Source: Dehalococcoidia bacterium
GTDB lineage: Bacteria > Chloroflexota > Dehalococcoidia > Lucifugimonadales > Australimonadaceae
Assembly: GCA_965247635.1 (NCBI GenBank)
Contig: CBDFHJ010000010.1
Span: forward strand, 773,918-837,917
Direction: 5' to 3'
Length of the DNA stretch: 64,000 nt
Both the position numbers and the translations under genes were made by a program. A model generated the notes under the pieces. The model saw only the letters and a program-made list of their open reading frames with translations, ran no database searches and had not been told where the DNA came from. The stretch's first letter is position 1. Each line of letters begins with the position of its first letter. Below, piece after piece: positions 1 to 64,000 of this stretch.

Positions 1-809
1 AGCTGGACGGCATCCAGGACAAGGTGAACGACGTCATCCGGCGGAACGTGCCGGCGGAGAAGCGCGAGACCACCTACCGGGACGCCATCGCGGGCGGCGC
101 GCTGGCCTTCTTCGGCGATCGCTACCCCGACCGGGTGCGCGTGCTGGAGGTAGGCGAGTTCAGCTACGAGGTGTGCGGCGGTACGCACGTGGACCGGAGC
201 GGCGACATCGGTACGTTTCGCATTACCGGCGAGAGCGGCATCGGCACCGGGTTGCGGCGGATCGAGGCGGTGACCGGCCGCGGCGCCGACGCTTGGGTGA
301 GCCAACGCCTGTCGTGGCTGGAAGACCTATCCCGGCAGCTCCGCGCCGCGCCGTCGGAAGCGCCTCAACGCATCGCCGCGTTGGTGGAGGAAGTGGAGCG
401 CGCTCGCAGAGCGGCTGCCACATCCCAGCGCGATGCCTCGCTGCAGCAGGCCGAGGGCTTACTGGGACAGGCCCAAACGGTGGATGGCGTGTCCGTGGTG
501 GCGGCGCAGGTCTCGGCGCCAGACGTTGAATCGTTGCGAGAGATGGGCGACTGGCTCCGAGACAAGCTGGGCAGCGGCATCGTGGTCCTGGGGGGCGTCT
601 TCGACGACCGACCGTCGCTGGTGGCCATGGTCACGCCTGACCTGGTCGCCAAGGGGTACAAGGCGGGCGATATCGTCAAGGCGGCCGCCCAGCGAATGGG
701 TGGTGGCGGCGGCGGGCGGGCGGACGTGGCGCAGGCTGGCGGCAGGGACCCGGGACAGCTCCAGGTTGCTTTGGACACCGCCGTGGAGTCCATACGGCGG
801 CCCGAATAA
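1..809 (+). CDS. alaS: alanyl-tRNA synthetase, C-terminal part (5' end lies outside the window)
   Basis: The frame is open from the window edge (codons phased from nt 3). It carries FSYEVCGGTHV..GDIGTFRI..ESGIGTGLRRIEAVTG and a C-terminal GGGGGGRADVAQAGG tail, both typical of AlaRS. Stop is TAA at 807-809. Confidence 0.85.
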   Translation, partial: LDGIQDKVNDVIRRNVPAEKRETTYRDAIAGGALAFFGDRYPDRVRVLEVGEFSYEVCGGTHVDRSGDIGTFRITGESGIGTGLRRIEAVTGRGADAWVSQRLSWLEDLSRQLRAAPSEAPQRIAALVEEVERARRAAATSQRDASLQQAEGLLGQAQTVDGVSVVAAQVSAPDVESLREMGDWLRDKLGSGIVVLGGVFDDRPSLVAMVTPDLVAKGYKAGDIVKAAAQRMGGGGGGRADVAQAGGRDPGQLQVALDTAVESIRRPE

Positions 810-842
810 CCCCATCCCCGACCCCATCAAGGAGGACAGACG

Positions 843-1289
843 CTGCGTGCCCTGGGGCTGGACGTAGGAGAGAAGCGTATCGGGCTGGCGGTCGGCGACA
901 CCGAGACCACCCTTGCCGTACCGGTGGACGCCGTGGTGCGTGACGGCACGGCCCAGGACTTCCGAAGGGTCCTGGACCAGGCCCTGGCGCACGACGCGGA
1001 CACGCTGGTGGTCGGTATGCCCTGGTCGCTCGACGGGCGCGCTGGACCCCAGGCCAAGCTCGTCGCGGCCTTCGTGAAGCAGCTGAAGGAGCTTACCGAG
1101 CTACCCGTGGCGACCTGGGATGAACGGCTGACTTCCGTCGAGGCGGACCGCCGCCTGCGCGGTGGCCGGAGCAGAGGCCGGGGCAAGGACACCAAGCCGC
1201 CCGCCGGGGCCCAGGACGCCGTGGCAGCTTCGATCATGCTCCAGGCGTACCTGGACGCCCAGCGCCGGCGACGAGATTCTGGTACTTAG
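843..1289 (+). CDS. ruvX: YqgF/RuvX-type putative Holliday junction resolvase / pre-16S rRNA nuclease
   Basis: The conserved N-terminus LGLDVGEKRIGLAVGD is encoded at 852-899, upstream of the first ATG/GTG (the track ORF starts at 924). AAGGAGG at 829-835 sits 7 nt before CTG at 843. There is no ATG/GTG/TTG between the alaS stop and the conserved motif, so the start is non-canonical or uncertain. Confidence 0.75.
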   Translation: MRALGLDVGEKRIGLAVGDTETTLAVPVDAVVRDGTAQDFRRVLDQALAHDADTLVVGMPWSLDGRAGPQAKLVAAFVKQLKELTELPVATWDERLTSVEADRRLRGGRSRGRGKDTKPPAGAQDAVAASIMLQAYLDAQRRRRDSGT

Positions 1290-1299
1290 CAAAAGGCAG

Positions 1300-1676
1300 A
1301 TGGCGGAGACCAAGACTGCATAAGGCACTAGCCACACGCTCGTCCTGGGCTGCGTGGTGGTCCCCTCCCTCTAGCTCCCTCCCCTTGCGGGAGGGAGGAT
1401 GCTCCCCTCTCCCTCGACGGGAGAGGGCCAGGGTGAGGGTGGGATCCGCTCGTGGTGAGCCTGTCGAAGGACAAGTGTGGCAATATTCGTAGCGCCTGTC
1501 ATTCCGAGTCCTTCCGGGGGAGGACGAGGAATCTGGTACCAGACCCTTCACTCCGCTCAGGCTGACAGAAGGGAGCTTGTTCTGAGCATGGGCAACCATG
1601 AGCGAGCTAGCAGGGAGTTCGACCTGTAGCCGAAAGGTGACCCAGGCAACATCCTCCTCTATGATGGTCTTGAGGG
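1300..1676. repeat. intergenic stack of dispersed hairpin repeats
   Basis: Contains CCCTCCCTC../GGGAGGGAGG and CCCTCTCCCTCGACGGGAGAGGG palindromes, a GAGCCTGTCGAAGGAC core, and a GTCATTCCGAG..GAGGAATCTGGTACCAGACCC..CACT..TGACAG unit. The last unit recurs at 5511-5655. Confidence 0.7.
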
Positions 1677-2558
1677 GTGATCTTGGATATCTCTTCCCGT
1701 TGGTATAAAGCCGCAGGCGCGTCGCTGGTGGCCGCTGCCGTCACCGCGCGGTACGTGGCCAAGTGGAAGCGTGCGCGGGCCCTGCGCCGCAGAGCCGAGC
1801 AGGCGCGGTTGGCTGGGACGGGCCGCTACTTTATCGGCCTGGACCTCACCGACCCGTACGCCAAGCGTCTGCGGCCCTGTGACGTGGCGGTGCTGGACTC
1901 GGAGTTGCAGTGCTCCTTCTCACAATGGGAGTACAGAGAGGACGGAGGTAGCATCGTTCCAACCGCGGCGCTGGGGCGCGCGTTCCTGCTGGCTATCGAC
2001 GGCCCCCAGGGCCTGGCGGGCCAAACGGATGCGCGGATGCGCGACTCGGAGCGGGTGCTCAACGCGCCGGGCCGGACGCCCTACACCTTGCCCGATAGCG
2101 GCGTGCCTTACGCCGGCTTCATCACAGGGAGCGTTAGGCTGTTCCACCACCTGGTAACCAGCGGCAGCCGCTTCCGGCTCCTTGGAGTGCAGGACGTATC
2201 GGTGGGCGAGGCAAACCTGGTAGAGGTCTACCCTGGCGCCGGCTGGAAGACCATAGCCGGAAAAGGCCGTCTGCCCCGGAAGCAGACGGCGAAGGGCCGA
2301 GAGGTCCGCCATGCCCTGCTCCAGGCCCAGGGTGTCCGCTTCCCCGATTCGGAGCTGCCCACTACCGATCAGCTCGACGCAGCCATGGCGGCGTGGACGG
2401 GGTACTGCTTCAACCAGGGTAACGCCCGCTTGGAGGGCTTGCCCCCGTGGGTGGACGACCGGGATGGGGTTATTCGGGAAGGGTACATCGTTCAGCCTGA
2501 GCTGCCCAACGAAGACGCTCCCACGGAGGAGCCAGAGCCGTACGCCCCCACGGGCTAG
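1677..2558 (+). CDS. hypothetical protein, possibly DUF429-like (RNase H-fold)
   Basis: 293-aa ORF with coding-like codon usage. The motifs FIGLDLTD, LLAIDGPQGL, EVYPGAGWK and QLDAAMAAWTG resemble the DUF429 pattern. The GTG start is uncertain; an alternative TTG lies near 1809. Confidence 0.4.
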   Translation: MILDISSRWYKAAGASLVAAAVTARYVAKWKRARALRRRAEQARLAGTGRYFIGLDLTDPYAKRLRPCDVAVLDSELQCSFSQWEYREDGGSIVPTAALGRAFLLAIDGPQGLAGQTDARMRDSERVLNAPGRTPYTLPDSGVPYAGFITGSVRLFHHLVTSGSRFRLLGVQDVSVGEANLVEVYPGAGWKTIAGKGRLPRKQTAKGREVRHALLQAQGVRFPDSELPTTDQLDAAMAAWTGYCFNQGNARLEGLPPWVDDRDGVIREGYIVQPELPNEDAPTEEPEPYAPTG

Positions 2559-2566
2559 CGCACATC

Positions 2567-3421
2567 ATGACTTACCGCGTCGGGATCATCGGCTACCCGC
2601 TACAGCACTCCATCTCCCCCGCCTTCCAGCAAGCGGCCTTTCTTCATCGCAACGTCGACGCCGTCTACGAAGCGTGGGAGACCCCGGCCGAGTCGCTGAA
2701 GGGGCTCCTGGCATGGCTTCGTGAAACGCCGGAGGTGTGGGGCGCCAACGTCACGGTGCCGCACAAAGAGGCCGTCTTTGAGGCCGTCGACCAGCTAGAC
2801 CCAACCGCCGCAGCGGTGGGCGCCGTCAACACCGTGGTGGCGCGCGATGGACGGCTTACCGGATACAACACGGATGTAGGCGGCTTCCTTCGAGTCCTGA
2901 CCCACGATGCGCGGTTCGACCTTGCGGCGGCACGAGTGCTGCTGCTGGGCGCTGGAGGCGCTGCGCGGGCGGTGGTGATAGCCCTGGCCCGAGCCGGCGC
3001 GGCCCACGTGACCGTCGCGAACCGCACCTTGGCGCGGGCCGAAACCCTGGCGGGGCTGGCCAGCTCCCACGGACTGTCGGCCCAGAGTATTCCGCTGGAC
3101 GGCCAAGCCCTGCGGGAGACGGGTGCAACGTGGGACCTTATCGTGAATACGACCAGTATCGGGATGCGGCACTCGGCCGCCGAGAACGAAAGTCCCATGG
3201 CCGCGTCGCTCATCCCCAACGGCGCCCTGGTGTACGACTTGGTGTACAATCCACCTATCACGCCGTTGCTGGAAGCGGCCTTGGCCGCGGGCGCCAGGAC
3301 CCTTTCCGGACTCTCCATGCTGGTATACCAGGGGGCCGAGTCCTTCACCCTCTGGACTGGGATGGAAGCGCCGGTGGAGGAGATGATGACGGCGGCCCGC
3401 CAGGCGTTGGAAGCCGCTTGA
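2567..3421 (+). CDS. aroE: shikimate 5-dehydrogenase
   Basis: Carries GYPLQHSISPAFQ, NVTVPHKEAV, GAVNTV, GYNTDVGGF, LLGAGGAARAV, NTTSIGM and YDLVYNP. Confidence 0.9.
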   Translation: MTYRVGIIGYPLQHSISPAFQQAAFLHRNVDAVYEAWETPAESLKGLLAWLRETPEVWGANVTVPHKEAVFEAVDQLDPTAAAVGAVNTVVARDGRLTGYNTDVGGFLRVLTHDARFDLAAARVLLLGAGGAARAVVIALARAGAAHVTVANRTLARAETLAGLASSHGLSAQSIPLDGQALRETGATWDLIVNTTSIGMRHSAAENESPMAASLIPNGALVYDLVYNPPITPLLEAALAAGARTLSGLSMLVYQGAESFTLWTGMEAPVEEMMTAARQALEAA

Positions 3422-3459
3422 TTTGCTTGGGGAGTAAGTACACTACTTTCTGTTGACCT

Positions 3460-3600
3460 AGGGCCAGAACAAAAGGAGGGTACAGGGAACCCTGGTTCTC
3501 TGTCGGGGGTTTAAGAGCCTGTCCCGAGCGAAGTCGAGGGAGGGTGCCCCCCTTGCTAAAAACCATCCGTGGGTGAAGTGCGTGAGAGAAACGGCGGTGT
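3460..3600. repeat. dispersed hairpin repeat copy or copies
   Basis: The GAGCCTGTCCCGAGCGAAGTCGAGGGAGGG core is related to the copy at 33385-33420 (GGCCTGTCCTGAGCGAAGTCGAAGGGCTC). Confidence 0.5.
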
Positions 3601-3677
3601 CTGAAAAATGACTGCCAGAGCTTCCACTATCTGGGAACATTGAATAAGCTCTGAAAGGCTTTTGGGAGGAGTAGCCC

Positions 3678-4916
3678 ATGTTCCGGTTCCTGACAGCCGG
3701 CGAGTCCCACGGCCCTGGCCTGGTGGCCGTGGTGGAAGGGGTGCCGGCGGGCGTCCCGCTCTCCGAGGAGTACATCGGCCGCGACATGCAGCGCCGCCAG
3801 CGCGGCTACGGCCGCGGCGGCCGCATGCAGATCGAGCGCGATTGGGCCGTCATCCGCTCCGGGATACGCCACGGCCGCACCTTGGGCAGCCCCATCTCCA
3901 TGCTCATCGAAAACCGCGACTTCACCACCGGCAACGGGCCCGACGGTAAGCCGTGGACCCACACCATGAGCATGACGCCGGTGGAGGACGAGGTAACGCC
4001 GATCCACCGGCTGCGGCCCGGCCACGCCGACACGCCCGGCATCAGCAAGTACATGCAGGACGACGCCCGCGACACCCTGGAGCGCTCCAGCGCCCGGGAG
4101 AGCGCGGCACGCGTGGCCGTCGGCGCGGTGGCCAAGCGCTTCCTGGAGGAGCTGGGCGTGGAGGTCCACGGCCACGTGACCAACATCGGCGGTGTGCACG
4201 CCAGCCCGCCGGAGGCCATCGACTGGGAGCAGGTGGAGGAGTCGCAGGTACGCTGCGCCGACCCATCGGCTGACCAGGCCATGATGGAGGCCATCGACGC
4301 CGCCCGCGAGGCCGGCGATAGCCTGGGTGGCGTGTTCCAGGTCGTCGCCACGGGCCAGCCTATCGGCCTCGGCAGCCACATCCAGTGGGACCGCAAGCTC
4401 GGCACCCGGCTGGCCGCGGCGGTCATGAGCATGAACGCGGTCAAGGGCGTGGAGTTCGGCGCGGGCTTCGCGCAGGCCGACCTGCGTGGCTCCCAGGTCC
4501 ACGACGTCATCAAGCCCATCGAAGAGTGGGAGACGGACCCCGACGGCACGTGGGTGCGGCCCTGGCCCCGGCGGACCAACAACTCCGGCGGCCTGGAGGG
4601 CGGTATGACCACCGGCGAACCCCTGGTGGTTCGCGCCATGGTCAAGCCCATCGCTACCATCATCAACCCGCTGCCCTCGGTCGATCTGACCACTGGCGAG
4701 CTCTCCCAGGCCCACTACGAGCGCAGTGACATCACCTTCGTTCCCACTTGCGCCGTCATCGGCGAGGCCATGGTGGCCATCGTGTTGGCCGACGCCATGC
4801 TGGAGAAGTTCGGCGGCGACCACATCGACGAGACCCGTCGCAACCTCACGGCATACCTCGCAACCGTCGGGCCCAAACAGCGAGCCGCCAAGGCTTCTGC
4901 TCGCCCCGCACGATAA
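3678..4916 (+). CDS. aroC: chorismate synthase
   Basis: Starts MFRFLTAGESHGPGL and carries RRQRGYGRGGRM and NNSGGLEGGMTTGEP. GGAGGAG lies 8 nt upstream of the ATG. Confidence 0.95.
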   Translation: MFRFLTAGESHGPGLVAVVEGVPAGVPLSEEYIGRDMQRRQRGYGRGGRMQIERDWAVIRSGIRHGRTLGSPISMLIENRDFTTGNGPDGKPWTHTMSMTPVEDEVTPIHRLRPGHADTPGISKYMQDDARDTLERSSARESAARVAVGAVAKRFLEELGVEVHGHVTNIGGVHASPPEAIDWEQVEESQVRCADPSADQAMMEAIDAAREAGDSLGGVFQVVATGQPIGLGSHIQWDRKLGTRLAAAVMSMNAVKGVEFGAGFAQADLRGSQVHDVIKPIEEWETDPDGTWVRPWPRRTNNSGGLEGGMTTGEPLVVRAMVKPIATIINPLPSVDLTTGELSQAHYERSDITFVPTCAVIGEAMVAIVLADAMLEKFGGDHIDETRRNLTAYLATVGPKQRAAKASARPAR

Positions 4917-4937
4917 CGCGAGCGCGAGCCGAAGTCG

Positions 4938-5501
4938 TTGGCCATGAACGCTTGGCGCCGCATCCATATCATCGGAGGCCCGGCCAGTGGCAAGACCACC
5001 CTTGCTGAAAGGCTAAGCCCTCTGTTACGGCTGCCCATCTATAGCCTGGAAGCCATCGCCCTCGACGATGGCTTCATGACCGTGAGAGATTTAGGCGGGC
5101 GGCTTGAGGGCGTAAACGATATTGTTGGAAAGCCATCCTGGATTACCGAGGGCCTGTACTTGGGATGGACGGAAGCGCTGCTGCGTGCGGCTCATGTGAT
5201 TGTGTGGCTTGATGTAAGGTGGCGTACCGCCGCATGGCGGATCCTATCGCGCCACGTCCGCCGCAGCCTGGCCCGTGCCAACTGGCCCGCAGGTTCGGGC
5301 CTCAGAAATTTTTCGCATCACTTCAGGTTTGCTAGGCGGTACTACCTGGGCCCCGACCGCGTGGGGTACGTCCCGAACGACGAAGACAAGATGGCTACCC
5401 GTGAAGATACGGAACAATTTCTCAAGCCATACATGCAAAAGGTCGTGCATTGCTCAAGCCGCAGGCAGATTGATGAATTCGTAGCATTGGCGGTGGGCTG
5501 A
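4938..5501 (+). CDS. small P-loop NTPase (adenylate-kinase / topology-modulation FlaR-like)
   Basis: Walker A is IIGGPASGKTTLAERL. It shares the ..VIVWLDV.W..A.WRIL.R.. pattern with the paralogue at 20542-21174. Confidence 0.55.
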   Translation: MAMNAWRRIHIIGGPASGKTTLAERLSPLLRLPIYSLEAIALDDGFMTVRDLGGRLEGVNDIVGKPSWITEGLYLGWTEALLRAAHVIVWLDVRWRTAAWRILSRHVRRSLARANWPAGSGLRNFSHHFRFARRYYLGPDRVGYVPNDEDKMATREDTEQFLKPYMQKVVHCSSRRQIDEFVALAVG

Positions 5502-5510
5502 CTTATACCC

Positions 5511-5655
5511 CCGTCATTCTGAGCCCTTCACTTTGTCATTCCGAAGGAGCGAAGCAACTGAGGAATCTCGTTCAGGGTAAAACTCCGCGAAGAATCCCGC
5601 CCTCTGTTCTCACGGTACCAGACCCCTCGTTTCACTCGAGGTGACAGCGGACTCC
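5511..5655. repeat. dispersed repeat (GTCATTC[CT]GAG..GAGGAATCT..GGTACCAGACCC family)
   Basis: Related to 1495-1570 in this window. Confidence 0.65.
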
Positions 5656-5728
5656 ACGCGAACGTTGCCCCTCCCATAGCCCAGTGGCCGAGCTTTTGCC
5701 ATTCCGGGGCCGCCGCAGGCGTGGCCCC

Positions 5729-7423
5729 ATGATGACGTACAATACCTCCATGGCTGACACCCCCTCGCGCATCATCCTCACCGGCTTCTCAGGCACCGGC
5801 AAGACCGCCGTAGGCCGGCGGGTGGCCCGTGCCCTGGGCTGGGCCTTCGCCGATACCGACGAGCTGATCGTCGGGCGGGCTGGTAAGCCAATCGAACGCA
5901 TCTTCGCCGAGGACGGTGAGGCCGCGTTCCGAGCCTTGGAGCACGAGGCGATCGCCGAAACGTGCCATGGCGGCGATGTGGTGGCCTCCACCGGTGGCGG
6001 CGCTATCCTCGACGACGAGAACCGCGCCCTCATGCTGGACGCCGGCCTGCTGGTGTGTCTGGACGCCCGCCCCGAGACCATCTACGCCCGTCTCTTGCGC
6101 GCCCCTGCCGAGGGCGGCGCCGAGGCCATGGTCCGGCCCCTGCTTACCGCGGCGGCGGGCCAGGACCCCCTGGAGCGTATCGAATCTTTGAAACGGGAAC
6201 GCCAGTGGGCCTACGCCCTGGCCCACTGGACCGTATCCACCGACAACCTCTCGGTGGAGCAGTGCGCCCAGGAGGTGCTGCGGGCCTGGCGGCGGATCGG
6301 CGCCGCGGCCCACGCCCACCGCGATCCTCAGGTGGCGGCCGTGGTCACCACGGAGTCAGCGTCCTATCCCATCGTCGTCGGCTGGGACATCTTGGAGGAC
6401 CAGCTTGGCCAGCGGCTGCTGGACATGGGCCTTCAGGGGCGGGCCTACATCGTCTGCGACAACGACGTGCTCTACCCCTACGGACGGCAGGCCCAACGGT
6501 CGCTCCACAAGGCGGGCTTCGAGGTGCACCTGGTCACGTTTCCGCCGGGTGAGGTCAGCAAGACCCTGGCTACCTGCACCACCATCTACGAGTGGCTGGC
6601 CGAGCGCCGGGTGGAGCGAGGCGACGCCATCGTCGCCGTGGGCGGCGGCGTATGCGGCGATATGGCTGGGTTCGTCGCGGCCACCTACGCCCGAGGGGTG
6701 CGGCTGGTTCAGGTGCCGACGACGTTGTTGGCTATGGTGGACGCCAGCATCGGCGGCAAGGTGGCGGTGGACCTGCCCGCCGCCAAGAACATGGTGGGCG
6801 CCTTCTACCACCCGTCGTTGGTGCTGACCGACGTCGCGGCGCTGACCACGCTGCCGGAGCGTGTGCTACGCGAGGGGTGGGCCGAAGCCCTGAAGCACGG
6901 CCTGGCCCTGGACGCGGACCTGGTAGAGATCTACGAGTCGCAGGCGGACGCTTTGCTGGGCTTGGACCCGGAGTTGGTCACGGAGACCATTGCGCGCAAT
7001 GCCGCCATCAAGGCGCGGGTCGTGACCGAAGACGAGAAGGAGACCAGCGGCCTACGTTCGTTGCTCAACTACGGCCATACCATCGGCCACGGCATCGAAG
7101 CCGCCGGTGGCTACAGCCGCTACCTGCACGGCGAAGCGGTGGCCGTTGGCATGACCGGCGCGGCCATGCTGGGCCAGCGCGTAGGTGTCACGCCGGAGGC
7201 GACGGTGCGCCGCCAGGGCGAGCTGCTACGCCGCTTCGGCCTGCCGGACCGGGTTACCGGAGTGGAGATAGACGCGGTGTTGGAGGCCATGACCCACGAC
7301 AAGAAGGCCAGCGCCGGCGATATCTCGTGGGTGCTGTTGGAGGACGTGGGCAGGGCAGGGCTGCACCGGGGCATGCCCGCCGAGCAGGTGGAGCAGGTGG
7401 TGGCGGAGCTTTCGACGCCTTAG
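5729..7423 (+). CDS. aroKB: bifunctional shikimate kinase / 3-dehydroquinate synthase (AroK-AroB fusion)
   Basis: The N-terminus has IILTGFSGTGKTAVGRRVA..FADTDELI (AroK). The C-terminal part has GGGVCGDMAGFVAATYARGVRLVQVPTTLLAMVDASIGGKVAVD and NYGHTIGHGIE (AroB). The start is ATG 5729 or 5750; the track start at 5684 lies in repeat DNA. Confidence 0.9.
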   Translation: MMTYNTSMADTPSRIILTGFSGTGKTAVGRRVARALGWAFADTDELIVGRAGKPIERIFAEDGEAAFRALEHEAIAETCHGGDVVASTGGGAILDDENRALMLDAGLLVCLDARPETIYARLLRAPAEGGAEAMVRPLLTAAAGQDPLERIESLKRERQWAYALAHWTVSTDNLSVEQCAQEVLRAWRRIGAAAHAHRDPQVAAVVTTESASYPIVVGWDILEDQLGQRLLDMGLQGRAYIVCDNDVLYPYGRQAQRSLHKAGFEVHLVTFPPGEVSKTLATCTTIYEWLAERRVERGDAIVAVGGGVCGDMAGFVAATYARGVRLVQVPTTLLAMVDASIGGKVAVDLPAAKNMVGAFYHPSLVLTDVAALTTLPERVLREGWAEALKHGLALDADLVEIYESQADALLGLDPELVTETIARNAAIKARVVTEDEKETSGLRSLLNYGHTIGHGIEAAGGYSRYLHGEAVAVGMTGAAMLGQRVGVTPEATVRRQGELLRRFGLPDRVTGVEIDAVLEAMTHDKKASAGDISWVLLEDVGRAGLHRGMPAEQVEQVVAELSTP

Positions 7424-7570
7424 CCACGGGCTGCCACCAGGCTGTTATTCTGAGTCCACCTCAAGCAAATCACAGCTCAGGGCTAGCGCTTATGTTGTTT
7501 TTCCCGCCCGGCCCACCCCAGTACGCCGGCTTGGTGGACAAAGCGTCTCGGCGTGGGCTTTAGCGAGCTA

Positions 7571-7690
7571 CGTTGACTCACAGCGATAGGGACACCGCTT
7601 ATGGGTCCAGGGGAAACCCTGTCGGCGTGGGCTTCACGACGCTAGGTCGTAATCGGCCATTGGGACACCGCACGTGGGTGCAGGGTCGCA
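7571..7690. repeat. dispersed repeat (CGATAGGGACACCGC.TATGGGTCCAGG family), two degenerate tandem units
   Basis: 7571-7610 matches the reverse complement of 35191-35230 at about 85 percent. A second, degenerate unit is GGGACACCGCACGTGGGTGCAGGG at 7662-7685. GGT.GTAATCGGCCATT at 7645-7661 also occurs at 14771-14787. Confidence 0.6.
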
Positions 7691-7968
7691 CCCTGCCCGC
7701 CGGCCACGGCGGGCACGATGCTGAGCTCGTCACCCGACTTCGTGGGCGTACCCAGGCCCTCCAGGAACCGGACGTCTTCGCCGTTCAGATAGACGTTCAC
7801 GAAGTAGCGCATCTCCCCGTTCTCGTCCAAGAGCCGCTCCTTGATGCCCGGGAAGCGGGCCTCTAGCTCGCCGATGCAGGCTTCCAAGGTGTCACCACCC
7901 ACGTCCACCTTCTCCTCTCCGTTGGTGACGCGCCTCAGGGGGCCGGGGATGCGGACCGTTACGCTCAT
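7642..7968 (-). CDS. MoaD/ThiS-family ubiquitin-like sulfur-carrier protein with a 17-aa extension after the Gly-Gly
   Basis: 91 aa with the beta-grasp pattern, ending ..GDELSIVPAVAGG. This is followed by QGATLHPRAVSQWPITT before the stop. It is co-oriented with the NIL and thrC-like genes. Confidence 0.7.
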   Translation of the reverse strand: MSVTVRIPGPLRRVTNGEEKVDVGGDTLEACIGELEARFPGIKERLLDENGEMRYFVNVYLNGEDVRFLEGLGTPTKSGDELSIVPAVAGGQGATLHPRAVSQWPITT

Positions 7969-8020
7969 GCTCTACTCCTTAGGTATGCTGTCCACGGCCT
8001 GAGAGGCCGCCCAGGCCCGG

Positions 8021-8257
8021 TTACCCTTCCACCACGTCGCCCAGCACCGGGTCGACCCGGACACCCAGCGAGCGGACCCACTCCAGCCCTCGATCGATCT
8101 CAGTCTCTTCACCTTCCAGCTCTAGGATGACCCACCCCACGTTCTCTTGCACGTCGGCCCGGCGGATGTTGGTCACCACGTTGTAGTCGTGGCCAAGCTG
8201 GTAGATGACCGGTTCCTTAATCAGCAGACCCGTGAAGGTGAAGCGAATGCGTTGCAT
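8021..8257 (-). CDS. stand-alone NIL-domain protein
   Basis: 78 aa. MQRIRFTFTG..PVIYQLGHDYNVVTNIRRADV..GWVILELEGE..EIDRGLEWVR..GV.V resembles the NIL domain at the C-terminus of MetN. Confidence 0.6.
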   Translation of the reverse strand: MQRIRFTFTGLLIKEPVIYQLGHDYNVVTNIRRADVQENVGWVILELEGEETEIDRGLEWVRSLGVRVDPVLGDVVEG

Positions 8258-8279
8258 GGCTACCTGCGCTCCGACTTTG

Positions 8280-9509
8280 CTAGGATACCCGAGCGGCCAC
8301 GGCGGCTTCGAAGGATGCCACCGTCGGCTGTATGTTCAACGGATTGACCACGTCGGCGACTACCTCCATGGTCTTCAAGCCGTTTCCCGTGATGTAGACC
8401 ACCGTTGGCTCGTCGGGCTTGATGCGGCCCGACTCCGCCAGCCGCTTCAGGCCGGAGATCACTACCCCACCGGCCCCCTCGGTGAAGATCCCCTCCGTCT
8501 CCGCCAGCAGCTTGATCCCCTCCGCCACCTCATGCTCCTCGGCGATCACGGCCGAGCCGCCAGAGGCCTCGATAGTCTTCAGCGCGTACCAGCCGTCCGC
8601 GGGGTTGCCAATAGCCAGCGACTTGGCGATGGTATTGGGCCTCACCGGTTTGATGACCTGTCGTTGGTCCAGGTATGCCTGGGCGATGGGCGAACAGCCG
8701 CGGGCTTGGGTCAGGTGCATCTGGGTCCGCACTGGCCCAATGAGGCCCAGGTCGGCGAACTCGTTGAACCCCTTCCACACCTTGGTGAACATGGCGCCAG
8801 AAGCCGCCGGGACCACGGCATGGGCGGGGGTCTTCCAACCTAGCTGCTCAGCCACCTCGTAGCCCAGGGTCTTGCTGCCGTCGGCGTAGAAGGGACGAAC
8901 GTTGATGTTCACGAACGCCCACCGGTAACTGTCCGCCAGCTCGTTGCACAGCCGGTTCACGTCGTCGTAGGTGCCGTCCACCGCGACCACCGTCGGTCCG
9001 TACACCGCCGCGCCAAGCACCTTGCCGTGCTCCAGGTCCGACGGAATGAACACGTAGGCCTTCAGGCCTCCCCGGGCCGCGTGGGCCGCCACGGCGCACG
9101 CCAGGTTCCCCGTGGAGGCGCACGCGATCGTGTCGAACCCAAACTCCAGCGCCTTGGCCGATGCCACGGTCACCACTCGGTCCTTGAAGGAGTAGGAGGG
9201 GTTGACGCTATCGTTCTTGATGTACAGCTCCTCCAACCCCAGCCGCTTGCCAAGGTTTTTCGCTCGGAGGAGGGGGGTGAAACCCGCCTGAATGTCCACG
9301 GCCTCGTTGTAGTCGACGGGGAGCAGCTCCTTGTAGCGCCACAGGGTGAGGGGGCCCGAGGTGATGTGCTCGCGGCTTATGACCCGAGCGATGGCGTCGT
9401 AGTCGTACACTACCTCCAACGGTCCGAAACAGAAGTCGCAGACGTTGATCGGCTCGATGGGGTACTCACGGCCGCACTCGCGGCAACGGAGGCACGTTAC
9501 ATGGGCCAC
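8280..9509 (-). CDS. threonine-synthase-fold PLP enzyme (ThrC or a ThrC-like sulfur-transfer paralogue)
   Basis: N-terminal zinc ribbon CLRCRECG..CDFCFG, the PLP-lysine motif NPSYSFKDR, and GNLACAVAAHAA. GTG start with GGAAGGAGAG upstream. Confidence 0.8.
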   Translation of the reverse strand: MAHVTCLRCRECGREYPIEPINVCDFCFGPLEVVYDYDAIARVISREHITSGPLTLWRYKELLPVDYNEAVDIQAGFTPLLRAKNLGKRLGLEELYIKNDSVNPSYSFKDRVVTVASAKALEFGFDTIACASTGNLACAVAAHAARGGLKAYVFIPSDLEHGKVLGAAVYGPTVVAVDGTYDDVNRLCNELADSYRWAFVNINVRPFYADGSKTLGYEVAEQLGWKTPAHAVVPAASGAMFTKVWKGFNEFADLGLIGPVRTQMHLTQARGCSPIAQAYLDQRQVIKPVRPNTIAKSLAIGNPADGWYALKTIEASGGSAVIAEEHEVAEGIKLLAETEGIFTEGAGGVVISGLKRLAESGRIKPDEPTVVYITGNGLKTMEVVADVVNPLNIQPTVASFEAAVAARVS

Positions 9510-9599
9510 CGGCGCTCTCTCCTTCCCGTAGCGGTCCGACGATGCCTGTGCCTTCCTTCGGTCGCGCTCATACTAGGCTCCGGGTGAACGGGACAGATG

Positions 9600-9690
9600 C
9601 GATAAACAAGCGCTCTGTCCGTTCGTGCCGTCCGATGATGCTTCGCTCATCGAGACTCTCGGCGAAGCCGGAGAGCTTGTCGAAGCACAA
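9600..9690. repeat. nested hairpin repeat (CGTTCGTGCCG-[TCCGATGATGCTTCGCTCATCGAGACTCTCG]-..GCTTGTCGAAGCAC)
   Basis: The outer arms are related to 20447-20535 and 21203-21292. The inner 32-nt unit (9630-9661) is identical to the reverse complement of 57055-57086, inside hemA. Confidence 0.7.
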
Positions 9691-9899
9691 AACGAGGCCA
9701 TCGACACCACTAAGGCACTGGCTACAAGGTCATTTATGGTAGCAGGGCGCCGCGAATCCGGTCAAGCTGGCCGTTGTGCCGCACAGCGTCTCCCAACGGC
9801 CCTTACGCCCCGGGCGTGCTCTCGTGGAGCCCATCGTCATGATAGCCGTACGCACCAAGCAACCCTAGGGCCACGCCTTGGATGGACCATAGCTCTCCA

Positions 9900-9928
9900 T
9901 TGACAGCATTCTATAGCATTGATACGAT
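9900..9928 (+). promoter_or_regulatory. candidate sigma-70-type promoter of the cbpA-hspR-clpC operon
   Basis: TTGACA (9900-9905), a 17-nt spacer, then TACGAT (9923-9928), in an AT-rich island. Confidence 0.5.
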
Positions 9929-9940
9929 ATTTATTAGTAT

Positions 9941-9963
9941 AGTTGAGCGTAATAGACTCAACT
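9941..9963. promoter_or_regulatory. HAIR-like inverted repeat (HspR operator)
   Basis: AGTTGAG-CGTAATAGA-CTCAACT, i.e. TTGAGC-N7-ACTCAA compared with the HAIR consensus CTTGAGT-N7-ACTCAAG. It lies just downstream of the candidate -10, and the operon encodes an HspR-like MerR regulator. Confidence 0.7.
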
Positions 9964-9995
9964 ACCTACACTGGCGTTAGGTGCATCCAACTGGT

Positions 9996-10931
9996 ATGGC
10001 ACGCGATTACTATGACGTTCTAGGCATCTCCCGCAGCGCCTCCGACAAGGAGGTCCGGCAGGCGTATCGTCGGTTGGCCAGGCAGTACCACCCTGACGTG
10101 AACCGGGGCGATAAGGACGCTGAGACCCGCTTCAAGGAGATTAACGAAGCGTACCAGGTACTCTCCAACCCAGATAGCCGCAAGAAGTACGACAGGTTCG
10201 GAAGCGACTGGCGGCACGCCGACCAGTTCCAGTCCACTGCCGGCGAAAGTGCCTACTCCTGGCTGTTCGGGTCCAAGGGACCTGGTGGCCGACGTCGTGG
10301 AGCACGGACCCCCTTCGACGAAGGTGATGGTTTCGGCAGCCTGTTCGGGGACTTGCTCGGTGGGGGTCGGGGTCCTCGTATCTCGGTCGACGAGTTCGGT
10401 GGGCCACGCGAGCGGCAGGTCCCAGTGACCATCTCACTAGAAGAGGCCTACCAGGGTGCGACGCGGAACGTCCAGGTCTCGGCTGATCCCCGCTCCGGGG
10501 CACCGGGACGCCGGCTGGAGGTCAAAGTACCGCCGGGCGTCGATACCGGCTCGCGGGTCCATGTCGGCCCTCGTGGCCAGGGACGCCGGGGCGAGGCCGA
10601 CTTCTACCTGGTGGTAACGGTGACCCCTCACCCACGGTTTCAACGCCAGGGAAACGATCTGCAGAGCACGGTGACGGTCCCGGTGGTAGATGCTGTTCTG
10701 GGGGGTGAGGTGGATGTCCCCACCATCAAGGGGACGCACGTATCCCTCAAGCTGCCGCCGGAAACCCAGGACGGCCGCACCTTCAGGCTGCGGGGACAGG
10801 GGATGCCACGGTTAAAGGCGCCAGACCAACACGGAGACCTCCTTGTCGCCGTCCACGTCCGCCTTCCCGACAACCTCAGCGATGAGGAGCGGACCGCCTA
10901 CGGACGTTTACGCGAGCTGAGGCCGCGCTAG
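9996..10931 (+). CDS. cbpA: DnaJ-class co-chaperone without a zinc-finger domain (CbpA-like)
   Basis: J domain DYYDVLGISRSASDKEVRQAYRRLARQYHPDVN, a G-rich linker with no CxxCxGxG repeats, and DnaJ C-terminal domains. Confidence 0.85.
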   Translation: MARDYYDVLGISRSASDKEVRQAYRRLARQYHPDVNRGDKDAETRFKEINEAYQVLSNPDSRKKYDRFGSDWRHADQFQSTAGESAYSWLFGSKGPGGRRRGARTPFDEGDGFGSLFGDLLGGGRGPRISVDEFGGPRERQVPVTISLEEAYQGATRNVQVSADPRSGAPGRRLEVKVPPGVDTGSRVHVGPRGQGRRGEADFYLVVTVTPHPRFQRQGNDLQSTVTVPVVDAVLGGEVDVPTIKGTHVSLKLPPETQDGRTFRLRGQGMPRLKAPDQHGDLLVAVHVRLPDNLSDEERTAYGRLRELRPR

Positions 10932-10944
10932 GAACTCTGGTGCG

Positions 10945-11343
10945 ATGAGGCAGCAAATGATCGGCTACCGGTACAGGATTGAGGACGGCGAGGTTGGTCC
11001 CGAGGACCAGCCAAGCTACGTGATCAGCGTGGCAGCCCGCATGGTCAGGGTCCACGCCCAGACGTTGCGCTACTACGAGCGGATCGGCCTGCTTGGGCCC
11101 GCCCGTTCCCGCGGCAATATTCGGCTCTACTCGCCCCGCGACGTCCAACGCGCCCTGTGGATCAAGTCCCTGCTGGACGACCTGGGCATCAACCTGGCGG
11201 GCGTGGATGTGATCATACGTATGTCCCAGCGCATGGCGGAACTGGAACAACAGGTCGAGCGGCTGGCATCTCGGCTGATGGAGTCGTCTCAGGGGGACGC
11301 CAAAACGAAACAACCCGGAAGAAGGAGCTCGCGCAATGCTTAG
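10945..11343 (+). CDS. hspR: MerR-family heat-shock repressor HspR
   Basis: [43 protein letters not shown]. It lies between a dnaJ-like gene and a clp gene, with a HAIR site upstream. Confidence 0.8.
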
Positions 11344-13777
11344 GCCCGATGACTTTACCGAGCAAGCCCAGGAGGTACTGGGCGCCTCGCAGGAGATCGT
11401 TCGGCGGTACAAGCACATCCAGTGGGACGTGGAGCACATTCTGCTGGCGCTGCTAGAGGCCGAGCGGAGCGTGCCCGTGCAGGTGCTCTTGGAGCTCCAG
11501 GTAGACGTGACGCGCCTGACCAAAGAGGTGAGCCAGTTACTGGACACGGCCCCCAAGGCGACCTACGGCGGCGGCCAGATATACGCCACGCCCCGCGCCA
11601 TGAGCGTGGTCCAGAACGCCCGGGAGGAGAAGGACCGCCTCCACGACGACTTCATCGGCTCGGAGCATCTTCTCATCGCCATCATCTCCGACGAGGGAGG
11701 CGCCGCGCGCCTCCTCCAGCAGCACAGCGTGGACAAGGAGCGGGTCTACCAGGCTCTCCAGCAGGTCCGCGGCGGCCATCGGATCACGGACCAGCGGGCC
11801 GAGAGCCACTACCAGACCCTGGAGCGCTACACCATCGACCTGACTGACATGGCCCGCCAGGGGAAGCTGGACCCGGTCATCGGCCGGCAGCCGGAGATCC
11901 GGCGGGTCATGCAGACCCTGACCCGCCGCACCAAGAACAACCCGGTCATCATCGGCGGCGCCGGCGTGGGCAAGACCGCCGTTGTCGAGGGCCTGGCCCA
12001 GGCCATCGTTACCGGCGACGTGCCGGAGATACTTCGCGACCGCCGGGTCCTGGCGTTGGACATGGCCGGCATCGTGGCGGGCAGCAAGTTCCGTGGCGAG
12101 TTTGAGGAGCGGCTGAAGTCCGTCATTGACGAGGTGAAGCAAGCGCAGCGCGAGATGGTCCTGTTCATCGATGAGCTGCACACCGTGGTGGGCGCAGGTG
12201 CCGCCGAGGGTGGGATCGACGCCGCCAACATCATGAAACCGGCCCTGGCCAGGGGCGAGCTGCGGGTGATCGGCGCCACCACGCCCGACGAGTACCGTCG
12301 GCACATCGAGCGGGACAGCGCCCTGGAGCGTCGGTTTCAGCCCATCTGGCTGGAGGAGCCCTCGGTTGAGGAGACCATCGCGATCCTCAAGGGCCTGCGG
12401 CCACGCTACGAGGCGCACCACAAGGTCACCTACGACGACGCGGCCCTGGAGGCGGCCGCCAACCTCAGCCAGCGGTTCATCACCGGACGGCTGCTGCCGG
12501 ACAAGGCGGTGGACCTCATCGACGAGGCCGCGTCCAAACTGCGCCTGGACCTGGAGTCCCTGCCGCCGGCCGTGAAGGACCTGGAGCGCAAGGTGAAACG
12601 CTTGGAGGACGAGGAGGAGTCGGCCTCCCAGCGTGGAGACTTCGAACGCGCGGCCACCACGCGCACCGAACGCCTGCAGGCCGTGGAGGAGTTCGAGCGC
12701 CAGCGCAGCGCCTTTCTGGGCGAGGAGCAGACCAGCATGGTGGTCCGAGAAGATGACATCGCCGACCTCATCAGCAAGTGGACGGGCATCCCCGCCAGCC
12801 GGCTGCTGGAAGGAGAAGCCCAGAAGCTGCTGCACATGGAGGGAAAGCTGCACGAGCGCGTCATCGGCCAGGAGCTGGCCATCGCCTCCGTTTCCGACGC
12901 CATCCGCCGTTCCAGGGCGGGGCTGAAAGACCCCAAGCGGCCCATCGGCAGCTTCATGCTCCTGGGCCCCACCGGCGTGGGCAAGACCGAGCTGGCCCGG
13001 GCCCTGGCCGAGTACCTGTTCGACGACGAGGAGAACATGGTGCGCATCGACATGTCGGAGTACGGGGAGAAACACACCGTCTCCCGGCTCATCGGCGCGC
13101 CACCCGGCTACGTGGGGTACGAGGAGGCCGGCCAGCTCACCGAGGCGGTCCGCCGCCGGCCCTACCGCGTGGTGCTCTTCGATGAGATCGAGAAGGCCCA
13201 CCCCGACGTGTTCAACGTCCTCCTCCAGATCCTGGAGGACGGGCGTCTGACCGACGGCCACGGCCGGACGGTGGACTTCCGCAACACCGTGGTCATCATG
13301 ACCAGCAACCTGGGCACCCAGGAGTTCGGTAAGGAGGGCATCGGATTCCACGTCCCTGGACAGAAGGCCACCGACGAGCAGCGCCTGCGCGACTCGGTGA
13401 TGGAGGCCCTGAAGAACACCTTCCGGCCCGAGTTCCTGAACCGGGTGGACGAGTACATCGTATTCAAGCAGCTCACGGAGGAGGAGATCGCCCAGATCGT
13501 GGGCCTGATGATGCGGGACGTCCAGAAGCGGATGGACGAGCACGGCATCACCATCGAGCTGACGGAGACGGCCACCAAGTGGCTGGCCAAGGAGGGCTTC
13601 GACCCGGTGTTCGGCGCCAGGCCGCTGCGTCGGGCCGTGCAGCGCTACGTGGAGAACGGCCTGGCCAAACAGGTGCTGGCCGGCGAGTTCGCGGAGGGCG
13701 ACGTGGTGGAGGTGAGCGCCACCGACGACGGCCTGACGTTCAGCAAGAAGCAGATGGCGGAGGCCAAGACGGCGTAA
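11336..13777 (+). CDS. clpC: Clp/Hsp100 AAA+ chaperone, ClpC type
   Basis: Clp_N repeats, two Walker A motifs ([18 protein letters not shown]), a short UVR-like middle domain ([14 protein letters not shown]) and a GIGF loop. At 813 aa it fits ClpC rather than ClpB. Confidence 0.85.
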
Positions 13778-13778
13778 A

Positions 13779-13810
13779 GGGGGTCCGGGGGGCGTGGTGA
13801 ACGGCCCCCC
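13779..13810 (+). terminator. GC-rich hairpin repeat downstream of clpC (terminator-like, no T tract)
   Basis: GGGTCCGGGGGGCGTGGTGAACGGCCCCCC. This is the same element as 18635-18663 and 19944-19972. Confidence 0.4.
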
Positions 13811-13927
13811 AGCGTAAAGGACCAGCGACGCACTTGTCCTGGGCCGTAAGCAAGGGCCACTCTGAATTTCCTGGGGTGTGGTATCCTCCCGACTCGGTAT
13901 CCAACACGTCGACTGGGGGAATGAGAT

Positions 13928-14560
13928 ATGCATGACCCACTGGACGCAATCGACGCGATTCACAGCGCGTTCCGCCGGCACCTTCAGCAGATCGACGAGG
14001 AGGCTTATGGAATCGCAGCCAATGGTGGAAATCTGGATTCCACGATCGATAGGCTACGGCTGACCAGCGAGATGTTGCTTTACCACGCCGACGGCGAGGA
14101 GAAGTTCGTCTTCACCGCGATCGCCAAGGTTGCCCCGCATCTATCGGAACTATATACCCTGGATCACCGAGAACTGGACATGATGACGGAAGGGCTGCTC
14201 AAGATTGAGTCGGCACGGACCCCACTTGACGCGGCGCGGGCAACAGCAGTACTTCGCAATCACATGCGAATTCACCTGGACAAAGAGGACACCTACCTTC
14301 ACCCGCTACTCCGAGCCCACGCGAGTCCAGCCGAGCAGGCTCCCATCGTGGGCGGCATGGCTGGAGGTGTGCCACCAGAGAGGGTGCCGGCGTTCATCGA
14401 TTGGCTCTTTCCTATTATCGACGTCGTCGATAGCGTGAAGATGGCCGACGTCTGGAAACAGCTCATGCCAGAGCCTGTTTTTGCGAGCCTAGCGCCATTG
14501 GTGGAGAAGGCCACGGGCGACGATTGGGCAGAAATCGCTCGTCAAATCGGGTTAGCCTAA
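13928..14560 (+). CDS. hemerythrin-like (HHE cation-binding) domain protein
   Basis: DAIDAIHSAFRRHL..LLYHADGEEKFVF..LDHRELD..HLDKEDTYLHPLL shows the spacing of His/Glu/Asp ligands typical of hemerythrin-like domains. Confidence 0.6.
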   Translation: MHDPLDAIDAIHSAFRRHLQQIDEEAYGIAANGGNLDSTIDRLRLTSEMLLYHADGEEKFVFTAIAKVAPHLSELYTLDHRELDMMTEGLLKIESARTPLDAARATAVLRNHMRIHLDKEDTYLHPLLRAHASPAEQAPIVGGMAGGVPPERVPAFIDWLFPIIDVVDSVKMADVWKQLMPEPVFASLAPLVEKATGDDWAEIARQIGLA

Positions 14561-14831
14561 TATCCCACCAGAGACAACTCGAGCTTTCCGTTGCGACGCC
14601 AACCCCCCACTCACTTCTGCCCCGTGTTCACGGCAGAGGTCGACTCTACTCCATCTCCACCACCGTGCCCAACCAAACAAGCTAAGGCTTATTGCGGTGG
14701 CTATTAGATGCGTCGAACTCCACCTGCCTAAACCGTTGCAAGGCTTGCTCCCAAGGCGGATCGCGTTAGGGGTTGTAATCGGCCATTAAGAAAGTGAAGG
14801 GTTTTAGGAGCTCGGATTTGCGAAGAGGGGT

Positions 14832-16268
14832 TCAACGATACATCGTGTGCGCATCAGTCGAGAACGAATGCGGGCCTTCCCCGCACTGCGTTCGCGTAAT
14901 CCCTTCGATCGTTAGCGTCCGACCATCCTCAGACACCTCAATCAGTACCACTCCCGTGACCGTGTCATCCGATCCCCACACAGATGTCTGGCGGTGAAGT
15001 TCGGCGCAGTACACCTCACCCGGGACCACCGAGTCCCACTTACGATTGACAAGACCGTCTGCGACCGTCTCAACCCGATACTTACCCGCTGGGATATTGG
15101 GCAACTGGCTCCCGATATTCACCTTGTGCACCGAGTCATCTATCCAGTCTTGGTGAAGGTAAAGCCCTGAAGTATCCCCTTCTCCCAATGCGTCCCATAC
15201 AGTCCCATGTCCATGGTTAGGGATGCTCCCGTCGGCAAGCGGTGGTATTGGCAGCCACATCCCCATGGCAGTGCCCGGTACGTCTTGATTAAACGGGCCG
15301 CACCTACCGGACATCGATTCCAGGTATGACGTCCTATAGGGCTCCGGGAAGTACTCTAGCGTACAGACAGCGTTCCCACCCGAGTGAACCCAAGGGTTAA
15401 TGGCGTACCCGTAGCTGGGATGCTGTTGGAGCTCCGCGGCCGTGAGACCAAACAGTTGAAGACCAAAGTCAAATCCTGTTGTGTACCCGCTGGATTTCCA
15501 GATGGGGGTTCCTGCTTTAATTGGAGGATCGAGAAACATGTTCCATCGGCAGTGTCCAATTTCTGTCGTTACCAGCGCCTCTTCGGTTGTTGACGCTGGA
15601 CAGTCGGTCCACTCGACCGGAGCGGTCGTCCTGAAGTTATCGAGGACCTCTTCGATCGGTGTTCCAACGTGGCCCCAGAACAGACTGTAGCCTTCGCAGA
15701 TGATGGTATACACGCCCCACTCCTCGTACGTCCCCCCATCATGCGACTCCCTGACATCCCGCCCGAAGTTCATGAAGTAGATATCCGCGGGGGCATACAG
15801 TTGGACCTGCTCTGAGACAGGCACACCAGCCAGTGGGGCCTCCTCACTGAACTCGCGAGTACCCCGGTACACCACGTGGCCATGTGGGTATCCCCCCTTC
15901 TCCCAGAAGAAAGGGGTAGCATCTTCCGGGTCTACTACAGGGTGGGTGAATATGGAACCACCACAGCTTGGAAGCGGCTCACCATCTTCTCCAACCTTGG
16001 CCCGATTCCAGAACGGCTCAGGGTCGCTCGGCGTCGATGTGGCCGTCGACGTGGGGGTAGCGGTCGGCGACGGCGTGACGGTAGATGTAGGGGCAAAGGT
16101 CGGTGGGAGTGTTGGAGTAGGCGTTGCGGTGGGCAGCATGTTGGGGGTAGGAGTTACCGTCGGTGAAGGTGTCAGCGCAGGGGTCGGCGTCGGCGTAGGC
16201 TGCGCCTGGGTGCAGGCCGCCAAAAGTAGCGCGACCAGAGGAAGTAGCCAGGACAATGCTTTCCCCAT
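14832..16268 (-). CDS. secreted lipoprotein with a PT-rich linker, function unknown
   Basis: MGKALSWLLPLVALLLAAC lipobox, then roughly 70 aa of (T/P/S) repeats. GC is lower than in the neighbouring genes. Confidence 0.6.
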   Translation of the reverse strand: MGKALSWLLPLVALLLAACTQAQPTPTPTPALTPSPTVTPTPNMLPTATPTPTLPPTFAPTSTVTPSPTATPTSTATSTPSDPEPFWNRAKVGEDGEPLPSCGGSIFTHPVVDPEDATPFFWEKGGYPHGHVVYRGTREFSEEAPLAGVPVSEQVQLYAPADIYFMNFGRDVRESHDGGTYEEWGVYTIICEGYSLFWGHVGTPIEEVLDNFRTTAPVEWTDCPASTTEEALVTTEIGHCRWNMFLDPPIKAGTPIWKSSGYTTGFDFGLQLFGLTAAELQQHPSYGYAINPWVHSGGNAVCTLEYFPEPYRTSYLESMSGRCGPFNQDVPGTAMGMWLPIPPLADGSIPNHGHGTVWDALGEGDTSGLYLHQDWIDDSVHKVNIGSQLPNIPAGKYRVETVADGLVNRKWDSVVPGEVYCAELHRQTSVWGSDDTVTGVVLIEVSEDGRTLTIEGITRTQCGEGPHSFSTDAHTMYR

Positions 16269-16449
16269 GATCCTTACAGTACCGCTTGGGGCGCGGATGG
16301 CAAGACCTGAAACACCCAGGGTTTGCTGCACGGAGTGACCTCAGGTGCCTTGTACCGTGGCCTCAGGTACCCAGGCGCGCGTGAAGTAAATTCAACACAA
16401 GCGTATCATCGGTCGGACAAGCAACTAGCCGCCATCTCGATGGACGCCC

Positions 16450-17334
16450 ATGACTGACGACAGAGGACCCACATACCCCATCCCGGGCGCCGAGCAGCGC
16501 TTCGTCAACGTCCACGGCATCCGCATAGCCTACCGCCAGGCGGGGTCCGGGTCGCCCGTGGTGCTGCTGCACGGCCTGGCCGCCTCGTCGCTCACCTGGA
16601 CCGCCAACATGGAGGCGCTGGCCGCGCATCACACCCTCTACGCCCTGGACTTGCCCGGCCACGGCGATTCCGACAAGCCCACCATCGACTACGGCATCGC
16701 TTCGGGAGTCAAGGTCTTCCGCCGCTTCCTGGAGCGCATTGGCGAGCCGCGGGTGGCGCTGATAGGCAACTCGTCAGGGGGGCTCATCGCCCTGCGCTTC
16801 GCGCTGGAGTACCCGGACCAGGTCACCCACCTGGTGCTGGTGGACTCGGTGGGGCTGGGCAAAGAAGTGTCGTGGGCCCTCCGACTGGCCGCCGTCCCTC
16901 TGGTGGGCGAGGTGCTGCTGCACAAGGCCCTCGTCTCCGTCAAGGGGCTGGGCAGGCGGTTGTTCAAGGTGCCTCAGCGCATCGACCCGGGGCTGCTGCG
17001 GGCGCTGCACCGAGCGCGCACGGTCCAGCTGGCCAGCGGCGTCATGCTGGCCATGGCCAGGACTGGTATGGGGGTTATGGGCGTCAAGAAACATACCTAC
17101 CTGCTGCCGCGCCTGGGTGAACTGAAGGCCCCGCTCTTGGTGGTGTGGGGCGAGGACGATAAGGTGATGCCGGTGAAGCACGCCTGGGAGGTAGCACGCC
17201 GCTATCCGCACACCCCGGTCAAGGTCTTCCCCGACACCGGCCACTGGCCGCACATGGAGCGGGCGGACGAGTTCAACGAGCTGGTGCTGCGGTTCCTGGG
17301 GGCCGAGATACCGGCTACCACCCGCTCGTATTAG
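16450..17334 (+). CDS. alpha/beta-fold hydrolase
   Basis: VVLLHGLAASS, the nucleophile elbow GNSSGG, and HWPHMERADEFN. Confidence 0.8.
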   Translation: MTDDRGPTYPIPGAEQRFVNVHGIRIAYRQAGSGSPVVLLHGLAASSLTWTANMEALAAHHTLYALDLPGHGDSDKPTIDYGIASGVKVFRRFLERIGEPRVALIGNSSGGLIALRFALEYPDQVTHLVLVDSVGLGKEVSWALRLAAVPLVGEVLLHKALVSVKGLGRRLFKVPQRIDPGLLRALHRARTVQLASGVMLAMARTGMGVMGVKKHTYLLPRLGELKAPLLVVWGEDDKVMPVKHAWEVARRYPHTPVKVFPDTGHWPHMERADEFNELVLRFLGAEIPATTRSY

Positions 17335-17379
17335 CCCAACCGAGGCGACGCGCTCACCCGGAACTTGCAGAAGGCTGTT

Positions 17380-17690
17380 GTCCGCTCCCCCTGAGTTTGT
17401 CGAAGGGCTGGGCGGGTGCCGAAAGGAGCTTTGGAGCGAGGTTCTTCGCCCCCCGATAAATCGGAGGACTCAGAATGACAGCGTCTCGTTTGTCACCCTG
17501 AGACCCGATTCGTCGGGACGAAGGGTCTCTCACTCCTCCTTACCGAGAGATTCTTCGTCGCCCCGCTCCTCAGAATGACAGGGACAGATATTGTGTCGCC
17601 AGCTAAAGGGCACTCACCCGTTCGTCCTGAGCCTGTCGAAGGGCGAGCGGGTTCCGATTCGGCCCCCCGTGGTATCCTCGTTGCGTTACG
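17380..17690. repeat. intergenic stack of hairpin repeats
   Basis: GAGTTTGTCGAAGGGCTGGGCGGG. GAGATTCTTCG..TCAGAATGACAGGGACAGATA..AGGGCACTCACCCGTTCGTCCTGAGCCTGTCGAAGGGCGAGCGGGTTCC (17540-17655) recurs at 21135-21292. Confidence 0.75.
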
Positions 17691-17722
17691 ATGCTCCCAT
17701 CCCACGCTGAGAACGATACGCC

Positions 17723-18439
17723 ATGAGCACTATTCCTTCAGGTTTGCCAGACGCCAAGACGGTGGGCGCGGTCATCGTCGCGGCAGGCGACAGCACCCGC
17801 ATGGAGGGTGTGGACAAGACCTTCGCGCCCCTGGGCGGTGAGCCGCTCATCGCCCATACCGTTGACGCCTTCGAGCGTTGCCCAGCCGTGGGAACGGTCG
17901 TCCTCGTGGTTGCGGAGGCCAGCCAGGAGGAAGCATCGCGCCTGGTGAAGCAACGGAAGTGGCAGAAGGTGCACGCGGTGGCGCCGGGCGGCCCTCGTCG
18001 GCAGGACTCGGTGGCCTCTGGCATGGCAGCGTTGCCACCCTGCGAATGGGTCGTGATCCACGATGGCGCACGACCCCTGGTGACGCCGGTGCTGATCACC
18101 GAAGGCCTGAAGGAGGTAGCGATCACGGGGGCCATCATCGCCGCCGTGCCGTCCAAGGACACCGTGAAGGTTGTTGGGGCTGGAGGAGAGGTCGAATTCA
18201 CCCCCGACCGTCGGGAGATATGGATGATCCAGACCCCCCAGGTGTTCAACCGCGCCCTCTTGGAGTGGGTCCATGGGCAGGTGAAGACCGAATCGACCGA
18301 CGACGCCGCCATGGTGGAGCGCATGGGCGTGCCGGTGCGAGTGTTCATGGGCTCCTACACCAACATCAAGGTGACCACACCCGAGGACTTGCTGGTGGCC
18401 GAGGTGCTGCTGGCCGGTCAAAAGGGTGGAGGCCGCTAG
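17723..18439 (+). CDS. ispD: 2-C-methyl-D-erythritol 4-phosphate cytidylyltransferase
   Basis: AVIVAAGDSTRM..DK.FAPLGGEP, HDGARPLV, and QTPQVF. Confidence 0.9.
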   Translation: MSTIPSGLPDAKTVGAVIVAAGDSTRMEGVDKTFAPLGGEPLIAHTVDAFERCPAVGTVVLVVAEASQEEASRLVKQRKWQKVHAVAPGGPRRQDSVASGMAALPPCEWVVIHDGARPLVTPVLITEGLKEVAITGAIIAAVPSKDTVKVVGAGGEVEFTPDRREIWMIQTPQVFNRALLEWVHGQVKTESTDDAAMVERMGVPVRVFMGSYTNIKVTTPEDLLVAEVLLAGQKGGGR

Positions 18440-18970
18440 ATGGTGCGTTTCGGTATCGGCTACGATGCCCACGCTCTGGTCGCGGGGCGCCCGCTGATGC
18501 TGGCCGGGGTACACGTCCCCTTTGGCAGCGGCCTGGAGGGCCATAGCGACGGTGACGTGGCCTGCCACGCCATCGCCGATGCCTTGCTGGGCGCTGCGGC
18601 GCTAGGGGACCTGGGCACGCATTTCAAGCCGGCTGGGGTCCGGGGGCGCGGTGAGCGGCCCCCGGTGAATGCGGACACCTCCACCGTACCGCCAGGCGTC
18701 TCGAGCCTGTCGCTGCTGGAGAGGACCGGAGAGATGGTGCGGGAGCGCGGCTGGCAGGTGGAAAACGTGGATGCTACAATTGTCGCCCAGCGTCCGCGCC
18801 TTGCAGAGCACGTACTCGCCATGCGTCAGGCGGTGGCCCAGGCCCTGGGCATCACCGACGAACGCGTAAGCGTCAAGGCCACCACCACCGACGGTCTGGG
18901 CTTCACCGGCACCGGCGAGGGCATTGCCGCCTACGCCGTCGCCTCCCTGACCGCCCGCTCTCCGGAATAA
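18440..18970 (+). CDS. ispF: 2-C-methyl-D-erythritol 2,4-cyclodiphosphate synthase carrying an internal repeat-derived insertion
   Basis: FGIGYDAHAL, GLEGHSDGDV, and VKATTTDGLGFTGTGEGIAA. The segment between HF and LL is about 15 aa longer than in canonical IspF and contains the hairpin repeat at 18635-18663. Confidence 0.9.
   Translation: MVRFGIGYDAHALVAGRPLMLAGVHVPFGSGLEGHSDGDVACHAIADALLGAAALGDLGTHFKPAGVRGRGERPPVNADTSTVPPGVSSLSLLERTGEMVRERGWQVENVDATIVAQRPRLAEHVLAMRQAVAQALGITDERVSVKATTTDGLGFTGTGEGIAAYAVASLTARSPE
18635..18663. repeat. 29-nt GC hairpin repeat, in frame inside ispF
   Basis: GGGGTCCGGGGGCGCGGTGAGCGGCCCCC. It is identical to 19944-19972 apart from one base and related to 13779-13810. 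Confidence 0.8.
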
Positions 18971-18975
18971 AGCCC

Positions 18976-20442
18976 ATGAAGATCTACGACACGCTCACCG
19001 GCCAGAAGCGGGAGTTCACCCCTGTGTCGGACGTGGTACGCATGTACGTCTGCGGCGTCACGCCCTACGCGCCGGCCCACGTGGGCCACGCCATGTGCGC
19101 CATCGTCTTCGACATGGTCCGCCGGTACCTGGAGTACCGTGGGTATCGGGTGCGCCACGTGCAGAACTTCACCGATATCGATGACAAGCTCATCGACCGG
19201 GCGCAGTTGGAGAGAACCACCGTTACCGCCCTGGCCGAGCGACACATCGACGACTATTTCCGGGATATGGACGCCCTCAACGTCCGGCGGGCCCACGACT
19301 ACCCCCGCGCCACCCAGGAGATTCCCCGGATGGTGGAGGTCATCGCGACGCTCATAGACAAGGGCTCCGCGTACCACGCTGACGGCGACGTCTACTTTCG
19401 CGTGACGCGGGACCCCAGCTACGGGAAGCTGAGCCACCGTACTTTGGACAGTATGCGGGCCATCGCCCGGGTCGAGGCCGGCGAGTACAAGGAGCATCCC
19501 ATGGACTTCGCCCTCTGGAAGGCGGCCAAGCCGGGCGAGCCCCAGTGGGACAGCCCGTGGGGGCCTGGCAGGCCGGGGTGGCACGTGGAGTGCAGCGCCA
19601 TGGCGCTGGGCTACCTGGGCGAGCCGGTGGACATCCACGGCGGCGGTCAGGACCTGGTCTTTCCTCATCACGAAAACGAGATCGCCCAGAGCGAGGCGTA
19701 CACAGGCCATCAACCCTTCGTCCAGTTCTGGCTCCACAACGGGCTCATGCATATGGACCAGGAGAAGATGAGCAAGTCGTTGGGCAACATGGTGACCGTT
19801 GAGGATGCGCTGGAGCACGTCTCCGCCGACACGTTGCGCATGGCTGTTCTTGGCTCCCACTACCGCAGCCCCAGCGGCTACTCCGACGACCTGCTCGACG
19901 CCGCCGGGCGAGGCATGGCCCGTCTCCGTCAGGCTGCGGTCTTGGGGTCTGGGGGCGCGGTGAGCGGCCCCCAGCAGATTCAAGGGTCTGAGGGCGCCAG
20001 TGACAAGTCGGTCCGAAGGACTCCGGACTCCTTCGGAGGACAGTCGCCCGCCGAGGCGTTGGACCCGTCGCCGCACCGGGATAGGTTCGTGGCGGCCATG
20101 GACGACGATTTCAACACTCCCCAGGCGTTAGCGGCGCTCTTCGACCTGGCCCGCGATATCAACCGCGCCGCCGAGGGCGGTCAGGCGGTGGCGGAAGCCC
20201 AACAGACGTTGCAAGAGCTGGGCCGCGAGGTCCTGGGCTTTACCTTTGCGGACGACCAACCCCAGGTTCCAGCCGAGCTGGGGGCACAAGTCCAGGAGCT
20301 GGTGGAGCGCCGCACCCGGCTCCGGACCGAGCGCGACTTCGCGGGCGCCGACGCTGTACGCGACGAGTTGGCCCAGCTGAACGTGACGTTGACCGACACG
20401 CCCACCGGGACGACCTGGCGTTGGGGTGGGCCCGCCAGCTAA
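18976..20442 (+). CDS. cysS: cysteinyl-tRNA synthetase carrying internal repeat-derived insertions
   Basis: HVGHA and KMSKS motifs, and AMDDDFNTP. The linker before AMDDDFNTP is about 27 aa longer than in E. coli CysS and contains two dispersed repeats. Confidence 0.9.
   Translation: MKIYDTLTGQKREFTPVSDVVRMYVCGVTPYAPAHVGHAMCAIVFDMVRRYLEYRGYRVRHVQNFTDIDDKLIDRAQLERTTVTALAERHIDDYFRDMDALNVRRAHDYPRATQEIPRMVEVIATLIDKGSAYHADGDVYFRVTRDPSYGKLSHRTLDSMRAIARVEAGEYKEHPMDFALWKAAKPGEPQWDSPWGPGRPGWHVECSAMALGYLGEPVDIHGGGQDLVFPHHENEIAQSEAYTGHQPFVQFWLHNGLMHMDQEKMSKSLGNMVTVEDALEHVSADTLRMAVLGSHYRSPSGYSDDLLDAAGRGMARLRQAAVLGSGGAVSGPQQIQGSEGASDKSVRRTPDSFGGQSPAEALDPSPHRDRFVAAMDDDFNTPQALAALFDLARDINRAAEGGQAVAEAQQTLQELGREVLGFTFADDQPQVPAELGAQVQELVERRTRLRTERDFAGADAVRDELAQLNVTLTDTPTGTTWRWGGPAS
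19944..19972. repeat. 29-nt GC hairpin repeat, in frame inside cysS
   Basis: GGGGTCTGGGGGCGCGGTGAGCGGCCCCC. Confidence 0.8.
20006..20039. repeat. 34-nt hairpin repeat, in frame inside cysS
   Basis: AGTCGGTCCGAAGGACTCCGGACTCCTTCGGAGG (9-bp stem TCCGAAGGA/TCCTTCGGA). It is identical to the intergenic copy at 33322-33355. Confidence 0.85.
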
Positions 20443-20446
20443 AGGA

Positions 20447-20535
20447 TACTCGCCCGTTCGTCCTGTCCGATGATGCTATGATCGTCGGACTCTCGACGAG
20501 TCGGAGAGCCTGTCGAAGGACGAGCGGGTGCACTC
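20447..20535 (+). repeat. about 89-nt nested hairpin repeat (long form)
   Basis: ACTCGCCCGTTCGTCCTG-[TCCGATGATGCTATGATCGTCGGACTCTCGACGAGTCGGAG]-AGCCTGTCGAAGGACGAGCGGGTG. It is a direct repeat of 21203-21292. Confidence 0.8.
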
Positions 20536-20541
20536 AACACC

Positions 20542-21174
20542 ATGAATAGCCCCAACCTTTCTCGCATCGTCGTAGTCGGCACCACCGGCTCCGGCAAGAC
20601 CACCGTGGCCAGGCGGCTTGCCCAGCTGCTCGGCGTACCCCATATCGAGCTGGACGCGCTGAATTGGCAACCCAACTGGGTCGGGCTCGCCGAACACGAC
20701 CTGCAGGAGTTTCGACGCCGCGTTGACACAGCGGTGGATGCCTCCAACGATTGGGTAACCGACGGCAACTATAGGGTGGTCCGCGATATCGTCTGGGGCC
20801 ACGCCGCGAACGTGGTCTGGCTGGACTATCCGCTGTGGCTCATCATGTGGCGTCTGTTTCGACGCACTGTTCGGCGAGCCTGGACCCGAGAGGAACTGTG
20901 GAACGGAAACCGCGAATCGTTCCGCAAAGGGTTCCTCAGCCGCGACTCCCTGTTCCTGTGGGCGCTTCAGAGCCACTCGCGGAGACGTCGCGAGTATCCT
21001 GTCCTCTTGGCCCAGCCTGAGCACGCCCACCTCCGGGTGTTCCGCCACCGCTGGCCACGTGAGACCGAGCGCTGGCTGCGGCGGCTTGCGGCCAGCGTTG
21101 GTGATAAGCCTGCTGCTCAACCAGGGCCTGGCGAAGGGTCTTTGGAACGAGATTCTTCGCTGCATTCAGAATGA
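20542..21174 (+). CDS. small P-loop NTPase (adenylate-kinase / FlaR-like)
   Basis: Walker A is VVGTTGSGKTTVARRL, plus VVWLDYPLWLIMWRLFRRTVRR. The last ~15 codons run into repeat DNA. Confidence 0.55.
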   Translation: MNSPNLSRIVVVGTTGSGKTTVARRLAQLLGVPHIELDALNWQPNWVGLAEHDLQEFRRRVDTAVDASNDWVTDGNYRVVRDIVWGHAANVVWLDYPLWLIMWRLFRRTVRRAWTREELWNGNRESFRKGFLSRDSLFLWALQSHSRRRREYPVLLAQPEHAHLRVFRHRWPRETERWLRRLAASVGDKPAAQPGPGEGSLERDSSLHSE

Positions 21175-21292
21175 CAGGGACAGATATCGTATCGTCGGCT
21201 AGAGGGCACTCACCCGTTCGTCCTGTCCGATGATGCTATGCTCGTCGGACTCTCGACGAGTCGGAGAGCCTGTCGAAGGGCGAGCGGGTTCC
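21135..21292 (+). repeat. composite repeat (GAGATTCTTCG..TCAGAATGACAGGGACAGATA unit plus the long nested hairpin)
   Basis: Matches 17540-17655 (short hairpin form) and 20447-20535 (long form). Confidence 0.8.
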
Positions 21293-21309
21293 GAGGGGAG
21301 AGACGAGGC

Positions 21310-22719
21310 ATGAGCAACGACGGCCTCATTCGGTCACTCCAAGCGATCGTTGGCCCGGACGCCGTCTTCACCGACGAGGAAAGCCTCGAACGATTCTCCT
21401 TCGACGCCTTAGGCCCCTACCGCCTGTTTGGCCGGGAGGAGCTGGTGGAGTGCCGGGTCGACGCGCTCGTCCGGCCCGCCACCACTCGGCAGGTGTCCGA
21501 GGTGCTTCGGCTGGCCAACGAGGGCGGCGTGGCCGTGGTGCCCTACGGTGGCGGCACCGGCGTCATGGGGGCCGTTATCCCGCTGCGTGGTGGTATCGCC
21601 CTGGACATGCGAGGCATGGACCGCGTCGTGGAGATGCTGCCCGCCGAGCGGCTGGTCCGGGTGCAGCCGGGCGTGCTGCTAGACGACCTGGGACGAGAGG
21701 CGGAGCGTCACGGCCTGATGCTGGGCCACGACCCGTGGAGCCTTTCGATCGCCACCGTGGGCGGCGCTATCTCCACCGACAGCGTGGGGTATCGCGCCAG
21801 CAAGTACGGCTCCATGGGAGACCAGGTGCGCGCCCTGGAGGTGGTCCTGGCCGACGGCTCCATAGCCCGGACGCGGCCGCTGGCCCGTCTCAGCAGCGGT
21901 CCGGGCCTCAACCGCCTCTTCGTGGGCGCCGAAGGCACCATGGGCGTGATTACCGAGGCCACGGTCCAGCTCTTCACCCAACCGGAGGAGCGGTCCTTCG
22001 CCACCGTGGGCTTCTCTTCGTTTGAGGCCGGCTACCCGGTGGTGGTGCGGCTGTTCGACTTGGGCCTGGTGCCCGCGCTGGTGGACCTGACGGAGGAGCC
22101 GCCCGACGAAGGCGCCGAAGGGTTTCCCTGCCTGCTCTACCTGGGCTTCGAGGGGTACGTCCAAGAGGTGGCTGCCCAGCGGGAGCGGGCGCTGGTTGAA
22201 TCGGTGGCCGCCGGGGGTACGGACCTCGGCCCAAAGCCCACGGAGCGCTACTGGAAGCACCGGCACGACTCGGCCCACCGATGGCGGGAGTACGTGCAGC
22301 CGCTGCGTCCCACGGAACGGTGGACCAGCACCCAGTGGCGGGCCTCCGACTATCTGCACCTGTCGCTACCGGTCTCCGCGGTGCTGGAGTACCACCGGCG
22401 CGCCAAGGAGATCGTGGCGGAGCACGAGCTGGTGATACGCGAGACGGCCGTCTGGACCGGCCCGCAGCTTTTCTCCATGATGCTGACGGACCCGAAGGGT
22501 GGCGAGGGAGCGCGACAGGCGGTGCTGGCCAAGGCTGTCGAGGAGCTGTTGCGTATGGCGCTGGCCGTAGGAGGCGGTATCGAGTACTGCCACGGCATTG
22601 GCATGAAGCTGGCCCCGCTCATGGCCGACGAGTGGGCCGACGCCCTTCCCCTGGCCCGCGGCGTGAAGCAGGCGATAGACCCCCGCGAGATCCTGAACCC
22701 GGGCAAGCTGGGGCTGTAG
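21310..22719 (+). CDS. FAD-linked oxidase (GlcD / D-lactate dehydrogenase family)
   Basis: VVPYGGGTGVMGA in the FAD_binding_4 region and a C-terminal ..EYCHGIGMKL..ILNPGKL. The ATG at 21310 is preferred because 21238-21300 is repeat DNA. Confidence 0.8.
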   Translation: MSNDGLIRSLQAIVGPDAVFTDEESLERFSFDALGPYRLFGREELVECRVDALVRPATTRQVSEVLRLANEGGVAVVPYGGGTGVMGAVIPLRGGIALDMRGMDRVVEMLPAERLVRVQPGVLLDDLGREAERHGLMLGHDPWSLSIATVGGAISTDSVGYRASKYGSMGDQVRALEVVLADGSIARTRPLARLSSGPGLNRLFVGAEGTMGVITEATVQLFTQPEERSFATVGFSSFEAGYPVVVRLFDLGLVPALVDLTEEPPDEGAEGFPCLLYLGFEGYVQEVAAQRERALVESVAAGGTDLGPKPTERYWKHRHDSAHRWREYVQPLRPTERWTSTQWRASDYLHLSLPVSAVLEYHRRAKEIVAEHELVIRETAVWTGPQLFSMMLTDPKGGEGARQAVLAKAVEELLRMALAVGGGIEYCHGIGMKLAPLMADEWADALPLARGVKQAIDPREILNPGKLGL

Positions 22720-22812
22720 CCTCGGCTGGCCGGTGCACTCGCTGCAGTGTCCCGTTGGGACCGTTAGTCAGCCCACACTAAGCAGATTCCCTAGCAAGAG
22801 GCTAGGGTTGGG

Positions 22813-23274
22813 TTACCTGACAGTGGCCTCGTCGAGCACCAGTGGCCTTGCCCCTCCGCCTCCCTCGCGCATCACGCGACGGGCCTCCTCCATCTCCATC
22901 TTCTCGCTGAAGATCTCCAGGCGATTGCCATCGGGGTCTTCGAAGTAAACGCTGGAGGTGACGTTGTGCTCGGACAGGTTGGTGATCTGAGCGCCGCAGT
23001 CAATCAGCCGCTGGTGGAGGATGCGCAACTCGTCGAGGCCACCGTCTATCTGCATGGCGATGTGGTTCAGGCCCAACTCTCCCCGCTCCACGCCTTCAGG
23101 CGCCTGAAAGAGCGCGATGTCATGGTGCTGGGTGCCGAAAGAGAGGAAGGCCATGTGCCGCTCCGGGTTGTGGATCATAACCTCCATCCCTAAGGCCTCG
23201 GTGTAGAACTTTAGAGATTCCTCGGTGTTACGAACGTTGAGGACTACGTGGCCGATCTTGTTAACTTTCGGCAT
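22813..23274 (-). CDS. VOC-family protein (glyoxalase / extradiol dioxygenase fold)
   Basis: IGHVVLNVRNTEESLKFYTEALGMEV, HHDIALF, LNHIAMQ, and YFEDPDGNRLEI. Confidence 0.8.
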   Translation of the reverse strand: MPKVNKIGHVVLNVRNTEESLKFYTEALGMEVMIHNPERHMAFLSFGTQHHDIALFQAPEGVERGELGLNHIAMQIDGGLDELRILHQRLIDCGAQITNLSEHNVTSSVYFEDPDGNRLEIFSEKMEMEEARRVMREGGGGARPLVLDEATVR

Positions 23275-23573
23275 GGGATGCCTCCTCCCTAGGGGATACG
23301 GGTATTGTAGTGGGACACTGCTACGAAAACAACGCGCTAGGGGGTTCCCCAGGAGGAAGGGGCGACGGCTCCGGGCTCGTAGCTACCCTTGGTGGCATAG
23401 ACCCACGCCGCACCCTCAACCCGGCAAGCTAGGGCTATAAGTGCGCACAGGGGCACCTGCTTGCAATACTCTGACGGCGCACCCCCGCGCTGGACGCTTT
23501 CAGCCGCTTGAATGCGCGCGATGTCGTGGTATAACGGGGGCGCACCTTGCGCTGGAAGTAGAAGGAGGCCTCG

Positions 23574-24554
23574 ATGGAGTACCGGAAGCTGGGCAACTCG
23601 GACCTGGAAGTGTCGGTGACCGGCCTGGGCGGCAACACCTTTGGCCCGCCGCGTCTGGACGAGGCTATGTCCATCAAGTGCATCCATAGGGCGCTGGACC
23701 TGGGGATCAACTTCGTGGACACGTCCATCGGCTATGGCCAAGGCCAGAGTGAGCTGTACCTGGCCAAGGCGCTCAAGGGCCGCCAGAGCGAGATGCTCAT
23801 CGGCACCAAGTTCAACCTTCGCGAGGTGGGCGAGGAGAGCGTCGGCGCCACGATCGCCAAGCAATGCGACGAGAGCCTCCGCAAGCTCGAGACGGACCAC
23901 AGCGACCTGTACCAGCACGCCGGCAACGCCGACGTATCCATCGAAGAGCTCCTCCGGGCGCTGCAAGACCTGGTCCAGGCGGGCAAGGTGCGGTACGTCG
24001 GCACGGTGAACTACTCCTCCTGGCGGCAGACCCGCACTATCCACGCGGCCAGTGGCCAGGACCTGCCGGAGCTCGTCTCCTCGCAGCACAACTACAACAT
24101 GGTGCGGCGGCACGTGGAACTGGAAGTGCTGCCCATGTGCGAAGCCTACAACGTGGGCTTCCTGCCCAACGCCACGCTGGCGGGCGGCTACCTGACTGAC
24201 AAGTACACGAAGGGCCAGCCGGCCCCGGAGGGTACCCGTGGCGCCGCCGGCAGCCCCATGGTGACGCGGACCCGCACCGCCCAAAACGAGGAGACCCAGG
24301 ACACGCTGAAGGGCTGGGCCCACGACCGCGGCCACACCCTAGGCGAGCTGGCACTGGCGCGGCTGGCGGCCTGCCCCCAGGTCTCGTCCATCCTGACCGG
24401 CGTGAGCACGCCCCAGCAGGTTGAGGAGAACGTGAAGGAGAGTGAGTGGAAGCTGACGGCGGAGGAGAAGGAGGAGGTGGACACGATCGCCGACTGGGCC
24501 GGCAGCTTCGAGCGCATCGAAGGGTCCATCCGCCAGCCCGGAGGGGGCGGCTAG
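23574..24554 (+). CDS. aldo/keto reductase
   Basis: MEYRKLGNSDLEVSVTGLGGNTFG, FVDTSIGYGQGQSE, and KVRYVGTVNYS. GAAGGAGG lies upstream of the start. Confidence 0.85.
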   Translation: MEYRKLGNSDLEVSVTGLGGNTFGPPRLDEAMSIKCIHRALDLGINFVDTSIGYGQGQSELYLAKALKGRQSEMLIGTKFNLREVGEESVGATIAKQCDESLRKLETDHSDLYQHAGNADVSIEELLRALQDLVQAGKVRYVGTVNYSSWRQTRTIHAASGQDLPELVSSQHNYNMVRRHVELEVLPMCEAYNVGFLPNATLAGGYLTDKYTKGQPAPEGTRGAAGSPMVTRTRTAQNEETQDTLKGWAHDRGHTLGELALARLAACPQVSSILTGVSTPQQVEENVKESEWKLTAEEKEEVDTIADWAGSFERIEGSIRQPGGGG

Positions 24555-24794
24555 CGCGGCCCCTCCCTTAGCTCTCGGCTCAGGTCGTCGGTGTCCCGCT
24601 GGAGGTCGGCCAGCGCCTCCGGGTCATCATGGAGCGGCACCAGCGTACCGAGCGCCGTGAGCAGGCCGTCGCGGTACACGTTCAGGGCCCCGCCGCCAGG
24701 AGCTGGGCTTCTCCCAGGACGAAGCGCGCCAGGAGCACCCGCTGCGGCGTCTCCCACGAGGCTAGGTTTGCCTCTACGGAGTTGCCCCCACCCG
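24406..24794 (+). repeat. left copy of a 0.39-kb direct repeat
   Basis: About 90 percent identical to 27314-27701. It covers the functional AKR 3' end plus a dead copy of the 3' end of the gene at 27459-28331. Confidence 0.9.
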
Positions 24795-24795
24795 T

Positions 24796-27255
24796 TTACG
24801 GCGACGGGCTGAAGCGGAGTAACCTCATGGAAAACTTGGTCTCTCCCACCCAAAGGTACGCTCCATCGAAGGAGATGGTCGCCGGCATGAACAGCTTGTC
24901 GCGACCGATTTGAGGTCTGTAGCTGTCTGTCCCTAATACGACATCCCACCCTTGGCCTGACAAAGCGTCGCCTATGTCGTTCCAAATGACTACGCGGTGG
25001 TTTCCAAGGTCAGTCAGAAAGAGACGGCCTTCAACTGCCTCCACCGCGAACACACCATTGAACGTGCCCCCTCCGTCTATGGTGACCGGCCCCGTATCCA
25101 CGGATAGCCCTTCCACCGGGTAGGCGTAAGCCACCTGACGATCAAAGGTAGCGACCATCAGGTAATCGCCATCGCTAGAGACCCGCCAAGGCCGATCGAC
25201 CTCTAGGACGAATGCCAGCACAGAGTCCTCAGAGGGGAATCCTTCCCATACATAGACTTTGTTCGCTGCGTAGTCCGCAAGATAGAAATATCTGCCATCT
25301 ATGGCAATGCTCCGTACCCCCTGGAGTTGTGTACTGCCGATGCTCTTATAGAAAACCTGGTCAGGAAGCTCCCCGTGGAGGGGAAGGGTTTCCCAGGCAT
25401 AGATGATATCTCGGCCTGCGAGCAGCAAAGTGTCTCCCCGGAGGGTGATATCCGTCGGAGCAAAAGGCAGGCCGTAAACGACATCAGGGTATGCCCCGCT
25501 CTCGTCGGGCAACTGCTGCCATACGTACAATTTTTTATCCGCATCGGAGGCGACCAGGAGGTTTTCCCCGTTGGAAGCGGGTAGGGGGTTGGTGATGACA
25601 AAGTTCGTCTCGAGGGTGTTTGTGTGGATATCCGGGCTCCCGATAGCGAAGTCCGGCACCTGGTCATTCTGAGTGGGAAGAGAGTTATAGACCAGGACTT
25701 TGTTGCCATTGTAGTTAGCGATGTAGAGTCTTTCCCCCACTACGGCCAGGCCCCCGCTATCGCCCCACGGGAAATCATATGCGTCGGTTGAGATGGATAC
25801 ATCTGGTAAGTCGCCCTCGTTCTCGGGAAGGGAGTCCCAAACGTGCAATGTCCGCCCAAAGAGGAACAGTTTACCTTCCGAGCTAAAGACTCCGTGAAGC
25901 CATGGACCGCCAGGCGCCACAGGATCGTTCAAGTAAAAGTCATAGGGCTGGTCGTCAGAAGTAGGGAAGCTTCTCCAGACAAAGCTTCCCGTTCCTGGTC
26001 TGCCCGGCACCCTGGCGTTGTGGTCACCTACGATCAGAGCCTCCCCATCGCTCGTAATTTGTCTTAGGGTGCCAAAATCGCCGTTAGTCAGCTTGATATC
26101 GTGCAGCTCGTTATCCGCGGTGGGAAACTCGTTCCAGATGAGAACGGCTCGGCTCCCCCCTTCGTGCTGGTCACGGCAAGCTTCTCGCCATTGGTCCAGG
26201 CGCCCCACGGCCAGGTGAATGGAACCTTCGCCGCGTCCCCCACGAAATACGGGTCTCCCCCCTGGAGCACCAGGTCGGCCGGCTCACCGTTTTCCGTAGG
26301 GAAACTGTTCCAGATGAGAATGTGGTTATTCTCGGTATCGGCCACCACCACCTTCTGGCCGTCGGTGACGACGCTTATCGGCCAGTTCATCTGATCCAAG
26401 CCATCTCCAGGGCTGTTAGTTACGAAACTCTCTTGGCCCAGTACCAGGTCCGGCTCCACATTACCGTCGGGAGGAGAGTTCCAGACCAGCACCCTGTTAT
26501 TGAAAGTGTCCGCTAGAAGGAGACGAGTCCCGTCGCTGGCAATACCCCCAGGGTGGTTGAAGAGAAGCGGCCCCCCCCCCCCCCCCCCCCCCCGTGTCAT
26601 TGAAGTCAATTCCCGAGAGCATGGTGTCTGCGTCCTGGCCCGTCTTGAAGAAGCCTGAGGTGTTGCCAGGAGCAGCCGCGTACGTAGAGTCTGGAAAGTC
26701 CACGGTTATCTTGCCGATTATTGTGTCGGCGTGGAAGGCTTCACGAGTTATACCCAGCCGAAGAAGACACACGAATGCGGTCTGTTCTTCAAGGCCGGTT
26801 ACTTCAGTTCCCGCCCGTAGGGCCTCCAACTTCTCTCGACCCAAGAAGGCGATTAGACATTCGTCAAACCCCTCGGGAGGAGACGACTGGCCGGATACCA
26901 ACCAATTTACGAAGTCCGGATTATATCGCTGGTGCGCTTCGTCGATCTCGGCCCGCGTAGGCGCCGCTATAGGGGTTGGAGTTGGCGTGGCGGTCTGTGT
27001 TGCCGTGGGTGTCGGTGTGGAGGTTGGCGAGGGAACGGGTGCTGTGGGAGTCGGCGTTTGTGGCGGGGGAGGTTGCGTTGGAGTGGGTGTCGCGGTCGGC
27101 GGCGGCCCGACGACCGTAGTCGGGGTCGGCGTTGGTGTCGCCGTGGGGTCTGGCGAGGCGCAGCCCTGGGACAACAGTGCTACTGCTGCTACGAGGACAA
27201 GAGCGACCTTAAACACCTGGAGACCTCCAGTCGAAGCCGTTGCCCTATTATCCAT
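24796..27255 (-). pseudogene. NHL-repeat beta-propeller lipoprotein, reading frame broken twice at G runs
   Basis: Three consecutive track ORFs (26497-27255, 26088-26609, 24796-26208) read as one protein. It has lipobox LLSQGC, a PT-rich linker and repeated ..A.D..N.R..VW.. NHL-like blades. The breaks are at the poly-G run 26571-26593 and the G6 run 26155-26160. Confidence 0.75.
26571..26593. repeat. uninterrupted poly(C) run (poly-G on the coding strand), 23 nt
   Basis: Read directly from the sequence. My visual count is 23-24, and the ORF-track translations on both sides are only consistent with 23. It encodes Gly7-8. Confidence 0.9.
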
Positions 27256-27313
27256 GGATAGCCGATAGCGTCAACTTCGCACCACGGTAGCATGGTTAGC
27301 GGGCCACATGCTG

Positions 27314-27701
27314 GCACGTCTCAGCAGGTTGAGGAGAACGTGAAGGGGGGTGAGTGGAAGCTGACGGCGGAGGAGAAGGAGGAGGTGGACACGATAGCCG
27401 ACTGGGCTGGCAGTTTCGAGCGTATCGAAGGGTCCATCCGCCAGCCCGAAGGGGCCCGCTAGCGCGGTCCTTCCCTTAGCATTCGGCTCAGGTCGTCGGT
27501 GTCCCGCTGGAGGTCGGCCAGCGCCTGCGGGTCCTCTTGGAGCGGCACCAGCGTACCGAGCGCCGTAAGCAGGCTGTCGCGGGGCACGTTCAGAGCCGCT
27601 GCCAGGAGCTGGGCTTCTCCCAGGACGAAGCGCGCCAGGAGCACGCGCTGCGGTGTCTCCCACGAGGCTAGGCTTACCTCCACGGAGTTGCCTCCCACCC
27701 G
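27314..27701 (+). repeat. right copy of the 0.39-kb direct repeat
   Basis: Contains a dead copy of the AKR 3' end (..QQVEENVKGGEWKLTAEEKEEVDTIADWAGSFERIEGSIRQP..) plus the functional 3' end of the gene at 27459-28331. Confidence 0.9.
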
Positions 27702-28331
27702 GACCGTACTTTGGTAGCGTATCGCTTGCTTAAGCTGTTCCAGATTCCAGTCCCGATTCATGCTTCCTTCGTGGAAGTACGCTTGCCGCTGCTCGCTGGA
27801 GCCGTAGTTATGGACGAGGCTATGGATGACGTGAAGGTCTTCCATCTGGGCTTCCAACTCGCCACGAGCGACGCGCCCCTGAATAATTTCAATGGCATGG
27901 GTGGGCTCGGACGGCGGCCCTGCCACGTAGCCGAAGTGAACCCCGACGATTGTGGGAGGATCGCCCTGACCACTCCGTCCCGGACTCCTCAGGCGCAGGC
28001 CCAGGGGCCGGCCTTTGAGGCCGAAGACAGGAAAAGGCACCGCTGCCACGAGCTGGGCCAGATCCAGTGTCCCATCGTCACGGCGAAATGGACTACGGGG
28101 CCTCGCGGGGCGCATACTGCGCAGAAGAAAGGAGCGGAGGCGCTGGAGCGGGTTCGAAGAAGGATGCTGGTACGTCATCGTAGTCCAGCCGACGCCGCCT
28201 TCGGCTCTGCAGTTGGGACATACCGTGTCCGCTTGCCATTGACCTCCGGCCCTGCTTAACCGGCGCACGTCGAGCCGCGCACCGCAGTTCTGGCAGTATG
28301 CGTCCGGCAGCTGGCCTTCCACTCTTTTCAT
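27459..28331 (-). CDS. hypothetical protein with an N-terminal zinc ribbon
   Basis: CQNCGARLD..CPNCRAEG. It is a 290-aa ORF with coding-like composition. Confidence 0.5.
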   Translation of the reverse strand: MKRVEGQLPDAYCQNCGARLDVRRLSRAGGQWQADTVCPNCRAEGGVGWTTMTYQHPSSNPLQRLRSFLLRSMRPARPRSPFRRDDGTLDLAQLVAAVPFPVFGLKGRPLGLRLRSPGRSGQGDPPTIVGVHFGYVAGPPSEPTHAIEIIQGRVARGELEAQMEDLHVIHSLVHNYGSSEQRQAYFHEGSMNRDWNLEQLKQAIRYQSTVRVGGNSVEVSLASWETPQRVLLARFVLGEAQLLAAALNVPRDSLLTALGTLVPLQEDPQALADLQRDTDDLSRMLREGPR

Positions 28332-28389
28332 GGTGACCGATTATGACGGCGTTGTTTGGATCTTTAAGCCAAGGTGCTAGCTGCGCACA

Positions 28390-29250
28390 CTACGACGTGA
28401 AGAAACCGATCAGTATCGTCGCCACCATCTCCGGCTGGTCGGTCTGCGCCTGGTGTCCGGCCTTGGGGACCCAGTGGAAGGGTATGTTGGGCAGCGCTTT
28501 CTCCACCTCCCGGCCCATCTCCGGCAGGGCGAAAGTGTCGTTCTCGCCCCAGATGAAGATGCTGGGAATGGGCAGCTTGGGCAGCGTGTCCCGCATGTCG
28601 TAGGCCATGGGCCCCAGGCGAGGGTCCGATTGGAAGCGCTGGGTGCCCTCCTGGAAGGCCTGGCGAGCCTCCGCGGCGCCGGGATGGCTGGCCGCGTTCT
28701 GACGCGCCTCGACCAGCTCGTCGGTGACGGCGCTCTTATCGTAGGTGAGGGCGTCCATCAGGCGGCGCATAGCCTCCTTGGTGCCGTCGTAGCTGCGGAG
28801 CACTCGCATCCCCTCCGACGGGGGCACTTCCAGGCCCATGGCGCCGGCGATGGTCGCGCTGCCGATGTAGCACAGCTTCTTGACCCGGTCCGGATGCATG
28901 ATAGCGTAGCGGGCGGCAGCCCATGCTCCTTGGGAATTGCCGACCATGCAGACATCGTCCAGGCAGAGCGCGTCCATGAAGTCGGCCAAGTGGTCGACAC
29001 GGCTCTGCGTGCCGTAGGGGACCGGCGCCGAGGTCTCGGTGTCGCCGTAGCCGCCCACGGAGTCCAGGGCGTAGACAGTGAAGTGCTGGCCCAGGGCCGA
29101 CATTAGCTTGCCGAACCCCGCCAGGCCGGAGGAGCCAGCCCCGCCGCCGTGCAGGCCCACCAGGGGCGGGCCGTTGCTCCCGCTTTCCGAATAGTGGGTG
29201 CGTACTCCGCCGGCCATGACGTAGCGCGATCGGACTGTATTCTCAGCCAT
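28390..29250 (-). CDS. alpha/beta hydrolase (meta-cleavage-product hydrolase-like)
   Basis: LVGLHGGGAGSSG, GNSQGAWAA, and a C-terminal GHQAQTDQPE. Confidence 0.75.
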   Translation of the reverse strand: MAENTVRSRYVMAGGVRTHYSESGSNGPPLVGLHGGGAGSSGLAGFGKLMSALGQHFTVYALDSVGGYGDTETSAPVPYGTQSRVDHLADFMDALCLDDVCMVGNSQGAWAAARYAIMHPDRVKKLCYIGSATIAGAMGLEVPPSEGMRVLRSYDGTKEAMRRLMDALTYDKSAVTDELVEARQNAASHPGAAEARQAFQEGTQRFQSDPRLGPMAYDMRDTLPKLPIPSIFIWGENDTFALPEMGREVEKALPNIPFHWVPKAGHQAQTDQPEMVATILIGFFTS

Positions 29251-29480
29251 GACAGTCTCCTTTCAGTTGGGACAAGCCCTGCGAGGATTTCCTAGGTCCT
29301 ATTTCAAAAGTCCGGTAATGGTGGTTGGACGGCCCCACCCCGAGCTGGCCCAACCGGCCTCGGAGTGCGTCCGAGGGCGCACCATCCACCTGATGCAGTG
29401 CGTGAGGCACCGGGTGTTGGGAATAGATAGGGCGTGGCGAACGATAGTAGAGCCGGCCACCCACGTCAATCTGATGGCCG

Positions 29481-30350
29481 CTAGCCGTCCGCTTTTTCGC
29501 TGCGCATGAGGGGGGTGAGCTCTGAGCCCGGCATTCCCTCCTGAAGCGCCGTGATCGTCCCCGACTCCAGGATCTCGCGGGAGAGGCGGCGCATGGCGCC
29601 GGCGGCGACGGAGGAGAAGGCGGTGCCGTAGCTCACTCGGGCGACTCCCAGCTCCTGCAGGACGGCGACCGGTGGAGTGGCCGGCCCCGCGAGAACGCTG
29701 ATGGGCGCGGAGACTTCATGCGCCAGCTCGCCGATGACCTCGCGTGTGTGCGCGTTCGTGAAGAAGATACAGTCGCCCCCGGCCTCGGCGTACGCCTGAG
29801 CCCGGCGTACCGCTTCCCGGAGGGCGGCCTGGGGGTCGTCCTGAAGCACCATGAGCGCGTCCACGCGGGCGTTGAGGAAGAACTCGCTGCCCAGCTCCCG
29901 CTTCGCTGCCTGGAAGGCTTCGATCTTCTCGAGCTGGGCCTCCAGCGGCACCAACTCCCACCGCTCTCCGGGGACTCGCGGCGGGCTGTCCTCCAGGTTC
30001 ATGCCCGCGCAGCCGACCTGGACGAGGCCACGGACGGTCTCTTTGGTCCCCTCGGCGTCGCCGTACCCCTTCTCGCCGTCGGCGTTCACGGGCACCGAGA
30101 CCGCCTCCACCATGCGCTGGGTGACCTCGATCATCTGAGCGCGAGTGATCCTCTCGCCGTCCTGGTACCCGAGCCCAGCCGCGATGGCGCCGCTGCTGCC
30201 CTGGATCGCCTCGAAGCCCAGGTGCTCGAAGAGCCGGGCGCTGAGCGCGTCGTAGGCGCCGGGCATGATCAAGATCTTGTCCGCATGGATGAGCTCTCGG
30301 AGCCTGTTGCTCTTCGCGTTGGCTTGGGCCAGGGTCTCAGAGGTGACCAT
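29481..30350 (-). CDS. isocitrate lyase / PEP mutase superfamily enzyme (PrpB / carboxy-PEP mutase-like)
   Basis: ILIMPGAYDALSARLFE..GFEAIQGSSGAIAA, DGEKGYGD, AGMNLEDS, and IFFT. Confidence 0.7.
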   Translation of the reverse strand: MVTSETLAQANAKSNRLRELIHADKILIMPGAYDALSARLFEHLGFEAIQGSSGAIAAGLGYQDGERITRAQMIEVTQRMVEAVSVPVNADGEKGYGDAEGTKETVRGLVQVGCAGMNLEDSPPRVPGERWELVPLEAQLEKIEAFQAAKRELGSEFFLNARVDALMVLQDDPQAALREAVRRAQAYAEAGGDCIFFTNAHTREVIGELAHEVSAPISVLAGPATPPVAVLQELGVARVSYGTAFSSVAAGAMRRLSREILESGTITALQEGMPGSELTPLMRSEKADG

Positions 30351-30525
30351 ACCGCCTCCTTTGTGTGTCGCAGTGAGCCTCCCATTTGGGCGGCTCCGAT
30401 GCTAAGGGTTATGTGAAAGACCTACAAACGGCTGGACGTACCACGCCTCAGCGTGGTTTGCCCACCCTCCCCGGACTGCCGTCCGAGGGTATGCCCCCAT
30501 CTATAAAAGGGCTTTGGAGGCGCTT

Positions 30526-31359
30526 CTAGCCGTGCTTTACCCGGACCAGCGCGCCGGTGCCGAGGCCCAGCAGCTCGGCGGCGCTGCGGTTCGCGGCTCC
30601 GAGTTCCAGGTAGCCGTGGCTGCCGATGATGGCCAGCAGCGGCTCGCCGTCTTGGTAAGAGGTGGCCAAACCCTTCACCTGGTGTCCACCCACCTCGATG
30701 ACAGGAGCGACGCCTGGCTTGACCAGCGCCGCGGCCGGAATGTTGGTGACCAGGTTGCCGAAGTGGTCGACCTGGAGGACACGGCCCACGAGTCCATTGC
30801 CATCCTCCTGGGGCTTGGGCACGGAGAAGGCGGTGACGTGCTCCACCTCGGTTCCCATTCGGTCCGGCGGCACCCCTCTGCTCAGGTAGGCGGCGGCTGG
30901 GGCGAAGACGTCGCGGCCGTGGAAGGTGCTGCTGACAGGGTGGCGCCAGTACTGCTGGTTGGTAAGGTGGTAAGCGTGCCATCCCGGGGGCAACCGGACC
31001 TGCGTCTCGGTGAACGGCTCCGCTTCCGGCACGGAAAAGCCAGCGCGGGTGTAACAGTAGGAGAGGATGCCGTTGTCCGGTCCCACGAAGTAGGCGTCGG
31101 GACCGGCCACGAGGAGGGGTGGCCTGCTGGTGCCGACGCCGGGGTCCACGACCAAGGTGTGGATGGTGGAGTCCGGAAAATAGTGGCAAGAGGTATCGAA
31201 AAGAAAGGCGCCTCCGTGAACGTCCTGGGGCGGCACCTCGTGGGTGATGTCGACGATGACCACGTGGGGGTTGATACCTAGGATGACGCCCTTCATGGTG
31301 CCAACGAAGGGGTCGGCGGTCCCGAAGTCGGTGGTGAGGGTGATGATCGGCCCTGGCAT
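30526..31359 (-). CDS. SAM hydroxide adenosyltransferase (DUF62, chlorinase/fluorinase family)
   Basis: MPGPIITLTTDFGTADPFVGTMKGVI..IVDITHEVPPQDV. The ATG at 31359 is chosen because the longer track ORF overlaps secG. Confidence 0.75.
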   Translation of the reverse strand: MPGPIITLTTDFGTADPFVGTMKGVILGINPHVVIVDITHEVPPQDVHGGAFLFDTSCHYFPDSTIHTLVVDPGVGTSRPPLLVAGPDAYFVGPDNGILSYCYTRAGFSVPEAEPFTETQVRLPPGWHAYHLTNQQYWRHPVSSTFHGRDVFAPAAAYLSRGVPPDRMGTEVEHVTAFSVPKPQEDGNGLVGRVLQVDHFGNLVTNIPAAALVKPGVAPVIEVGGHQVKGLATSYQDGEPLLAIIGSHGYLELGAANRSAAELLGLGTGALVRVKHG

Positions 31360-31366
31360 GCGTGGA

Positions 31367-31582
31367 CTAGGTGACGCGGATGTTGGCGATGGCCAAAGCC
31401 ACGAAGATGACCGCCAGGACGATGGTGAACTGGAACAGCGTTCGCTCCACGCCTCGGCGGGTGCGGAAGGTGGTGCTGAATCCACCGAAAAGGCCGGTGC
31501 TGCCGCCACGGGCCTGCATCAGGATGGTGATCACTAAAAGGATGGCCACCCCGATGACGGCATAGCTGATGAAGGTTTCCAT
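31367..31582 (-). CDS. secG: preprotein translocase subunit SecG
   Basis: 71 aa with two TM segments flanking ..LLQ.RGG..GLFGG... Confidence 0.8.
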   Translation of the reverse strand: METFISYAVIGVAILLVITILMQARGGSTGLFGGFSTTFRTRRGVERTLFQFTIVLAVIFVALAIANIRVT

Positions 31583-31597
31583 AGTCGCTCCGCTTAC

Positions 31598-33091
31598 TTA
31601 CGTCCTAATCTTCTCGAGCTGCTGGCGAAGCAGCTCCGCCACCACGGTGGGGTTGGCCTTACCCCAAGTGGCCTTCATCACCTGCCCCACCAGAAACTTC
31701 GCGGCGGTCTCTTTACCCCCCAGGAAGTCCTCCACCGCCTTGGGGTTCTCTTGGATGGCCTGACCGACGGCCTCGTCGATGACATTCGTGTCCGTGAGCT
31801 GGACCAGGCCCAGCGCCTCCACCACGGACTGCGCCGTCTTGCCCGTCTTGAACATCTCCTCGAAGGCGGCCTTCGCCTGGGGCGTCCCGATGGTGCCGCC
31901 CTGCAACAGCCCTAGAAGCTCTGCCATGTGCTGGGGTCGCAGGGGTGATTTTTCCACCTCCAGGTCCGCCGCGTTGAGCAGCCGGTTGAGCTCCGTGATG
32001 GACCAGTTTGCCACGGTCTTGGCTACGGCGCCGTTGCTGCTTGGCAACGCTCCCTGGAGCTTGGCCACCTCCCGCAACGTCTCTTCATAGTAGGCGGCCA
32101 TGGCTGGGCTGGCGGTCAGCATGGCGGCGTCGTACTCCGAGAGGCCGTGCTCCGCTATGAAGCGGGCCTTCTTGGCCTCTGGCAGCTCCGGTAGCCGCTC
32201 CGCTATTCGCGCTACCCACGCACGGTCCACGTGGAGGGGCGGCAGGTCGGGCTCGGGGAAGTAACGGTAATCGTGGGCGTGCTCCTTGCTGCGCATGGAG
32301 AAGGTCTCGCCCCGCTCCTCCGACCAGCCGCGGGTCTCCTGGACCAGCGTCACGCCATCCTCCGCGAGCTGGGCCTGACGCGCTACCTCGAACTGGAGCG
32401 CCCGGTACACGGCCCGGAAGCTGTTCATGTTCTTGACCTCGACCCGGGTGCGCAGCTCTGTGCTGCCCCTGGGGCGTATGCTGGCATTGGCGTCGCAGCG
32501 AAAAGAACCCTCCTCCATGTTGCCTGTGGAAACGCCCAGGTACTGAAGAATGGAGCGCAGCTTGATCAGGTACTGTCGCGCTTCCTCCGGCGACCGCAGG
32601 TCTGGCTCGCTCACCAGCTCCATGAGCGGCACGCCGGAGCGGTTGACGTCCAGCAGGCTGTAGCCGACGCCGCTGCTGGGGTCGGTCCGGTGGAAGAGCT
32701 TGGCCACGTCCTCCTCCAGATGTACGCGGGTTATGCCGATGCGCCGCACCTCCCCGTCCAGCGTGACGTCCAAGTGGCCACCCACGCACAAGGGCAGGTC
32801 GTACTGAGAGATCTGGTACCCCTTCATCAGGTCGGGGTACGGGTAGTTCTTCCGGTCGAACTTGGTGTCCTCGGAGACGGTGGAGTGTAGGGCCAGCCCG
32901 GTCACGATCACTGCCTCCGCCGCTTGCCGGTTGATCACGGGCAGAGTACCAGGCAGGCCAAGGCAGACGGGACACACGCGGCTGTTGGGAGGCGCCTGCT
33001 GGTAGTCGGCCGGGCAGGCGCAGAACATCTTGCTGCGGGTGCGCAGCTGAGCGTGGACTTCCAGGCCGATGACGGACTCGTAGTCGGTCAT
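31598..33091 (-). CDS. gatB: Asp/Glu-tRNA amidotransferase subunit B
   Basis: [34 protein letters not shown], and a C-terminal GatB_Yqey domain. Confidence 0.9.
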
Positions 33092-33289
33092 GAGGCCAGT
33101 ATAGCAGGACGTGTCCTGCACCTACTTGCGGTGTCCCCGTGCTCGACGCCTAGCACTCGCTGTCAAGCCCTCGCCGGGACGCCTTGCCCAAAAGAAACGG
33201 TGGACCGGGGTGGGTTGGGTGGGAAAAACAACCCAGAGGCTTGCACTACTATTTGATTTGCCTGAGGGATTCCTCTTTCCGCTTACGTC

Positions 33290-33480
33290 GGATTCGGAAT
33301 GACGGGCTGGCGGCCTCGACTAGTCGGTCCGAAGGACTCCGGACTCCTTCGGAGGGCACCTGCTTGCGAGGTCCCCATGGTTCGACAGGCCTGTCCTGAG
33401 CGAAGTCGAAGGGCTCACCATGAACGGCCATAACTCCGCTCATCCTGGGCTTGTCGAAGGATCAAGCCCTCACCGGAGGA
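33290..33480. repeat. stack of hairpin repeats
   Basis: The 34-nt unit at 33322-33355 is identical to 20006-20039. Also present are GGCCTGTCCTGAGCGAAGTCGAAGGGCTC and CTGGGCTTGTCGAAGGATCAAGCCC hairpins. Confidence 0.75.
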
Positions 33481-33675
33481 ACGAAGTCCGCGTGAGTGCC
33501 ATAAATGGAAAACGCCCTCCTCGTCGAGGAAGGCGTCTCCTAGAGACAACGGTCTTAGACCCTCAGGTACCTCCAACCGCTGAACCTCTCCTGGCCTGGA
33601 GATTATCACGGGTCGTCTGAGAGTTCAACATACCAGAGGCTGGCTACGGCAACACCCCCAGTGGGGACTCTTGGG

Positions 33676-35043
33676 GAGGTTACGTCAATGGGTGTGTAAA
33701 CGACATCAGGCGGCGACCTTCTCAGCCGTTGATTCAATGGCGATTCCATCCGCATACTGTGCACCGAGATAGACGTCTTCGATCAACTCAGGGGCCTTCA
33801 GACGCCTGAAGCGCTGTTCGGCGACCATCAACATTTTCCAGATCACCACTATCGCCCGATCGACCCTCTTGCAGCGCTTGGCGGCATCGGTCCGAAGCCT
33901 GAGGGCCGCGAAGGGTGATTCTACCGGGTTCGTCGTGCGAAGGTGCCCCCAGTGCTCCTTTGGGAAGTCATAGAAGGTGACCATGCGGTCCCAGTCCCGC
34001 TCCAAGGCCTCTGAGGCCGCCTCGTAGGAATGGTCGCCGCACCACCTGGTGAACACCGTCCTGAGCCGCTCAGCCTCTGTCCGAGTCGGCGCGTAGGGGA
34101 TAGTACGCAGCATGAGCTTGGCCTGGTCCTGTTGTCGCTTTGGAAGCTTGGCGAGCACGTTTACGATCTTGTGGTTCCAGCAGCGTTGCTCTGCCGCCTG
34201 CGGATAGACGTTGCGCAGAGCTCCCCAGATGCCCAGGTGTCCGTCCCCAACCACCAGCCTCGAGCACTCCAGCCCGCGGCGCCTCATGTCCCTGAGCACA
34301 TCGGACCAGTTCTCTGTGGACTCCCTGTATCCGGGAACAGCGCTCACCACCACCTTGCTCCCGTCGCTCAGGGCCGCCACCACCACCAGTACTGCCGCCT
34401 TCTCCTTCTCAAGACCAGCCTTGACGTAGACTCCATCCACCCACATGTAGACCACTTCCAGGTCATCTAGGGGCCGGCTGCGCCATTGGGCAAGCTCATC
34501 GTTCCACTTGGACTTCAACCGGGCCACCGTGCTCGCCGATACCGGTGCGTCCTCTCCCAGCAGCCCCCGCAAAGCCAGATCGAAGTCGCCTTCGGATAGA
34601 CCGTGCAGGTACAGCTCGGGGATCAACTCAGCAACCTTCCTGGTCCTGTTGACGAACAGCGGCAGCAGCCGGCTCTCGAACTGCTCCTCGGTATCGCGGA
34701 CTCGCGGCCGCCTCAGCTGTATCGTTCCCGAACTCAGCGTAAGCCTCCGGGCTCTGCCGTATCCGTTCCGATAGCCGGTATCGTTGTCCGAGTCGGATCT
34801 GAGCGCCGACTTCGCCCTTCCCAGAAACGCCGTCACCTCCTCCTCCAGCAACTCCTGGATCAGCCTCTGGACCTGGCTTCGCACCCAATCCTCCAACTGC
34901 TCCCACTCCGGCCTTGACTCCGACCTACTCTCAGTGCTTTCCTTCCTCATGGGCGGTCTATCTCCTCTCTTGGGCCTCGAGCCCGTGTTGTTCAGAGAGA
35001 GGGTACACCGCCTGACTGTTTACACACTTTTTGAAGATACCTC
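33676..35043 (-). mobile_element. IS256-family insertion sequence, copy 1 (1368 bp)
   Basis: The ends are GAGGTTACGTCAATGGGTGTGTAAACGAC.. and ..GTCTGTTTACACACTTTTTGAAGATACCTC, which form imperfect terminal IRs sharing GTGTGTAAAC..CAGGCGG. It is near-identical to 35297-36664. Confidence 0.9.
33706..34950 (-). CDS. IS256-family (Mutator-type) transposase
   Basis: 414 aa. Carries VDGVYVK, GDGHLGIWGAL..VYP.A..QRCWNHK and the NPVESPF signature of Transposase_mut. Confidence 0.9.
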   Translation of the reverse strand: MRKESTESRSESRPEWEQLEDWVRSQVQRLIQELLEEEVTAFLGRAKSALRSDSDNDTGYRNGYGRARRLTLSSGTIQLRRPRVRDTEEQFESRLLPLFVNRTRKVAELIPELYLHGLSEGDFDLALRGLLGEDAPVSASTVARLKSKWNDELAQWRSRPLDDLEVVYMWVDGVYVKAGLEKEKAAVLVVVAALSDGSKVVVSAVPGYRESTENWSDVLRDMRRRGLECSRLVVGDGHLGIWGALRNVYPQAAEQRCWNHKIVNVLAKLPKRQQDQAKLMLRTIPYAPTRTEAERLRTVFTRWCGDHSYEAASEALERDWDRMVTFYDFPKEHWGHLRTTNPVESPFAALRLRTDAAKRCKRVDRAIVVIWKMLMVAEQRFRRLKAPELIEDVYLGAQYADGIAIESTAEKVAA

Positions 35044-35044
35044 C

Positions 35045-35149
35045 CTTGCCGTGAAACGCCTTGAGGTCCAGCGGCCGGTCGCTATTCAGCCACTGGAGGC
35101 CCTCGGGAAAGTCCGGCGCGTTCACGGTACCGGCGTATTTGGTCGCCAT
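35045..35149 (-). pseudogene. detached, inverted 5' end (35 codons) of the thioredoxin-NHL gene
   Basis: MATKYAGTVNAPDFPEGLQWLNSDRPLDLKAFHGK. It continues seamlessly as VLLLDFWTYCCINC at 36673 on the other strand. Confidence 0.85.
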
Positions 35150-35296
35150 CACGCCCCCTAGGCGGCCCCCCGCAGAGTCCAGGACGTGGCCCTGGACCCA
35201 TATGCGGTGTCCCTATCGACAGAGTCAGCGAAGCGCTCGTAAGCCCTCGCCGGTTCGTCATTGGTGCAAGTTCCTTAGCAGGGCGCGGCCCAAGAG

Positions 35297-36664
35297 GAGG
35301 TATCTTCAAAAAGTGTGTAAACAGTCAGGCGGTGTACCCTCTCTCTGAACAACACGGGCTCGAGGCCCAAGAGAGGAGATAGACCGCCCATGAGGAAGGA
35401 AAGCACTGAGAGTAGGTCGGAGTCAAGGCCGGAGTGGGAGCAGTTGGAGGATTGGGTGCGAAGCCAGGTCCAGAGGCTGATCCAGGAGTTGCCGGAGGAG
35501 GAGGTGACGGCGTTTCTGGGAAGGGCGAAGTCGGCGCTCAGATCCGACTCGGACAACGATACCGGCTATCGGAACGGATACGGCAGAGCCCGGAGGCTTA
35601 CGCTGAGTTCGGGAACGATACAGCTGAGGCGGCCGCGAGTCCGCGATACCGAGGAGCGGTTCGAGAGCCGGCTGCTGCCGCTGTTCGTCAACAGGACCAG
35701 GAAGGTTGCTGAGTTGATCCCCGAGCTGTACCTGCACGGTCTATCCGAAGGCGACTTCGATCTGGCTTTGCGGGGGCTGCTGGGAGAGGACGCACCGGTA
35801 TCGGCGAGCACGGTGGCCCGGTTGAAGTCCAAGTGGAACGATGAGCTTGCCCAATGGCGCAGCCGGCCCCTAGATGACCTGGAAGTGGTCTACATGTGGG
35901 TGGATGGAGTCTACGTCAAGGCTGGTCTTGAGAAGGAGAAGGCGGCAGTACTGGTGGTGGTGGCGGCCCTGAGCGACGGGAGCAAGGTGGTGGTGAGCGC
36001 TGTTCCCGGATACAGGGAGTCCACAGAGAACTGGTCCGATGTGCTCAGGGACATGAGGCGCCGCGGGCTGGAGTGCCCGAGGCTGGTGGTTGGGGACGGA
36101 CACCTGGGCATCTGGGGAGCTCTGCGCAACGTCTATCCGCAGGCGGCAGAGCAACGCTGCTGGAACCACAAGATCGTAAACGTGCTCGCCAAGCTTCCAA
36201 AGCGACAACAGGACCAGGCCAAGCTCATGCTGCGTACTATCCCCTACGCGCCGACTCGGACAGAGGCTGAGCGGCTCAGGACGGTGTTCACCAGGTGGTG
36301 CGGCGACCATTCCTACGAGGCGGCCTCAGAGGCCTTGGAGCGGGACTGGGACCGCATGGTCACCTTCTATGACTTCCCAAAGGAGCACTGGGGGCACCTT
36401 CGCACGACGAACCCGGTAGAATCACCCTTCGCGGCCCTCAGGCTTCGGACCGATGCCGCCAAGCGCTGCAAGAGGGTCGATCGGGCGATAGTGGTGATCT
36501 GGAAAATGTTGATGGTCGCCGAACAGCGCTTCAGGCGTCTGAAGGCCCCTGAGTTGATCGAAGACGTCTATCTCGGTGCACAGTATGCGGATGGAATCGC
36601 CATTGAATCAACGGCTGAGAAGGTCGCCGCCTGATGTCGTTTACACACCCATTGACGTAACCTC
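35297..36664 (+). mobile_element. IS256-family insertion sequence, copy 2 (1368 bp)
   Basis: Same termini as copy 1. The transposases differ at only 3 residues (L/P, Q/R, S/P). Confidence 0.9.
35390..36634 (+). CDS. IS256-family transposase
   Basis: See copy 1. Confidence 0.9.
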   Translation: MRKESTESRSESRPEWEQLEDWVRSQVQRLIQELPEEEVTAFLGRAKSALRSDSDNDTGYRNGYGRARRLTLSSGTIQLRRPRVRDTEERFESRLLPLFVNRTRKVAELIPELYLHGLSEGDFDLALRGLLGEDAPVSASTVARLKSKWNDELAQWRSRPLDDLEVVYMWVDGVYVKAGLEKEKAAVLVVVAALSDGSKVVVSAVPGYRESTENWSDVLRDMRRRGLECPRLVVGDGHLGIWGALRNVYPQAAEQRCWNHKIVNVLAKLPKRQQDQAKLMLRTIPYAPTRTEAERLRTVFTRWCGDHSYEAASEALERDWDRMVTFYDFPKEHWGHLRTTNPVESPFAALRLRTDAAKRCKRVDRAIVVIWKMLMVAEQRFRRLKAPELIEDVYLGAQYADGIAIESTAEKVAA

Positions 36665-36665
36665 C

Positions 36666-38027
36666 GGCAAGGTGCTCCTGCTGGACTTCTGGACCTACTG
36701 CTGCATCAACTGCATGCACATCATCCCGCACCTGCGCCGTCTGGAGCGGCACTTCCCGGAGGAGCTGGCGGTGGTGGGCGTGCACTCCGCCAAGTTCGAT
36801 CAGGAGCGGTCCACGGAGAACATTCGCCAGGCCATCATGCGCTACGGCGTCAGCCATCCCGTCGTCAACGACGCCGACATGCGCGTCTGGCAGGCATACG
36901 GCGTCCGCGCCTGGCCCACGCTGATGTTCGTCGGTCCCCAGGGCAAGGTCATCGGCAAGGTGGAGGGTGAGCTGACCTACGAGCAGGGCGTTCAGATTAT
37001 CGGCGACATGGTCCAGGAGTTCCGCGCGGCGGGCTTGCTCCAGCCAGCGCCGCCCATCACCACCACGGAGCAGCCTCCGGCATCTGTGCTGAGCTTCCCC
37101 GGCAAGGTGCTGGCCGACGGCGGAGTGGATGGCCTGGGAGCGCGGCTCTTCATCGCCGACTCGGGCCACCATCGGGTCCTGGTGGCCGGCCTAGATGGGC
37201 GTATCTCCATGGTTATCGGGAGCGGTAATGAGGGATTCGCCGACGGCTCGCTGGAGGGCGCCCAGTTCAACCGGCCGCAGGGCATGGCGCTGAGGGGCGA
37301 CACGCTCTACGTGGCCGACACGGAGAACCACGCGGTCCGGCGGGTGGACCTCAGGCAGGGAGTCGTGGAGACTATCGCGGGCACGGGGCAGCAGGGCAGA
37401 GGGCCAGGCGCGGGAGGTGAGGCCACGCGCGTTGACCTCAGGTCGCCCTGGGATGTGGTAGTGGTGGGCGACAAGCTGCACATCGCCATGGCCGGCAACC
37501 ATCAGCTCTGGCCCTCGGTGGGAAGCGGGGCGGAGAACATCATAGACGGGCCGTTGACATCGGCGGCCCTGGCCCAGCCCAGCGGCATCGTGGAGGAGCA
37601 CGGCGTCCTCTACTTCGCCGATAGCGAGACCAGTGCTGTTCGCACTGCCGACCTGACGGGGAGCGGCCGGGTGAGCACGCTGGTTGGCCGGGGGCTGTTC
37701 GACTTCGGTGACCGAGACGGCGACGGGAGCGGAGCGCGGTTTCAGCACCCGCTGGGCGTGGACGTGCGTGATGGAGTGGTGTACGTGGCCGATACCTACA
37801 ACAGCAAGGTGAAGCGGGTAGGCGCGCGGACTCGTTGGGTTGAGACGGTGGCCGGTACCGGCAGCCCCGGGCTGTTGGACGGACCCCTAAGCGAGGCGCA
37901 GTTCTACGAGCCCGGCGGAGTCAGCCTGCTCGGCGAGCGGCTCTTCGTAGCGGACACGAACAACCACGCGCTCCGGGTGGTGGACCTGGCCCAAGGCGTG
38001 GTGAGCACGCTGCCAGTGGATTTTTAG
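36666..38027 (+). pseudogene. thioredoxin-fold (redoxin) + NHL-repeat protein, 5'-truncated by the IS
   Basis: (GK)VLLLDFWTYCCINCMH..VVGVHSAKF followed by NHL blades (YVADT.NH.VRRVD, FADSETSAVR, YVADTYNSKVKRV, FVADTNNHALRVVD). The track start at 36576 lies inside the IS. Confidence 0.85.
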
Positions 38028-38104
38028 GCGAGGGGGAGCCTTTCAGAACCGCTCCTCGGGGCGCTGGCTGCGTCCTTCCTGCCCGGTGCTACAATCCTCT
38101 GGCA

Positions 38105-39449
38105 ATGAGGTTCTCCTTTTTCTTGGTGGCGGTGGTCTTCCTGGGGACCGCTTGCGCCACCGGTTCCCTACCTACTCCGACCTTTGACCTTCAGGCAACT
38201 GCGTCGGGAGGAGCTACCGCCCCGATAGGGCTGGTGCCTACTCCCACCTCATCTCCGATTCCCACTCCCACCCTTGAGCCTCCCCCTTCACCCACCCCAA
38301 CCCTTGAACCCACCCCCACCCTGACTCCGACCGCGCTTCCGACTCCCACGCCCACACTGACCGCATACGGACTGGATATGGTCTCACCGACCGCCATCAC
38401 GTTTCTCAACAAGGCGCTGCTCCGTCGGGACTTGGGAGACGTGGACTTGCTCAATGACCTAGACCTGAGCCGGGACTACACGGAACAGTGTCTGCTGGGT
38501 TACCGCACGGCATGGAGGATCGTGCATGACGACTTCGAGATTGAGCAATCTGTCGTTCCCACGCTGTACCTGACAAGCTCTCACGACACGATTCGAACCG
38601 CGATTGGCCGCGATATAGAGCATCCGGCCCCATTCCGCACTATTGGGCACGAGACCGCCCACTTGGCTCTCAGGCTACCCATCTCCTGGATTAGTGAAGG
38701 CGTCGCCGAGTACGTGGGGCATGCGACTAGTGATCAGGTGGACCCCACCCCAGACTATCTAGGCCGCCTCTACGATGCGTTGTCTGTGCGGAGGGCGGCA
38801 TCGGTTTCTGGGGCTTACACAATTGAAGGCCTCTTGAATTGGGATTGGGGGGCAGCCACCTCGGGCGAGGCCGCGTTGTTCTACGCTCAGTCGTGGTGGT
38901 TTACTGATTATCTGGTCGGTACCTTCGGCAAACAGGACATGCGTGGCTTTATCACGGTGCTGGGGCATAGCGGACTTTGACACTGCCTTCCTGGAGTCCT
39001 TCGGTATCGACGCTGGGGTAGTCCTGGAGAACTTTCTGGTCGGCGCGCTCGATGGGTCTGGAGCGGGAGGGCCTATCGGCAACTCGCTGTTTGAGATTGC
39101 TGAACTCACTACCGAGCACTCAACGTTGGTGGCGGAGTGTAACGCGTTGATAGCCGCGCCTGGCTCTGGTATCCCTAAACGGGCCGAGTGGCAGTGCTTG
39201 AGCGAGCGATATGTCGGCCTGAGCCAGCGAATGGCGACATTGGAGGTAAAGGCGCAAGTCCTTACTGCGCGCACCAGCTACGCTGTCGCATTTATTTGGT
39301 TCTCGGAAGCAGCCGAGTTCTACTCAAGTACTAGTGCGAATGCGGTGGCTTTAGGCAATGCGGCCTTGGCGGGAGGAAATACCGTGATGGGGGAGGGTAA
39401 TGACCTGCTGAACGGCCTCGCGGGCCTGTACCTTTGGACCACGAGCTAG
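38105..39449 (+). pseudogene. secreted HExxH (MA-clan-like) lipoprotein, frame broken near 38955-38980
   Basis: Signal peptide plus LGTAC lipobox, a PT-rich linker, and IGHETAHLAL. Track ORFs 38105-38980 and 38943-39449 join as ..FITVLG(..)DFDTAFLESFGID with a 1-nt change. Confidence 0.5.
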
Positions 39450-39501
39450 CTTGGCCTCTCGCTTGACGCTCCACCAGGCGCAACCTATACTCGTAGATAG
39501 T

Positions 39502-39526
39502 ACGGCCTGGGGCCGTCCTTTTTTGT
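39502..39526 (+). terminator. Rho-independent terminator
   Basis: ACGGCC-TGG-GGCCGT followed by CCTTTTTTGTG. Confidence 0.7.
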
Positions 39527-39538
39527 GTTGGGACGCCT

Positions 39539-39610
39539 GCCCGAGTAGCTCAACGGCGGAGCAGCCGATTTGTAATCGGCAGGCTGGGGGTTCGATTCCC
39601 TCCTCGGGCT
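39539..39610 (+). tRNA. tRNA-Thr (anticodon TGT)
   Basis: Cloverleaf read by hand: acceptor GCCCGAG/CTCGGGC, D arm GCTC..GAGC, anticodon arm GCCGA-TTTGTAA-TCGGC, T arm GGGGG-TTCGATT-CCCTC. No CCA is encoded. Confidence 0.85.
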
Positions 39611-39699
39611 CCGCTGCCCATGGCGGGAGCGGCCCCGTGGTCGGGCTGACAGGATTGGCGGGCCCCTAGTGGTGTGCTACACTACTTCGGGTCTTACCA

Positions 39700-39787
39700 G
39701 GAGGGGTGGGTGAGTGGTTTAAGCCACCTGACTGTAAATCAGGCGCCCTGACGGGCTTCGGGGGTTCGAATCCCTCCCCCTCCACCA
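39700..39787 (+). tRNA. tRNA-Tyr (anticodon GTA), long variable arm, CCA encoded
   Basis: Acceptor GGAGGGG/CCCCTCC, anticodon loop CTGTAAA, long extra arm, TTCGAATCC T loop, and a 3' ACCA. Confidence 0.85.
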
Positions 39788-39835
39788 GGAATCGGGGAGG
39801 CTCCGCGGTGGTGCGGAGGCGGTGCAGGAGCGCGA

Positions 39836-39911
39836 GCCCACATAGCTCAGGTGGCAGAGCACGTTCTTGGTAAGAACGAGGTCATCGGTTCGAGTCCGAT
39901 TGTGGGCTCCA
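39836..39911 (+). tRNA. tRNA-Thr (anticodon GGT), CCA encoded
   Basis: Acceptor GCCCACA/TGTGGGC, D arm GCTCAGGTGGCAGAGC, anticodon arm CGTTC-TTGGTAA-GAACG, T arm ATCGG-TTCGAGT-CCGAT. Confidence 0.9.
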
Positions 39912-39960
39912 GAATAACGATACGCAGGAAGGTCAAGACAAACCCGGGAGGACCAGGCAG

Positions 39961-41163
39961 ATGGCGAAGCAGAAATTTGAGCGGACCAAGCCGCACGTAA
40001 ACGTGGGCACCATTGGTCACGTCGACCATGGCAAGACAACCCTCACAGCCGCAATCACCAAGGTGCTGGCGCTGAGCGGCGGGGCCAAGTTTCGCGCCTA
40101 CGACACCATCGATAACGCACCGGAGGAGAGGGCGCGTGGCCTTACCATCGCCATCACCCACGTGGAGTACGAGTCGCCCAACCGCCACTACGCCCACGTG
40201 GACTGTCCTGGGCACGCCGACTACATCAAGAACATGATCACCGGTGCCGCCCAGATGGACGGCGCCGTCTTGGTGGTGAGCGCTCCCGACGGCCCCATGC
40301 CCCAGACCCGGGAGCACATCCTTCTGGCCCGCCAGGTGAACGTACCCAAGATCGTGGTGGCGCTGAACAAGGTCGACATGATGGACGACCCCGAGCTGCT
40401 GGACCTTGTGGAACTCGAGGTACGGGATCTACTGAACAAGTACGAATTCCCCGGCGACGATACCCCTATCGTCCGCGTGAGTGCAGTCCAAGCCCTGGAG
40501 TCCGAATCCACGGACCCCAATGCCCCGGAGTACGCGGCCATTCATGAGTTGGTGAAGGTCTTGGATGAGTTCATCCCGATTCCCGACCGGCCCCGTGACT
40601 TGCCCTTCCTGATGCCGGTGGAAGACGTCTTCAGCATCAAGGGCCGTGGCACCGTGGTGACCGGGAGGGTGGAGCGCGGCGTGGTGCACCCAGGCGACGA
40701 CGTGGAGATCGTCGGCCTCGCTGAGGAGTCGCGCAAGACGGTGGTCACGGGCGTGGAGATGTTCCACAAGCTGCTGGACGAAGGCGAGCCCGGCGACGCC
40801 ATCGGCACCTTGCTGCGGGGTGTGGAGCGGGAGGATATAGAGCGTGGCCAGGTGCTGGCCAAGCCTGGCAGCATGAAACCCTTCTCCGAAGCCGCTGCGC
40901 AGGTATATGTGTTGACCAAGGAGGAAGGCGGACGGCACACGCCCTTCTTCCCCGGCTACAAGCCGCAGTTCTACATTCGCACCACCGACGTGACCGGAGA
41001 GATCGTCCTGCCCGAGGGCGTCGAGATGGTCATGCCGGGCGATAACGTGGAGATGCGCATCAAGCTCATTTCGCCGGTGGCGCTGGAAGAGGGGTTGCGG
41101 TTCGCCATCCGGGAAGGTGGCCGGACCGTTGGCTCCGGCGTGGTCACGAACATAACGAGCTAG
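39961..41163 (+). CDS. tuf: elongation factor Tu
   Basis: [33 protein letters not shown] and DCPGHADY. Confidence 0.97.
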
Positions 41164-41169
41164 GAGCTC

Positions 41170-41340
41170 ATGGCCAAGAAGCGCGGCGACGCCCGAGTCC
41201 TGATAAACCTGGCATGCACTGACTGTCGGGAGCGGACGTACCACTCCGAGAAGAACCGAAGGAACGACTCCGGCCGGATGGAGCTTAACAAGTTCTGCCC
41301 CCGGTGCAGAAAACACACGCTGCACAGGGAGGTGCGCTAG
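41170..41340 (+). CDS. rpmG: 50S ribosomal protein L33
   Basis: 56-aa ORF below the track cutoff: MAKKRGDARVLINLACTDCRERTYHSEKNRRNDSGRMELNKFCPRCRKHTLHREVR, with CxxC..CxxC. It sits in the conserved tuf-rpmG-secE position. Confidence 0.85.
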   Translation: MAKKRGDARVLINLACTDCRERTYHSEKNRRNDSGRMELNKFCPRCRKHTLHREVR

Positions 41341-41341
41341 C

Positions 41342-41584
41342 ATGACTTCAACGTCGGGTCGCGGCTCACTGCGCAACGTGATCGACGAGGGCGCTTCTCG
41401 CCCGCGCCGCCGGTTCCAGTTGGTGGGAGAGGTTATCGGTGAGCTGGGCCGCGTAACGTGGCCCAGCCGGTCCGTGGCCGTGCGCCTCACGTTCTTCGTC
41501 ATCGCCATCGCCGTGGCAGTCGGCGCCTTCTTAGCGATATGGGACTCTGGCTTTGGGGAGCTGGCTGAACGCTTCCTTTTCTAA
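41342..41584 (+). CDS. secE: preprotein translocase subunit SecE
   Basis: ELGRVTWPSR motif followed by a single C-terminal TM segment. The position between rpmG and nusG is conserved. Confidence 0.8.
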   Translation: MTSTSGRGSLRNVIDEGASRPRRRFQLVGEVIGELGRVTWPSRSVAVRLTFFVIAIAVAVGAFLAIWDSGFGELAERFLF

Positions 41585-41611
41585 GCCCCTAAGGAACACG
41601 ACGAGGTTTTC

Positions 41612-42229
41612 ATGACAGAACAGACTGTCGCTCAATCCACCACGCGCTGGTACATCATCCACACCTACTCCGGCCAGGAAGACCGGGTTAAGAAGAACCT
41701 GGAGCAGCGGATCGAGTCCATGGACGCCCGGGACAAGATCTTCCAAGTGGTGGTGCCCACGGAAGAGGAGATTGAGATCAAGGACGGCCGCCGCAAGTCG
41801 GTGCAGCGCAAGGTGTTCCCGGGTTACATATTGATCCAGATGATCATGGACGACGATAGCTGGCGGGTAGTGCGCGAGACGCCTGGCGTTACCGGGTTCG
41901 TGTCCGCGGAGGACGAGCGGGAGCGCCGGCCCAAGCCCATACCGCTGGAGGAACGGGAGGTCGAGCAGATCCTCAATCGCATCGAGGTGGCTGAGCCACG
42001 GGTGCGGGTGGCCCTGACGAGGGGCCAGCCGGTGCGTATCACCTCCGGTCCGTTCGCCGACTTCATGGGCGTGGTGGACAACATCGACGAGGACAAAGGG
42101 AAAGTGCGCATCGTCGTATCGTTCTTCGGGCGGGAGACGCCCGTGGAGCCGTGGAGCTCGACTTTCTCCACCTGGAGAAAGTCTAACGAAGGAGACGACC
42201 GTTGGCCAAGCGTGTGCGCGCCATCATGA
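41612..42229 (+). CDS. nusG: transcription termination/antitermination factor NusG (3' end frameshifted by an 8-bp duplication)
   Basis: [19 protein letters not shown], the NGN domain, and [43 protein letters not shown]. Without the duplication the ORF would end [12 protein letters not shown] at 42186. Confidence 0.9.
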
Positions 42230-42630
42230 AGCTGCAGCTGCCAGCGGGCCAGGCCACGCCGGCCCCGCCGGTAGGCCCGGCCTTGGGCCAGCACGGGCTG
42301 AACATCATGCAGTTCATCAAGGAGTACAACGCTCGCACGGCTAACGACGTGGGCACTGCTATCCCCGTGGAAATCACGGTCTTCGAAGATAGGTCTTTTG
42401 CCTTCGTGACGAAGACCCCTCCAGCCCCGGAGTTGATCCGAAAGGCCATCGACATCGAGAAGGGCAGCGGACGCGCGCTCCATGAGAAGGTTGGGACTAT
42501 CGACCGCTCCAAGATCCGTCAGATCGCGGAGACGAAGCTCAAGGACCTCAACGCCTCCTCTGTGGAGAGCGCGATGCGGATCATCGAGGGCACGGCCCGT
42601 AGCATGGGCGTGGAAGTAGTGGAGGGCTAA
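42202..42630 (+). CDS. rplK: 50S ribosomal protein L11
   Basis: [37 protein letters not shown] start with AAGGAG at 42189-42194. Confidence 0.95.
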
Positions 42631-42632
42631 GC

Positions 42633-43352
42633 ATGGCAGGGGCCAAGCATGGCAAGCGATACGAAGGTGCGGTGGCGTTGCTGGAAGCGGACCGCGAGTA
42701 CGCCCCCAGCGACGCGATCAGCCTGGTCAAGCAGATGGCCGCCGCCAAGTTTGACGAGACGGTGGAGCTGCACCTGCGGACCAGCGCCGACCCCCGTCAC
42801 GCCGATCAGCAGCTGCGGGGTGTGGCCGTGCTCCCCCATGGTCTGGGACGGGCGGTCCGAGTGCTGGTCTTCGCCCAGGCCGACGCCGCCCGTGACGCCC
42901 TGGGGGCAGGCGCGGAACACGTGGGAGCCGACGACCTTGTCCAGCGTATTGAGGGAGGGTGGATAGAGTTCGACGTGGCCATCGCCACACCGGACATGAT
43001 GGGCAGGATAGGACGGCTTGGCCGGCTCCTTGGCCGGCGCGGGCTGATGCCCAACCCCCGTACGGGGACGGTGGTCCAGCCCCAGGACGTGGGCAACGCG
43101 GTGGCGGAGGCCAAAAAGGGACGGGTGGAGTTTCGGATAGACCGCACGGCGATCATCCACTCGCCCATCGGCAAGGTCAGCTTCGACGAGCAGAAGCTGA
43201 TGGAGAACCTGGCTGCGGTGGTGGACGCGATCAACCAGCAAAAGCCCACCGGCATCAAAGGACAGCTGGTGAAGACCGCCTACCTGACCTCCACCATGGG
43301 CCCCAGCGTTCCGTTGGAGCTTGTCAGCACCATGGCGCTGCGGGTAGACTAG
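42633..43352 (+). CDS. rplA: 50S ribosomal protein L1
   Basis: KFDETVELHL.T..DPRHADQQLRG and GRLGR.LGRRGLMPNP..GTV. Confidence 0.95.
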   Translation: MAGAKHGKRYEGAVALLEADREYAPSDAISLVKQMAAAKFDETVELHLRTSADPRHADQQLRGVAVLPHGLGRAVRVLVFAQADAARDALGAGAEHVGADDLVQRIEGGWIEFDVAIATPDMMGRIGRLGRLLGRRGLMPNPRTGTVVQPQDVGNAVAEAKKGRVEFRIDRTAIIHSPIGKVSFDEQKLMENLAAVVDAINQQKPTGIKGQLVKTAYLTSTMGPSVPLELVSTMALRVD

Positions 43353-43512
43353 CGCTTAGAGGATTTAGCTGAGTCGCCACCAGAGACAGCGGGTTCCCCG
43401 ACAAGTCGGGGATTAAACCATCGCCCGCCGAGGTGCGCACCAAGCGTCTGACCAAACCAGACCAGCGTGCCCGCGTCTTTGGAGGCGGGCATTTTGTTAT
43501 TCCGAGGTTGAA
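43353..43512 (+). promoter_or_regulatory. putative rplJ (L10) leader with an attenuator-like hairpin
   Basis: A 160-nt untranslated gap before rplJ. TGCCCGC-N10-GCGGGCA at 43468-43491 is followed by ATTTTGTTATT, 12 nt before the GTG start. The structure was not verified against the L10-leader model. Confidence 0.4.
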
Positions 43513-44538
43513 GTGCCTACCGAAACGAAGCGACGCATCATAGCGGAACTGGCGGACCAGATCGCCCGCGCGACGCTGGCTATCGCCACTGACTTCAGCG
43601 GGCTGGGCGTTAACGAACTGACGGAGCTGCGCCGCCGGCTTCGCGCCCGCTCGGCGGAGTACCGCGTGGTGAAGAACCGGCTGGTAGTGCTCGCCGCGAA
43701 GGAGGCGGGCAAGGACGGCTTCGTCGAGCTCGTGGAGGGCAGTACCGGCATTGTCTTCGGCTACGGGGAGGCGGTTGACGCGGCGAAGGCGCTGGATGAA
43801 TTCATCAGGGCCACCCGGTCGCAGTTGGTGGTGCGCAACGGCATCCTGGACGGCAGTCCCCTCAATAGGGGCCAAATCACTGCCCTGGCCAGCTTGCCGC
43901 CCAAGGAGGAGCTGCTGGCCAGGTTGCTGGGCCAACTCCAGGCGCCTGTAGCCAGATTGGTCAACGTGCTCATCGGGCCGCTTCAGGGCCTTGCGATCGT
44001 GCTGCAACGACGGGCGGAGCAGCTGGACGGGCCTAAGGCCTCCGAGACAGACGAACCTGAGGCCCCCGAGACGGACGAACCTGAGGCCTCCGAGACGGAC
44101 GAACCTAAGGCCTCCGAGACAGACGAACCTAAGGCCTCCGAGACAGACGAACCTGAGGCCCCCGAGACGGACGAACCTGAGGCCCCCGAGACGGACGAAC
44201 CTGAGGCCTCCGAGACAGACGAACCTGAGGCCTCCGAGACAGACGAACCTGAGGCCCCCGAGACGGACGAACCCGAGGCCTCCAAGACAGACGAACCTGA
44301 GGCCCCCGAGACGGACGAACCTGAGGCCTCCGAGACAGACGAACCTGAGGCCTCCGAGACAGACGAACCTGAGGCCCCCGAGACGGACGAACCCGAGGCC
44401 TCCAAGACAGACGAACCTGAGGCCCCCGAGACGGACGAACCTGAGGCCTCCGAGACGGACGAACCTGAGGCCTCCAAGACAGACGAACCTGAGGCTCCTG
44501 AGGAACCTGAAGACCCCGAGAAGGACGGCACAAAATAG
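43513..44538 (+). CDS. rplJ: 50S ribosomal protein L10 with a ~160-aa acidic tandem-repeat C-terminal extension
   Basis: The N-terminal ~170 aa are canonical L10 (..YRVVKNRL..GSTGIVFGY.., L12-binding helix LLARLLGQLQAPVARLVNVL). These are followed by 19 copies of E(T)DEPEA(S/P). Confidence 0.9.
   Translation: MPTETKRRIIAELADQIARATLAIATDFSGLGVNELTELRRRLRARSAEYRVVKNRLVVLAAKEAGKDGFVELVEGSTGIVFGYGEAVDAAKALDEFIRATRSQLVVRNGILDGSPLNRGQITALASLPPKEELLARLLGQLQAPVARLVNVLIGPLQGLAIVLQRRAEQLDGPKASETDEPEAPETDEPEASETDEPKASETDEPKASETDEPEAPETDEPEAPETDEPEASETDEPEASETDEPEAPETDEPEASKTDEPEAPETDEPEASETDEPEASETDEPEAPETDEPEASKTDEPEAPETDEPEASETDEPEASKTDEPEAPEEPEDPEKDGTK
44035..44500 (+). repeat. 24-bp coding tandem repeat (about 19 units) with a 120-bp higher-order period
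   Basis: Unit GCC[TC]CCGAGAC[AG]GACGAACCTGAG. The 5-unit block 44161-44280 is almost exactly repeated at 44281-44400. Confidence 0.95.
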
Positions 44539-44547
44539 CTAGATACC

Positions 44548-44605
44548 GTGCTATCCGTTCGTGCCGAGCTTGTCGTAGCACGATGACGTCCCGACAAGTC
44601 GAGAC
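44548..44605. repeat. dispersed hairpin repeat between rplJ and rplL
   Basis: CGTGCTATCCGTTCGTGCCGAGCTTGTCGTAGCACG..CCCGACAAGTCGAGAC, related to the CGTTCGTGCCG..CTTGTCGAAGCAC family at 9620-9685. Confidence 0.6.
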
Positions 44606-44632
44606 AAAAACTACTGATGCAGGAGGACGACC

Positions 44633-45013
44633 ATGGCGATGACCAAAGATGACCTAATGGAGGCTATCAAGGGCCTTTCGGTGCTGGAGCTGTCGGAGCT
44701 GGTGAAGGCACTGGAGGAAGAGTTTGGTGTGAGCGCGGCCGCTCCGGTGGCCGTGGCCGCGGCACCTGCAGCAGGCGGCGCCGCGGAGGCGGAGGAGGAG
44801 CAGACCGAGTTCACCGTGGTGCTTCAGGAGATAGGCCCCAACAAGATCAACGTGATCAAGGTGGTCCGCGAGCTCACGAGCCTGGGCCTGCGCGAAGCAA
44901 AAGACCTGGTCGAGTCCGCTCCGGCCAACGTGCGAGAGGCCGTTGCCAAAGAGGAGGCCGAGACCACCAAGGCGAAGCTGGAGGAGGTTGGTGGCGTCGT
45001 GGCGGTCCAATAG
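44633..45013 (+). CDS. rplL: 50S ribosomal protein L7/L12
   Basis: [19 protein letters not shown], an Ala-rich hinge, and [24 protein letters not shown]. Confidence 0.95.
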
Positions 45014-45033
45014 CCCAACCCTTGAAGCCCCGC

Positions 45034-45064
45034 GAAACGGCCCTTCATAGAAGGGCCGTTTTCA
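45034..45064 (+). terminator. Rho-independent terminator after rplL
   Basis: GAAACGGCCCTTC-ATA-GAAGGGCCGTTTTC. Confidence 0.8.
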
Positions 45065-45173
45065 TATCCTGAGCACGATATCCACGGGCTGTCATCGGCC
45101 TGATGCGCCGGCGAACCCGGCATGGTACGCTCTGCCCCGACGTCAGGCCAGGGGCTACGCCAGGAGCAACAAT

Positions 45174-45902
45174 ATGACCACGACACAGCGGAAGCGGGCG
45201 GTCCGCGAGGTCGAATACCGCCCCATGATCCGAGACTTGCCGGCTGGCGAGCGTCCGCGGGAACGGTTGCGGGACCGGGGCGCGAGGGCCCTGAGCAACG
45301 TGGAACTGCTGGCCATCCTGCTGCGGACCGGGACCGCCGCCGAGAACGTGCTGGGGCTGGCTACCAGGCTCCTGTCGCAGCACCACGGCCTCGACGGGCT
45401 AGCCAGAGCAGGCTTTCAAGAGCTGGCCGGTGAGTATGGGGTGGGCGAGGCCAAGGCTGCCCAGCTTCAGGCGGCCATCGAGCTGGGCAAGCGCCTCTCG
45501 GTGGCGCCTGAGTCCCAGCGGGCTTCGGTCCGCTCGCCTCAGGACGTGGCGGACCCGCTCATGGCGGAGATGGCTCTGCTGGACCAGGAGCACTTCCGCG
45601 TGGTGGTGCTGAACACTAAGAACGAAGTCATGGCCACGCCCACGGTGTTCGTGGGGAGCGTGAACGCCACGACCGTCCGCACTGCGGAGGTATTCCGCGA
45701 GGCGGTGCGTCAGAACTGTCCGGCGGTGATCGTGGTGCACAACCATCCGTCGGGCGATCCCACGCCTAGCGACGAGGACGTGGTTGTGACGCGGGAGCTG
45801 GTGGCCGCCGGCAAGGCGCTGGACATCGACGTGCTGGACCACGTGGTCATCGGACGGCACACCTTCGCCAGCCTCAAGGAGCAGGGAACGGGGTTTGACT
45901 AA
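45174..45902 (+). CDS. radC: RadC-like JAB/MPN-domain protein (UPF0758)
   Basis: [44 protein letters not shown], and [14 protein letters not shown]. Confidence 0.85.
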
Positions 45903-45946
45903 TCGCGAGCCTGGCATCAGACCGGCGCTATTGTTGGAGGTAGGAC

Positions 45947-46630
45947 ATGGGAGAATTTGAATTGAAGATGACCCCGAAGGAGTTCATGCGCAAGGTCATC
46001 GAGCTGTATCGCCTCTCCAGAATCCCTGAGTACTACCATCCACAGGTGCGTCGTGGCCGCTCTCACGCTGTCGCTGGAAGAGCGGAAGACCTGGTTGCGG
46101 CGTTTCTTGGCTTCAACCTTAGCCAGCAATATGAAATACGCGTTGACCAGCCAATTTCTATGATCGGGACCCGGAAGGCGATCTACCTAGACATAGCGCT
46201 CCTCCAAGGTAGCGAGCTTAAGCAGATCCTTGATGTAAAGATGGATTTGGGGTGGAACAGGGCCGGCCTGCCGGAGTTTTGCGAAGAAAAACGTAAGATG
46301 ATAAGACAGATTAGGGGATCACAAGTTCGATTGAAAGACGGAATCACCAAGAAATTGGAGGAGATATACGTCTCATCGAATTGTTCGTATCACATACTAA
46401 TCATCAGTGACCAGAACATATCCGACGCTCAACTGAAAGCATCGCTGACAGGGGTGGAGGAATACGAACCTGATGTCACAACGTATGTGCTTTCAGGTAG
46501 TGTTCACCCCAATGAGTATGGGGTTAGCGAAGACAAATTACTGGGTCAACTGGATATCCATAAAGATGCTTTCGAGCGTCTCCTTGTCAAATTGACCCAG
46601 TCCCCAACACGTCTTGATAGTTTTGGCTAG
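45947..46630 (+). CDS. hypothetical protein in a low-GC islet; possible PD-(D/E)xK nuclease fold
   Basis: GC is clearly lower than in the flanks. A candidate D..(D/E)xK arrangement is AIYLDIALL..ILDVKMDLG. No family was recognised. Confidence 0.35.
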   Translation: MGEFELKMTPKEFMRKVIELYRLSRIPEYYHPQVRRGRSHAVAGRAEDLVAAFLGFNLSQQYEIRVDQPISMIGTRKAIYLDIALLQGSELKQILDVKMDLGWNRAGLPEFCEEKRKMIRQIRGSQVRLKDGITKKLEEIYVSSNCSYHILIISDQNISDAQLKASLTGVEEYEPDVTTYVLSGSVHPNEYGVSEDKLLGQLDIHKDAFERLLVKLTQSPTRLDSFG

Positions 46631-48773
46631 GGCGCTGCTCTTCGTGCTCCTCCTTGTCGCCGCGGGCTGCGCCAGCCGGGATACGGGACCCGCTACTCCC
46701 ACGGCGACCAGCTCCTCGGCGCTTGGGCTGACACCCCCGGCCACCGACACCGAGGAGTGGGTGCGCCAGCGCCTTGAGGCGGTCTCGGACCTCTATCGAG
46801 TCACCCCCGGCGGACGCCTGGTCCTGGCTGCGCTGGACGTGCGGCAGATGCGCGGCCAACCCGGCTACTTCGGCAGCTTCGGCTTCGATAGCTGGACGGG
46901 CCTGGGCGAGGCGAAGCCCACCCAGACCATCCACGAGCTGGGCCACGCCTACTGGGGCGCCTTCCCCGTGACCGGACACCCGGACCTGTCGTGGGATGCG
47001 GGCGGCGAGGAGGTTAGCCCCGCCATGCAGCTTTACCACCAGGACACCGTGAGGTTCCTTACGCAGCCTCCCGACCGATACGAGCTGTTCAGGCAACGGC
47101 TCAAGAACCTGCCGGAGCTCGCTTCCGATAACCTGGCCCCGCTGTACCACACCATCGAAGCGGACGTGGTCTCCATGGTGGGCGGCGACTTGGGCCTGGT
47201 GCCTCCCATCCTCCGCAAGTACTGGGACGGGTTCCTCAGCCCCGGCCCTTTCCTTCAGTGGGAGGAGGCCGTGCGCTGGTATCTCGGCCTCGCGTCCAAA
47301 GAGAGGGCTCGCGCGGACCGGTACCTGGGATTCCAGCACCTGGACCTTCGCGAGCAGGACCACCTCAAGCCGGATGGACCCTCTGTCGTGGACGCGACGG
47401 TCCGGCAAATCTTGGAGGGTGAGGAGCGGCAGCGGCTGTGGGACTTTGCCGACCAGTTCGACCTGGTGGCCCAGGACGCCGAGAAGGCCGAGCAGTTCAA
47501 GTTTTGGCGAGGGTATCTACGGGAGATACAAGCCCTGTTCAGAGTACATCGCGGTCTGCTTGAGGACTCGGACCTCCCGAGAAGTCGTGAGATCATCGAG
47601 GCCTTCGACCTGCTGCATGAGCTCGCCGGAGAGGCCCCTGCCGCGAAAGCCGCCCGGCTGGTCCAAGCACTGCGGGACCGGCCTTTCACCGCCCACTTTC
47701 TCCCTGCTCTCGATAACGAGACGCTGGTTGAGCTGTTCACCTCCGCCGACGGCCTGCCGGAGGAGACCACAGGGAAGGGCATCCGCCCCTTCGTGGAGCA
47801 GGTCCAGCGATTTGCTCCGACCGTGGCCGACATCCTGACCGCGGGCGCCGCGGCACCGGCAGAGGGGGCCGCGGCGTTGCGCCTCTTCCTGTCCAGCCTA
47901 GACCTCGATGACCGGGAGGAGACGGACCTGTTCTTCGAGCTGTTCTTGGAAGCGGATTCGGAGACGGCGAAGGCTGTCGCCGCTTCGTTGGACAACGAGA
48001 CCAAGCGCAGCCTGCTCCAAGCGGCCCCGGTGCTGCTCCGGCGCCTCCTCGACCCATCGGAGCTGGCCAGGGCGCTGGACATTACGGCGGACGCCACACC
48101 TCAGCAGATGGCCCAGGGGGTAGCCCTCATACTGGAGCATCCCTCCGGGAACTTTCGCATCGACGAGCCGTACCTGGATGAGGTGAACGAGGTGGTGGCC
48201 CAGCGGGGTGAACGGGAGCCCGCACAGATGCTCGATGTGCTTGCGGGCGAGGCGTTGCCCGTGGAGCGTTTCATCCACCAACACCCGTCGGCCGCGGTGG
48301 CCATCCTCTCGGCGGACCTGGACGCCACGGTGGCCCTGGTGAAGGGGAGCGATCCGGTACTGCTTACGCCCGCGCGGTTCATCCACGCGCTGGTCTTTGC
48401 CAGCCCCGCCCTCGCGGCCCAGGTCGTGGCGCGGCTCGACAGCGACGGGGAGGAGGCCATCGTCCTAGAGTCGTTAGCGGTCGGCGCCTACGATGAGGCT
48501 CGCGTGGAGGCGGACCCCACTTTGCCCATCACGCTGCGGAAGGACGGCGCGTTCCTCGGGGCCCTGCTGGAGCGCAAGGGCCAACCGTGGCTGGCGGAAA
48601 GGCTTGGGGAAGCGGTGATGCTCTATAGGGACCGGGTCCGTGCGCAGGAAGTACCCCCCGACTTCCTTGAAGCGTATCGGCGCACACTGGAAGGGGCGGC
48701 AGGGACGATGGATGGTGCAACGCAGTCGGGTCTGCTGGAGTCTATCGAGACCGCTTTCGGGGCTGACTCGTAA
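46614..48773 (+). CDS. large lipoprotein with an HExxH motif (putative metallopeptidase-like)
   Basis: LLLVAAGC lipobox and IHELGHAYWG. 719 aa. The TTG start overlaps the upstream ORF by 17 nt. Confidence 0.5.
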   Translation: MIVLARALLFVLLLVAAGCASRDTGPATPTATSSSALGLTPPATDTEEWVRQRLEAVSDLYRVTPGGRLVLAALDVRQMRGQPGYFGSFGFDSWTGLGEAKPTQTIHELGHAYWGAFPVTGHPDLSWDAGGEEVSPAMQLYHQDTVRFLTQPPDRYELFRQRLKNLPELASDNLAPLYHTIEADVVSMVGGDLGLVPPILRKYWDGFLSPGPFLQWEEAVRWYLGLASKERARADRYLGFQHLDLREQDHLKPDGPSVVDATVRQILEGEERQRLWDFADQFDLVAQDAEKAEQFKFWRGYLREIQALFRVHRGLLEDSDLPRSREIIEAFDLLHELAGEAPAAKAARLVQALRDRPFTAHFLPALDNETLVELFTSADGLPEETTGKGIRPFVEQVQRFAPTVADILTAGAAAPAEGAAALRLFLSSLDLDDREETDLFFELFLEADSETAKAVAASLDNETKRSLLQAAPVLLRRLLDPSELARALDITADATPQQMAQGVALILEHPSGNFRIDEPYLDEVNEVVAQRGEREPAQMLDVLAGEALPVERFIHQHPSAAVAILSADLDATVALVKGSDPVLLTPARFIHALVFASPALAAQVVARLDSDGEEAIVLESLAVGAYDEARVEADPTLPITLRKDGAFLGALLERKGQPWLAERLGEAVMLYRDRVRAQEVPPDFLEAYRRTLEGAAGTMDGATQSGLLESIETAFGADS

Positions 48774-48893
48774 CCTGCCTGGACCGCAAGGAGACGGCCT
48801 GGGCAGGGTAGTGGCCTAGTCTGTTGCCCCGCTGGACAACCGAAGGAAATGGTGCTAGTTTTCGGCCATCTAGTCCGAGGAGGGGAGACCGTT

Positions 48894-49982
48894 ATGGTAG
48901 GACAGGAGCTAAAACCTGAGGCTGGAAGTCACGGGTTGACGGACGAGGGGATTATCCACATCCCAGGGATGATGAGCCGGTGGGTGCGGTTGGGCAACGG
49001 CGCGAAGGCCCACTACGTAACCTCCGGCGACACGGGCCCGGCGGTAATTTTGCTGCACGGAGGCATCCAAGGCTCGTCAGGCACGGCGGGCTGGCGGTTC
49101 ATGGCGCCGTTCTTGGGTGCTCATGGCTTACGCGTGTACTGCCCGGACCAGCCGGGCTTCGGCTGGGCGGACACTCGGGAGGAGTATTGGCCCACGGAAG
49201 GGCCCTTGAGCCATGTGGAGTTCGTCAGGGACTTTGCCGACGCTCTCGGCATCGATAAGTTCCACCTGTCGGGTAACTCCATGGGCTGCCAGAACACGGT
49301 GAATTTCGTGCAGGCCTACCCAGAGCGCGTTATCAGCTTCGCGTTGATCGCCGGAGGCGTAGGCGACCTGGTGGACCCGGCCAAGCGCGTTCCGACGTCC
49401 GAGGGCAAGTTCACGCCCAACCCCGGCTACGTGCGGCCGGAGTGGGATGGTACGGAGCACAGCATGCGCGTCCTCATGGAGGGGATCATTCACAAGCCGG
49501 TAGCCATCTGGCCTGAGCTGATCACCATGCGCAACGAGGCGGGGCTTCGACAGAAGGAGTCGAACGACGCGCTGGCAGCGGGCAGGGAGCGCGTGACCAC
49601 CGACCCCAACCTGGCCCAGAAGATGTCCACCATCAACCGGCTTAATAGGCTGACCATCCCAGCCATCTACATGTATGGGAAGCAGGACGTGCTCAGCCCG
49701 GTGGAGAACGGTTTCATGCAGGAGGACGTCGGGTTCGGCAACATGCAGTTCTTCTACCCGGAGGACTGCGGCCACCAGGGCCAGACAGACCAGCCGGAGC
49801 TGTTCAACCAAACGTTCTTGGAGTTCTTCAAGTACGGCAAGGTGAGCAAGGAGACCGCGGAATGGGCAGGGGTCTCGGACCGTCTGACGGTCAAGCCGGA
49901 GCTGGTCGACCAAGACGGCGCCGTTGTACCGTCAGAGGTGGTTGCCCTGAAGGGCACCTTGAAGGTCGCCGCCGGAGTGTAG
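48894..49982 (+). CDS. alpha/beta hydrolase (C-C bond hydrolase-like)
   Basis: AVILLHGGIQGSSG, SGNSMGC, and GHQGQTDQPE. GGAGGGGAG lies upstream of ATG 48894. Confidence 0.75.
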   Translation: MVGQELKPEAGSHGLTDEGIIHIPGMMSRWVRLGNGAKAHYVTSGDTGPAVILLHGGIQGSSGTAGWRFMAPFLGAHGLRVYCPDQPGFGWADTREEYWPTEGPLSHVEFVRDFADALGIDKFHLSGNSMGCQNTVNFVQAYPERVISFALIAGGVGDLVDPAKRVPTSEGKFTPNPGYVRPEWDGTEHSMRVLMEGIIHKPVAIWPELITMRNEAGLRQKESNDALAAGRERVTTDPNLAQKMSTINRLNRLTIPAIYMYGKQDVLSPVENGFMQEDVGFGNMQFFYPEDCGHQGQTDQPELFNQTFLEFFKYGKVSKETAEWAGVSDRLTVKPELVDQDGAVVPSEVVALKGTLKVAAGV

Positions 49983-50085
49983 CGGCCACCCGAACGACAG
50001 CAGGTAACGAACAGGCCCCCCGATGCATCGGGGGGCCTGCTTTTTGCCGTGGGCGTCGAGAGGGGGGCCGGTCCAACCTGGGGCG

Positions 50086-50676
50086 CTAGCCAAGCCGGCT
50101 GGCCATGGTGCCCCAGTCGATATTCTTGAGGTAGGCTTCGATGTACTGGCCCCGGCCCGCTGGGTTGGTGGTCCAGTCCACGGAGAAGGCGTGCTCCCAC
50201 AGGTCCATGATGAGGATGGGCCGGAAGCCTGCCGGATGGCCCGTCTCGTGCATGTCGATCCAGTGGTTAGTGAGGGCGCCGTTGGCTGGGTCTTGGTACA
50301 TCACAGCCCAGCCCACGCCGCGCATCCTGCCGATGGCGGTGAACTCCGCTTGGCAAGCGTCCATGGAACCGAAGCTGTCGTTGATGGCGCTGGCAAGCGC
50401 CGCGGGCGGGTTGCCGCTGGAGGGCTTCATGGCCTCGAAGTAGAGCTCGTGAAGCCGCATGCCGTTGTACTCCCATCCGCGACGTCGGTGCAGCTCGGAG
50501 AAGACCGGGTTGCCTGACGCGGTGTTGGCGTCCAGCAAGGCTTTGATCTCAGTGTTGATTCGGTTGACGTTGTTGACGTACCCCTCGTAGAGGGCCCAGT
50601 GCAGGGCTACCTGGTCCTCGGAGATGCCGTCCAGGTCCTTGGGCCGAAACTCTGTTCTTGATGCGTATTCGACCAT
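50086..50676 (-). CDS. Fe/Mn superoxide dismutase family protein
   Basis: HWALYEGYVNNVN, NGMRLHELYFE, and DLWEHAFSVDW, which is a variant of DxWEHAYY. AAAGGAG lies upstream of ATG 50676. Confidence 0.7.
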   Translation of the reverse strand: MVEYASRTEFRPKDLDGISEDQVALHWALYEGYVNNVNRINTEIKALLDANTASGNPVFSELHRRRGWEYNGMRLHELYFEAMKPSSGNPPAALASAINDSFGSMDACQAEFTAIGRMRGVGWAVMYQDPANGALTNHWIDMHETGHPAGFRPILIMDLWEHAFSVDWTTNPAGRGQYIEAYLKNIDWGTMASRLG

Positions 50677-50949
50677 GGTGACTCCTTTTCCTGGTAGTTG
50701 CGCCGGACGCAGGTTAGCAGGACGACCGAGAGTGGGCAAGCCCTGCGCACCCGTTTACGGTGGACAATGTCCGGGGGCCGGACGGCCTTTCCGATAGCTT
50801 ACTCGGGTCGATCTAAAGGGCTGCATGGGGCACGAGCGCACCCCACCAAGGAATTCTAACCTATCTCACGCCCGCTCCCGAGACCGCCCCTGAAGGTGTC
50901 CCACCCGGCGCTTTGAGAGGGTCTTAGGACCATTGCGGGACTTGGCGGC

Positions 50950-52230
50950 TTAGGCCCGCAGGGCGTCGGCGGTCAGCTCGACGATACGGCCGACGTCCTC
51001 AGACGTATGGGCCAGCGACAGGAACATGGCCTCGAACTGGGAGGGCGGCAGGTAGACGCCCCGCTCCAGCATGGCGTGGAAGAAGCGGGCGTAGGCCTCG
51101 GTGTCCGCGGTTGCCACGTCGGACCAGGTGGCCACCGGCCCTGGCGTGAAGAAAGCGGTGAGCATGGACCCGACGCGGTTGACCGTCAGGGGCGCCTCGG
51201 CCTCGTGCGCGGCATCCCGCAGGCCAAACTCTAGCCGCGCGCCCAGGCTCTCCAGCGCATCGTAGGCGCCGGGACGCGCCAGCTCCTTGAGGCAGGCGAT
51301 GCCCGCGGCGGTGGCCAGTGGATTGCCCGACAGCGTCCCCGCCTGATAGACGGGGCCCAGGGGCGAGACCAGGCCCATGACCTCGCGCCGGCCTCCGTAG
51401 GCGCCCACCGGCAGCCCACCGCCGATGACCTTGCCCAGGCAGGTGAGGTCGGCGATGACGCCGTAGCGGGCTTGGGCGCCGCCGTAGGCCACTCGAAAGC
51501 CCGTGATGACTTCGTCGAAGATGAGCAGCGCGCCGTGGGCGTTGGCCAGCCGGCGCAGGCCCAGCAGGAACTCCGGGTCCGGCGGCACCACGCCCATGTT
51601 GCCTGCCACCGACTCCACGATGATGGCCGCCACTCCGCTGCGGTACGCCTCCAGCAGCTGCTCCACTGTGTCTAGCTGGTTGTACTCGGCCACCAGCGTC
51701 TCGGCGGCGTAGGACGAGGGTACGCCGGCGCTGGTGGGCACGCCGTGGGTGGCGGCGCCGGAGCCTGCCCTGACCAGCAGGCCATCGGCGTGGCCGTGGT
51801 AGCAGCCGTTGAACTTGATGAGCTTGTCGCGGCCGGTGAAGGCGCGGGCAACCCGGATGGCGCTCATGGTGGCCTCGGTGCCAGAGCTGACCAGCCGGAC
51901 CATCTCCATGGACGGCACTGCCTGGGTGATCAGCTCCGCCAGCTCCACCTCCGCCTCGGTGGGCGCACCGAAGCTGGTGCCGCGGGCCGCCGTCTGCCGC
52001 ACCGCCTCGACGATCGCTGGGTGGGCGTGGCCCAGGACCAGCGGGCCCCACGAGCCGACGAAGTCCAGGTACTCGTTGCCATCGGCGTCACGGATGCGGG
52101 CGCCGCTGCCGCTGACGATGAAGGGCGGAGTGCCGCCCACGGCGCCGAAGGAGCGCACAGGGCTGCTCACACCGCCGGGCATCAGCCGCTGCGCGCGGGC
52201 GAAGAGGGATTCGGAGTGCGAATGGTTCAA
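50950..52230 (-). CDS. hemL: glutamate-1-semialdehyde 2,1-aminomutase
   Basis: [20 protein letters not shown], and FDEVITGFR. Confidence 0.93.
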
Positions 52231-52296
52231 AGCGAGATGCCAATAAGGGATTTTCGTATCAGGTATCTAGTTTCCTGCGCTCGGTCAAGTTGCTGG

Positions 52297-52914
52297 TTAA
52301 GCGGTATCCGCCGCTATTGCTTCAACTATTTCTTGGGCGAGGGCATCTACGGATGAACGACCGTCCAATACTAGATTGCAAGTTGACTTAATCTGTTTGT
52401 CCATTTCAAGGTAAGCCTGTCTTCCATAGTCGAGATAAGCAGTTAGTCCGACTTTAAGAGAATCTATTGCCCCGCCCGCGCTATCAGGTGGGATCAAAGC
52501 ATAATCACGCAGCAACCTTCGAGCCATGGCGATGTCAAGGGGAGTGTCAATGAAAACCATGAAGTCGATAAATCCAGCAGTTTCATGGTGTGCATACCCT
52601 AACGGACTATCAAAAATTATATGTTCCGTAGGCTTGATTGTTACGCCGTCAACGGGAGAAACTATTGATTTGCCTGCCTTCAGTTTGCTCAGATCCTCTC
52701 TTAATCTCGGGGTCTTCCAATCGTTATAGTTCGCACCTTCTTCAAGCCATTTACGGAACGTCTCAGGATGTACAGTATCGTGATCATACTCGTCAAACGA
52801 TATTACCGCTGCATTTCCCAGAAGCTCTGATGTTCTTTGTGCAATCGTCGTTTTGCCGCCTCCAGAGGGTGAGCTAATTCCTGTAATAAGAATATTTGAA
52901 CCTGAGTTACTCAT
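52297..52914 (-). CDS. P-loop kinase (uridine kinase / phosphoribulokinase-like), low-GC gene
   Basis: ILITGISSPSGGGKTTIAQR, ISFDEY, and FIDTPLDIAMARR. It has markedly AT-richer codon usage than its neighbours. Confidence 0.55.
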   Translation of the reverse strand: MSNSGSNILITGISSPSGGGKTTIAQRTSELLGNAAVISFDEYDHDTVHPETFRKWLEEGANYNDWKTPRLREDLSKLKAGKSIVSPVDGVTIKPTEHIIFDSPLGYAHHETAGFIDFMVFIDTPLDIAMARRLLRDYALIPPDSAGGAIDSLKVGLTAYLDYGRQAYLEMDKQIKSTCNLVLDGRSSVDALAQEIVEAIAADTA

Positions 52915-52967
52915 CAGCTTTCAATGTCCTGTCAGCCTATCACGTCATGCGCCTATGACTTGGCTTC

Positions 52968-53438
52968 CTACCCCAGCGCCAGCCGGACTTGGAGGGCCGT
53001 GGGGTCGGCCAGCACGGAGCGATACTTGGCGTACTCGGTGATGAGCGACCAACGGTCTTTGTAGACCGATAGCCGCTCTCGCAGGGGTTCGTCGTCGGGC
53101 GCGTCCAGGTCCAGCTCGCGGGAAGCGCCGTGCGAGGGTCCGTCGGCGAATCGGTCGAAGGTGGCCGATGGGAGCACCCACGCCTCGGAGGGCTGGCCTT
53201 GATTGAAGGGCACGCAGACGATGAAGAGGGATGGGTGCGGACGCAAGCGCTCGACCTGGAACCGGCGAGGGGTTTCGCCGCTCGCGGGCTTCACCTGGAC
53301 CTCCACGTACTGGCCGCGCTCGACCCGCACCGCCAGGTCCACGTCCACTGGGCTGGCTAACGGCTGGAAGAGGGCGGCGCCGCGCTGGAGCAGCTCATCG
53401 CGGACGAAGCCATGGGCTGCTTCTAACCCCGACACCAC
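52968..53438 (-). CDS. hypothetical protein, possible PD-(D/E)xK-type fold
   Basis: VDLAVRVERGQYVEVQVK gives a D..E.K arrangement. 156 aa. It ends 1 nt from the hemB start region. Confidence 0.35.
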   Translation of the reverse strand: MVSGLEAAHGFVRDELLQRGAALFQPLASPVDVDLAVRVERGQYVEVQVKPASGETPRRFQVERLRPHPSLFIVCVPFNQGQPSEAWVLPSATFDRFADGPSHGASRELDLDAPDDEPLRERLSVYKDRWSLITEYAKYRSVLADPTALQVRLALG

Positions 53439-53439
53439 G

Positions 53440-54465
53440 CTACCGCTCCCCGCGCAACAGGCGGGAGGCTTCTTTGGCGTGGTAGGTGAGGATGAGGTCA
53501 GCCCCGGCCCGCTTGATGCTGGTAAGCGCCTCCAGCATCGCCGTATCGCCGTCCAGCCACCCGTGCTCGCTGGCGGCCTTGAGCATGGCGTACTCGCCCG
53601 ACACGTTATAGGCGGCCAGGGGGTGATCGAACCGCGCGCGGGCCTGGGAGAGCACGTCCAGGTACGCCAGTGCCGGCTTGACCATCAGCACGTCGGCGCC
53701 CTCGGCGGCGTCCTGCTCCAGCTCCCGCAACGCCTCGCGCGCGTTGGCGCCCTCCATCTGGTAGCCCCGCCGGTCGCCGGACTGGGGGGCCGACTCGGCG
53801 GCCACCCGGAACGGGCCGTAGAAGGCGGAGGCGAACTTTGCTCCGTAGGCCATGATTGCCACCTGCTCGTGGCCGCTCTCGTCCAGCGCCGCACGGAGGG
53901 CCTGCACCTGGCCGTCCATCATGGCTGATGGCGAGACCACGTCGGCGCCAGCGGCGGCGTGGGATACGGCGGTCTGCGCCAGCAGCTCCAGCGTCGCGTC
54001 GTTGTCCACCTCGCCCGCATCCGTGAGCAGGCCACAGTGGCCGTGGTCGGTGTACTCGCAGAGGCACACGTCGGTCATCACGACCACGTCCGGCGCCGCG
54101 TGCTTGATGGCGGCCACCGCCTCCTGGACGACGCCGTCGGGGCTATAGGCCTCGGAACCGAGGGTGTCTTTGCGCGACGGGATGCCGAAGAGCAGCACCG
54201 CCGGCACCCCTAACGCTTGGGCCTCGGCGACCTCCTCCAGCAGCGAGTCCAGGGATAGCTGGAACTGGCCGGGCATCGGCTCGATAGGCGTGCGTACGCC
54301 CCGGCCGTGGACCACGAACAGCGGGTACACCAGGTCGGCGGGCGACAGCGTGGTCTCGCGCACCATGCGCCGGAACGTCTCGGTGCGCCGGAGGCGGCGC
54401 AGCCGGACCTGGGGGAACCGTGCCGGCTGCTGGGCCTGTTGGGGTTTCCTGGCTACGTCACGCAT
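53440..54465 (-). CDS. hemB: porphobilinogen synthase (Zn-type)
   Basis: RRLRRTETFRRMVRET, DVCLCEYTDHGHCG, SPSAMMDGQV, and MVKPALAYLD. Confidence 0.93.
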   Translation of the reverse strand: MRDVARKPQQAQQPARFPQVRLRRLRRTETFRRMVRETTLSPADLVYPLFVVHGRGVRTPIEPMPGQFQLSLDSLLEEVAEAQALGVPAVLLFGIPSRKDTLGSEAYSPDGVVQEAVAAIKHAAPDVVVMTDVCLCEYTDHGHCGLLTDAGEVDNDATLELLAQTAVSHAAAGADVVSPSAMMDGQVQALRAALDESGHEQVAIMAYGAKFASAFYGPFRVAAESAPQSGDRRGYQMEGANAREALRELEQDAAEGADVLMVKPALAYLDVLSQARARFDHPLAAYNVSGEYAMLKAASEHGWLDGDTAMLEALTSIKRAGADLILTYHAKEASRLLRGER

Positions 54466-54466
54466 C

Positions 54467-55999
54467 TCAGACCTCTACTCCGGCCCCGGTGTAGTGCTCC
54501 ACCAGCGATTGCACCAGGCCTGGAATGGTATGCTCTCGCGCTTCCACGTCCACCTGAAGGCCTAGCTCTTGGGCCGTTCGGCTGGTCGCGGGACCGATGG
54601 ACGCGACCAGGAGGCCCTGAATCGGCTGAGGGTCCCCGTCCAGCAGCGACACCAGGTTGCGTACCGTCGATGAGCTGGTGAAGGTGGCGACGTCCAGGGT
54701 GCCCGAAGCGAGCAGCTCCTTGGTGCGCTCAGCCGTATGCTCCGGTGCCACAGTGCGATAGGCGGCGACCTGGTCCACCTGGGCGCCCAGCTTCGCCAGG
54801 CCCTCAGGAAGCGTTTCACCCCCGATATCGGCCCCGGGCAGCAGGACCGTGGCGCCGCGCATGGGAAAACGGCCGAACCCCTTGGCCACGGCTTCCGTGG
54901 CGTAGGTATCGGGAACGAAGTCGGCGACAACGCCGTGCCGCGCGAGCGCGTCGGCGGTGGCTGGGCCGACGGCCGCGACCTGAATGGGGCCCAGGTGCCT
55001 TGCGTCTTTGTCGGCGTGGCGGAGCCGGTGGAACACGGCGTCTACCGCGTTGACGCTGGTGAGGACCATCCACTGATAGCGCTGGACCTGCCCAAGGGCG
55101 TCGTCTAGCTCCGAATAGTCGTCCAGGGGTGCGACCTCGATGGTGGGTAGCTCCACCGGCTCCGCACCGTGATCGGCCAACCGCCGGCTGAGGACGCTGG
55201 CCTGGGTGCGCGACCTGGTGACCAACACGCGCTTGCCGAACAAGGGCTGCGTATCGAACCAGCGCATGGTCTCGCGCAGGCCCGCCACCGGGCCGATGAC
55301 CGTCACCACGGGCGAGGTGAGGCCGGCCTTCTGACCGCGCGCTAAGATGCTGGACAGCGTAGCGGTGATGGTGCGCTGCTGAGGCAGGGTACCCCACTGG
55401 GTTGCGGACACCGGTGTATCTGGCGAGCGCCCGTGGGCCAAGAGCGCTTCGACGATGCCCGCGAGGCTGCGCCACCCCATGAGCACGACCAACGTGCCAG
55501 GCGTGGCCGCCAGGGCCTGCCAGTCCAGCGACGATTCCGGCTTGGTGGGGTCCTCGCTGCCGCTGACCACGGTGACGGACGAAGCGGCGCCCCGGTGCGT
55601 AACGGGGATGCCCGCGTAAGCCGGCACCGCGATGGCTGATGTCACACCTGGCACCACCTCGAAGGGGACGCCGGCGGCACGGAGCGCCTGGGCCTCCTCA
55701 CCACCCCTGCCGAAGAGGAACGGGTCGCCGCCCTTCAACCGCACCACGGTCTTGCCGTTTTGGGCTGCTTGTGCCAAGGCGATGTTGATGGCCTTCTGGA
55801 ACTCGCCAGGCGTATCCGGCTCCTTGCCCATGAACACACGCTCAGCCTCGGCGGGGGCGTGCTCGAGTAGTCGCGGGTTGGAGAGCCGGTCGTAGACCAC
55901 CACGTCCGCCTGTTGCAGGCATTGGAGGCCCTTGACGGTGATGAGTCCGGGGTCGCCCGGTCCGGCGCCGACGAGGTAGACCTTGCCAGGGGAGCTCAC
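54467..55999 (-). CDS. cobA: uroporphyrinogen-III C-methyltransferase / uroporphyrinogen-III synthase fusion
   Basis: The N-terminus has [24 protein letters not shown] (SUMT). The C-terminal ~250 aa form a HemD-like duplicated domain. Confidence 0.85.
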
Positions 56000-56919
56000 G
56001 GCCGCTCCTCCACGCCCATGAGGACGCCTGCGCCCTTCGCAAGGAGTGCCTGGTAGGCGGCTTTACCGGCGCCTTCCGGGTCGTCGGCGGACCAGGAGAT
56101 TTCGACACGATACGCGGCTGAGCCATCGAGCGCTGAGGAGGCGGCTGCCAGCCGGAGGCTGGGGCCGTCGACGACGGCCAGGGCCCCTACGGGGACCTGA
56201 CAGCCGCCTCCAGCCACCCGCAGCACCCAGCGCTCCGCTTCCACCGCGGCCACCGTCTCGCGATGCTCCAGGTCCCGGACCATACGCAGAAGGCCGGCGT
56301 CCTCGGCGCGTACCTCCACGGCCAGCGCCCCCTGTCCGGGCGCCGGCGTGCACACGTGGGGAGGGAGGTACTCGGCCACGCGCTCCGCTAGTCCCAGGCG
56401 TACCAGCCCGGCGGCAGCCACCACCGCGCCATCGTAGTCTCGTCCGATTGCCTTGGAGACCCGGGTATCCACGTTGCCGCGAATAGCGAGGAAACGCAGG
56501 TCGGGCCGTGCCGCCCGCAGCTGCGCCTCGCGTCGCGGGCTGCTGGTACCGATGCGCGCACCCGGGGGCAGCTCGTCCAGCGGCGCGTTCCAGCGGTCTA
56601 TCAGCGCGTCTCGAGGGTCGGCGCGTTCCAGCACCGGCACCACCGTCGTGCCGGGTAAGAGGTCGGTGGGAAGGTCCTTCAGGCTGTGCACCACCAGGTC
56701 TACCCGGCGGTCAAGCAGCGCGTCCTCCAGCTCCGTGACGAAGATACCTCGGCCCAGGGCGCTCAGCGGCGTCTCGTTGCGACGGTCGCCCTGGCTCTGA
56801 ATGGTCTGTACGGCGAATTCGGCGCCGGGATGCAGCCGGCGTAAGGCGTCGACCACCAGCGCGGTCTGACGCAGGGCTAGGTCGCTGCCACGGGTGCCGA
56901 CGGTAAGCACGGGTGCCAC
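55996..56919 (-). CDS. hemC: hydroxymethylbilane synthase
   Basis: LTVGTRGSDLALRQT, IQSQGD, and HSLKDLP. The preferred start is GTG 56919, with GGGAGGA upstream and a GTGA-type junction with the hemA stop. ATG 56958 is an alternative. Confidence 0.88.
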   Translation of the reverse strand: MAPVLTVGTRGSDLALRQTALVVDALRRLHPGAEFAVQTIQSQGDRRNETPLSALGRGIFVTELEDALLDRRVDLVVHSLKDLPTDLLPGTTVVPVLERADPRDALIDRWNAPLDELPPGARIGTSSPRREAQLRAARPDLRFLAIRGNVDTRVSKAIGRDYDGAVVAAAGLVRLGLAERVAEYLPPHVCTPAPGQGALAVEVRAEDAGLLRMVRDLEHRETVAAVEAERWVLRVAGGGCQVPVGALAVVDGPSLRLAAASSALDGSAAYRVEISWSADDPEGAGKAAYQALLAKGAGVLMGVEERP

Positions 56920-56920
56920 G

Positions 56921-58342
56921 TCATCCTCCCGTGGCCTTGCGCTTGGGGTTTGGTGCATTCCGACGTCCCGGCGAGGGCTCAGTATCGTCTGGCACCTCGG
57001 CGTCTCGGGACCCCGCGGAAAGGTCCTCCGATACACCCGCCATAGGCGGGCTATCGAGAGTCTCGATGAGCGAAGCATCATCGGACAGGGCTGCGCCCTG
57101 GTCCAGGCCGAACAGCTCCCTGGCTACTTGGACGAATGCCTCTTCATTTCGCTCGTTTAGGGAGCGGGTGGGGTTGTGAAGGACCTTCTTGACCAGGGCC
57201 TTGGACATGGCCTCGATGCGCCGTCGGCCCTCGGCGGATAGCTCGGGCAGCCTGGCCAAGACACGCTCCACCTCCGCGGCGCGCACGCTCTCCGCGCCGT
57301 GGCGCATGGCGGCGATGGTCGGCCGCGCCTCCAGGGAGTCCCACCAGGCCTGAAAACGGGCAACTTCCTCTTGGACGATGACCTCCGCCTTGGTGGCCTC
57401 CGCTTCGCGCTCGCGGCGATTCGTCTCGGCTACCAGCTCCAGGTCGTACATGGTGTAGAGCTCAACGCCCGCGAGTCCGGCGACGGCGGGGTCAACGTCC
57501 CGGGGAACGGCCACGTCAAAGAGGAAGAGCGGCCGCTCCAGCCTTTGGGCCCTGGCCTCGGTCACCATCTCCTCGGTGACCATGAAGTCGGGTGCGCCCG
57601 TGGAGCTCACCCCGATGTCGGCCTCCCGGATAAGCGATGGCAGCTCCTCCAGCGGTGCGACCTGCGCCTCCAGCTGCTCGGCCAGGTCCTGCGCATGGGC
57701 CATGGTGCGGTTGGCAATCACGAGAGAGGAGACTCCGGCGTCCCGCAGCGCTCGGGCCGCCAGTCGGCCTGCGTCGCCCACGCCTATCACGAGGGCATGC
57801 TTGTGCTGGAGGTCGCCGAGAGCTCGTCGTGCCATCTCCACGCACGCCCGGCTTACGGAAAGGGCGTTGCGCCCGATGGCCGTTTCGGTCCGGACGCGCT
57901 TGCCCACCCGCAGCGCCTCGTGGAACATCTTGGTGAGCACGCCGCCAGCGGTGCCCTGCTTCGTGGCCGCGCTGTAAGCCTCGCGCACCTGGCCTAGGAC
58001 TTCCGACTCGCCGATGATGAGGGAGTCGAGACTGGAAGCTACCCGGTACAGGTGGGTTACGGCCCCTCCGTGCTCGTAGGTGTAGAGGTGTGGCTCCAGG
58101 TCGGCCATCTCCACTCCGAACTGGCGCTCGATGAAGCTGCTCAGCGACGCCTGGCTACCGTCCGACTCATTGGCAACCGTGTACACCTCCGTCCGGTTGC
58201 ACGTGGCAAGGAGAACGCCGCGGCCCAGCACCTGCCTGAGCGTGTCCAACGCTTGGGGCAGCTGCGCCCGGCTTAGGCTCAGCGTCTCCCGGGTCGCCAG
58301 GGGCGCTGTCCGATGGCTCAGTCCCGTAACGGTGATGTGCAC
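56921..58342 (-). CDS. hemA: glutamyl-tRNA reductase with a repeat-containing C-terminal extension
   Basis: (M)HITVTGLSHRTAPLATRE, LLATCNRTEVY, and VIGVGDAGRLAARAL. The GTG start at 58342 is chosen because the longer track ORF overlaps the sirC-like gene. Confidence 0.9.
   Translation of the reverse strand: MHITVTGLSHRTAPLATRETLSLSRAQLPQALDTLRQVLGRGVLLATCNRTEVYTVANESDGSQASLSSFIERQFGVEMADLEPHLYTYEHGGAVTHLYRVASSLDSLIIGESEVLGQVREAYSAATKQGTAGGVLTKMFHEALRVGKRVRTETAIGRNALSVSRACVEMARRALGDLQHKHALVIGVGDAGRLAARALRDAGVSSLVIANRTMAHAQDLAEQLEAQVAPLEELPSLIREADIGVSSTGAPDFMVTEEMVTEARAQRLERPLFLFDVAVPRDVDPAVAGLAGVELYTMYDLELVAETNRREREAEATKAEVIVQEEVARFQAWWDSLEARPTIAAMRHGAESVRAAEVERVLARLPELSAEGRRRIEAMSKALVKKVLHNPTRSLNERNEEAFVQVARELFGLDQGAALSDDASLIETLDSPPMAGVSEDLSAGSRDAEVPDDTEPSPGRRNAPNPKRKATGG
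57055..57086. repeat. 32-nt dispersed repeat unit inside the hemA 3' end
   Basis: The reverse complement, GTCCGATGATGCTTCGCTCATCGAGACTCTCG, is identical to 9630-9661. It is translated as ..SDDASLIETL... Confidence 0.85.
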
Positions 58343-58371
58343 CTGTACCTCGCGGGGGGTATCAACCCCAA

Positions 58372-59058
58372 TTAATCGGCCCTGGTTTCCGCCGTTTGCA
58401 GCAGCGCGGACAGGAGCCGCTCCTTGGCCTCTTGCGAACGTCCACGCTCCACCAGCTCCAGCACCTCCGCGTCCATGGCCTCTTGCCAGGCCTTGGGGCT
58501 TGCGGTTCGCGCCTCCGCCTTCAGCTCGCCGCGGACCTCGGAGAGAACGCCGGCGGCATCCGCCCACGCCAGGCACCGGCAGGTGGTCTCGCCCGGCTCG
58601 GCGCAGTCGATGGGGCGAGAGCCTTCCATCAGCTCCCGCAGGCGTCTGGCAAGCGCGGGACTGGTGCCTGAGGTGGAGATGGCCACACTCACCGGGCCCC
58701 GCTCAACGATGGCGGGAGCGATGAAGGTGCACAGGCTTGGTACGTCGACGATGTTCAGGAGCACTCTTTCCGCCGTCGCCTCCTCCCGGACCTGGCGGTT
58801 TACCGCGCTATCGTCCGTGGCGGCGATGGCCAGGAACGCGTCCGAGAGGTCTCCGGGCTGATACGGGCGTTGCAGCCACACGAGCTGGGCCTCGCCAGCC
58901 CACTGTCGCAGGGCCTTGGTCGCTGACGGGCTTACCAGCGTGACAGCGGCGCCCGAGTCCAGCAGCTGCCGGACCTTCCGTTCGGCCACGCCCCCCGCGC
59001 CGATGACCACGCAACGCCGGCCTTGAATGTCCAGGTAAACGGGATAGTAGCGGCCCAT
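58372..59058 (-). CDS. sirC: precorrin-2 dehydrogenase / sirohydrochlorin ferrochelatase (SirC / CysG N-terminal type)
   Basis: YPVYLDIQGRRCVVIGAGGVAERKVRQLLDSGAAVTLVSP. Confidence 0.8.
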   Translation of the reverse strand: MGRYYPVYLDIQGRRCVVIGAGGVAERKVRQLLDSGAAVTLVSPSATKALRQWAGEAQLVWLQRPYQPGDLSDAFLAIAATDDSAVNRQVREEATAERVLLNIVDVPSLCTFIAPAIVERGPVSVAISTSGTSPALARRLRELMEGSRPIDCAEPGETTCRCLAWADAAGVLSEVRGELKAEARTASPKAWQEAMDAEVLELVERGRSQEAKERLLSALLQTAETRAD

Positions 59059-59060
59059 GG

Positions 59061-60107
59061 CTACACCGCGACCTCGTCTTCCACGAAGTAGCGGACCCGC
59101 GTCTTCTTGTACTCTCGCGTGCTGTACAGGAGCTGGTACTCGGTAATACCCGTCTTTTCAGACAGCTCCTCGATAACCCGTTCGCACTCCTCCTTGGTCT
59201 GGGCGTGGACCATGCTGAAGTGGGTGTACGGCCAGTCGGGGAACGTAGGGCGTTGGTAGCAGTGGGTCACCCACGGGCTCTCGGCCATGATCAAGCCCAC
59301 CTCAACGGCGCGCTCCTCCGGCACCTTCCAGACCGCCATGGCGTTGGCGCTGAACCCGGCCTTACGGTGGTAGAGGACCGCGCTGTAGCGACGCATCAAA
59401 CCCCGCTGCTGGAGCTGCCCCGCTTGAGCGAAGAGCTCCGGCACGGTGATACCCAGCCGCTCGGCCATCGCGTCGAAGGGTCGTGGGACCAACGGCAGGT
59501 CCTCCTGAAGCTCACGGACGACGTCCACCTCGAAGGGTGAGAGGTGTTCGGCCTTGTTCCAATCGTCGCGGATGCCCTTGAACCCGCCCTTGGCGGTGTA
59601 GCCGTCGGGCGAATAGTAGTCGTAGGCGGCGCCCTGGTTGCGGACCATGTCGAAGTTGACGCCGATCTTGAAGAATCGGACCGTGGGCATGACCCGTGCC
59701 CCCTCGGCCTCGGTCTCTCTGACCATGCGCTCCACGGTGGCCTCCAGGTCCTCGTCCGGCGGCACTGCGAGGGTGAACCACAGGTTGAAGTGGCCGTTAC
59801 GGGCGTAGTTGTGGCTCACGCCCGGGTGCTCGTTGATCTTCCGGGCGCCTCGGTCCAGCTTCCCCCGTGGGTAGCGCAACGCCACCAGCGAAGTCTTGTA
59901 ACCCAACCTCCGGGTGTCGAAGATGGCGCTCACCTGGCGGATAATGTTCTGGCGCTTGAGTCTGCCGACGCGACGGAGCACCTCCTCCTCCCCAATGCCT
60001 AACTCTTCACCGATGGCCTGGTACGGCGCTTCCACGAGAGGGAAAGCCGACTGGACGAGGTTCAGCAGCGTCTTGTCCGTCAGGTCGGTACGGCTCTTGG
60101 TGCCCAT
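59061..60107 (-). CDS. siroheme decarboxylase-like protein, fused two-module AhbA/AhbB (NirD/L/G/H) type
   Basis: Two Lrp/AsnC-like modules: LLNLVQSAFPLVEAPYQAIGEELGIGEEEVLRRVGRLKRQNIIRQVSAIFD and a second VVRELQEDLPLVPRPFDAMAERLGI..RYSAVLYH. ATG at 60107. Confidence 0.7.
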   Translation of the reverse strand: MGTKSRTDLTDKTLLNLVQSAFPLVEAPYQAIGEELGIGEEEVLRRVGRLKRQNIIRQVSAIFDTRRLGYKTSLVALRYPRGKLDRGARKINEHPGVSHNYARNGHFNLWFTLAVPPDEDLEATVERMVRETEAEGARVMPTVRFFKIGVNFDMVRNQGAAYDYYSPDGYTAKGGFKGIRDDWNKAEHLSPFEVDVVRELQEDLPLVPRPFDAMAERLGITVPELFAQAGQLQQRGLMRRYSAVLYHRKAGFSANAMAVWKVPEERAVEVGLIMAESPWVTHCYQRPTFPDWPYTHFSMVHAQTKEECERVIEELSEKTGITEYQLLYSTREYKKTRVRYFVEDEVAV

Positions 60108-60136
60108 TGTTGTTCCTTTGATGAGGGTGGAGTCGC

Positions 60137-60853
60137 TTATGGGGACCCTACGGCCGCGCTCTCCGAAGCCGCGCCGGCTGACTGGCCCGCTTCGGCGGGC
60201 TGGCCCTTTCCGGCTGACTGGAAGGTACGGGTCATGCTTAACAACACTTCGTCGGTGATTCGGCCGAGCTGCTGCCAGCACCAGCTGAGCTCGTGGGTAG
60301 ACCCGTAGTGGCGCAACAGCGCGGGCCTCAGCGCCTCTAGCATGGCGCCGCGGAAGAAGACGAACGCCTGCACCGCGTCAGGCAGCGATAGCCCCTGCCG
60401 AGCCGACGCTTCTTCGTAGTGAGCGCCAAGGGACCTGGCCCTGGCCATCACCTCCCCCTGTCGAGGGTGGTCCAGGCTTTCCAGGCATAGGTCGAGGAGA
60501 TCTCGCCCCAGCGCCCGCATCTCTTCCTGGCCCGATGAGTCGAACTGGGACTGCCAGGGGGGCGCGCCGGTCTGGTGGCCGGAGAGCTTCCGGCGGATTC
60601 GAGGCAGCACCACCTCGGGGACGTTCAGTGGAGGCCCCTGATGGCTTTGCTGTCCCTTTTCGATGAGCTCGCGGATGTCGTCGCTGGAAACGCGGCGGTG
60701 CCCGCCGGGCGTGCGGAAGGTGCGAATCAGCCCGGTGTCCGCCCAGTGCCGAAGGGTCGCTTCGTTAACGTCAAGCAGCTTGCGCGCCAGGCCAGGCGAG
60801 AGCCACTTCCGCTCCCCAATTGCTTCTTCCACGGGGTCCACTGCTGCGGTCAT
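60137..60853 (-). CDS. MerR/excisionase-type HTH regulator with a helical C-terminal domain
   Basis: LLDVNEATLRHWADTGLIRTFRTPGGHRRVSSDDIRELI. Confidence 0.6.
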   Translation of the reverse strand: MTAAVDPVEEAIGERKWLSPGLARKLLDVNEATLRHWADTGLIRTFRTPGGHRRVSSDDIRELIEKGQQSHQGPPLNVPEVVLPRIRRKLSGHQTGAPPWQSQFDSSGQEEMRALGRDLLDLCLESLDHPRQGEVMARARSLGAHYEEASARQGLSLPDAVQAFVFFRGAMLEALRPALLRHYGSTHELSWCWQQLGRITDEVLLSMTRTFQSAGKGQPAEAGQSAGAASESAAVGSP

Positions 60854-61020
60854 CTGCTATAAAACCTCGTAAAACCTGTATAAATCCGGAAATATCTTAA
60901 CTCACGCGGCCGTAGCGTACTATCCAGGTAGGAGCCCGTCAACTCCCTTTTCGCGCGGCCATCGGGAGACTGGAGCCACAGGGTGCGTGGAATCGTTGAT
61001 GAAACGGGTGTAGGCTGGAC

Positions 61021-61701
61021 GTGATTCGGGACAGGAGGGCCGCTCTCATGCGGCACTCGAAGGCAAAGCAGCGCCTGCTCGATACCCTCCGCCGGGAGAT
61101 CTCCGACCAGCGGGTGCTGGATGCTATCGCGTCCGTACCTCGCGAGGCGTTCGTCCTGCCGCGGGACGAGGCACGGGCGTATGAGAACGCCGCGATGCCC
61201 ATCGGCGAGGGGCAGACCATTTCGCAGCCCCTCATAGTCGCCATCATGCTCGAGGCCATGGCGCTCAGGCCGTCGGACCACGTTTTGGAGGTAGGCACCG
61301 GCAGCGGCTACGAGGCGGCGCTCCTGTCACGTTTGGTGGCGCGGGTGGTGACGGTGGAGCGGATTCCTGCATTGGAGGGACAGGCCAGGGGGCTGCTCCA
61401 ACGGCTGGGGTGCGACAACGTGACGGTCCACCTGGCAGGCGAGGTGCTCGGCTGGCCGGACGGCGCACCGTACGACGCGGTCGTCGTGGCGGCGGCGGCC
61501 CCTTCGGTGCCGCAGGAGCTCGTTGACCAAGTCCGGATAGGGGGGCGCCTGGTGGTCCCCGTTGGGACTCCCTTTGAGCAAACGCTTACGATGGTGCACC
61601 GTACCGCGGAGCGTCTGGACGTCAGGTCCCTGGGCGCGTGCCGGTTCGTGCCGCTCATCGGCCCCAGCGCTTGGGAATCGGAACCTCCGGAGGCACCGTA
61701 G
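61021..61701 (+). CDS. pcm: protein-L-isoaspartate O-methyltransferase
   Basis: VPREAFV, GQTISQPLIVAIMLEA, VLEVGTGSGYEAALL, and GGRLVVPVG. The start is GTG 61021 or ATG 61048. Confidence 0.9.
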   Translation: MIRDRRAALMRHSKAKQRLLDTLRREISDQRVLDAIASVPREAFVLPRDEARAYENAAMPIGEGQTISQPLIVAIMLEAMALRPSDHVLEVGTGSGYEAALLSRLVARVVTVERIPALEGQARGLLQRLGCDNVTVHLAGEVLGWPDGAPYDAVVVAAAAPSVPQELVDQVRIGGRLVVPVGTPFEQTLTMVHRTAERLDVRSLGACRFVPLIGPSAWESEPPEAP

Positions 61702-61782
61702 GTGGAGTTGTAATGCGAGTGACGCCGTCTTGAATAAGACTCTCGTTCTCGGGAGTCCTGACTAAGGGTCGCGGCTCGTAGG

Positions 61783-62385
61783 ATGCGGTTATACCCTCTG
61801 AAGAAGACCAGTTCGGTTCAGAGAGAAATGGTCGAGATCAAAACTCTAACGGAGTTAGGCCCCGATAGCCTTACGCGACTTGTGACCGGCTATGTCTCGA
61901 ATGCCAAGTACACCGTAAGTAAAACAGAATTGGATGGTCGCACTGTCATCGGGCTTGAACTGGTCGGCCTGGAGAGTCCCTACGTTAAGCGATTCCCTCC
62001 TTTGGATGAGGAGGCCATGCAACGGTATACGGATGCCCTTCGGCATGGCCTGTCGCTGGGGGCTTATGAAGGGGAACAACTTATCGGGATAGCAGTTGCT
62101 GAGCCTCAGAGGTGGAACAGGAGCCTGTGGGTCTGGGAGTTCCATGTTGCTGAAACACACCGTCGGCAGGGGATAGGTCGGCAGATGATGGAAGAGCTTG
62201 TTGAGAGAGGGAGAGCGTCAGGTCTGAGAATCGTGGCCTGCGAAACACAAAACACCAATGTGCCAGCTATTCGCTTCTATCGTCGGGTTGGTTTTAACAT
62301 TGAAGGGATAGACCTGTCGTACTACAGCAATGATGACTGGCCAGAAGGAGAAGTGGCGGTCTTCATGAAGAGGAGACTGGCGTGA
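61783..62385 (+). CDS. GNAT-family N-acetyltransferase (streptothricin-acetyltransferase-like)
   Basis: EFHVAETHRRQGIGRQMMEELVERGRASGLRIVACETQNTNVPAIRFYRRVGF. GC is somewhat lower than in the flanks. Confidence 0.7.
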   Translation: MRLYPLKKTSSVQREMVEIKTLTELGPDSLTRLVTGYVSNAKYTVSKTELDGRTVIGLELVGLESPYVKRFPPLDEEAMQRYTDALRHGLSLGAYEGEQLIGIAVAEPQRWNRSLWVWEFHVAETHRRQGIGRQMMEELVERGRASGLRIVACETQNTNVPAIRFYRRVGFNIEGIDLSYYSNDDWPEGEVAVFMKRRLA

Positions 62386-62463
62386 TCAAAAGTTCCATCG
62401 GATAGCTGCCTACTAGATACAAGGCCCCTAGGTTCAGCGCGTCACCACGGAAAGGATCCGCCC

Positions 62464-63481
62464 ATGGCTGATCTCGCAGGGCGTGCTCTAGTCGCCAGCC
62501 TCGTTCTCGTGGTGATGGTTGGAGGCGTGTCTTTATGGGTAGTTGCACCGTGGGAGGGATCGGTACCTGGAGCACCTACTAGTACGGACACATCTAGTAG
62601 GGGACCAGCACCAAGATATTTCGATCAGACATGGAGCTCCGACAAACAGGTTATCGCCCCTGGCGAGCCCGTCACTATCAGCTTGACTCTCAAGAACGTC
62701 TGGGACAAGCGCATAGAAATCATGGATTTTCCCGAGACAATGGCGCTTAGCCAGGTAGACACCCGACCCGAAGAAACGGTGGCGGTGGGGTTAATAGGCG
62801 CACGTGAAATTCCTACCGCCATGGAGTCTGGCGAGGAGGTCACTGTTGTCGCCAACGTTCCACCCGACCTAACTGCCAGTCTCCAGTCTGGCAGATGTAG
62901 CGTTCGCTTCGACATTCGGTTCACCCACACGCCAGGCAGACCTGAGATGGGCGACACAAGGCTGGGCCTGAACAGCGGTATCCTCCTTGTAGTCCTTCCG
63001 CCGGAGGGGGCGCTGAACACAATCGTGCAGGTGGATGAAACGCGGGAGACCAGAGGGGGCAGGATTACCCTGGAGGCTATCGACTTCACGCCGGAGAAGA
63101 CAACCATCGTCGCATTGGCCGAGCTGCCAGCTGATGAACCAATCAGGCTTGCGCCGGTCAACCCCCCCCACCATCGCGCCCACCCCTACCTCCGCGATCC
63201 CACCGCAAGGGACACCCACGCCCACGGCTGTGCTAGTGCCAGGCCCTACGGGGGAAATTCCCGGTTTAACAGCCCGGTACCAGATAGATGGAGGCACCTG
63301 GCACGAACTGAGAGGCCACGGATACCGCGCAACACCCGAAGGTATCCGGCATGAATGGACACTCGGGCCCATCTCAGCCAACGCCAGCGCTTTCGAGCTC
63401 GCCATCATGTCCGGCACCGACACGGGAAACGGAGCGACTGGGCTATGGGAGTGGACCGTGCCGCTGCAAGGGGCCCAGTAA
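62464..63481 (+). pseudogene. membrane-anchored hypothetical protein, frame broken at a C8 run
   Basis: N-terminal TM segment. Track ORFs 62464-63354 and 63035-63481 join at CCCCCCCC (63162-63169) into ..LAPVNPP/PTIAPTPTSAIPP... Confidence 0.5.
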
Positions 63482-63616
63482 AGCTTGTTGCGAACTACCC
63501 AAAGCTAGTTTCGCTGCTCTACCGCAGAATGGTGATGTACGCCTCTTCCAGCGTGGGGTCGCGCTCGAAAATGCCTTCAACGTCGTCGTCGATAGCCGAC
63601 TTAGTGGTCCGACCGG

Positions 63617-64000
63617 CTATTTGGCCAGGTCCTTATGGCGCAGGAGGAAGTCCAGGACCGCGCGGTTGAACAGGTCGGGCTGCTCGATGTTCGTGAGGTG
63701 GCCCGCAATCTCGATCTCCACGAACTCGGAGCCCGGAATCGCTTTTTGCATCTCCCGTCCGACGTCCGGGGGCGTGAGGCGGTCGTCCTCCCCGAACACG
63801 AGCATCGTAGGCACCTTGATGGTGCTGATGTCCAGCGGGTCCGCTACGCCGCTGTTCCCTTCGATGGTCTTGATGTACGACTCCTTGTGGAGCGCGGCCA
63901 TGCTCTCCACTAGGCGGTCGAACTTGTCGCGCGGCGACTTTCGGCCGATGAGCGTCTCCGCCACCGCCGGCGCCATGTCCCGGGGGGTCTTGCCCTCCTG
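63617..64000 (-). CDS. alpha/beta hydrolase, C-terminal part (5' end outside the window)
   Basis: PTMLVFGEDDRLTPP and IAGHLTNIEQPDLFN. The frame is open to the window edge. Confidence 0.7.
   Translation of the reverse strand, partial: QEGKTPRDMAPAVAETLIGRKSPRDKFDRLVESMAALHKESYIKTIEGNSGVADPLDISTIKVPTMLVFGEDDRLTPPDVGREMQKAIPGSEFVEIEIAGHLTNIEQPDLFNRAVLDFLLRHKDLAK

Follow-up and report, generated by a model that had tools for sequence, protein, structure and literature searches.

Palindromic repeats lying in frame within essential genes are a textbook oddity of Rickettsia, in which selfish DNA seeds new protein loops. The SDRs of cyanobacteria, described by Elhai et al. in 2008, are reportedly hairpin repeats of 21-27 nt (<50 nt) that make clean insertions in otherwise conserved sequence and nest in one another; no transposase is known for them, and they are not typified by lying in frame within essential enzymes. 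According to the summary of Ogata et al. (2000 Science 290:347) given in PMC10969869, the Rickettsia palindromic elements (RPEs) measure ~100-150 bp, are AT-rich and restricted to Rickettsia, and have a conserved peptide and a fixed frame per family, with tens of copies per genome. The same summary (PMC10969869) places them in frame in unrelated essential genes whose ORFs stay open, where they are thought to be surface-located without loss of function. The GTAG/CGTC REPs are imperfect GC-rich stem-loops of 20-40 nt that are mostly intergenic (Di Nocera et al. 2013, PMC3733652); a minority lie wholly within housekeeping ORFs, tRNA synthetase genes included, and add a dozen to 30 residues presumed to form linkers or loops, and GTAG REPs have been reported in Chloroflexi (PMC3733652). 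MITEs have 70-300+ bp, terminal inverted repeats and regular target-site duplications, and occasional in-frame fusions to host ORFs are described for ERIC, BOX and QMITE1 (review: PMC10969869). Hairpin repeats within genes have been described before, in Rickettsia and elsewhere among bacteria; the original prediction had called this otherwise rare, which is contradicted by short intragenic REP hairpins, in tRNA synthetase genes among others, in several phyla (PMC3733652).

Three families of short hairpin repeats (units 1, 2 and 3) were located in the window, by which we mean the whole 64-kb stretch of DNA analysed. The window was compared with relatives via syntenic contigs: L001 and L089 (~95% nucleotide identity), L002 and L003 (~90%) and the more distant L088. 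The samples yielding L001, L089 and L002 were ERZ25072076, ERZ25766727, ERZ27247711 and JGI 3300031801. In GTDB genomes the closest CysS matches, from Dehalococcoidia and Thermomicrobium MAGs, reached only 54% identity, which places the lineage in Chloroflexota and no more finely than that; exact look-ups of IspF (P0121), P0003, EF-Tu, L33 and L11 found no record. The nine copies are as follows:

13780-13811, + strand: diverged unit-1 copy, directly 3' of the clpC stop codon
18629-18670, + strand: in-frame 42-nt insertion in ispF, with the unit-1 core at 18634-18663 and the peptide PAGVRGRGERPPVN
19945-19983, + strand: unit 1 inserted in cysS, where it adds 39 nt to the length seen in L002; core 19943-19972 (codon-level comparison of the window, L001, L002 and L088)
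19999-20049, + strand: unit-2 insertion in cysS, 51 nt or 17 aa (SDKSVRRTPDSFGGQSP), with the 34-nt core at 20006-20039
33322-33355, + strand: intergenic unit-2 copy in the 585-nt spacer from gatB to an IS256-family transposase gene
9631-9673, + strand: unit 3, a 43-nt hairpin repeat (TCCGATGATGCT...CCGGAG) that follows C(T/C)G and interrupts the loop of a different palindromic element
20466-20506, + strand: unit-3 copy nested in a ~97-nt palindromic element just 3' of the cysS stop codon
21226-21266: second nested unit-3 copy
57051-57086, - strand: partial unit-3 copy, in frame (LSDDASLIETLD), in the part of hemA (glutamyl-tRNA reductase) that encodes the C-terminal tail

The same hairpin had been predicted inside ispF and cysS, and unit 1 (GGGGTCYGGGGGCGCGGTGAGCGGCCCCC) indeed matches exactly at 18635-18663 and 19944-19972, with no match in dinucleotide shuffles of the window. 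Its 30-nt core is a GC hairpin with an 8-bp stem, one bulge and a 5-nt loop. The reading frame differs between the hosts (AGVRGRGERPP in IspF, LGSGGAVSGPQ in CysS), so the likeness of the intragenic copies is at the nucleotide level only and their peptides are unrelated. The copy predicted after clpC is real but diverged (24/30 ungapped, with one additional G; it scores 46 bits against the unit's covariance model); the top of its stem has T..A where unit 1 has C..G, a compensatory change, and an 8-nt direct repeat (GCGTAAAG) borders it at 13772-13779 and at 13812-13819. No unit-1 copy was found on the 3' side of clpC in L001 or L002. The description of this copy as terminator-like fails in the classical sense, and we rejected it as an intrinsic terminator because it has no T-run. 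A tie to the adjoining 2.7-kb low-GC island was also rejected, as the island codes for a hemerythrin-like and a secreted protein and for no transposase.

The ispF insertion lies between HFK and ADTS, the latter degenerated from an ancestral ADDP. The empty site (CAC TTC AAG/GCC GAT GAC) is present in L001, L089 and L088, and the insert-free IspF of the ~95% relatives has 162 aa and a clean HFK/ADDP junction, relative to which the window has 42 additional nt. The insert is also carried by L002 and L003, with an extra 21 nt within the hairpin; of the 120 best IspF homologues, 118 do not have it. The insert falls within a coil of pLDDT<50 that spans residues 58-82, with helix 40-61 before it and helix 89-102 after it. 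IspF has kept its Zn ligands (D9, H11 and H43) intact, and the DDP motif adjoining the insert, conserved elsewhere, has decayed to DTS. Of 7 informative sites around the insert (18580-18678), 6 place the window with L002, vs about 1 in 4 elsewhere, which indicates that the insert polymorphism was carried by a short recombination tract.

The ends of unit 1 in cysS cannot be placed uniquely, since the insert has on either side an imperfect 14-nt direct repeat, GGGTCTG(G/A)GGGCGC (19945-19958 and 19984-19997). At this site L001 and L089 have the whole unit and L002 has GGTCTGGGGGCGCC alone; the insert is absent from P0004, P0006 and L002. L088, with ~74% CysS identity, has a diverged unit-1 remnant at the same site (22.6 bits with the covariance model) in which the hairpin is kept better than the linker around it, and the CysS of P0003 carries the peptide GSGGAASGPQ; its gene, on a 290-kb ENA contig, holds two segments that resemble unit 1. 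In view of the L088 remnant, unit 1 in cysS is older than the original prediction implied. Unit 2 is missing from cysS of L001, L089 and L002 and occurs there in the window only, giving a ladder of CysS sizes: 458 aa in L002 (~90%), 474 aa with unit 1 only in L001 and L089 (~95%), and 488 aa with units 1 and 2 in the window. CysS residues 325-367 stand in for residues 326-338 of E. coli CysRS, and the inserts lie in coil 323-364 between two helices of an AlphaFold model (overall pLDDT 52) that we used solely to locate the coil. The placement of the inserts in loops is accordingly borne out by both models, as flexible, low-confidence coil between helices. The extra lengths had been put at ~15 aa for IspF and ~27 aa for CysS; the first agrees with the 15 aa by which this IspF exceeds every solved IspF at the insert point, and the excess over insertion-free orthologues is +14 aa (42 nt) for IspF and +30 aa (39 nt of unit 1 plus 51 nt of unit 2) for CysS.

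The predicted identity of unit 2 in cysS with an intergenic copy holds at 34/34 positions (20006-20039 and 33322-33355; 0 expected by chance). The unit folds into a 9-bp stem (TCCGAAGGA/TCCTTCGGA) with an 8-nt loop, and its flanks have at most 2 nt of junction microhomology. A tie to the IS256 pair near the intergenic copy was rejected, as the IS ends are unlike any unit. For unit 3, an exact empty site (GTGCTG/AGCTTG) at 9631 was found in L001 and L089, both of which carry the host palindromic element; between cysS and the next gene, L001 has no such ~97-nt palindromic element as the window has at 20466. The hemA copy sits just past the GlutR dimerisation domain. C(T/C)G precedes unit 3 in all four copies. 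Such nesting of unit 3 in another palindromic element is typical of REP- and SDR-type repeats.

Over the ~17-20 kb shared with the ~95% relatives, all indels of at least 3 nt that lengthen the window are hairpin repeats, namely unit 3 at 9631, unit 1 in ispF and unit 2 in cysS. The insert lengths (42, 63, 39, 42 and 51 nt) are all multiples of 3, and both host ORFs stay open, as predicted. The segments are insertions and not ancestral loops, as the original prediction also held, because close relatives of 90-95% identity have empty sites. Direct repeats flanking the copies are uneven (8 nt at clpC, imperfect 14 nt at cysS, none at ispF or unit 3). Four of the nine copies lie in ORFs vs a crude coding fraction of ~80%, which fits tolerance after selection and not targeting, and in other lineages the same surface loops also take plain tandem duplications; of the earlier proposal that the repeats tolerate or target surface loops, only the tolerance stands.

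Set beside the described systems, units 1 and 2 are REP-like in being imperfect palindromes of 20-40 nt with a GC-rich stem-loop. Unlike REPs, they lack the GTAG/CGTC tag on either strand (CGTC occurs in unit 3 only, before a 5-bp stem), no head-to-head dimers (REPINs) were seen, only 2-4 copies per family are visible, and the window yielded no RAYT gene. The resemblance to Rickettsia RPEs that had been noted is one of behaviour, with in-frame insertion into the open ORFs of unrelated housekeeping genes (ispF, cysS with two units, and the hemA tail). It does not extend to membership, RPEs being 100-150 bp, AT-rich and Rickettsia-specific, whereas the inserts here are 39-51 nt (63 in L002), their cores measure 30 and 34 nt, and the units are 30-50 nt and ~80% GC; moreover, unit 1 is used in two frames, yields unrelated peptides and has few copies. 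The locus recalls SDRs in the exact 43-nt insertion of unit 3 into a conserved element at 9631 and in the nested copies at 20466 and 21226, but it belongs to another phylum and its sequences are unrelated. Like MITEs, the units are non-autonomous repeats, some of them in frame within host ORFs; unlike MITEs, units 1-3 have no consistent terminal inverted repeats or fixed-length target-site duplication.

The best reading is that these are REP/RPE-like miniature hairpin repeats, tolerated in linkers and not targeted to them, and we consider it probable that the segments arose by insertion of small repeat units and that the loops tolerate them. Non-coding GC-rich hairpin repeats of ~30-50 nt would have been copied to new sites in the recent history of the lineage, a few copies falling within essential genes. 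The only survivors would be those whose added length was a multiple of three, had no in-frame stop codon and entered a flexible linker, to be translated as additional residues of a loop that hardly affect the enzyme. Afterwards, alleles may have been spread or removed via short-tract homologous recombination and deletion between short direct repeats. As to the copying itself, we tentatively propose REP/RAYT- or IS200/IS605-style transposition of single-strand DNA, dependent on the hairpin and carried out by a transposase whose gene lies elsewhere in the genome. Transposition of this kind requires no terminal inverted repeats, makes no regular target duplication and inserts beside a short motif. 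A stronger form, in which an active and so far undescribed system mobilises untagged hairpins of 30-50 nt, inserts them beside a short motif, which for unit 3 is C(T/C)G, and leaves them removable, seems to us improbable.

The low copy number, unsharp ends, uneven direct repeats and lack of a linked transposase are the weak points of the mobile reading. No Y1/HUH transposase (RAYT included) was found among the 16 window ORFs scanned against Pfam, and the sole transposase type seen in the window is IS256. A degenerate 29-30-nt form of unit 1 had no matches in 185,579 GTDB genomes, and its 22-nt core had only 4 single matches in JGI metagenomes, in unrelated contexts and in about the number expected by chance. 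Scans of viral contigs, plasmids and phages gave no match, and the unit-1 covariance model run on ~70 kb of DNA from close relatives found no copies except at orthologous sites. The concatenated open-frame peptides of units 1 and 2 had no hit at E<=10 among 5.8 billion proteins, in a search for which such queries are too short. The claim of a mobile family is weakened by these public scans, which show no wider family, and by the distribution of unit 1, whose three copies in 64 kb (covariance model, filters off) lie on one strand within a span of 6.2 kb.

That clustering, which has a probability of ~0.03 for random points in 64 kb, points to the strongest competing explanation, local and transposase-independent copying. 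The cysS linker would be the original, or at least a long-standing, home of unit 1, and patches of it would have been copied nearby, to ispF 1.3 kb off and to the clpC 3' end 6.2 kb off, with no mobile-element machinery. The routes might be replication template switching, ectopic gene conversion or repair-associated fragment capture, the hairpin promoting stalling and strand switching. The absence of a wider family in public scans is in keeping with this, as is the evidence for cysS as the oldest home of the unit (the remnant at ~74% CysS identity and the P0003 peptide). The three copies have only the 30-nt core in common; their flanks within the inserted DNA are unrelated and the element ends are not sharp, as would be the case for captured fragments and not for transposition that cuts at element ends, and the 8- and 14-nt direct repeats resemble products of microhomology or slippage. 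The other two families fit less well: the unit-2 copies are 13.3 kb apart, those of unit 3 span 9.6-57 kb on both strands, and the position of unit 3 after C(T/C)G at four places suggests site recognition. An active mobilising function would also account more readily for the recent gains of three unrelated families in one genome vs a 95% relative. On balance we regard local copying as rather unlikely.

Selection of the hairpins for an RNA-level role in the ispD-ispF-cysS transcript, as processing or stability sites or for ribosome pausing between domains with the peptide as a by-product, would account for the compensatory base-pair change, for the persistence of the cysS copy across lineages and for the copy right after a stop codon, a position at which REPs often act on mRNA 3' ends (PMC3733652). 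It is nevertheless very unlikely: the inserts are polymorphic among very close relatives and so dispensable, the hairpins match no Rfam family at the gathering threshold or at E<=1, their folding energies are not significantly better than those of shuffled GC-rich sequence (z -0.2 to -1.9), and translating ribosomes would unfold the hairpins within ORFs. Little more than a trace of credence is left for the segments as ancestral, functionally selected loops of IspF and CysS with derived or coincidental intergenic look-alikes, an explanation now largely refuted. A unit-1-like segment does occupy the same cysS site in two lineages that share only ~74% CysS identity, and the hairpin is kept better there than the nearby linker. 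The ispF insert, however, is missing from nearly all of the best homologues and from the ~95% relatives, cysS unit 2 is confined to the window, P0004, P0006 and L002 have no cysS insert, the two intragenic unit-1 copies give unrelated peptides in differing frames, and decay, not preservation, is what the DDP beside the ispF insert shows. An assembly or binning chimera, with reads mis-joined at short repeats of the kind that can mislead assemblers in an uncultured-type genome such as this, can be dismissed almost with certainty: filled and empty states recur in separate assemblies from different samples (L002 from ENA and L003 from JGI, which are the same and share the ispF insert in their own 21-nt variant; L001 and L089, at 98.7% to each other, with cysS unit 1), gene sequence is colinear on both sides of the inserts with the frame kept, and a 176-aa IspF identical to that of the window has been recorded from a contig of 975 kb.

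On the preferred reading of small hairpin repeats tolerated in linkers, the outcome is the same as in Rickettsia, reached with far smaller units and in a Chloroflexota lineage that is free-living and GC-rich. Filled and empty alleles both occur among relatives of 90-95% identity, so gain, decay, partial deletion and transfer by recombination can be traced stepwise. For annotation and phylogenomics this is a caution, since marker genes of MAGs such as cysS, ispF and hemA can bear lineage-specific, repeat-derived indels. If the stronger form, an active system that mobilises untagged hairpins, were true, essential enzymes would be polymorphic for loop insertions in natural populations, including the substrate-covering loop of IspF with its DDP decay, and the lineage would offer a natural system in which to watch selfish DNA create protein loops at the population level, outside obligate intracellular bacteria.

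ispD, ispF and cysS lie on the + strand at 17.7-20.4 kb of the window, and the original prediction that hairpin repeats sit within the latter two genes was confirmed by exact matches. The 29-nt string of unit 1 (a GC-rich hairpin repeat of about 30 nt), GGGGTCYGGGGGCGCGGTGAGCGGCCCCC, occurs at 18635-18663 in ispF and at 19944-19972 in cysS, and the 34-nt core of unit 2, AGTCGGTCCGAAGGACTCCGGACTCCTTCGGAGG, occurs at 20006-20039 in cysS and at 33322-33355; the expected number of matches to either string in dinucleotide shuffles was 0.

18440-18970, + strand: ispF, 176 aa
18976-20442, + strand: cysS, 488 aa
13780-13811: third, diverged copy of unit 1, 3' of the clpC stop codon

A covariance model of unit 1, run over the entire window with filters off, gave 46-55 bits for three copies, against 15 bits for the next best site, bearing out the predicted copy after clpC as a diverged one. 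Unit 1 forms a bulged 8-bp stem closed by a GGTGA loop, and unit 2 a 9-bp stem; the folding energies of the two were not significantly better than those of shuffles (65% GC background). Unit 1 is without stop codons in five of its six frames, and the unit-2 core is open in all six. The intragenic unit-1 copies are read in different frames (AGVRGRGERPP in IspF, LGSGGAVSGPQ in CysS); they have DNA in common, not peptide.

Contigs of relatives were fetched after protein searches for close homologues. L001 (ENA) and L089, which comes from a different ENA sample and is 98.7% identical to L001, share about 95% nucleotide identity with the window over about 17-20 kb in perfect synteny, L002 (ENA) and L003 (JGI) are about 89-92% identical to it, and L088 belongs to a lineage with about 74% CysS identity. 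After clpC, neither L001 nor L002 has a copy of unit 1.

Compared with every solved IspF, the window protein has a single gap-free excess of 15 residues after the GD(L/I)G-x-HF motif. Alignment to relatives delimited this excess as an insertion: ispF encodes 162 aa in L001, L089 and L088, where the site is empty and CAC TTC AAG runs directly into GCC GAT GAC (HFK, ADDP), and the window has 42 bases more at this junction (18629-18670). L002 and L003 carry the window's 42 bases plus 21 further bases inside the hairpin, with a lengthened stem (CACCG...CGGTG). Of the 120 best IspF homologues, the window and L002 proteins alone carry the insert; in two others the same loop holds a tandem duplication of 7 aa. 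The clade-wide motif that follows, ADDPxVP, is decayed in both insert-bearing proteins, reading ADTSTVP in that of the window and VDTLEVP in that of L002; D9, H11 and H43, the Zn ligands, are invariant. In the AlphaFold2 model the insert falls in low-confidence coil (pLDDT <50, residues 58-82) between helices 40-61 and 89-102, a position that presumably corresponds to the flexible substrate-covering loop of the E. coli structure (residues ~61-71).

In CysS, window residues 325-367 stand in place of E. coli CysRS residues 326-338, at what we take to be the junction of the stem-contact fold and the helical bundle in the E. coli structure. Although of low quality as a whole (pLDDT 52), the AlphaFold2 model shows residues 323-364 as low-confidence coil flanked by helix 304-322 and a well-modelled C-terminal domain (first helix 365-376). 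Comparison with relatives gave a stepwise series that delimits both units: 458 aa in L002 (...RSGGA directly followed by ADALD...), 474 aa in L001 and L089 with unit 1 only, and 488 aa in the window, where unit 1 adds 39 nt and unit 2 adds 51 nt (19999-20049), the latter seen in cysS of the window only and absent from that of L001, L089 and L002. The L002 state is most simply a deletion between repeats, since the 5' part of unit 1, GGTCTGGGGGCGCC, is kept in L002 cysS and the rest of unit 1 in window cysS is bracketed by an imperfect 14-nt direct repeat, GGGTCTG(G/A)GGGCGC. L088 cysS holds a diverged unit-1 remnant at the same site (13-nt exact match, 22.6 bits), and P0003, a CysS homologue from the distant lineage of L088, has GSGGAASGPQEV plus a second partial copy there, which together indicate that unit 1 has long been present in, or has over a long time repeatedly entered, the cysS linker; the equally distant homologues P0004 and P0006 have nothing at the insert site. 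In a different Chloroflexota lineage the same linker has grown by an independent route, (A)LDPQPARER(Q) tandem repeats, up to 516 aa (P0039, P0041, P0063, P0078, P0100).

Over the ispD-ispF-cysS region, groupings of the window with L001 outnumber those with L002 by about four to one; the ispF insert is nonetheless common to the window and L002 and missing in L001 and L089, so that the hairpin distribution does not follow the tree. In the ~100 bases round the insert (18580-18678), six of seven informative sites group the window with L002, which indicates that the polymorphism rides on a short recombination tract: either an insert-free allele was pasted into the L001 lineage, or an insert allele into the window lineage.

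In the DNA that it shares with L001 and L089, the window is longer by at least 3 nt at only three places, namely the ispF insert, unit 2 in cysS, and unit 3.

9631-9673: unit 3, a 43-nt hairpin absent from L001 and L089
20466-20506 and 21226-21266: unit-3 copies, each in a ~97-nt element and at the corresponding position of its loop; the two elements flank the gene after cysS
57051-57086, opposite strand: partial unit-3 copy, in frame in the hemA C-terminal tail, as LSDDASLIETLD
17570-17657, 20433-20529 and 21193-21289; also 1446, 9600-9700, 17382, 33436 and 44555: a further family of palindromic intergenic elements, core CCGTTCGTCCTG-AGCCTGTCGAAGG

At 9631, unit 3 is an exact insertion (between GTGCTG and AGCTTG) in the loop of a different palindromic element, one also present in L001, and C(T/C)G precedes unit 3 in all four copies. 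L001 is without either ~97-nt element around the gene after cysS. By these comparisons the genome appears to be gaining hairpins generally.

Several copies of the CCGTTCGTCCTG-AGCCTGTCGAAGG family, one frame of which reads PFVLSLSKG, are absent from L001 or different there. The gene 3' of cysS (20542-21174, +) is a small P-loop kinase-like gene about 82% identical to that of L001 (flanking genes, about 95%) and entirely absent from L002 and L088. hemA (glutamyl-tRNA reductase; 56921-58702, -) has a C-terminal tail of about 55 aa that starts with the partial unit-3 copy. rplJ (ribosomal protein L10; 43513-44538, +), between rplA and rplL, ends in an acidic tail in which an 8-aa unit, TDEPEA[S/P]E, is repeated about 20 times in tandem (array 44032-44495; period 24 nt, 91% matches), which brings the protein to 341 aa and not the usual ~170. 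A 2.7-kb low-GC island (57%; 13820-16440) between clpC and a hydrolase gene, absent from L001, L089 and L002, holds genes for a protein with a hemerythrin domain and for a secreted, Thr/Pro-rich protein of 499 aa without Pfam match, and a direct repeat of about 380 nt (92% identical; 24414-24794 and 27322-27701) brackets a 2.5-kb segment with a low-GC3 495-aa ORF that has a weak NHL-repeat match only.

Our preferred route for the movement of the units is a hairpin-dependent transposition of single-strand DNA, with the transposase supplied in trans, in the style of REP/RAYT or IS200/IS605. The features that point this way are the lack of terminal inverted repeats other than the hairpin itself, the lack of a regular target duplication, the fixed 5' neighbour of unit 3, and the recent gains in several unrelated families. 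Against transposition, unit 1 is visible in three copies only, within 6.2 kb and on one strand; its inserted segments have the 30-nt core alone in common, the other extra bases differing per site; and the direct repeats at the flanks differ in length, between 0 and 14 nt. The window ORFs scanned included no Y1 transposase and only an inverted IS256-type pair with ends unrelated to the units.

33675-35044 and 35296-36665: two IS256-family copies in inverted orientation, 250 nt apart

These copies are 99.8% identical and encode a 414-aa Mutator-type transposase. Scans of GTDB genomes, JGI metagenomes, viral contigs, plasmids and phages returned no wider family; this, like the lack of a Y1 transposase among the ORFs scanned, counts against transposition. 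The serious rival is transposase-free, with template switching or ectopic conversion carrying the long-resident cysS copy to neighbouring sites. Ancestral loops can be discounted as the source of the extra segments in ispF and of unit 2; for unit 1 in cysS that reading is tenable only in part. An assembly chimera was excluded by the concordance of independent assemblies.

Taken together, the units are best read as very small hairpin repeats that are copied to new sites; a few copies have survived inside essential genes, which they would owe to a length that is a multiple of three bases, the lack of a stop in the used frame, and a position in flexible coil. The interpretation of the extra segments as insertions is supported, and the proposals that the family is mobile and that it targets loops have partial support only. 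Nothing suggests that genes are targeted: four of nine hairpin copies lie in ORFs, a number so low that P is about 0.02 at a coding fraction crudely put at ~0.8. Ordinary tandem duplications have been accepted at the same two protein sites in other lineages (LDPQPARER in CysS, PDDPAMPEG in IspF).

In their nesting and clean insertion the units are reminiscent of cyanobacterial small dispersed repeats, for which both properties were reportedly described by Elhai in 2008 (a paper cited in PMC3116915). The anticipated resemblance to Rickettsia palindromic elements holds for behaviour and not for membership, since those elements are 100-150 bp long, AT-rich, read in a fixed frame and confined to Rickettsia (PMC10969869). 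The closest described phenomenon is the intragenic REPs of Di Nocera et al., stem-loops of 20-40 nt with a GTAG or CGTC tag that occur within ORFs for known proteins across several phyla, tRNA synthetase genes included, which add 20-30 residues, presumed to lie in linkers, when present as dimers or groups (PMC3733652). GTAG REPs have been found in Chloroflexi (PMC3733652); neither tag is present in units 1 and 2. For SAR202 or Chloroflexota genomes, our literature search turned up no account of elements of this type. The case is moderately interesting, since the insertion process can be traced through the filled and empty alleles of close relatives.

Follow-up and report, generated by a model that had tools for sequence, protein, structure and literature searches.

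The rplJ locus and the L10 body

The window, by which we mean the whole 64,000-nucleotide stretch of DNA that was analysed, contains a ribosomal stalk operon in the standard order nusG-rplK-rplA-rplJ-rplL-radC, and its rplJ gene encodes a 341-residue protein L10 in which a conventional bacterial body is followed, in frame, by a long acidic tail. The genes of the operon and the parts of the L10 body are as follows.

41612-42229: nusG, operon member upstream of rplK
42202-42630: rplK, operon member
42633-43352: rplA, operon member
43362-43506, + strand: region 5' of rplJ that resembles an L10 leader (match to Rfam RF00557 L10_leader, below threshold)
43513-44538, + strand: rplJ, GTG-initiated, coding for 341 aa, stop codon included (ORF list, Pfam PF00466, NCBIfam NF000955)
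43513-44028, + strand: canonical bacterial L10 body, residues 1-172 (NF000955, AlphaFold2 pLDDT >90, alignment to solved uL10)
43903-44028, + strand: helix alpha8, residues 131-172, on which L7/L12 dimers would dock (DSSP on the AlphaFold2 model; alignment to 1zav)
44633-45013, + strand: rplL (L7/L12), 126 aa (Pfam L12_N, 3.3e-22; L12 C-terminal domain, 1.8e-27)

The rplJ product matched PF00466 (1.4e-22; 80 bits against a cut-off of 22.8) and the bacterial L10 equivalog model NF000955 (140.6 bits against a cut-off of 85), the latter aligning residues 4-170 with positions 1-166 of its 168; because this match runs nearly from end to end, a complete L10 precedes the repeat array described below. 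Only one L10 gene was found in the 2.81-Mb, 10-contig assembly, a second match being weak and of low complexity. The protein has the features expected of a member of the uL10 family, namely a full-length equivalog match, a long alpha8, the rplK-rplA-rplJ-rplL context and its status as sole copy, and we conclude that rplJ is the single, functional L10 gene of this uncultured Chloroflexota bacterium, whose class was sampled as Dehalococcoidia; the names borne by its homologues and related loci likewise point to MAGs of Dehalococcoidia type. The L7/L12 encoded downstream is normal, with both of its Pfam domains complete.

When compared with solved structures, residues 4-167 aligned with residues 6-174 of Thermotoga maritima L10 (1zav_A), gapless through alpha8, and the alignment with Escherichia coli L10 reached only to about residue 153. 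In our AlphaFold2 model, which was built on a 36-sequence alignment and has a pLDDT above 90 over residues 1-172, DSSP assigned a continuous helix to residues 131-172, likewise at pLDDT >90. As this alpha8 is as long as that of the 1ZAV complex, we presume that the window's L10 carries three L7/L12 dimers. The 5' region upstream of rplJ matched RF00557 over the full model (1-138) with 29.2 bits, below the gathering score of 44 (E = 0.066), which is suggestive only of an L10 leader.

A separate irregularity lies further upstream, at the 3' end of nusG, where 8 bp are duplicated in tandem at positions 42141-42156 (CCGTGGAG CCGTGGAG); four close relatives lack the duplication. Through the resulting frameshift the protein exchanges its conserved end for 28 unrelated residues and has 205 aa in place of 188, its ORF extending into rplK; the nusG-rplK spacer of about 150 nt seen in the relatives is missing here. 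The duplication may be either a real lesion or an assembly error.

The repeat array and the acidic tail

Downstream of the L10 body the gene is made up of the following elements.

44032-44495, + strand: in-frame 24-bp minisatellite of 19.3 units (TRF, unit table)
44170-44456, + strand: five-unit higher-order repeat, in which 167 bp recur without mismatch 120 bp further on (longest exact run per shift)
44488-44538, + strand: last, degenerate unit followed by the non-repeated end PEAPEEPEDPEKDGTK and a TAG stop (translation, unit table)

TRF described the array as 464 bp with a period of 24 (19.3 copies, 91% matches, 0 indels, score 760). It is in codon phase with rplJ and its unit reads P-[EK]-A-[SP]-[EK]-T-D-E, which bears out the first-pass annotation of this DNA, where about 19 in-frame 24-bp copies had been placed behind a full L10 domain; the 19 units given for the window's rplJ are an assembly count. 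Variation is confined to 5 of the 24 unit columns, two of them synonymous and three giving E/K or S/P changes, and two linked parental unit types can be distinguished (GCC-CCC-GAG-ACG and GCC-TCC-GAG-ACA). The same annotation had proposed a 120-bp higher-order repeat, and here the duplication proved real but its register did not hold: 44161-44280 and 44281-44400 differ at three positions, whereas 44170-44336 and 44290-44456 are identical over 167 bp, with units 7-11 equal to units 12-16. Beyond the array a degenerate unit and then PEEPEDPEKDGTK close the protein, the non-repeated end of which is ..EEPEDPEKDGTK. The array thus shows the traits of a coding minisatellite, with a unit that is a multiple of 3 bp, near-identical tandem copies and a copy number that varies in close relatives (see below).

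ORFs in other frames over the array, among them one of 204 aa and SGSS-rich on the - strand (43983-44597) and one of 183 aa on the + strand (43991-44542), were set aside as shadow frames of repetitive or GC-rich DNA, since both the family match and the conserved end are found only in the rplJ frame. Long stop-free antisense frames also occur at rplJ loci that carry a short allele.

The tail encoded by the array and its end is a low-complexity C-terminal segment of 169 residues (173-341) that lies wholly past the L10 model. It is composed of only nine residue types, D and E making up 46%; counted from residue 171 onwards there are 78 acidic and 8 basic residues (net charge -70), with A+E at 44% (76/171), P at 18%, D at 13% and T at 12%, and Leu171, at the junction with the body, is the sole L, I, V, M, F, W or Y. 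The few lysines of the tail bound peptides that include ASETDEPEAPETDEPEASETDEPK and TDEPEAPETDEPEASETDEPEASETDEPEAPETDEPEASK. Addition of the tail takes the protein from a pI of 9.96 (body) to 4.05 and doubles its mass from 18.4 to 36.8 kDa. AlphaFold2 left the tail unstructured, at a pLDDT of about 45 and with zero secondary structure, and this prediction supports the view, already put forward in the first-pass annotation, that the tail is a disordered polyanion.

Alleles, relatives and the distribution of acidic tails

The 90%-identity protein cluster that holds the window's L10 has members of 341, 213, 213 and 190 aa, and contigs that are about 95% identical to the window at the DNA level (93-97% in the flanks) account for this range. 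A 3-unit allele encoding 213 aa was found in four samples (loci L032, L033, L034 and L039), one of the contigs being a short-read scaffold. A 13-unit allele is carried by locus L038, in which 11 of the 13 units are identical copies of a GCT-CCT-GAG-GCG variant; this variant corresponds to unit 2 of the short allele and does not occur in the window's array. L038 is on a low-coverage contig (3x) with indel errors and split genes, and one extra G inside its array truncates the called protein to 190 aa; the frame without this G gives 293 aa. Both the 3-unit and the 13-unit alleles retain the end EEPEGPEKDGTK, the position of the stop and the rplJ-rplL spacer. Given these different unit counts and unit variants in contigs of about 95% identity, the array is an in-frame minisatellite that has expanded independently at least twice, in keeping with the recent expansion and variable length that had been predicted for it. 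The length changes are presumed to be neutral; the allele sequences are too similar for a meaningful test of the dN/dS type. A search of JGI metagenome contigs with the junction pattern CAACGACGGGCGGAGCAGMTGG found no further alleles, its one hit being a chance match in unrelated GC-rich DNA.

More distant L10s have progressively less beyond the domain: 41 aa in P0001, about 27 aa or one unit in P0002 (87% identity) and about 13 aa in P0003 (72%), and the tail therefore grew stepwise in this lineage. Across the wider survey of relatives, tails are the exception. Of the 23 family genomes in which an L10 was matched, 22 have a protein that ends 0-8 aa past the domain, as do 37 of 40 family or order relatives, against which the 341 aa of the window's protein is about double the normal length, as first supposed. 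The tailed relatives in the order include G025, with 154 aa that are acidic, PE-rich and of long period, and G036, with 58 aa.

To gauge frequency more broadly, we used two samples. Among the nearest 150 representatives of 50% clusters, 30 of the 145 full-length L10s (21%) have at least 40 extra residues, a share that is probably inflated by a bias of cluster representatives towards long members and by their wider taxonomic reach. About 26 of these 30 tails are acidic and of low complexity, several are tandem repeats, and the longest reach 180-182 aa (P0192, P0152). The class was also sampled evenly, with 400 species, which gave a list of 150 L10 matches; only the 20 with an open frame of at least 240 aa were inspected, and these comprised 15 cases of open upstream sequence, four in-frame L10-L12 fusions and one acidic tail (G199, 138 aa). 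Open-frame length, with 15 of the 20 frames reflecting mere open upstream sequence, is a poor proxy for a tail and was abandoned as such. Tails longer than 100 aa were confirmed in two of the 150 class matches listed (G199 and G000, the latter being the window's own genome). Elsewhere, in a set of 80 loci from many phyla, acidic L10 tails of 83-137 aa occur in the Pyrinomonadaceae/Pyrinomonadales (Acidobacteriota), and L10 tails are also present in Actinomycetota (P0094, P0066, P0102). Long L10 tails therefore appear to be uncommon per species yet recurrent, and in the various lineages they are uniformly acidic with almost no K or R, which is equally true of the tails on L3.

The fusions form a distinct group. 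At these loci rplJ reads without a stop into rplL, with the L12 initiator Met kept in frame, giving a predicted L10-L7/L12 fusion of about 310-317 aa. They were found in Nitrospira/Nitrospiraceae MAGs (L055, L064, L065, L067, L069, L070, L073-L075, L080, L084, L085, L093, L095-L100 and L104) and in one genus of the Dehalococcoidia class, where all four sampled genomes have one (L151-L153 and L164); P0045 and P0125 are further cases. As about 21 independent Nitrospira assemblies and 4/4 genomes of one Chloroflexota genus share this arrangement, a consensus error at every locus seems unlikely.

An acidic-window scan of the whole genome showed that L10 is not the only ribosomal protein with such an extension, and identified long acidic C-terminal tails on four others, all encoded outside the window.

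C10:199274: L3 (rplC), 403 aa, tail of about 198 aa with about ten VADEVAEPEAAVEEA-type repeats of some 15 aa
C10:204251: S17 (rpsQ), 152 aa, long acidic C-terminal tail
C10:207684: S5 (rpsE), 288 aa, long acidic C-terminal tail
C10:424336: L9 (rplI), 250 aa, long acidic C-terminal tail

In each of these the tail is outside the fold, the Pfam domains ending well before the low-complexity segment. L3 tails extend well beyond this genome, with acidic extensions of 60-198 aa in most genera of the family that differ in sequence and are often tandemly repeated. That L3, L9, S5 and S17 of one genome bear tails comparable to that of L10 points to a ribosome-wide or lineage-wide cause. A simple pattern in which all tails occur together is unsupported: the L10-tailed order relatives G025 and G036 have L3 open frames of 227 and 210 aa, i.e., apparently without an L3 tail, and tails therefore come and go protein by protein.

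Several further observations were made in passing. The rplC tail of G014 (L134) consists of PEADEAP[AS] units, nearly the same 8-residue motif as the L10 variant of L038, a likeness that suggests either convergence or shared 'preferred' tail units. In the window's own genome, L5 (rplE, C10:205366) has a possible N-terminal extension of about 100 aa, its start codon being putative, and RpoC, RpoA and GyrA have acidic ends. Other short-period arrays in the genome are at C10:114114-114797 (15 bp x 46) and C8:4409-4789 (16 bp x 24), and 24-bp arrays of GGCTCCGCCGTGGGTGTAGGCGTA are at C1:6410-6675 (x 11) and C1:12067-12398 (x 14).

Origin and role of the L10 tail and its place among known systems

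Our preferred reading, to which we give a probability of roughly 0.6, is that the tail is a generic polyanionic brush generated by slippage and tolerated by the ribosome. A short acidic C-terminal extension would have arisen in the genus lineage, where tails of about 13 and about 27 aa are seen at 72% and 87% identity, respectively. After this, one 8-codon unit may have been amplified by replication slippage or unequal recombination, mechanisms that would fit both the higher-order repeat and a unit of 24 bp. With a unit length divisible by three, each gain or loss would keep the frame, the end (EEPExPEKDGTK) and the stop, and strains could have amplified different unit variants to arrive at 3, 13 and 19 units. 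The product would be a normal L10, with its rRNA-binding body and an alpha8 of T. maritima length for the L7/L12 dimers, from whose distal tip a 169-residue, proline-stiffened, disordered polyanion (net -70) would extend. The tail is presumably translated and retained on ribosomes, and, most likely repelled by rRNA and by acidic L12, it would be exposed to solvent, where its role is most likely no more than that of a charged excluded-volume brush, tolerated or of weak benefit; a specific function is probably absent. On this reading the L10 tail is of one kind with the acidic tails that L3, L9, S5 and S17 carry in the window's genome. We favour this reading because the length looks unconstrained, because most relatives are tailless, and because the acidity can be understood as the residue of a filter against sticky tails. 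Two of the facts could equally mean selection, in that acidic L10 tails recur in several phyla and the end is kept across the alleles.

Selection is central to an alternative that we consider doubtful, in which the acidic tails on L10, L3, L9, S5 and S17 make up an adaptive, ribosome-wide polyanionic corona and the length of the L10 array is tuned; its possible roles include ribosome solubility or spacing, nucleoid exclusion, and buffering of Mg2+ or polyamines. Several tailed ribosomal proteins in one genome, L3 tails that persist across most family genera despite sequence turnover, and the acidity of all the tails, with almost no K or R, would be accounted for, and the authors of a survey of low-complexity regions argued that tails of this kind point to a function because they are costly on abundant proteins (Ntountoumi et al. 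2019, NAR 47:9998; PMC6821194). The distribution is however patchy, with no L10 tail in 22 of the 23 family genomes that have an L10 match and L3 frames of only 227 and 210 aa in the L10-tailed G025 and G036; 3, 13 and 19 units within strains of about 95% identity look unconstrained; and a purifying filter would also leave uniform acidity, since a basic or hydrophobic tail would adhere to rRNA or cause aggregation. We also entertain, as a speculation to which we give little credence, that the long and rapidly evolving polyanionic tails of this family's ribosome (on L3, L9, L10, S5, S17 and others) have been co-selected as a 'charge corona' in which the L10 minisatellite would serve as a strain-level length dial on the GTPase-recruiting stalk, altering factor traffic or L12 dynamics.

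A role restricted to the stalk, by analogy with P0/P1/P2, in which the tail would influence how translational GTPases are recruited or how far the L7/L12 C-terminal domains reach and how they move, we judge to be improbable. Such a role would suit the anchoring of the tail at alpha8's distal tip, where L12 dimers dock, the independent origin of acidic L10 tails in several lineages, and the conservation of the non-repeated end from allele to allele; conservation among sequences that are at least 94% identical nevertheless weighs little, the end (..PEKDGTK) lacks the conserved hydrophobic motif of P-stalk C-termini, the archaeal L10/P0 models reach only residues 4-98 with 24-31 bits against 331-381, L7/L12 is complete and normal, nearly all family relatives manage without a tail, and proteins outside the stalk bear similar ones. 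It is very improbable, finally, that faulty assembly produced the long array or its frame and that the true gene has few units, like the 213-aa allele, or ends earlier. The 8-bp duplication that frameshifts the neighbouring nusG makes local assembly errors possible, and the related 3x contig of L038 has obvious indel errors, one of them within its array; against this, the window's 464-bp array runs without indels, in frame, into the conserved end and stop, its two parental unit types and five-unit repeat fit stepwise duplication and not collapse or mis-joining, its contig is 975 kb long in a 10-contig assembly, and a long array, in this case of 13 units, recurs in an independent assembly of a different sample.

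Surveys have counted the acidic low-complexity tails that bacterial ribosomal proteins carry, though these have never been explained. The rplJ locus offers an unusually clean natural series: as relatives become closer, L10 has 0-8, about 13, about 27, 41, about 121 and finally 169 extra residues, and the steps to 41, about 121 and 169 reflect the copy number of one 8-residue unit. The series supplies variants with 0, 3, 13 and 19 units for questions on factor recruitment, ribosome solubility and assembly. It also shows that a hypervariable minisatellite can be accommodated even in a core ribosomal gene, and that L10s of 250-350 aa in Chloroflexota, Acidobacteriota and Actinomycetota are not to be dismissed as gene-calling errors.

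Of the known systems, the T. maritima L10-(L7/L12)6 stalk base (PDB 1ZAV/1ZAW/1ZAX) matches the window's L10 end to end over the body and alpha8, with a helix of equal length, but T. maritima L10 stops a few residues past alpha8 (180 aa) where the window's protein continues as a long tail; none of the solved uL10 chains that we aligned has a comparable one. The comparison with P0 that had been drawn in the first-pass annotation holds only as an analogy. P0 (aL10/uL10) is a homologous stalk-base protein with a flexible acidic C-terminal extension off the stalk, as is the window's L10, but its partner is P1/P2, whereas that of the window's L10 is a bacterial L7/L12 with a C-terminal domain of its own. 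In P-stalks a conserved hydrophobic C-terminal peptide, shared by P0 and P1/P2 (aL12), binds translational GTPases; a hydrophobic end motif of this type is absent from the tail, and in a search for P0 architecture the models NF003095, NF003099 and NF003098 covered only residues 4-98 of the window's L10 (24-31 bits against cut-offs of 331-381). With no P0 domain, no hydrophobic end and a normal L7/L12, the tail lacks the defining features of P0, and a P0-like identity as a factor-recruiting peptide is rejected.

The array itself resembles the coding VNTRs of bacteria in having near-identical units of a multiple of 3 bp, a higher-order repeat and copy-number differences at the level of strains. 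Known bacterial coding VNTRs are mostly in surface or secreted proteins under diversifying selection; the host here is an essential, highly expressed ribosomal gene, and the consequence is an in-frame change of length and not on/off switching.

In the literature on acidic tails of bacterial L10 or tandem repeats in rplJ, the only report that we found was the 2019 survey (PMC6821194), in which bacterial L10, and L3 too, are listed as ribosomal proteins for which 20 or more orthologs bear low-complexity regions. The regions it describes in ribosomal proteins are mostly C-terminal, A/E-rich and at the ribosome surface, with no assigned function, and the window's tail shares with them its C-terminal position, its acidity, its low complexity and a presumed location at the ribosome surface. 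More than 70% A+E was reported for 20 of the 32 L10 cases, compared with an A+E of 44% and a P of 18% in the window's tail of E, P, D, T and A, a difference in a majority trait that does not define the class. Unlike the tails of that survey, it is built of near-identical 24-bp units whose copy number is polymorphic between near-identical strains, and at 169 aa it is among the longest that we found, the maximum being 180-182 aa. The tail of the window's L10 is a fast-evolving example of an already known kind of ribosomal-protein appendage.
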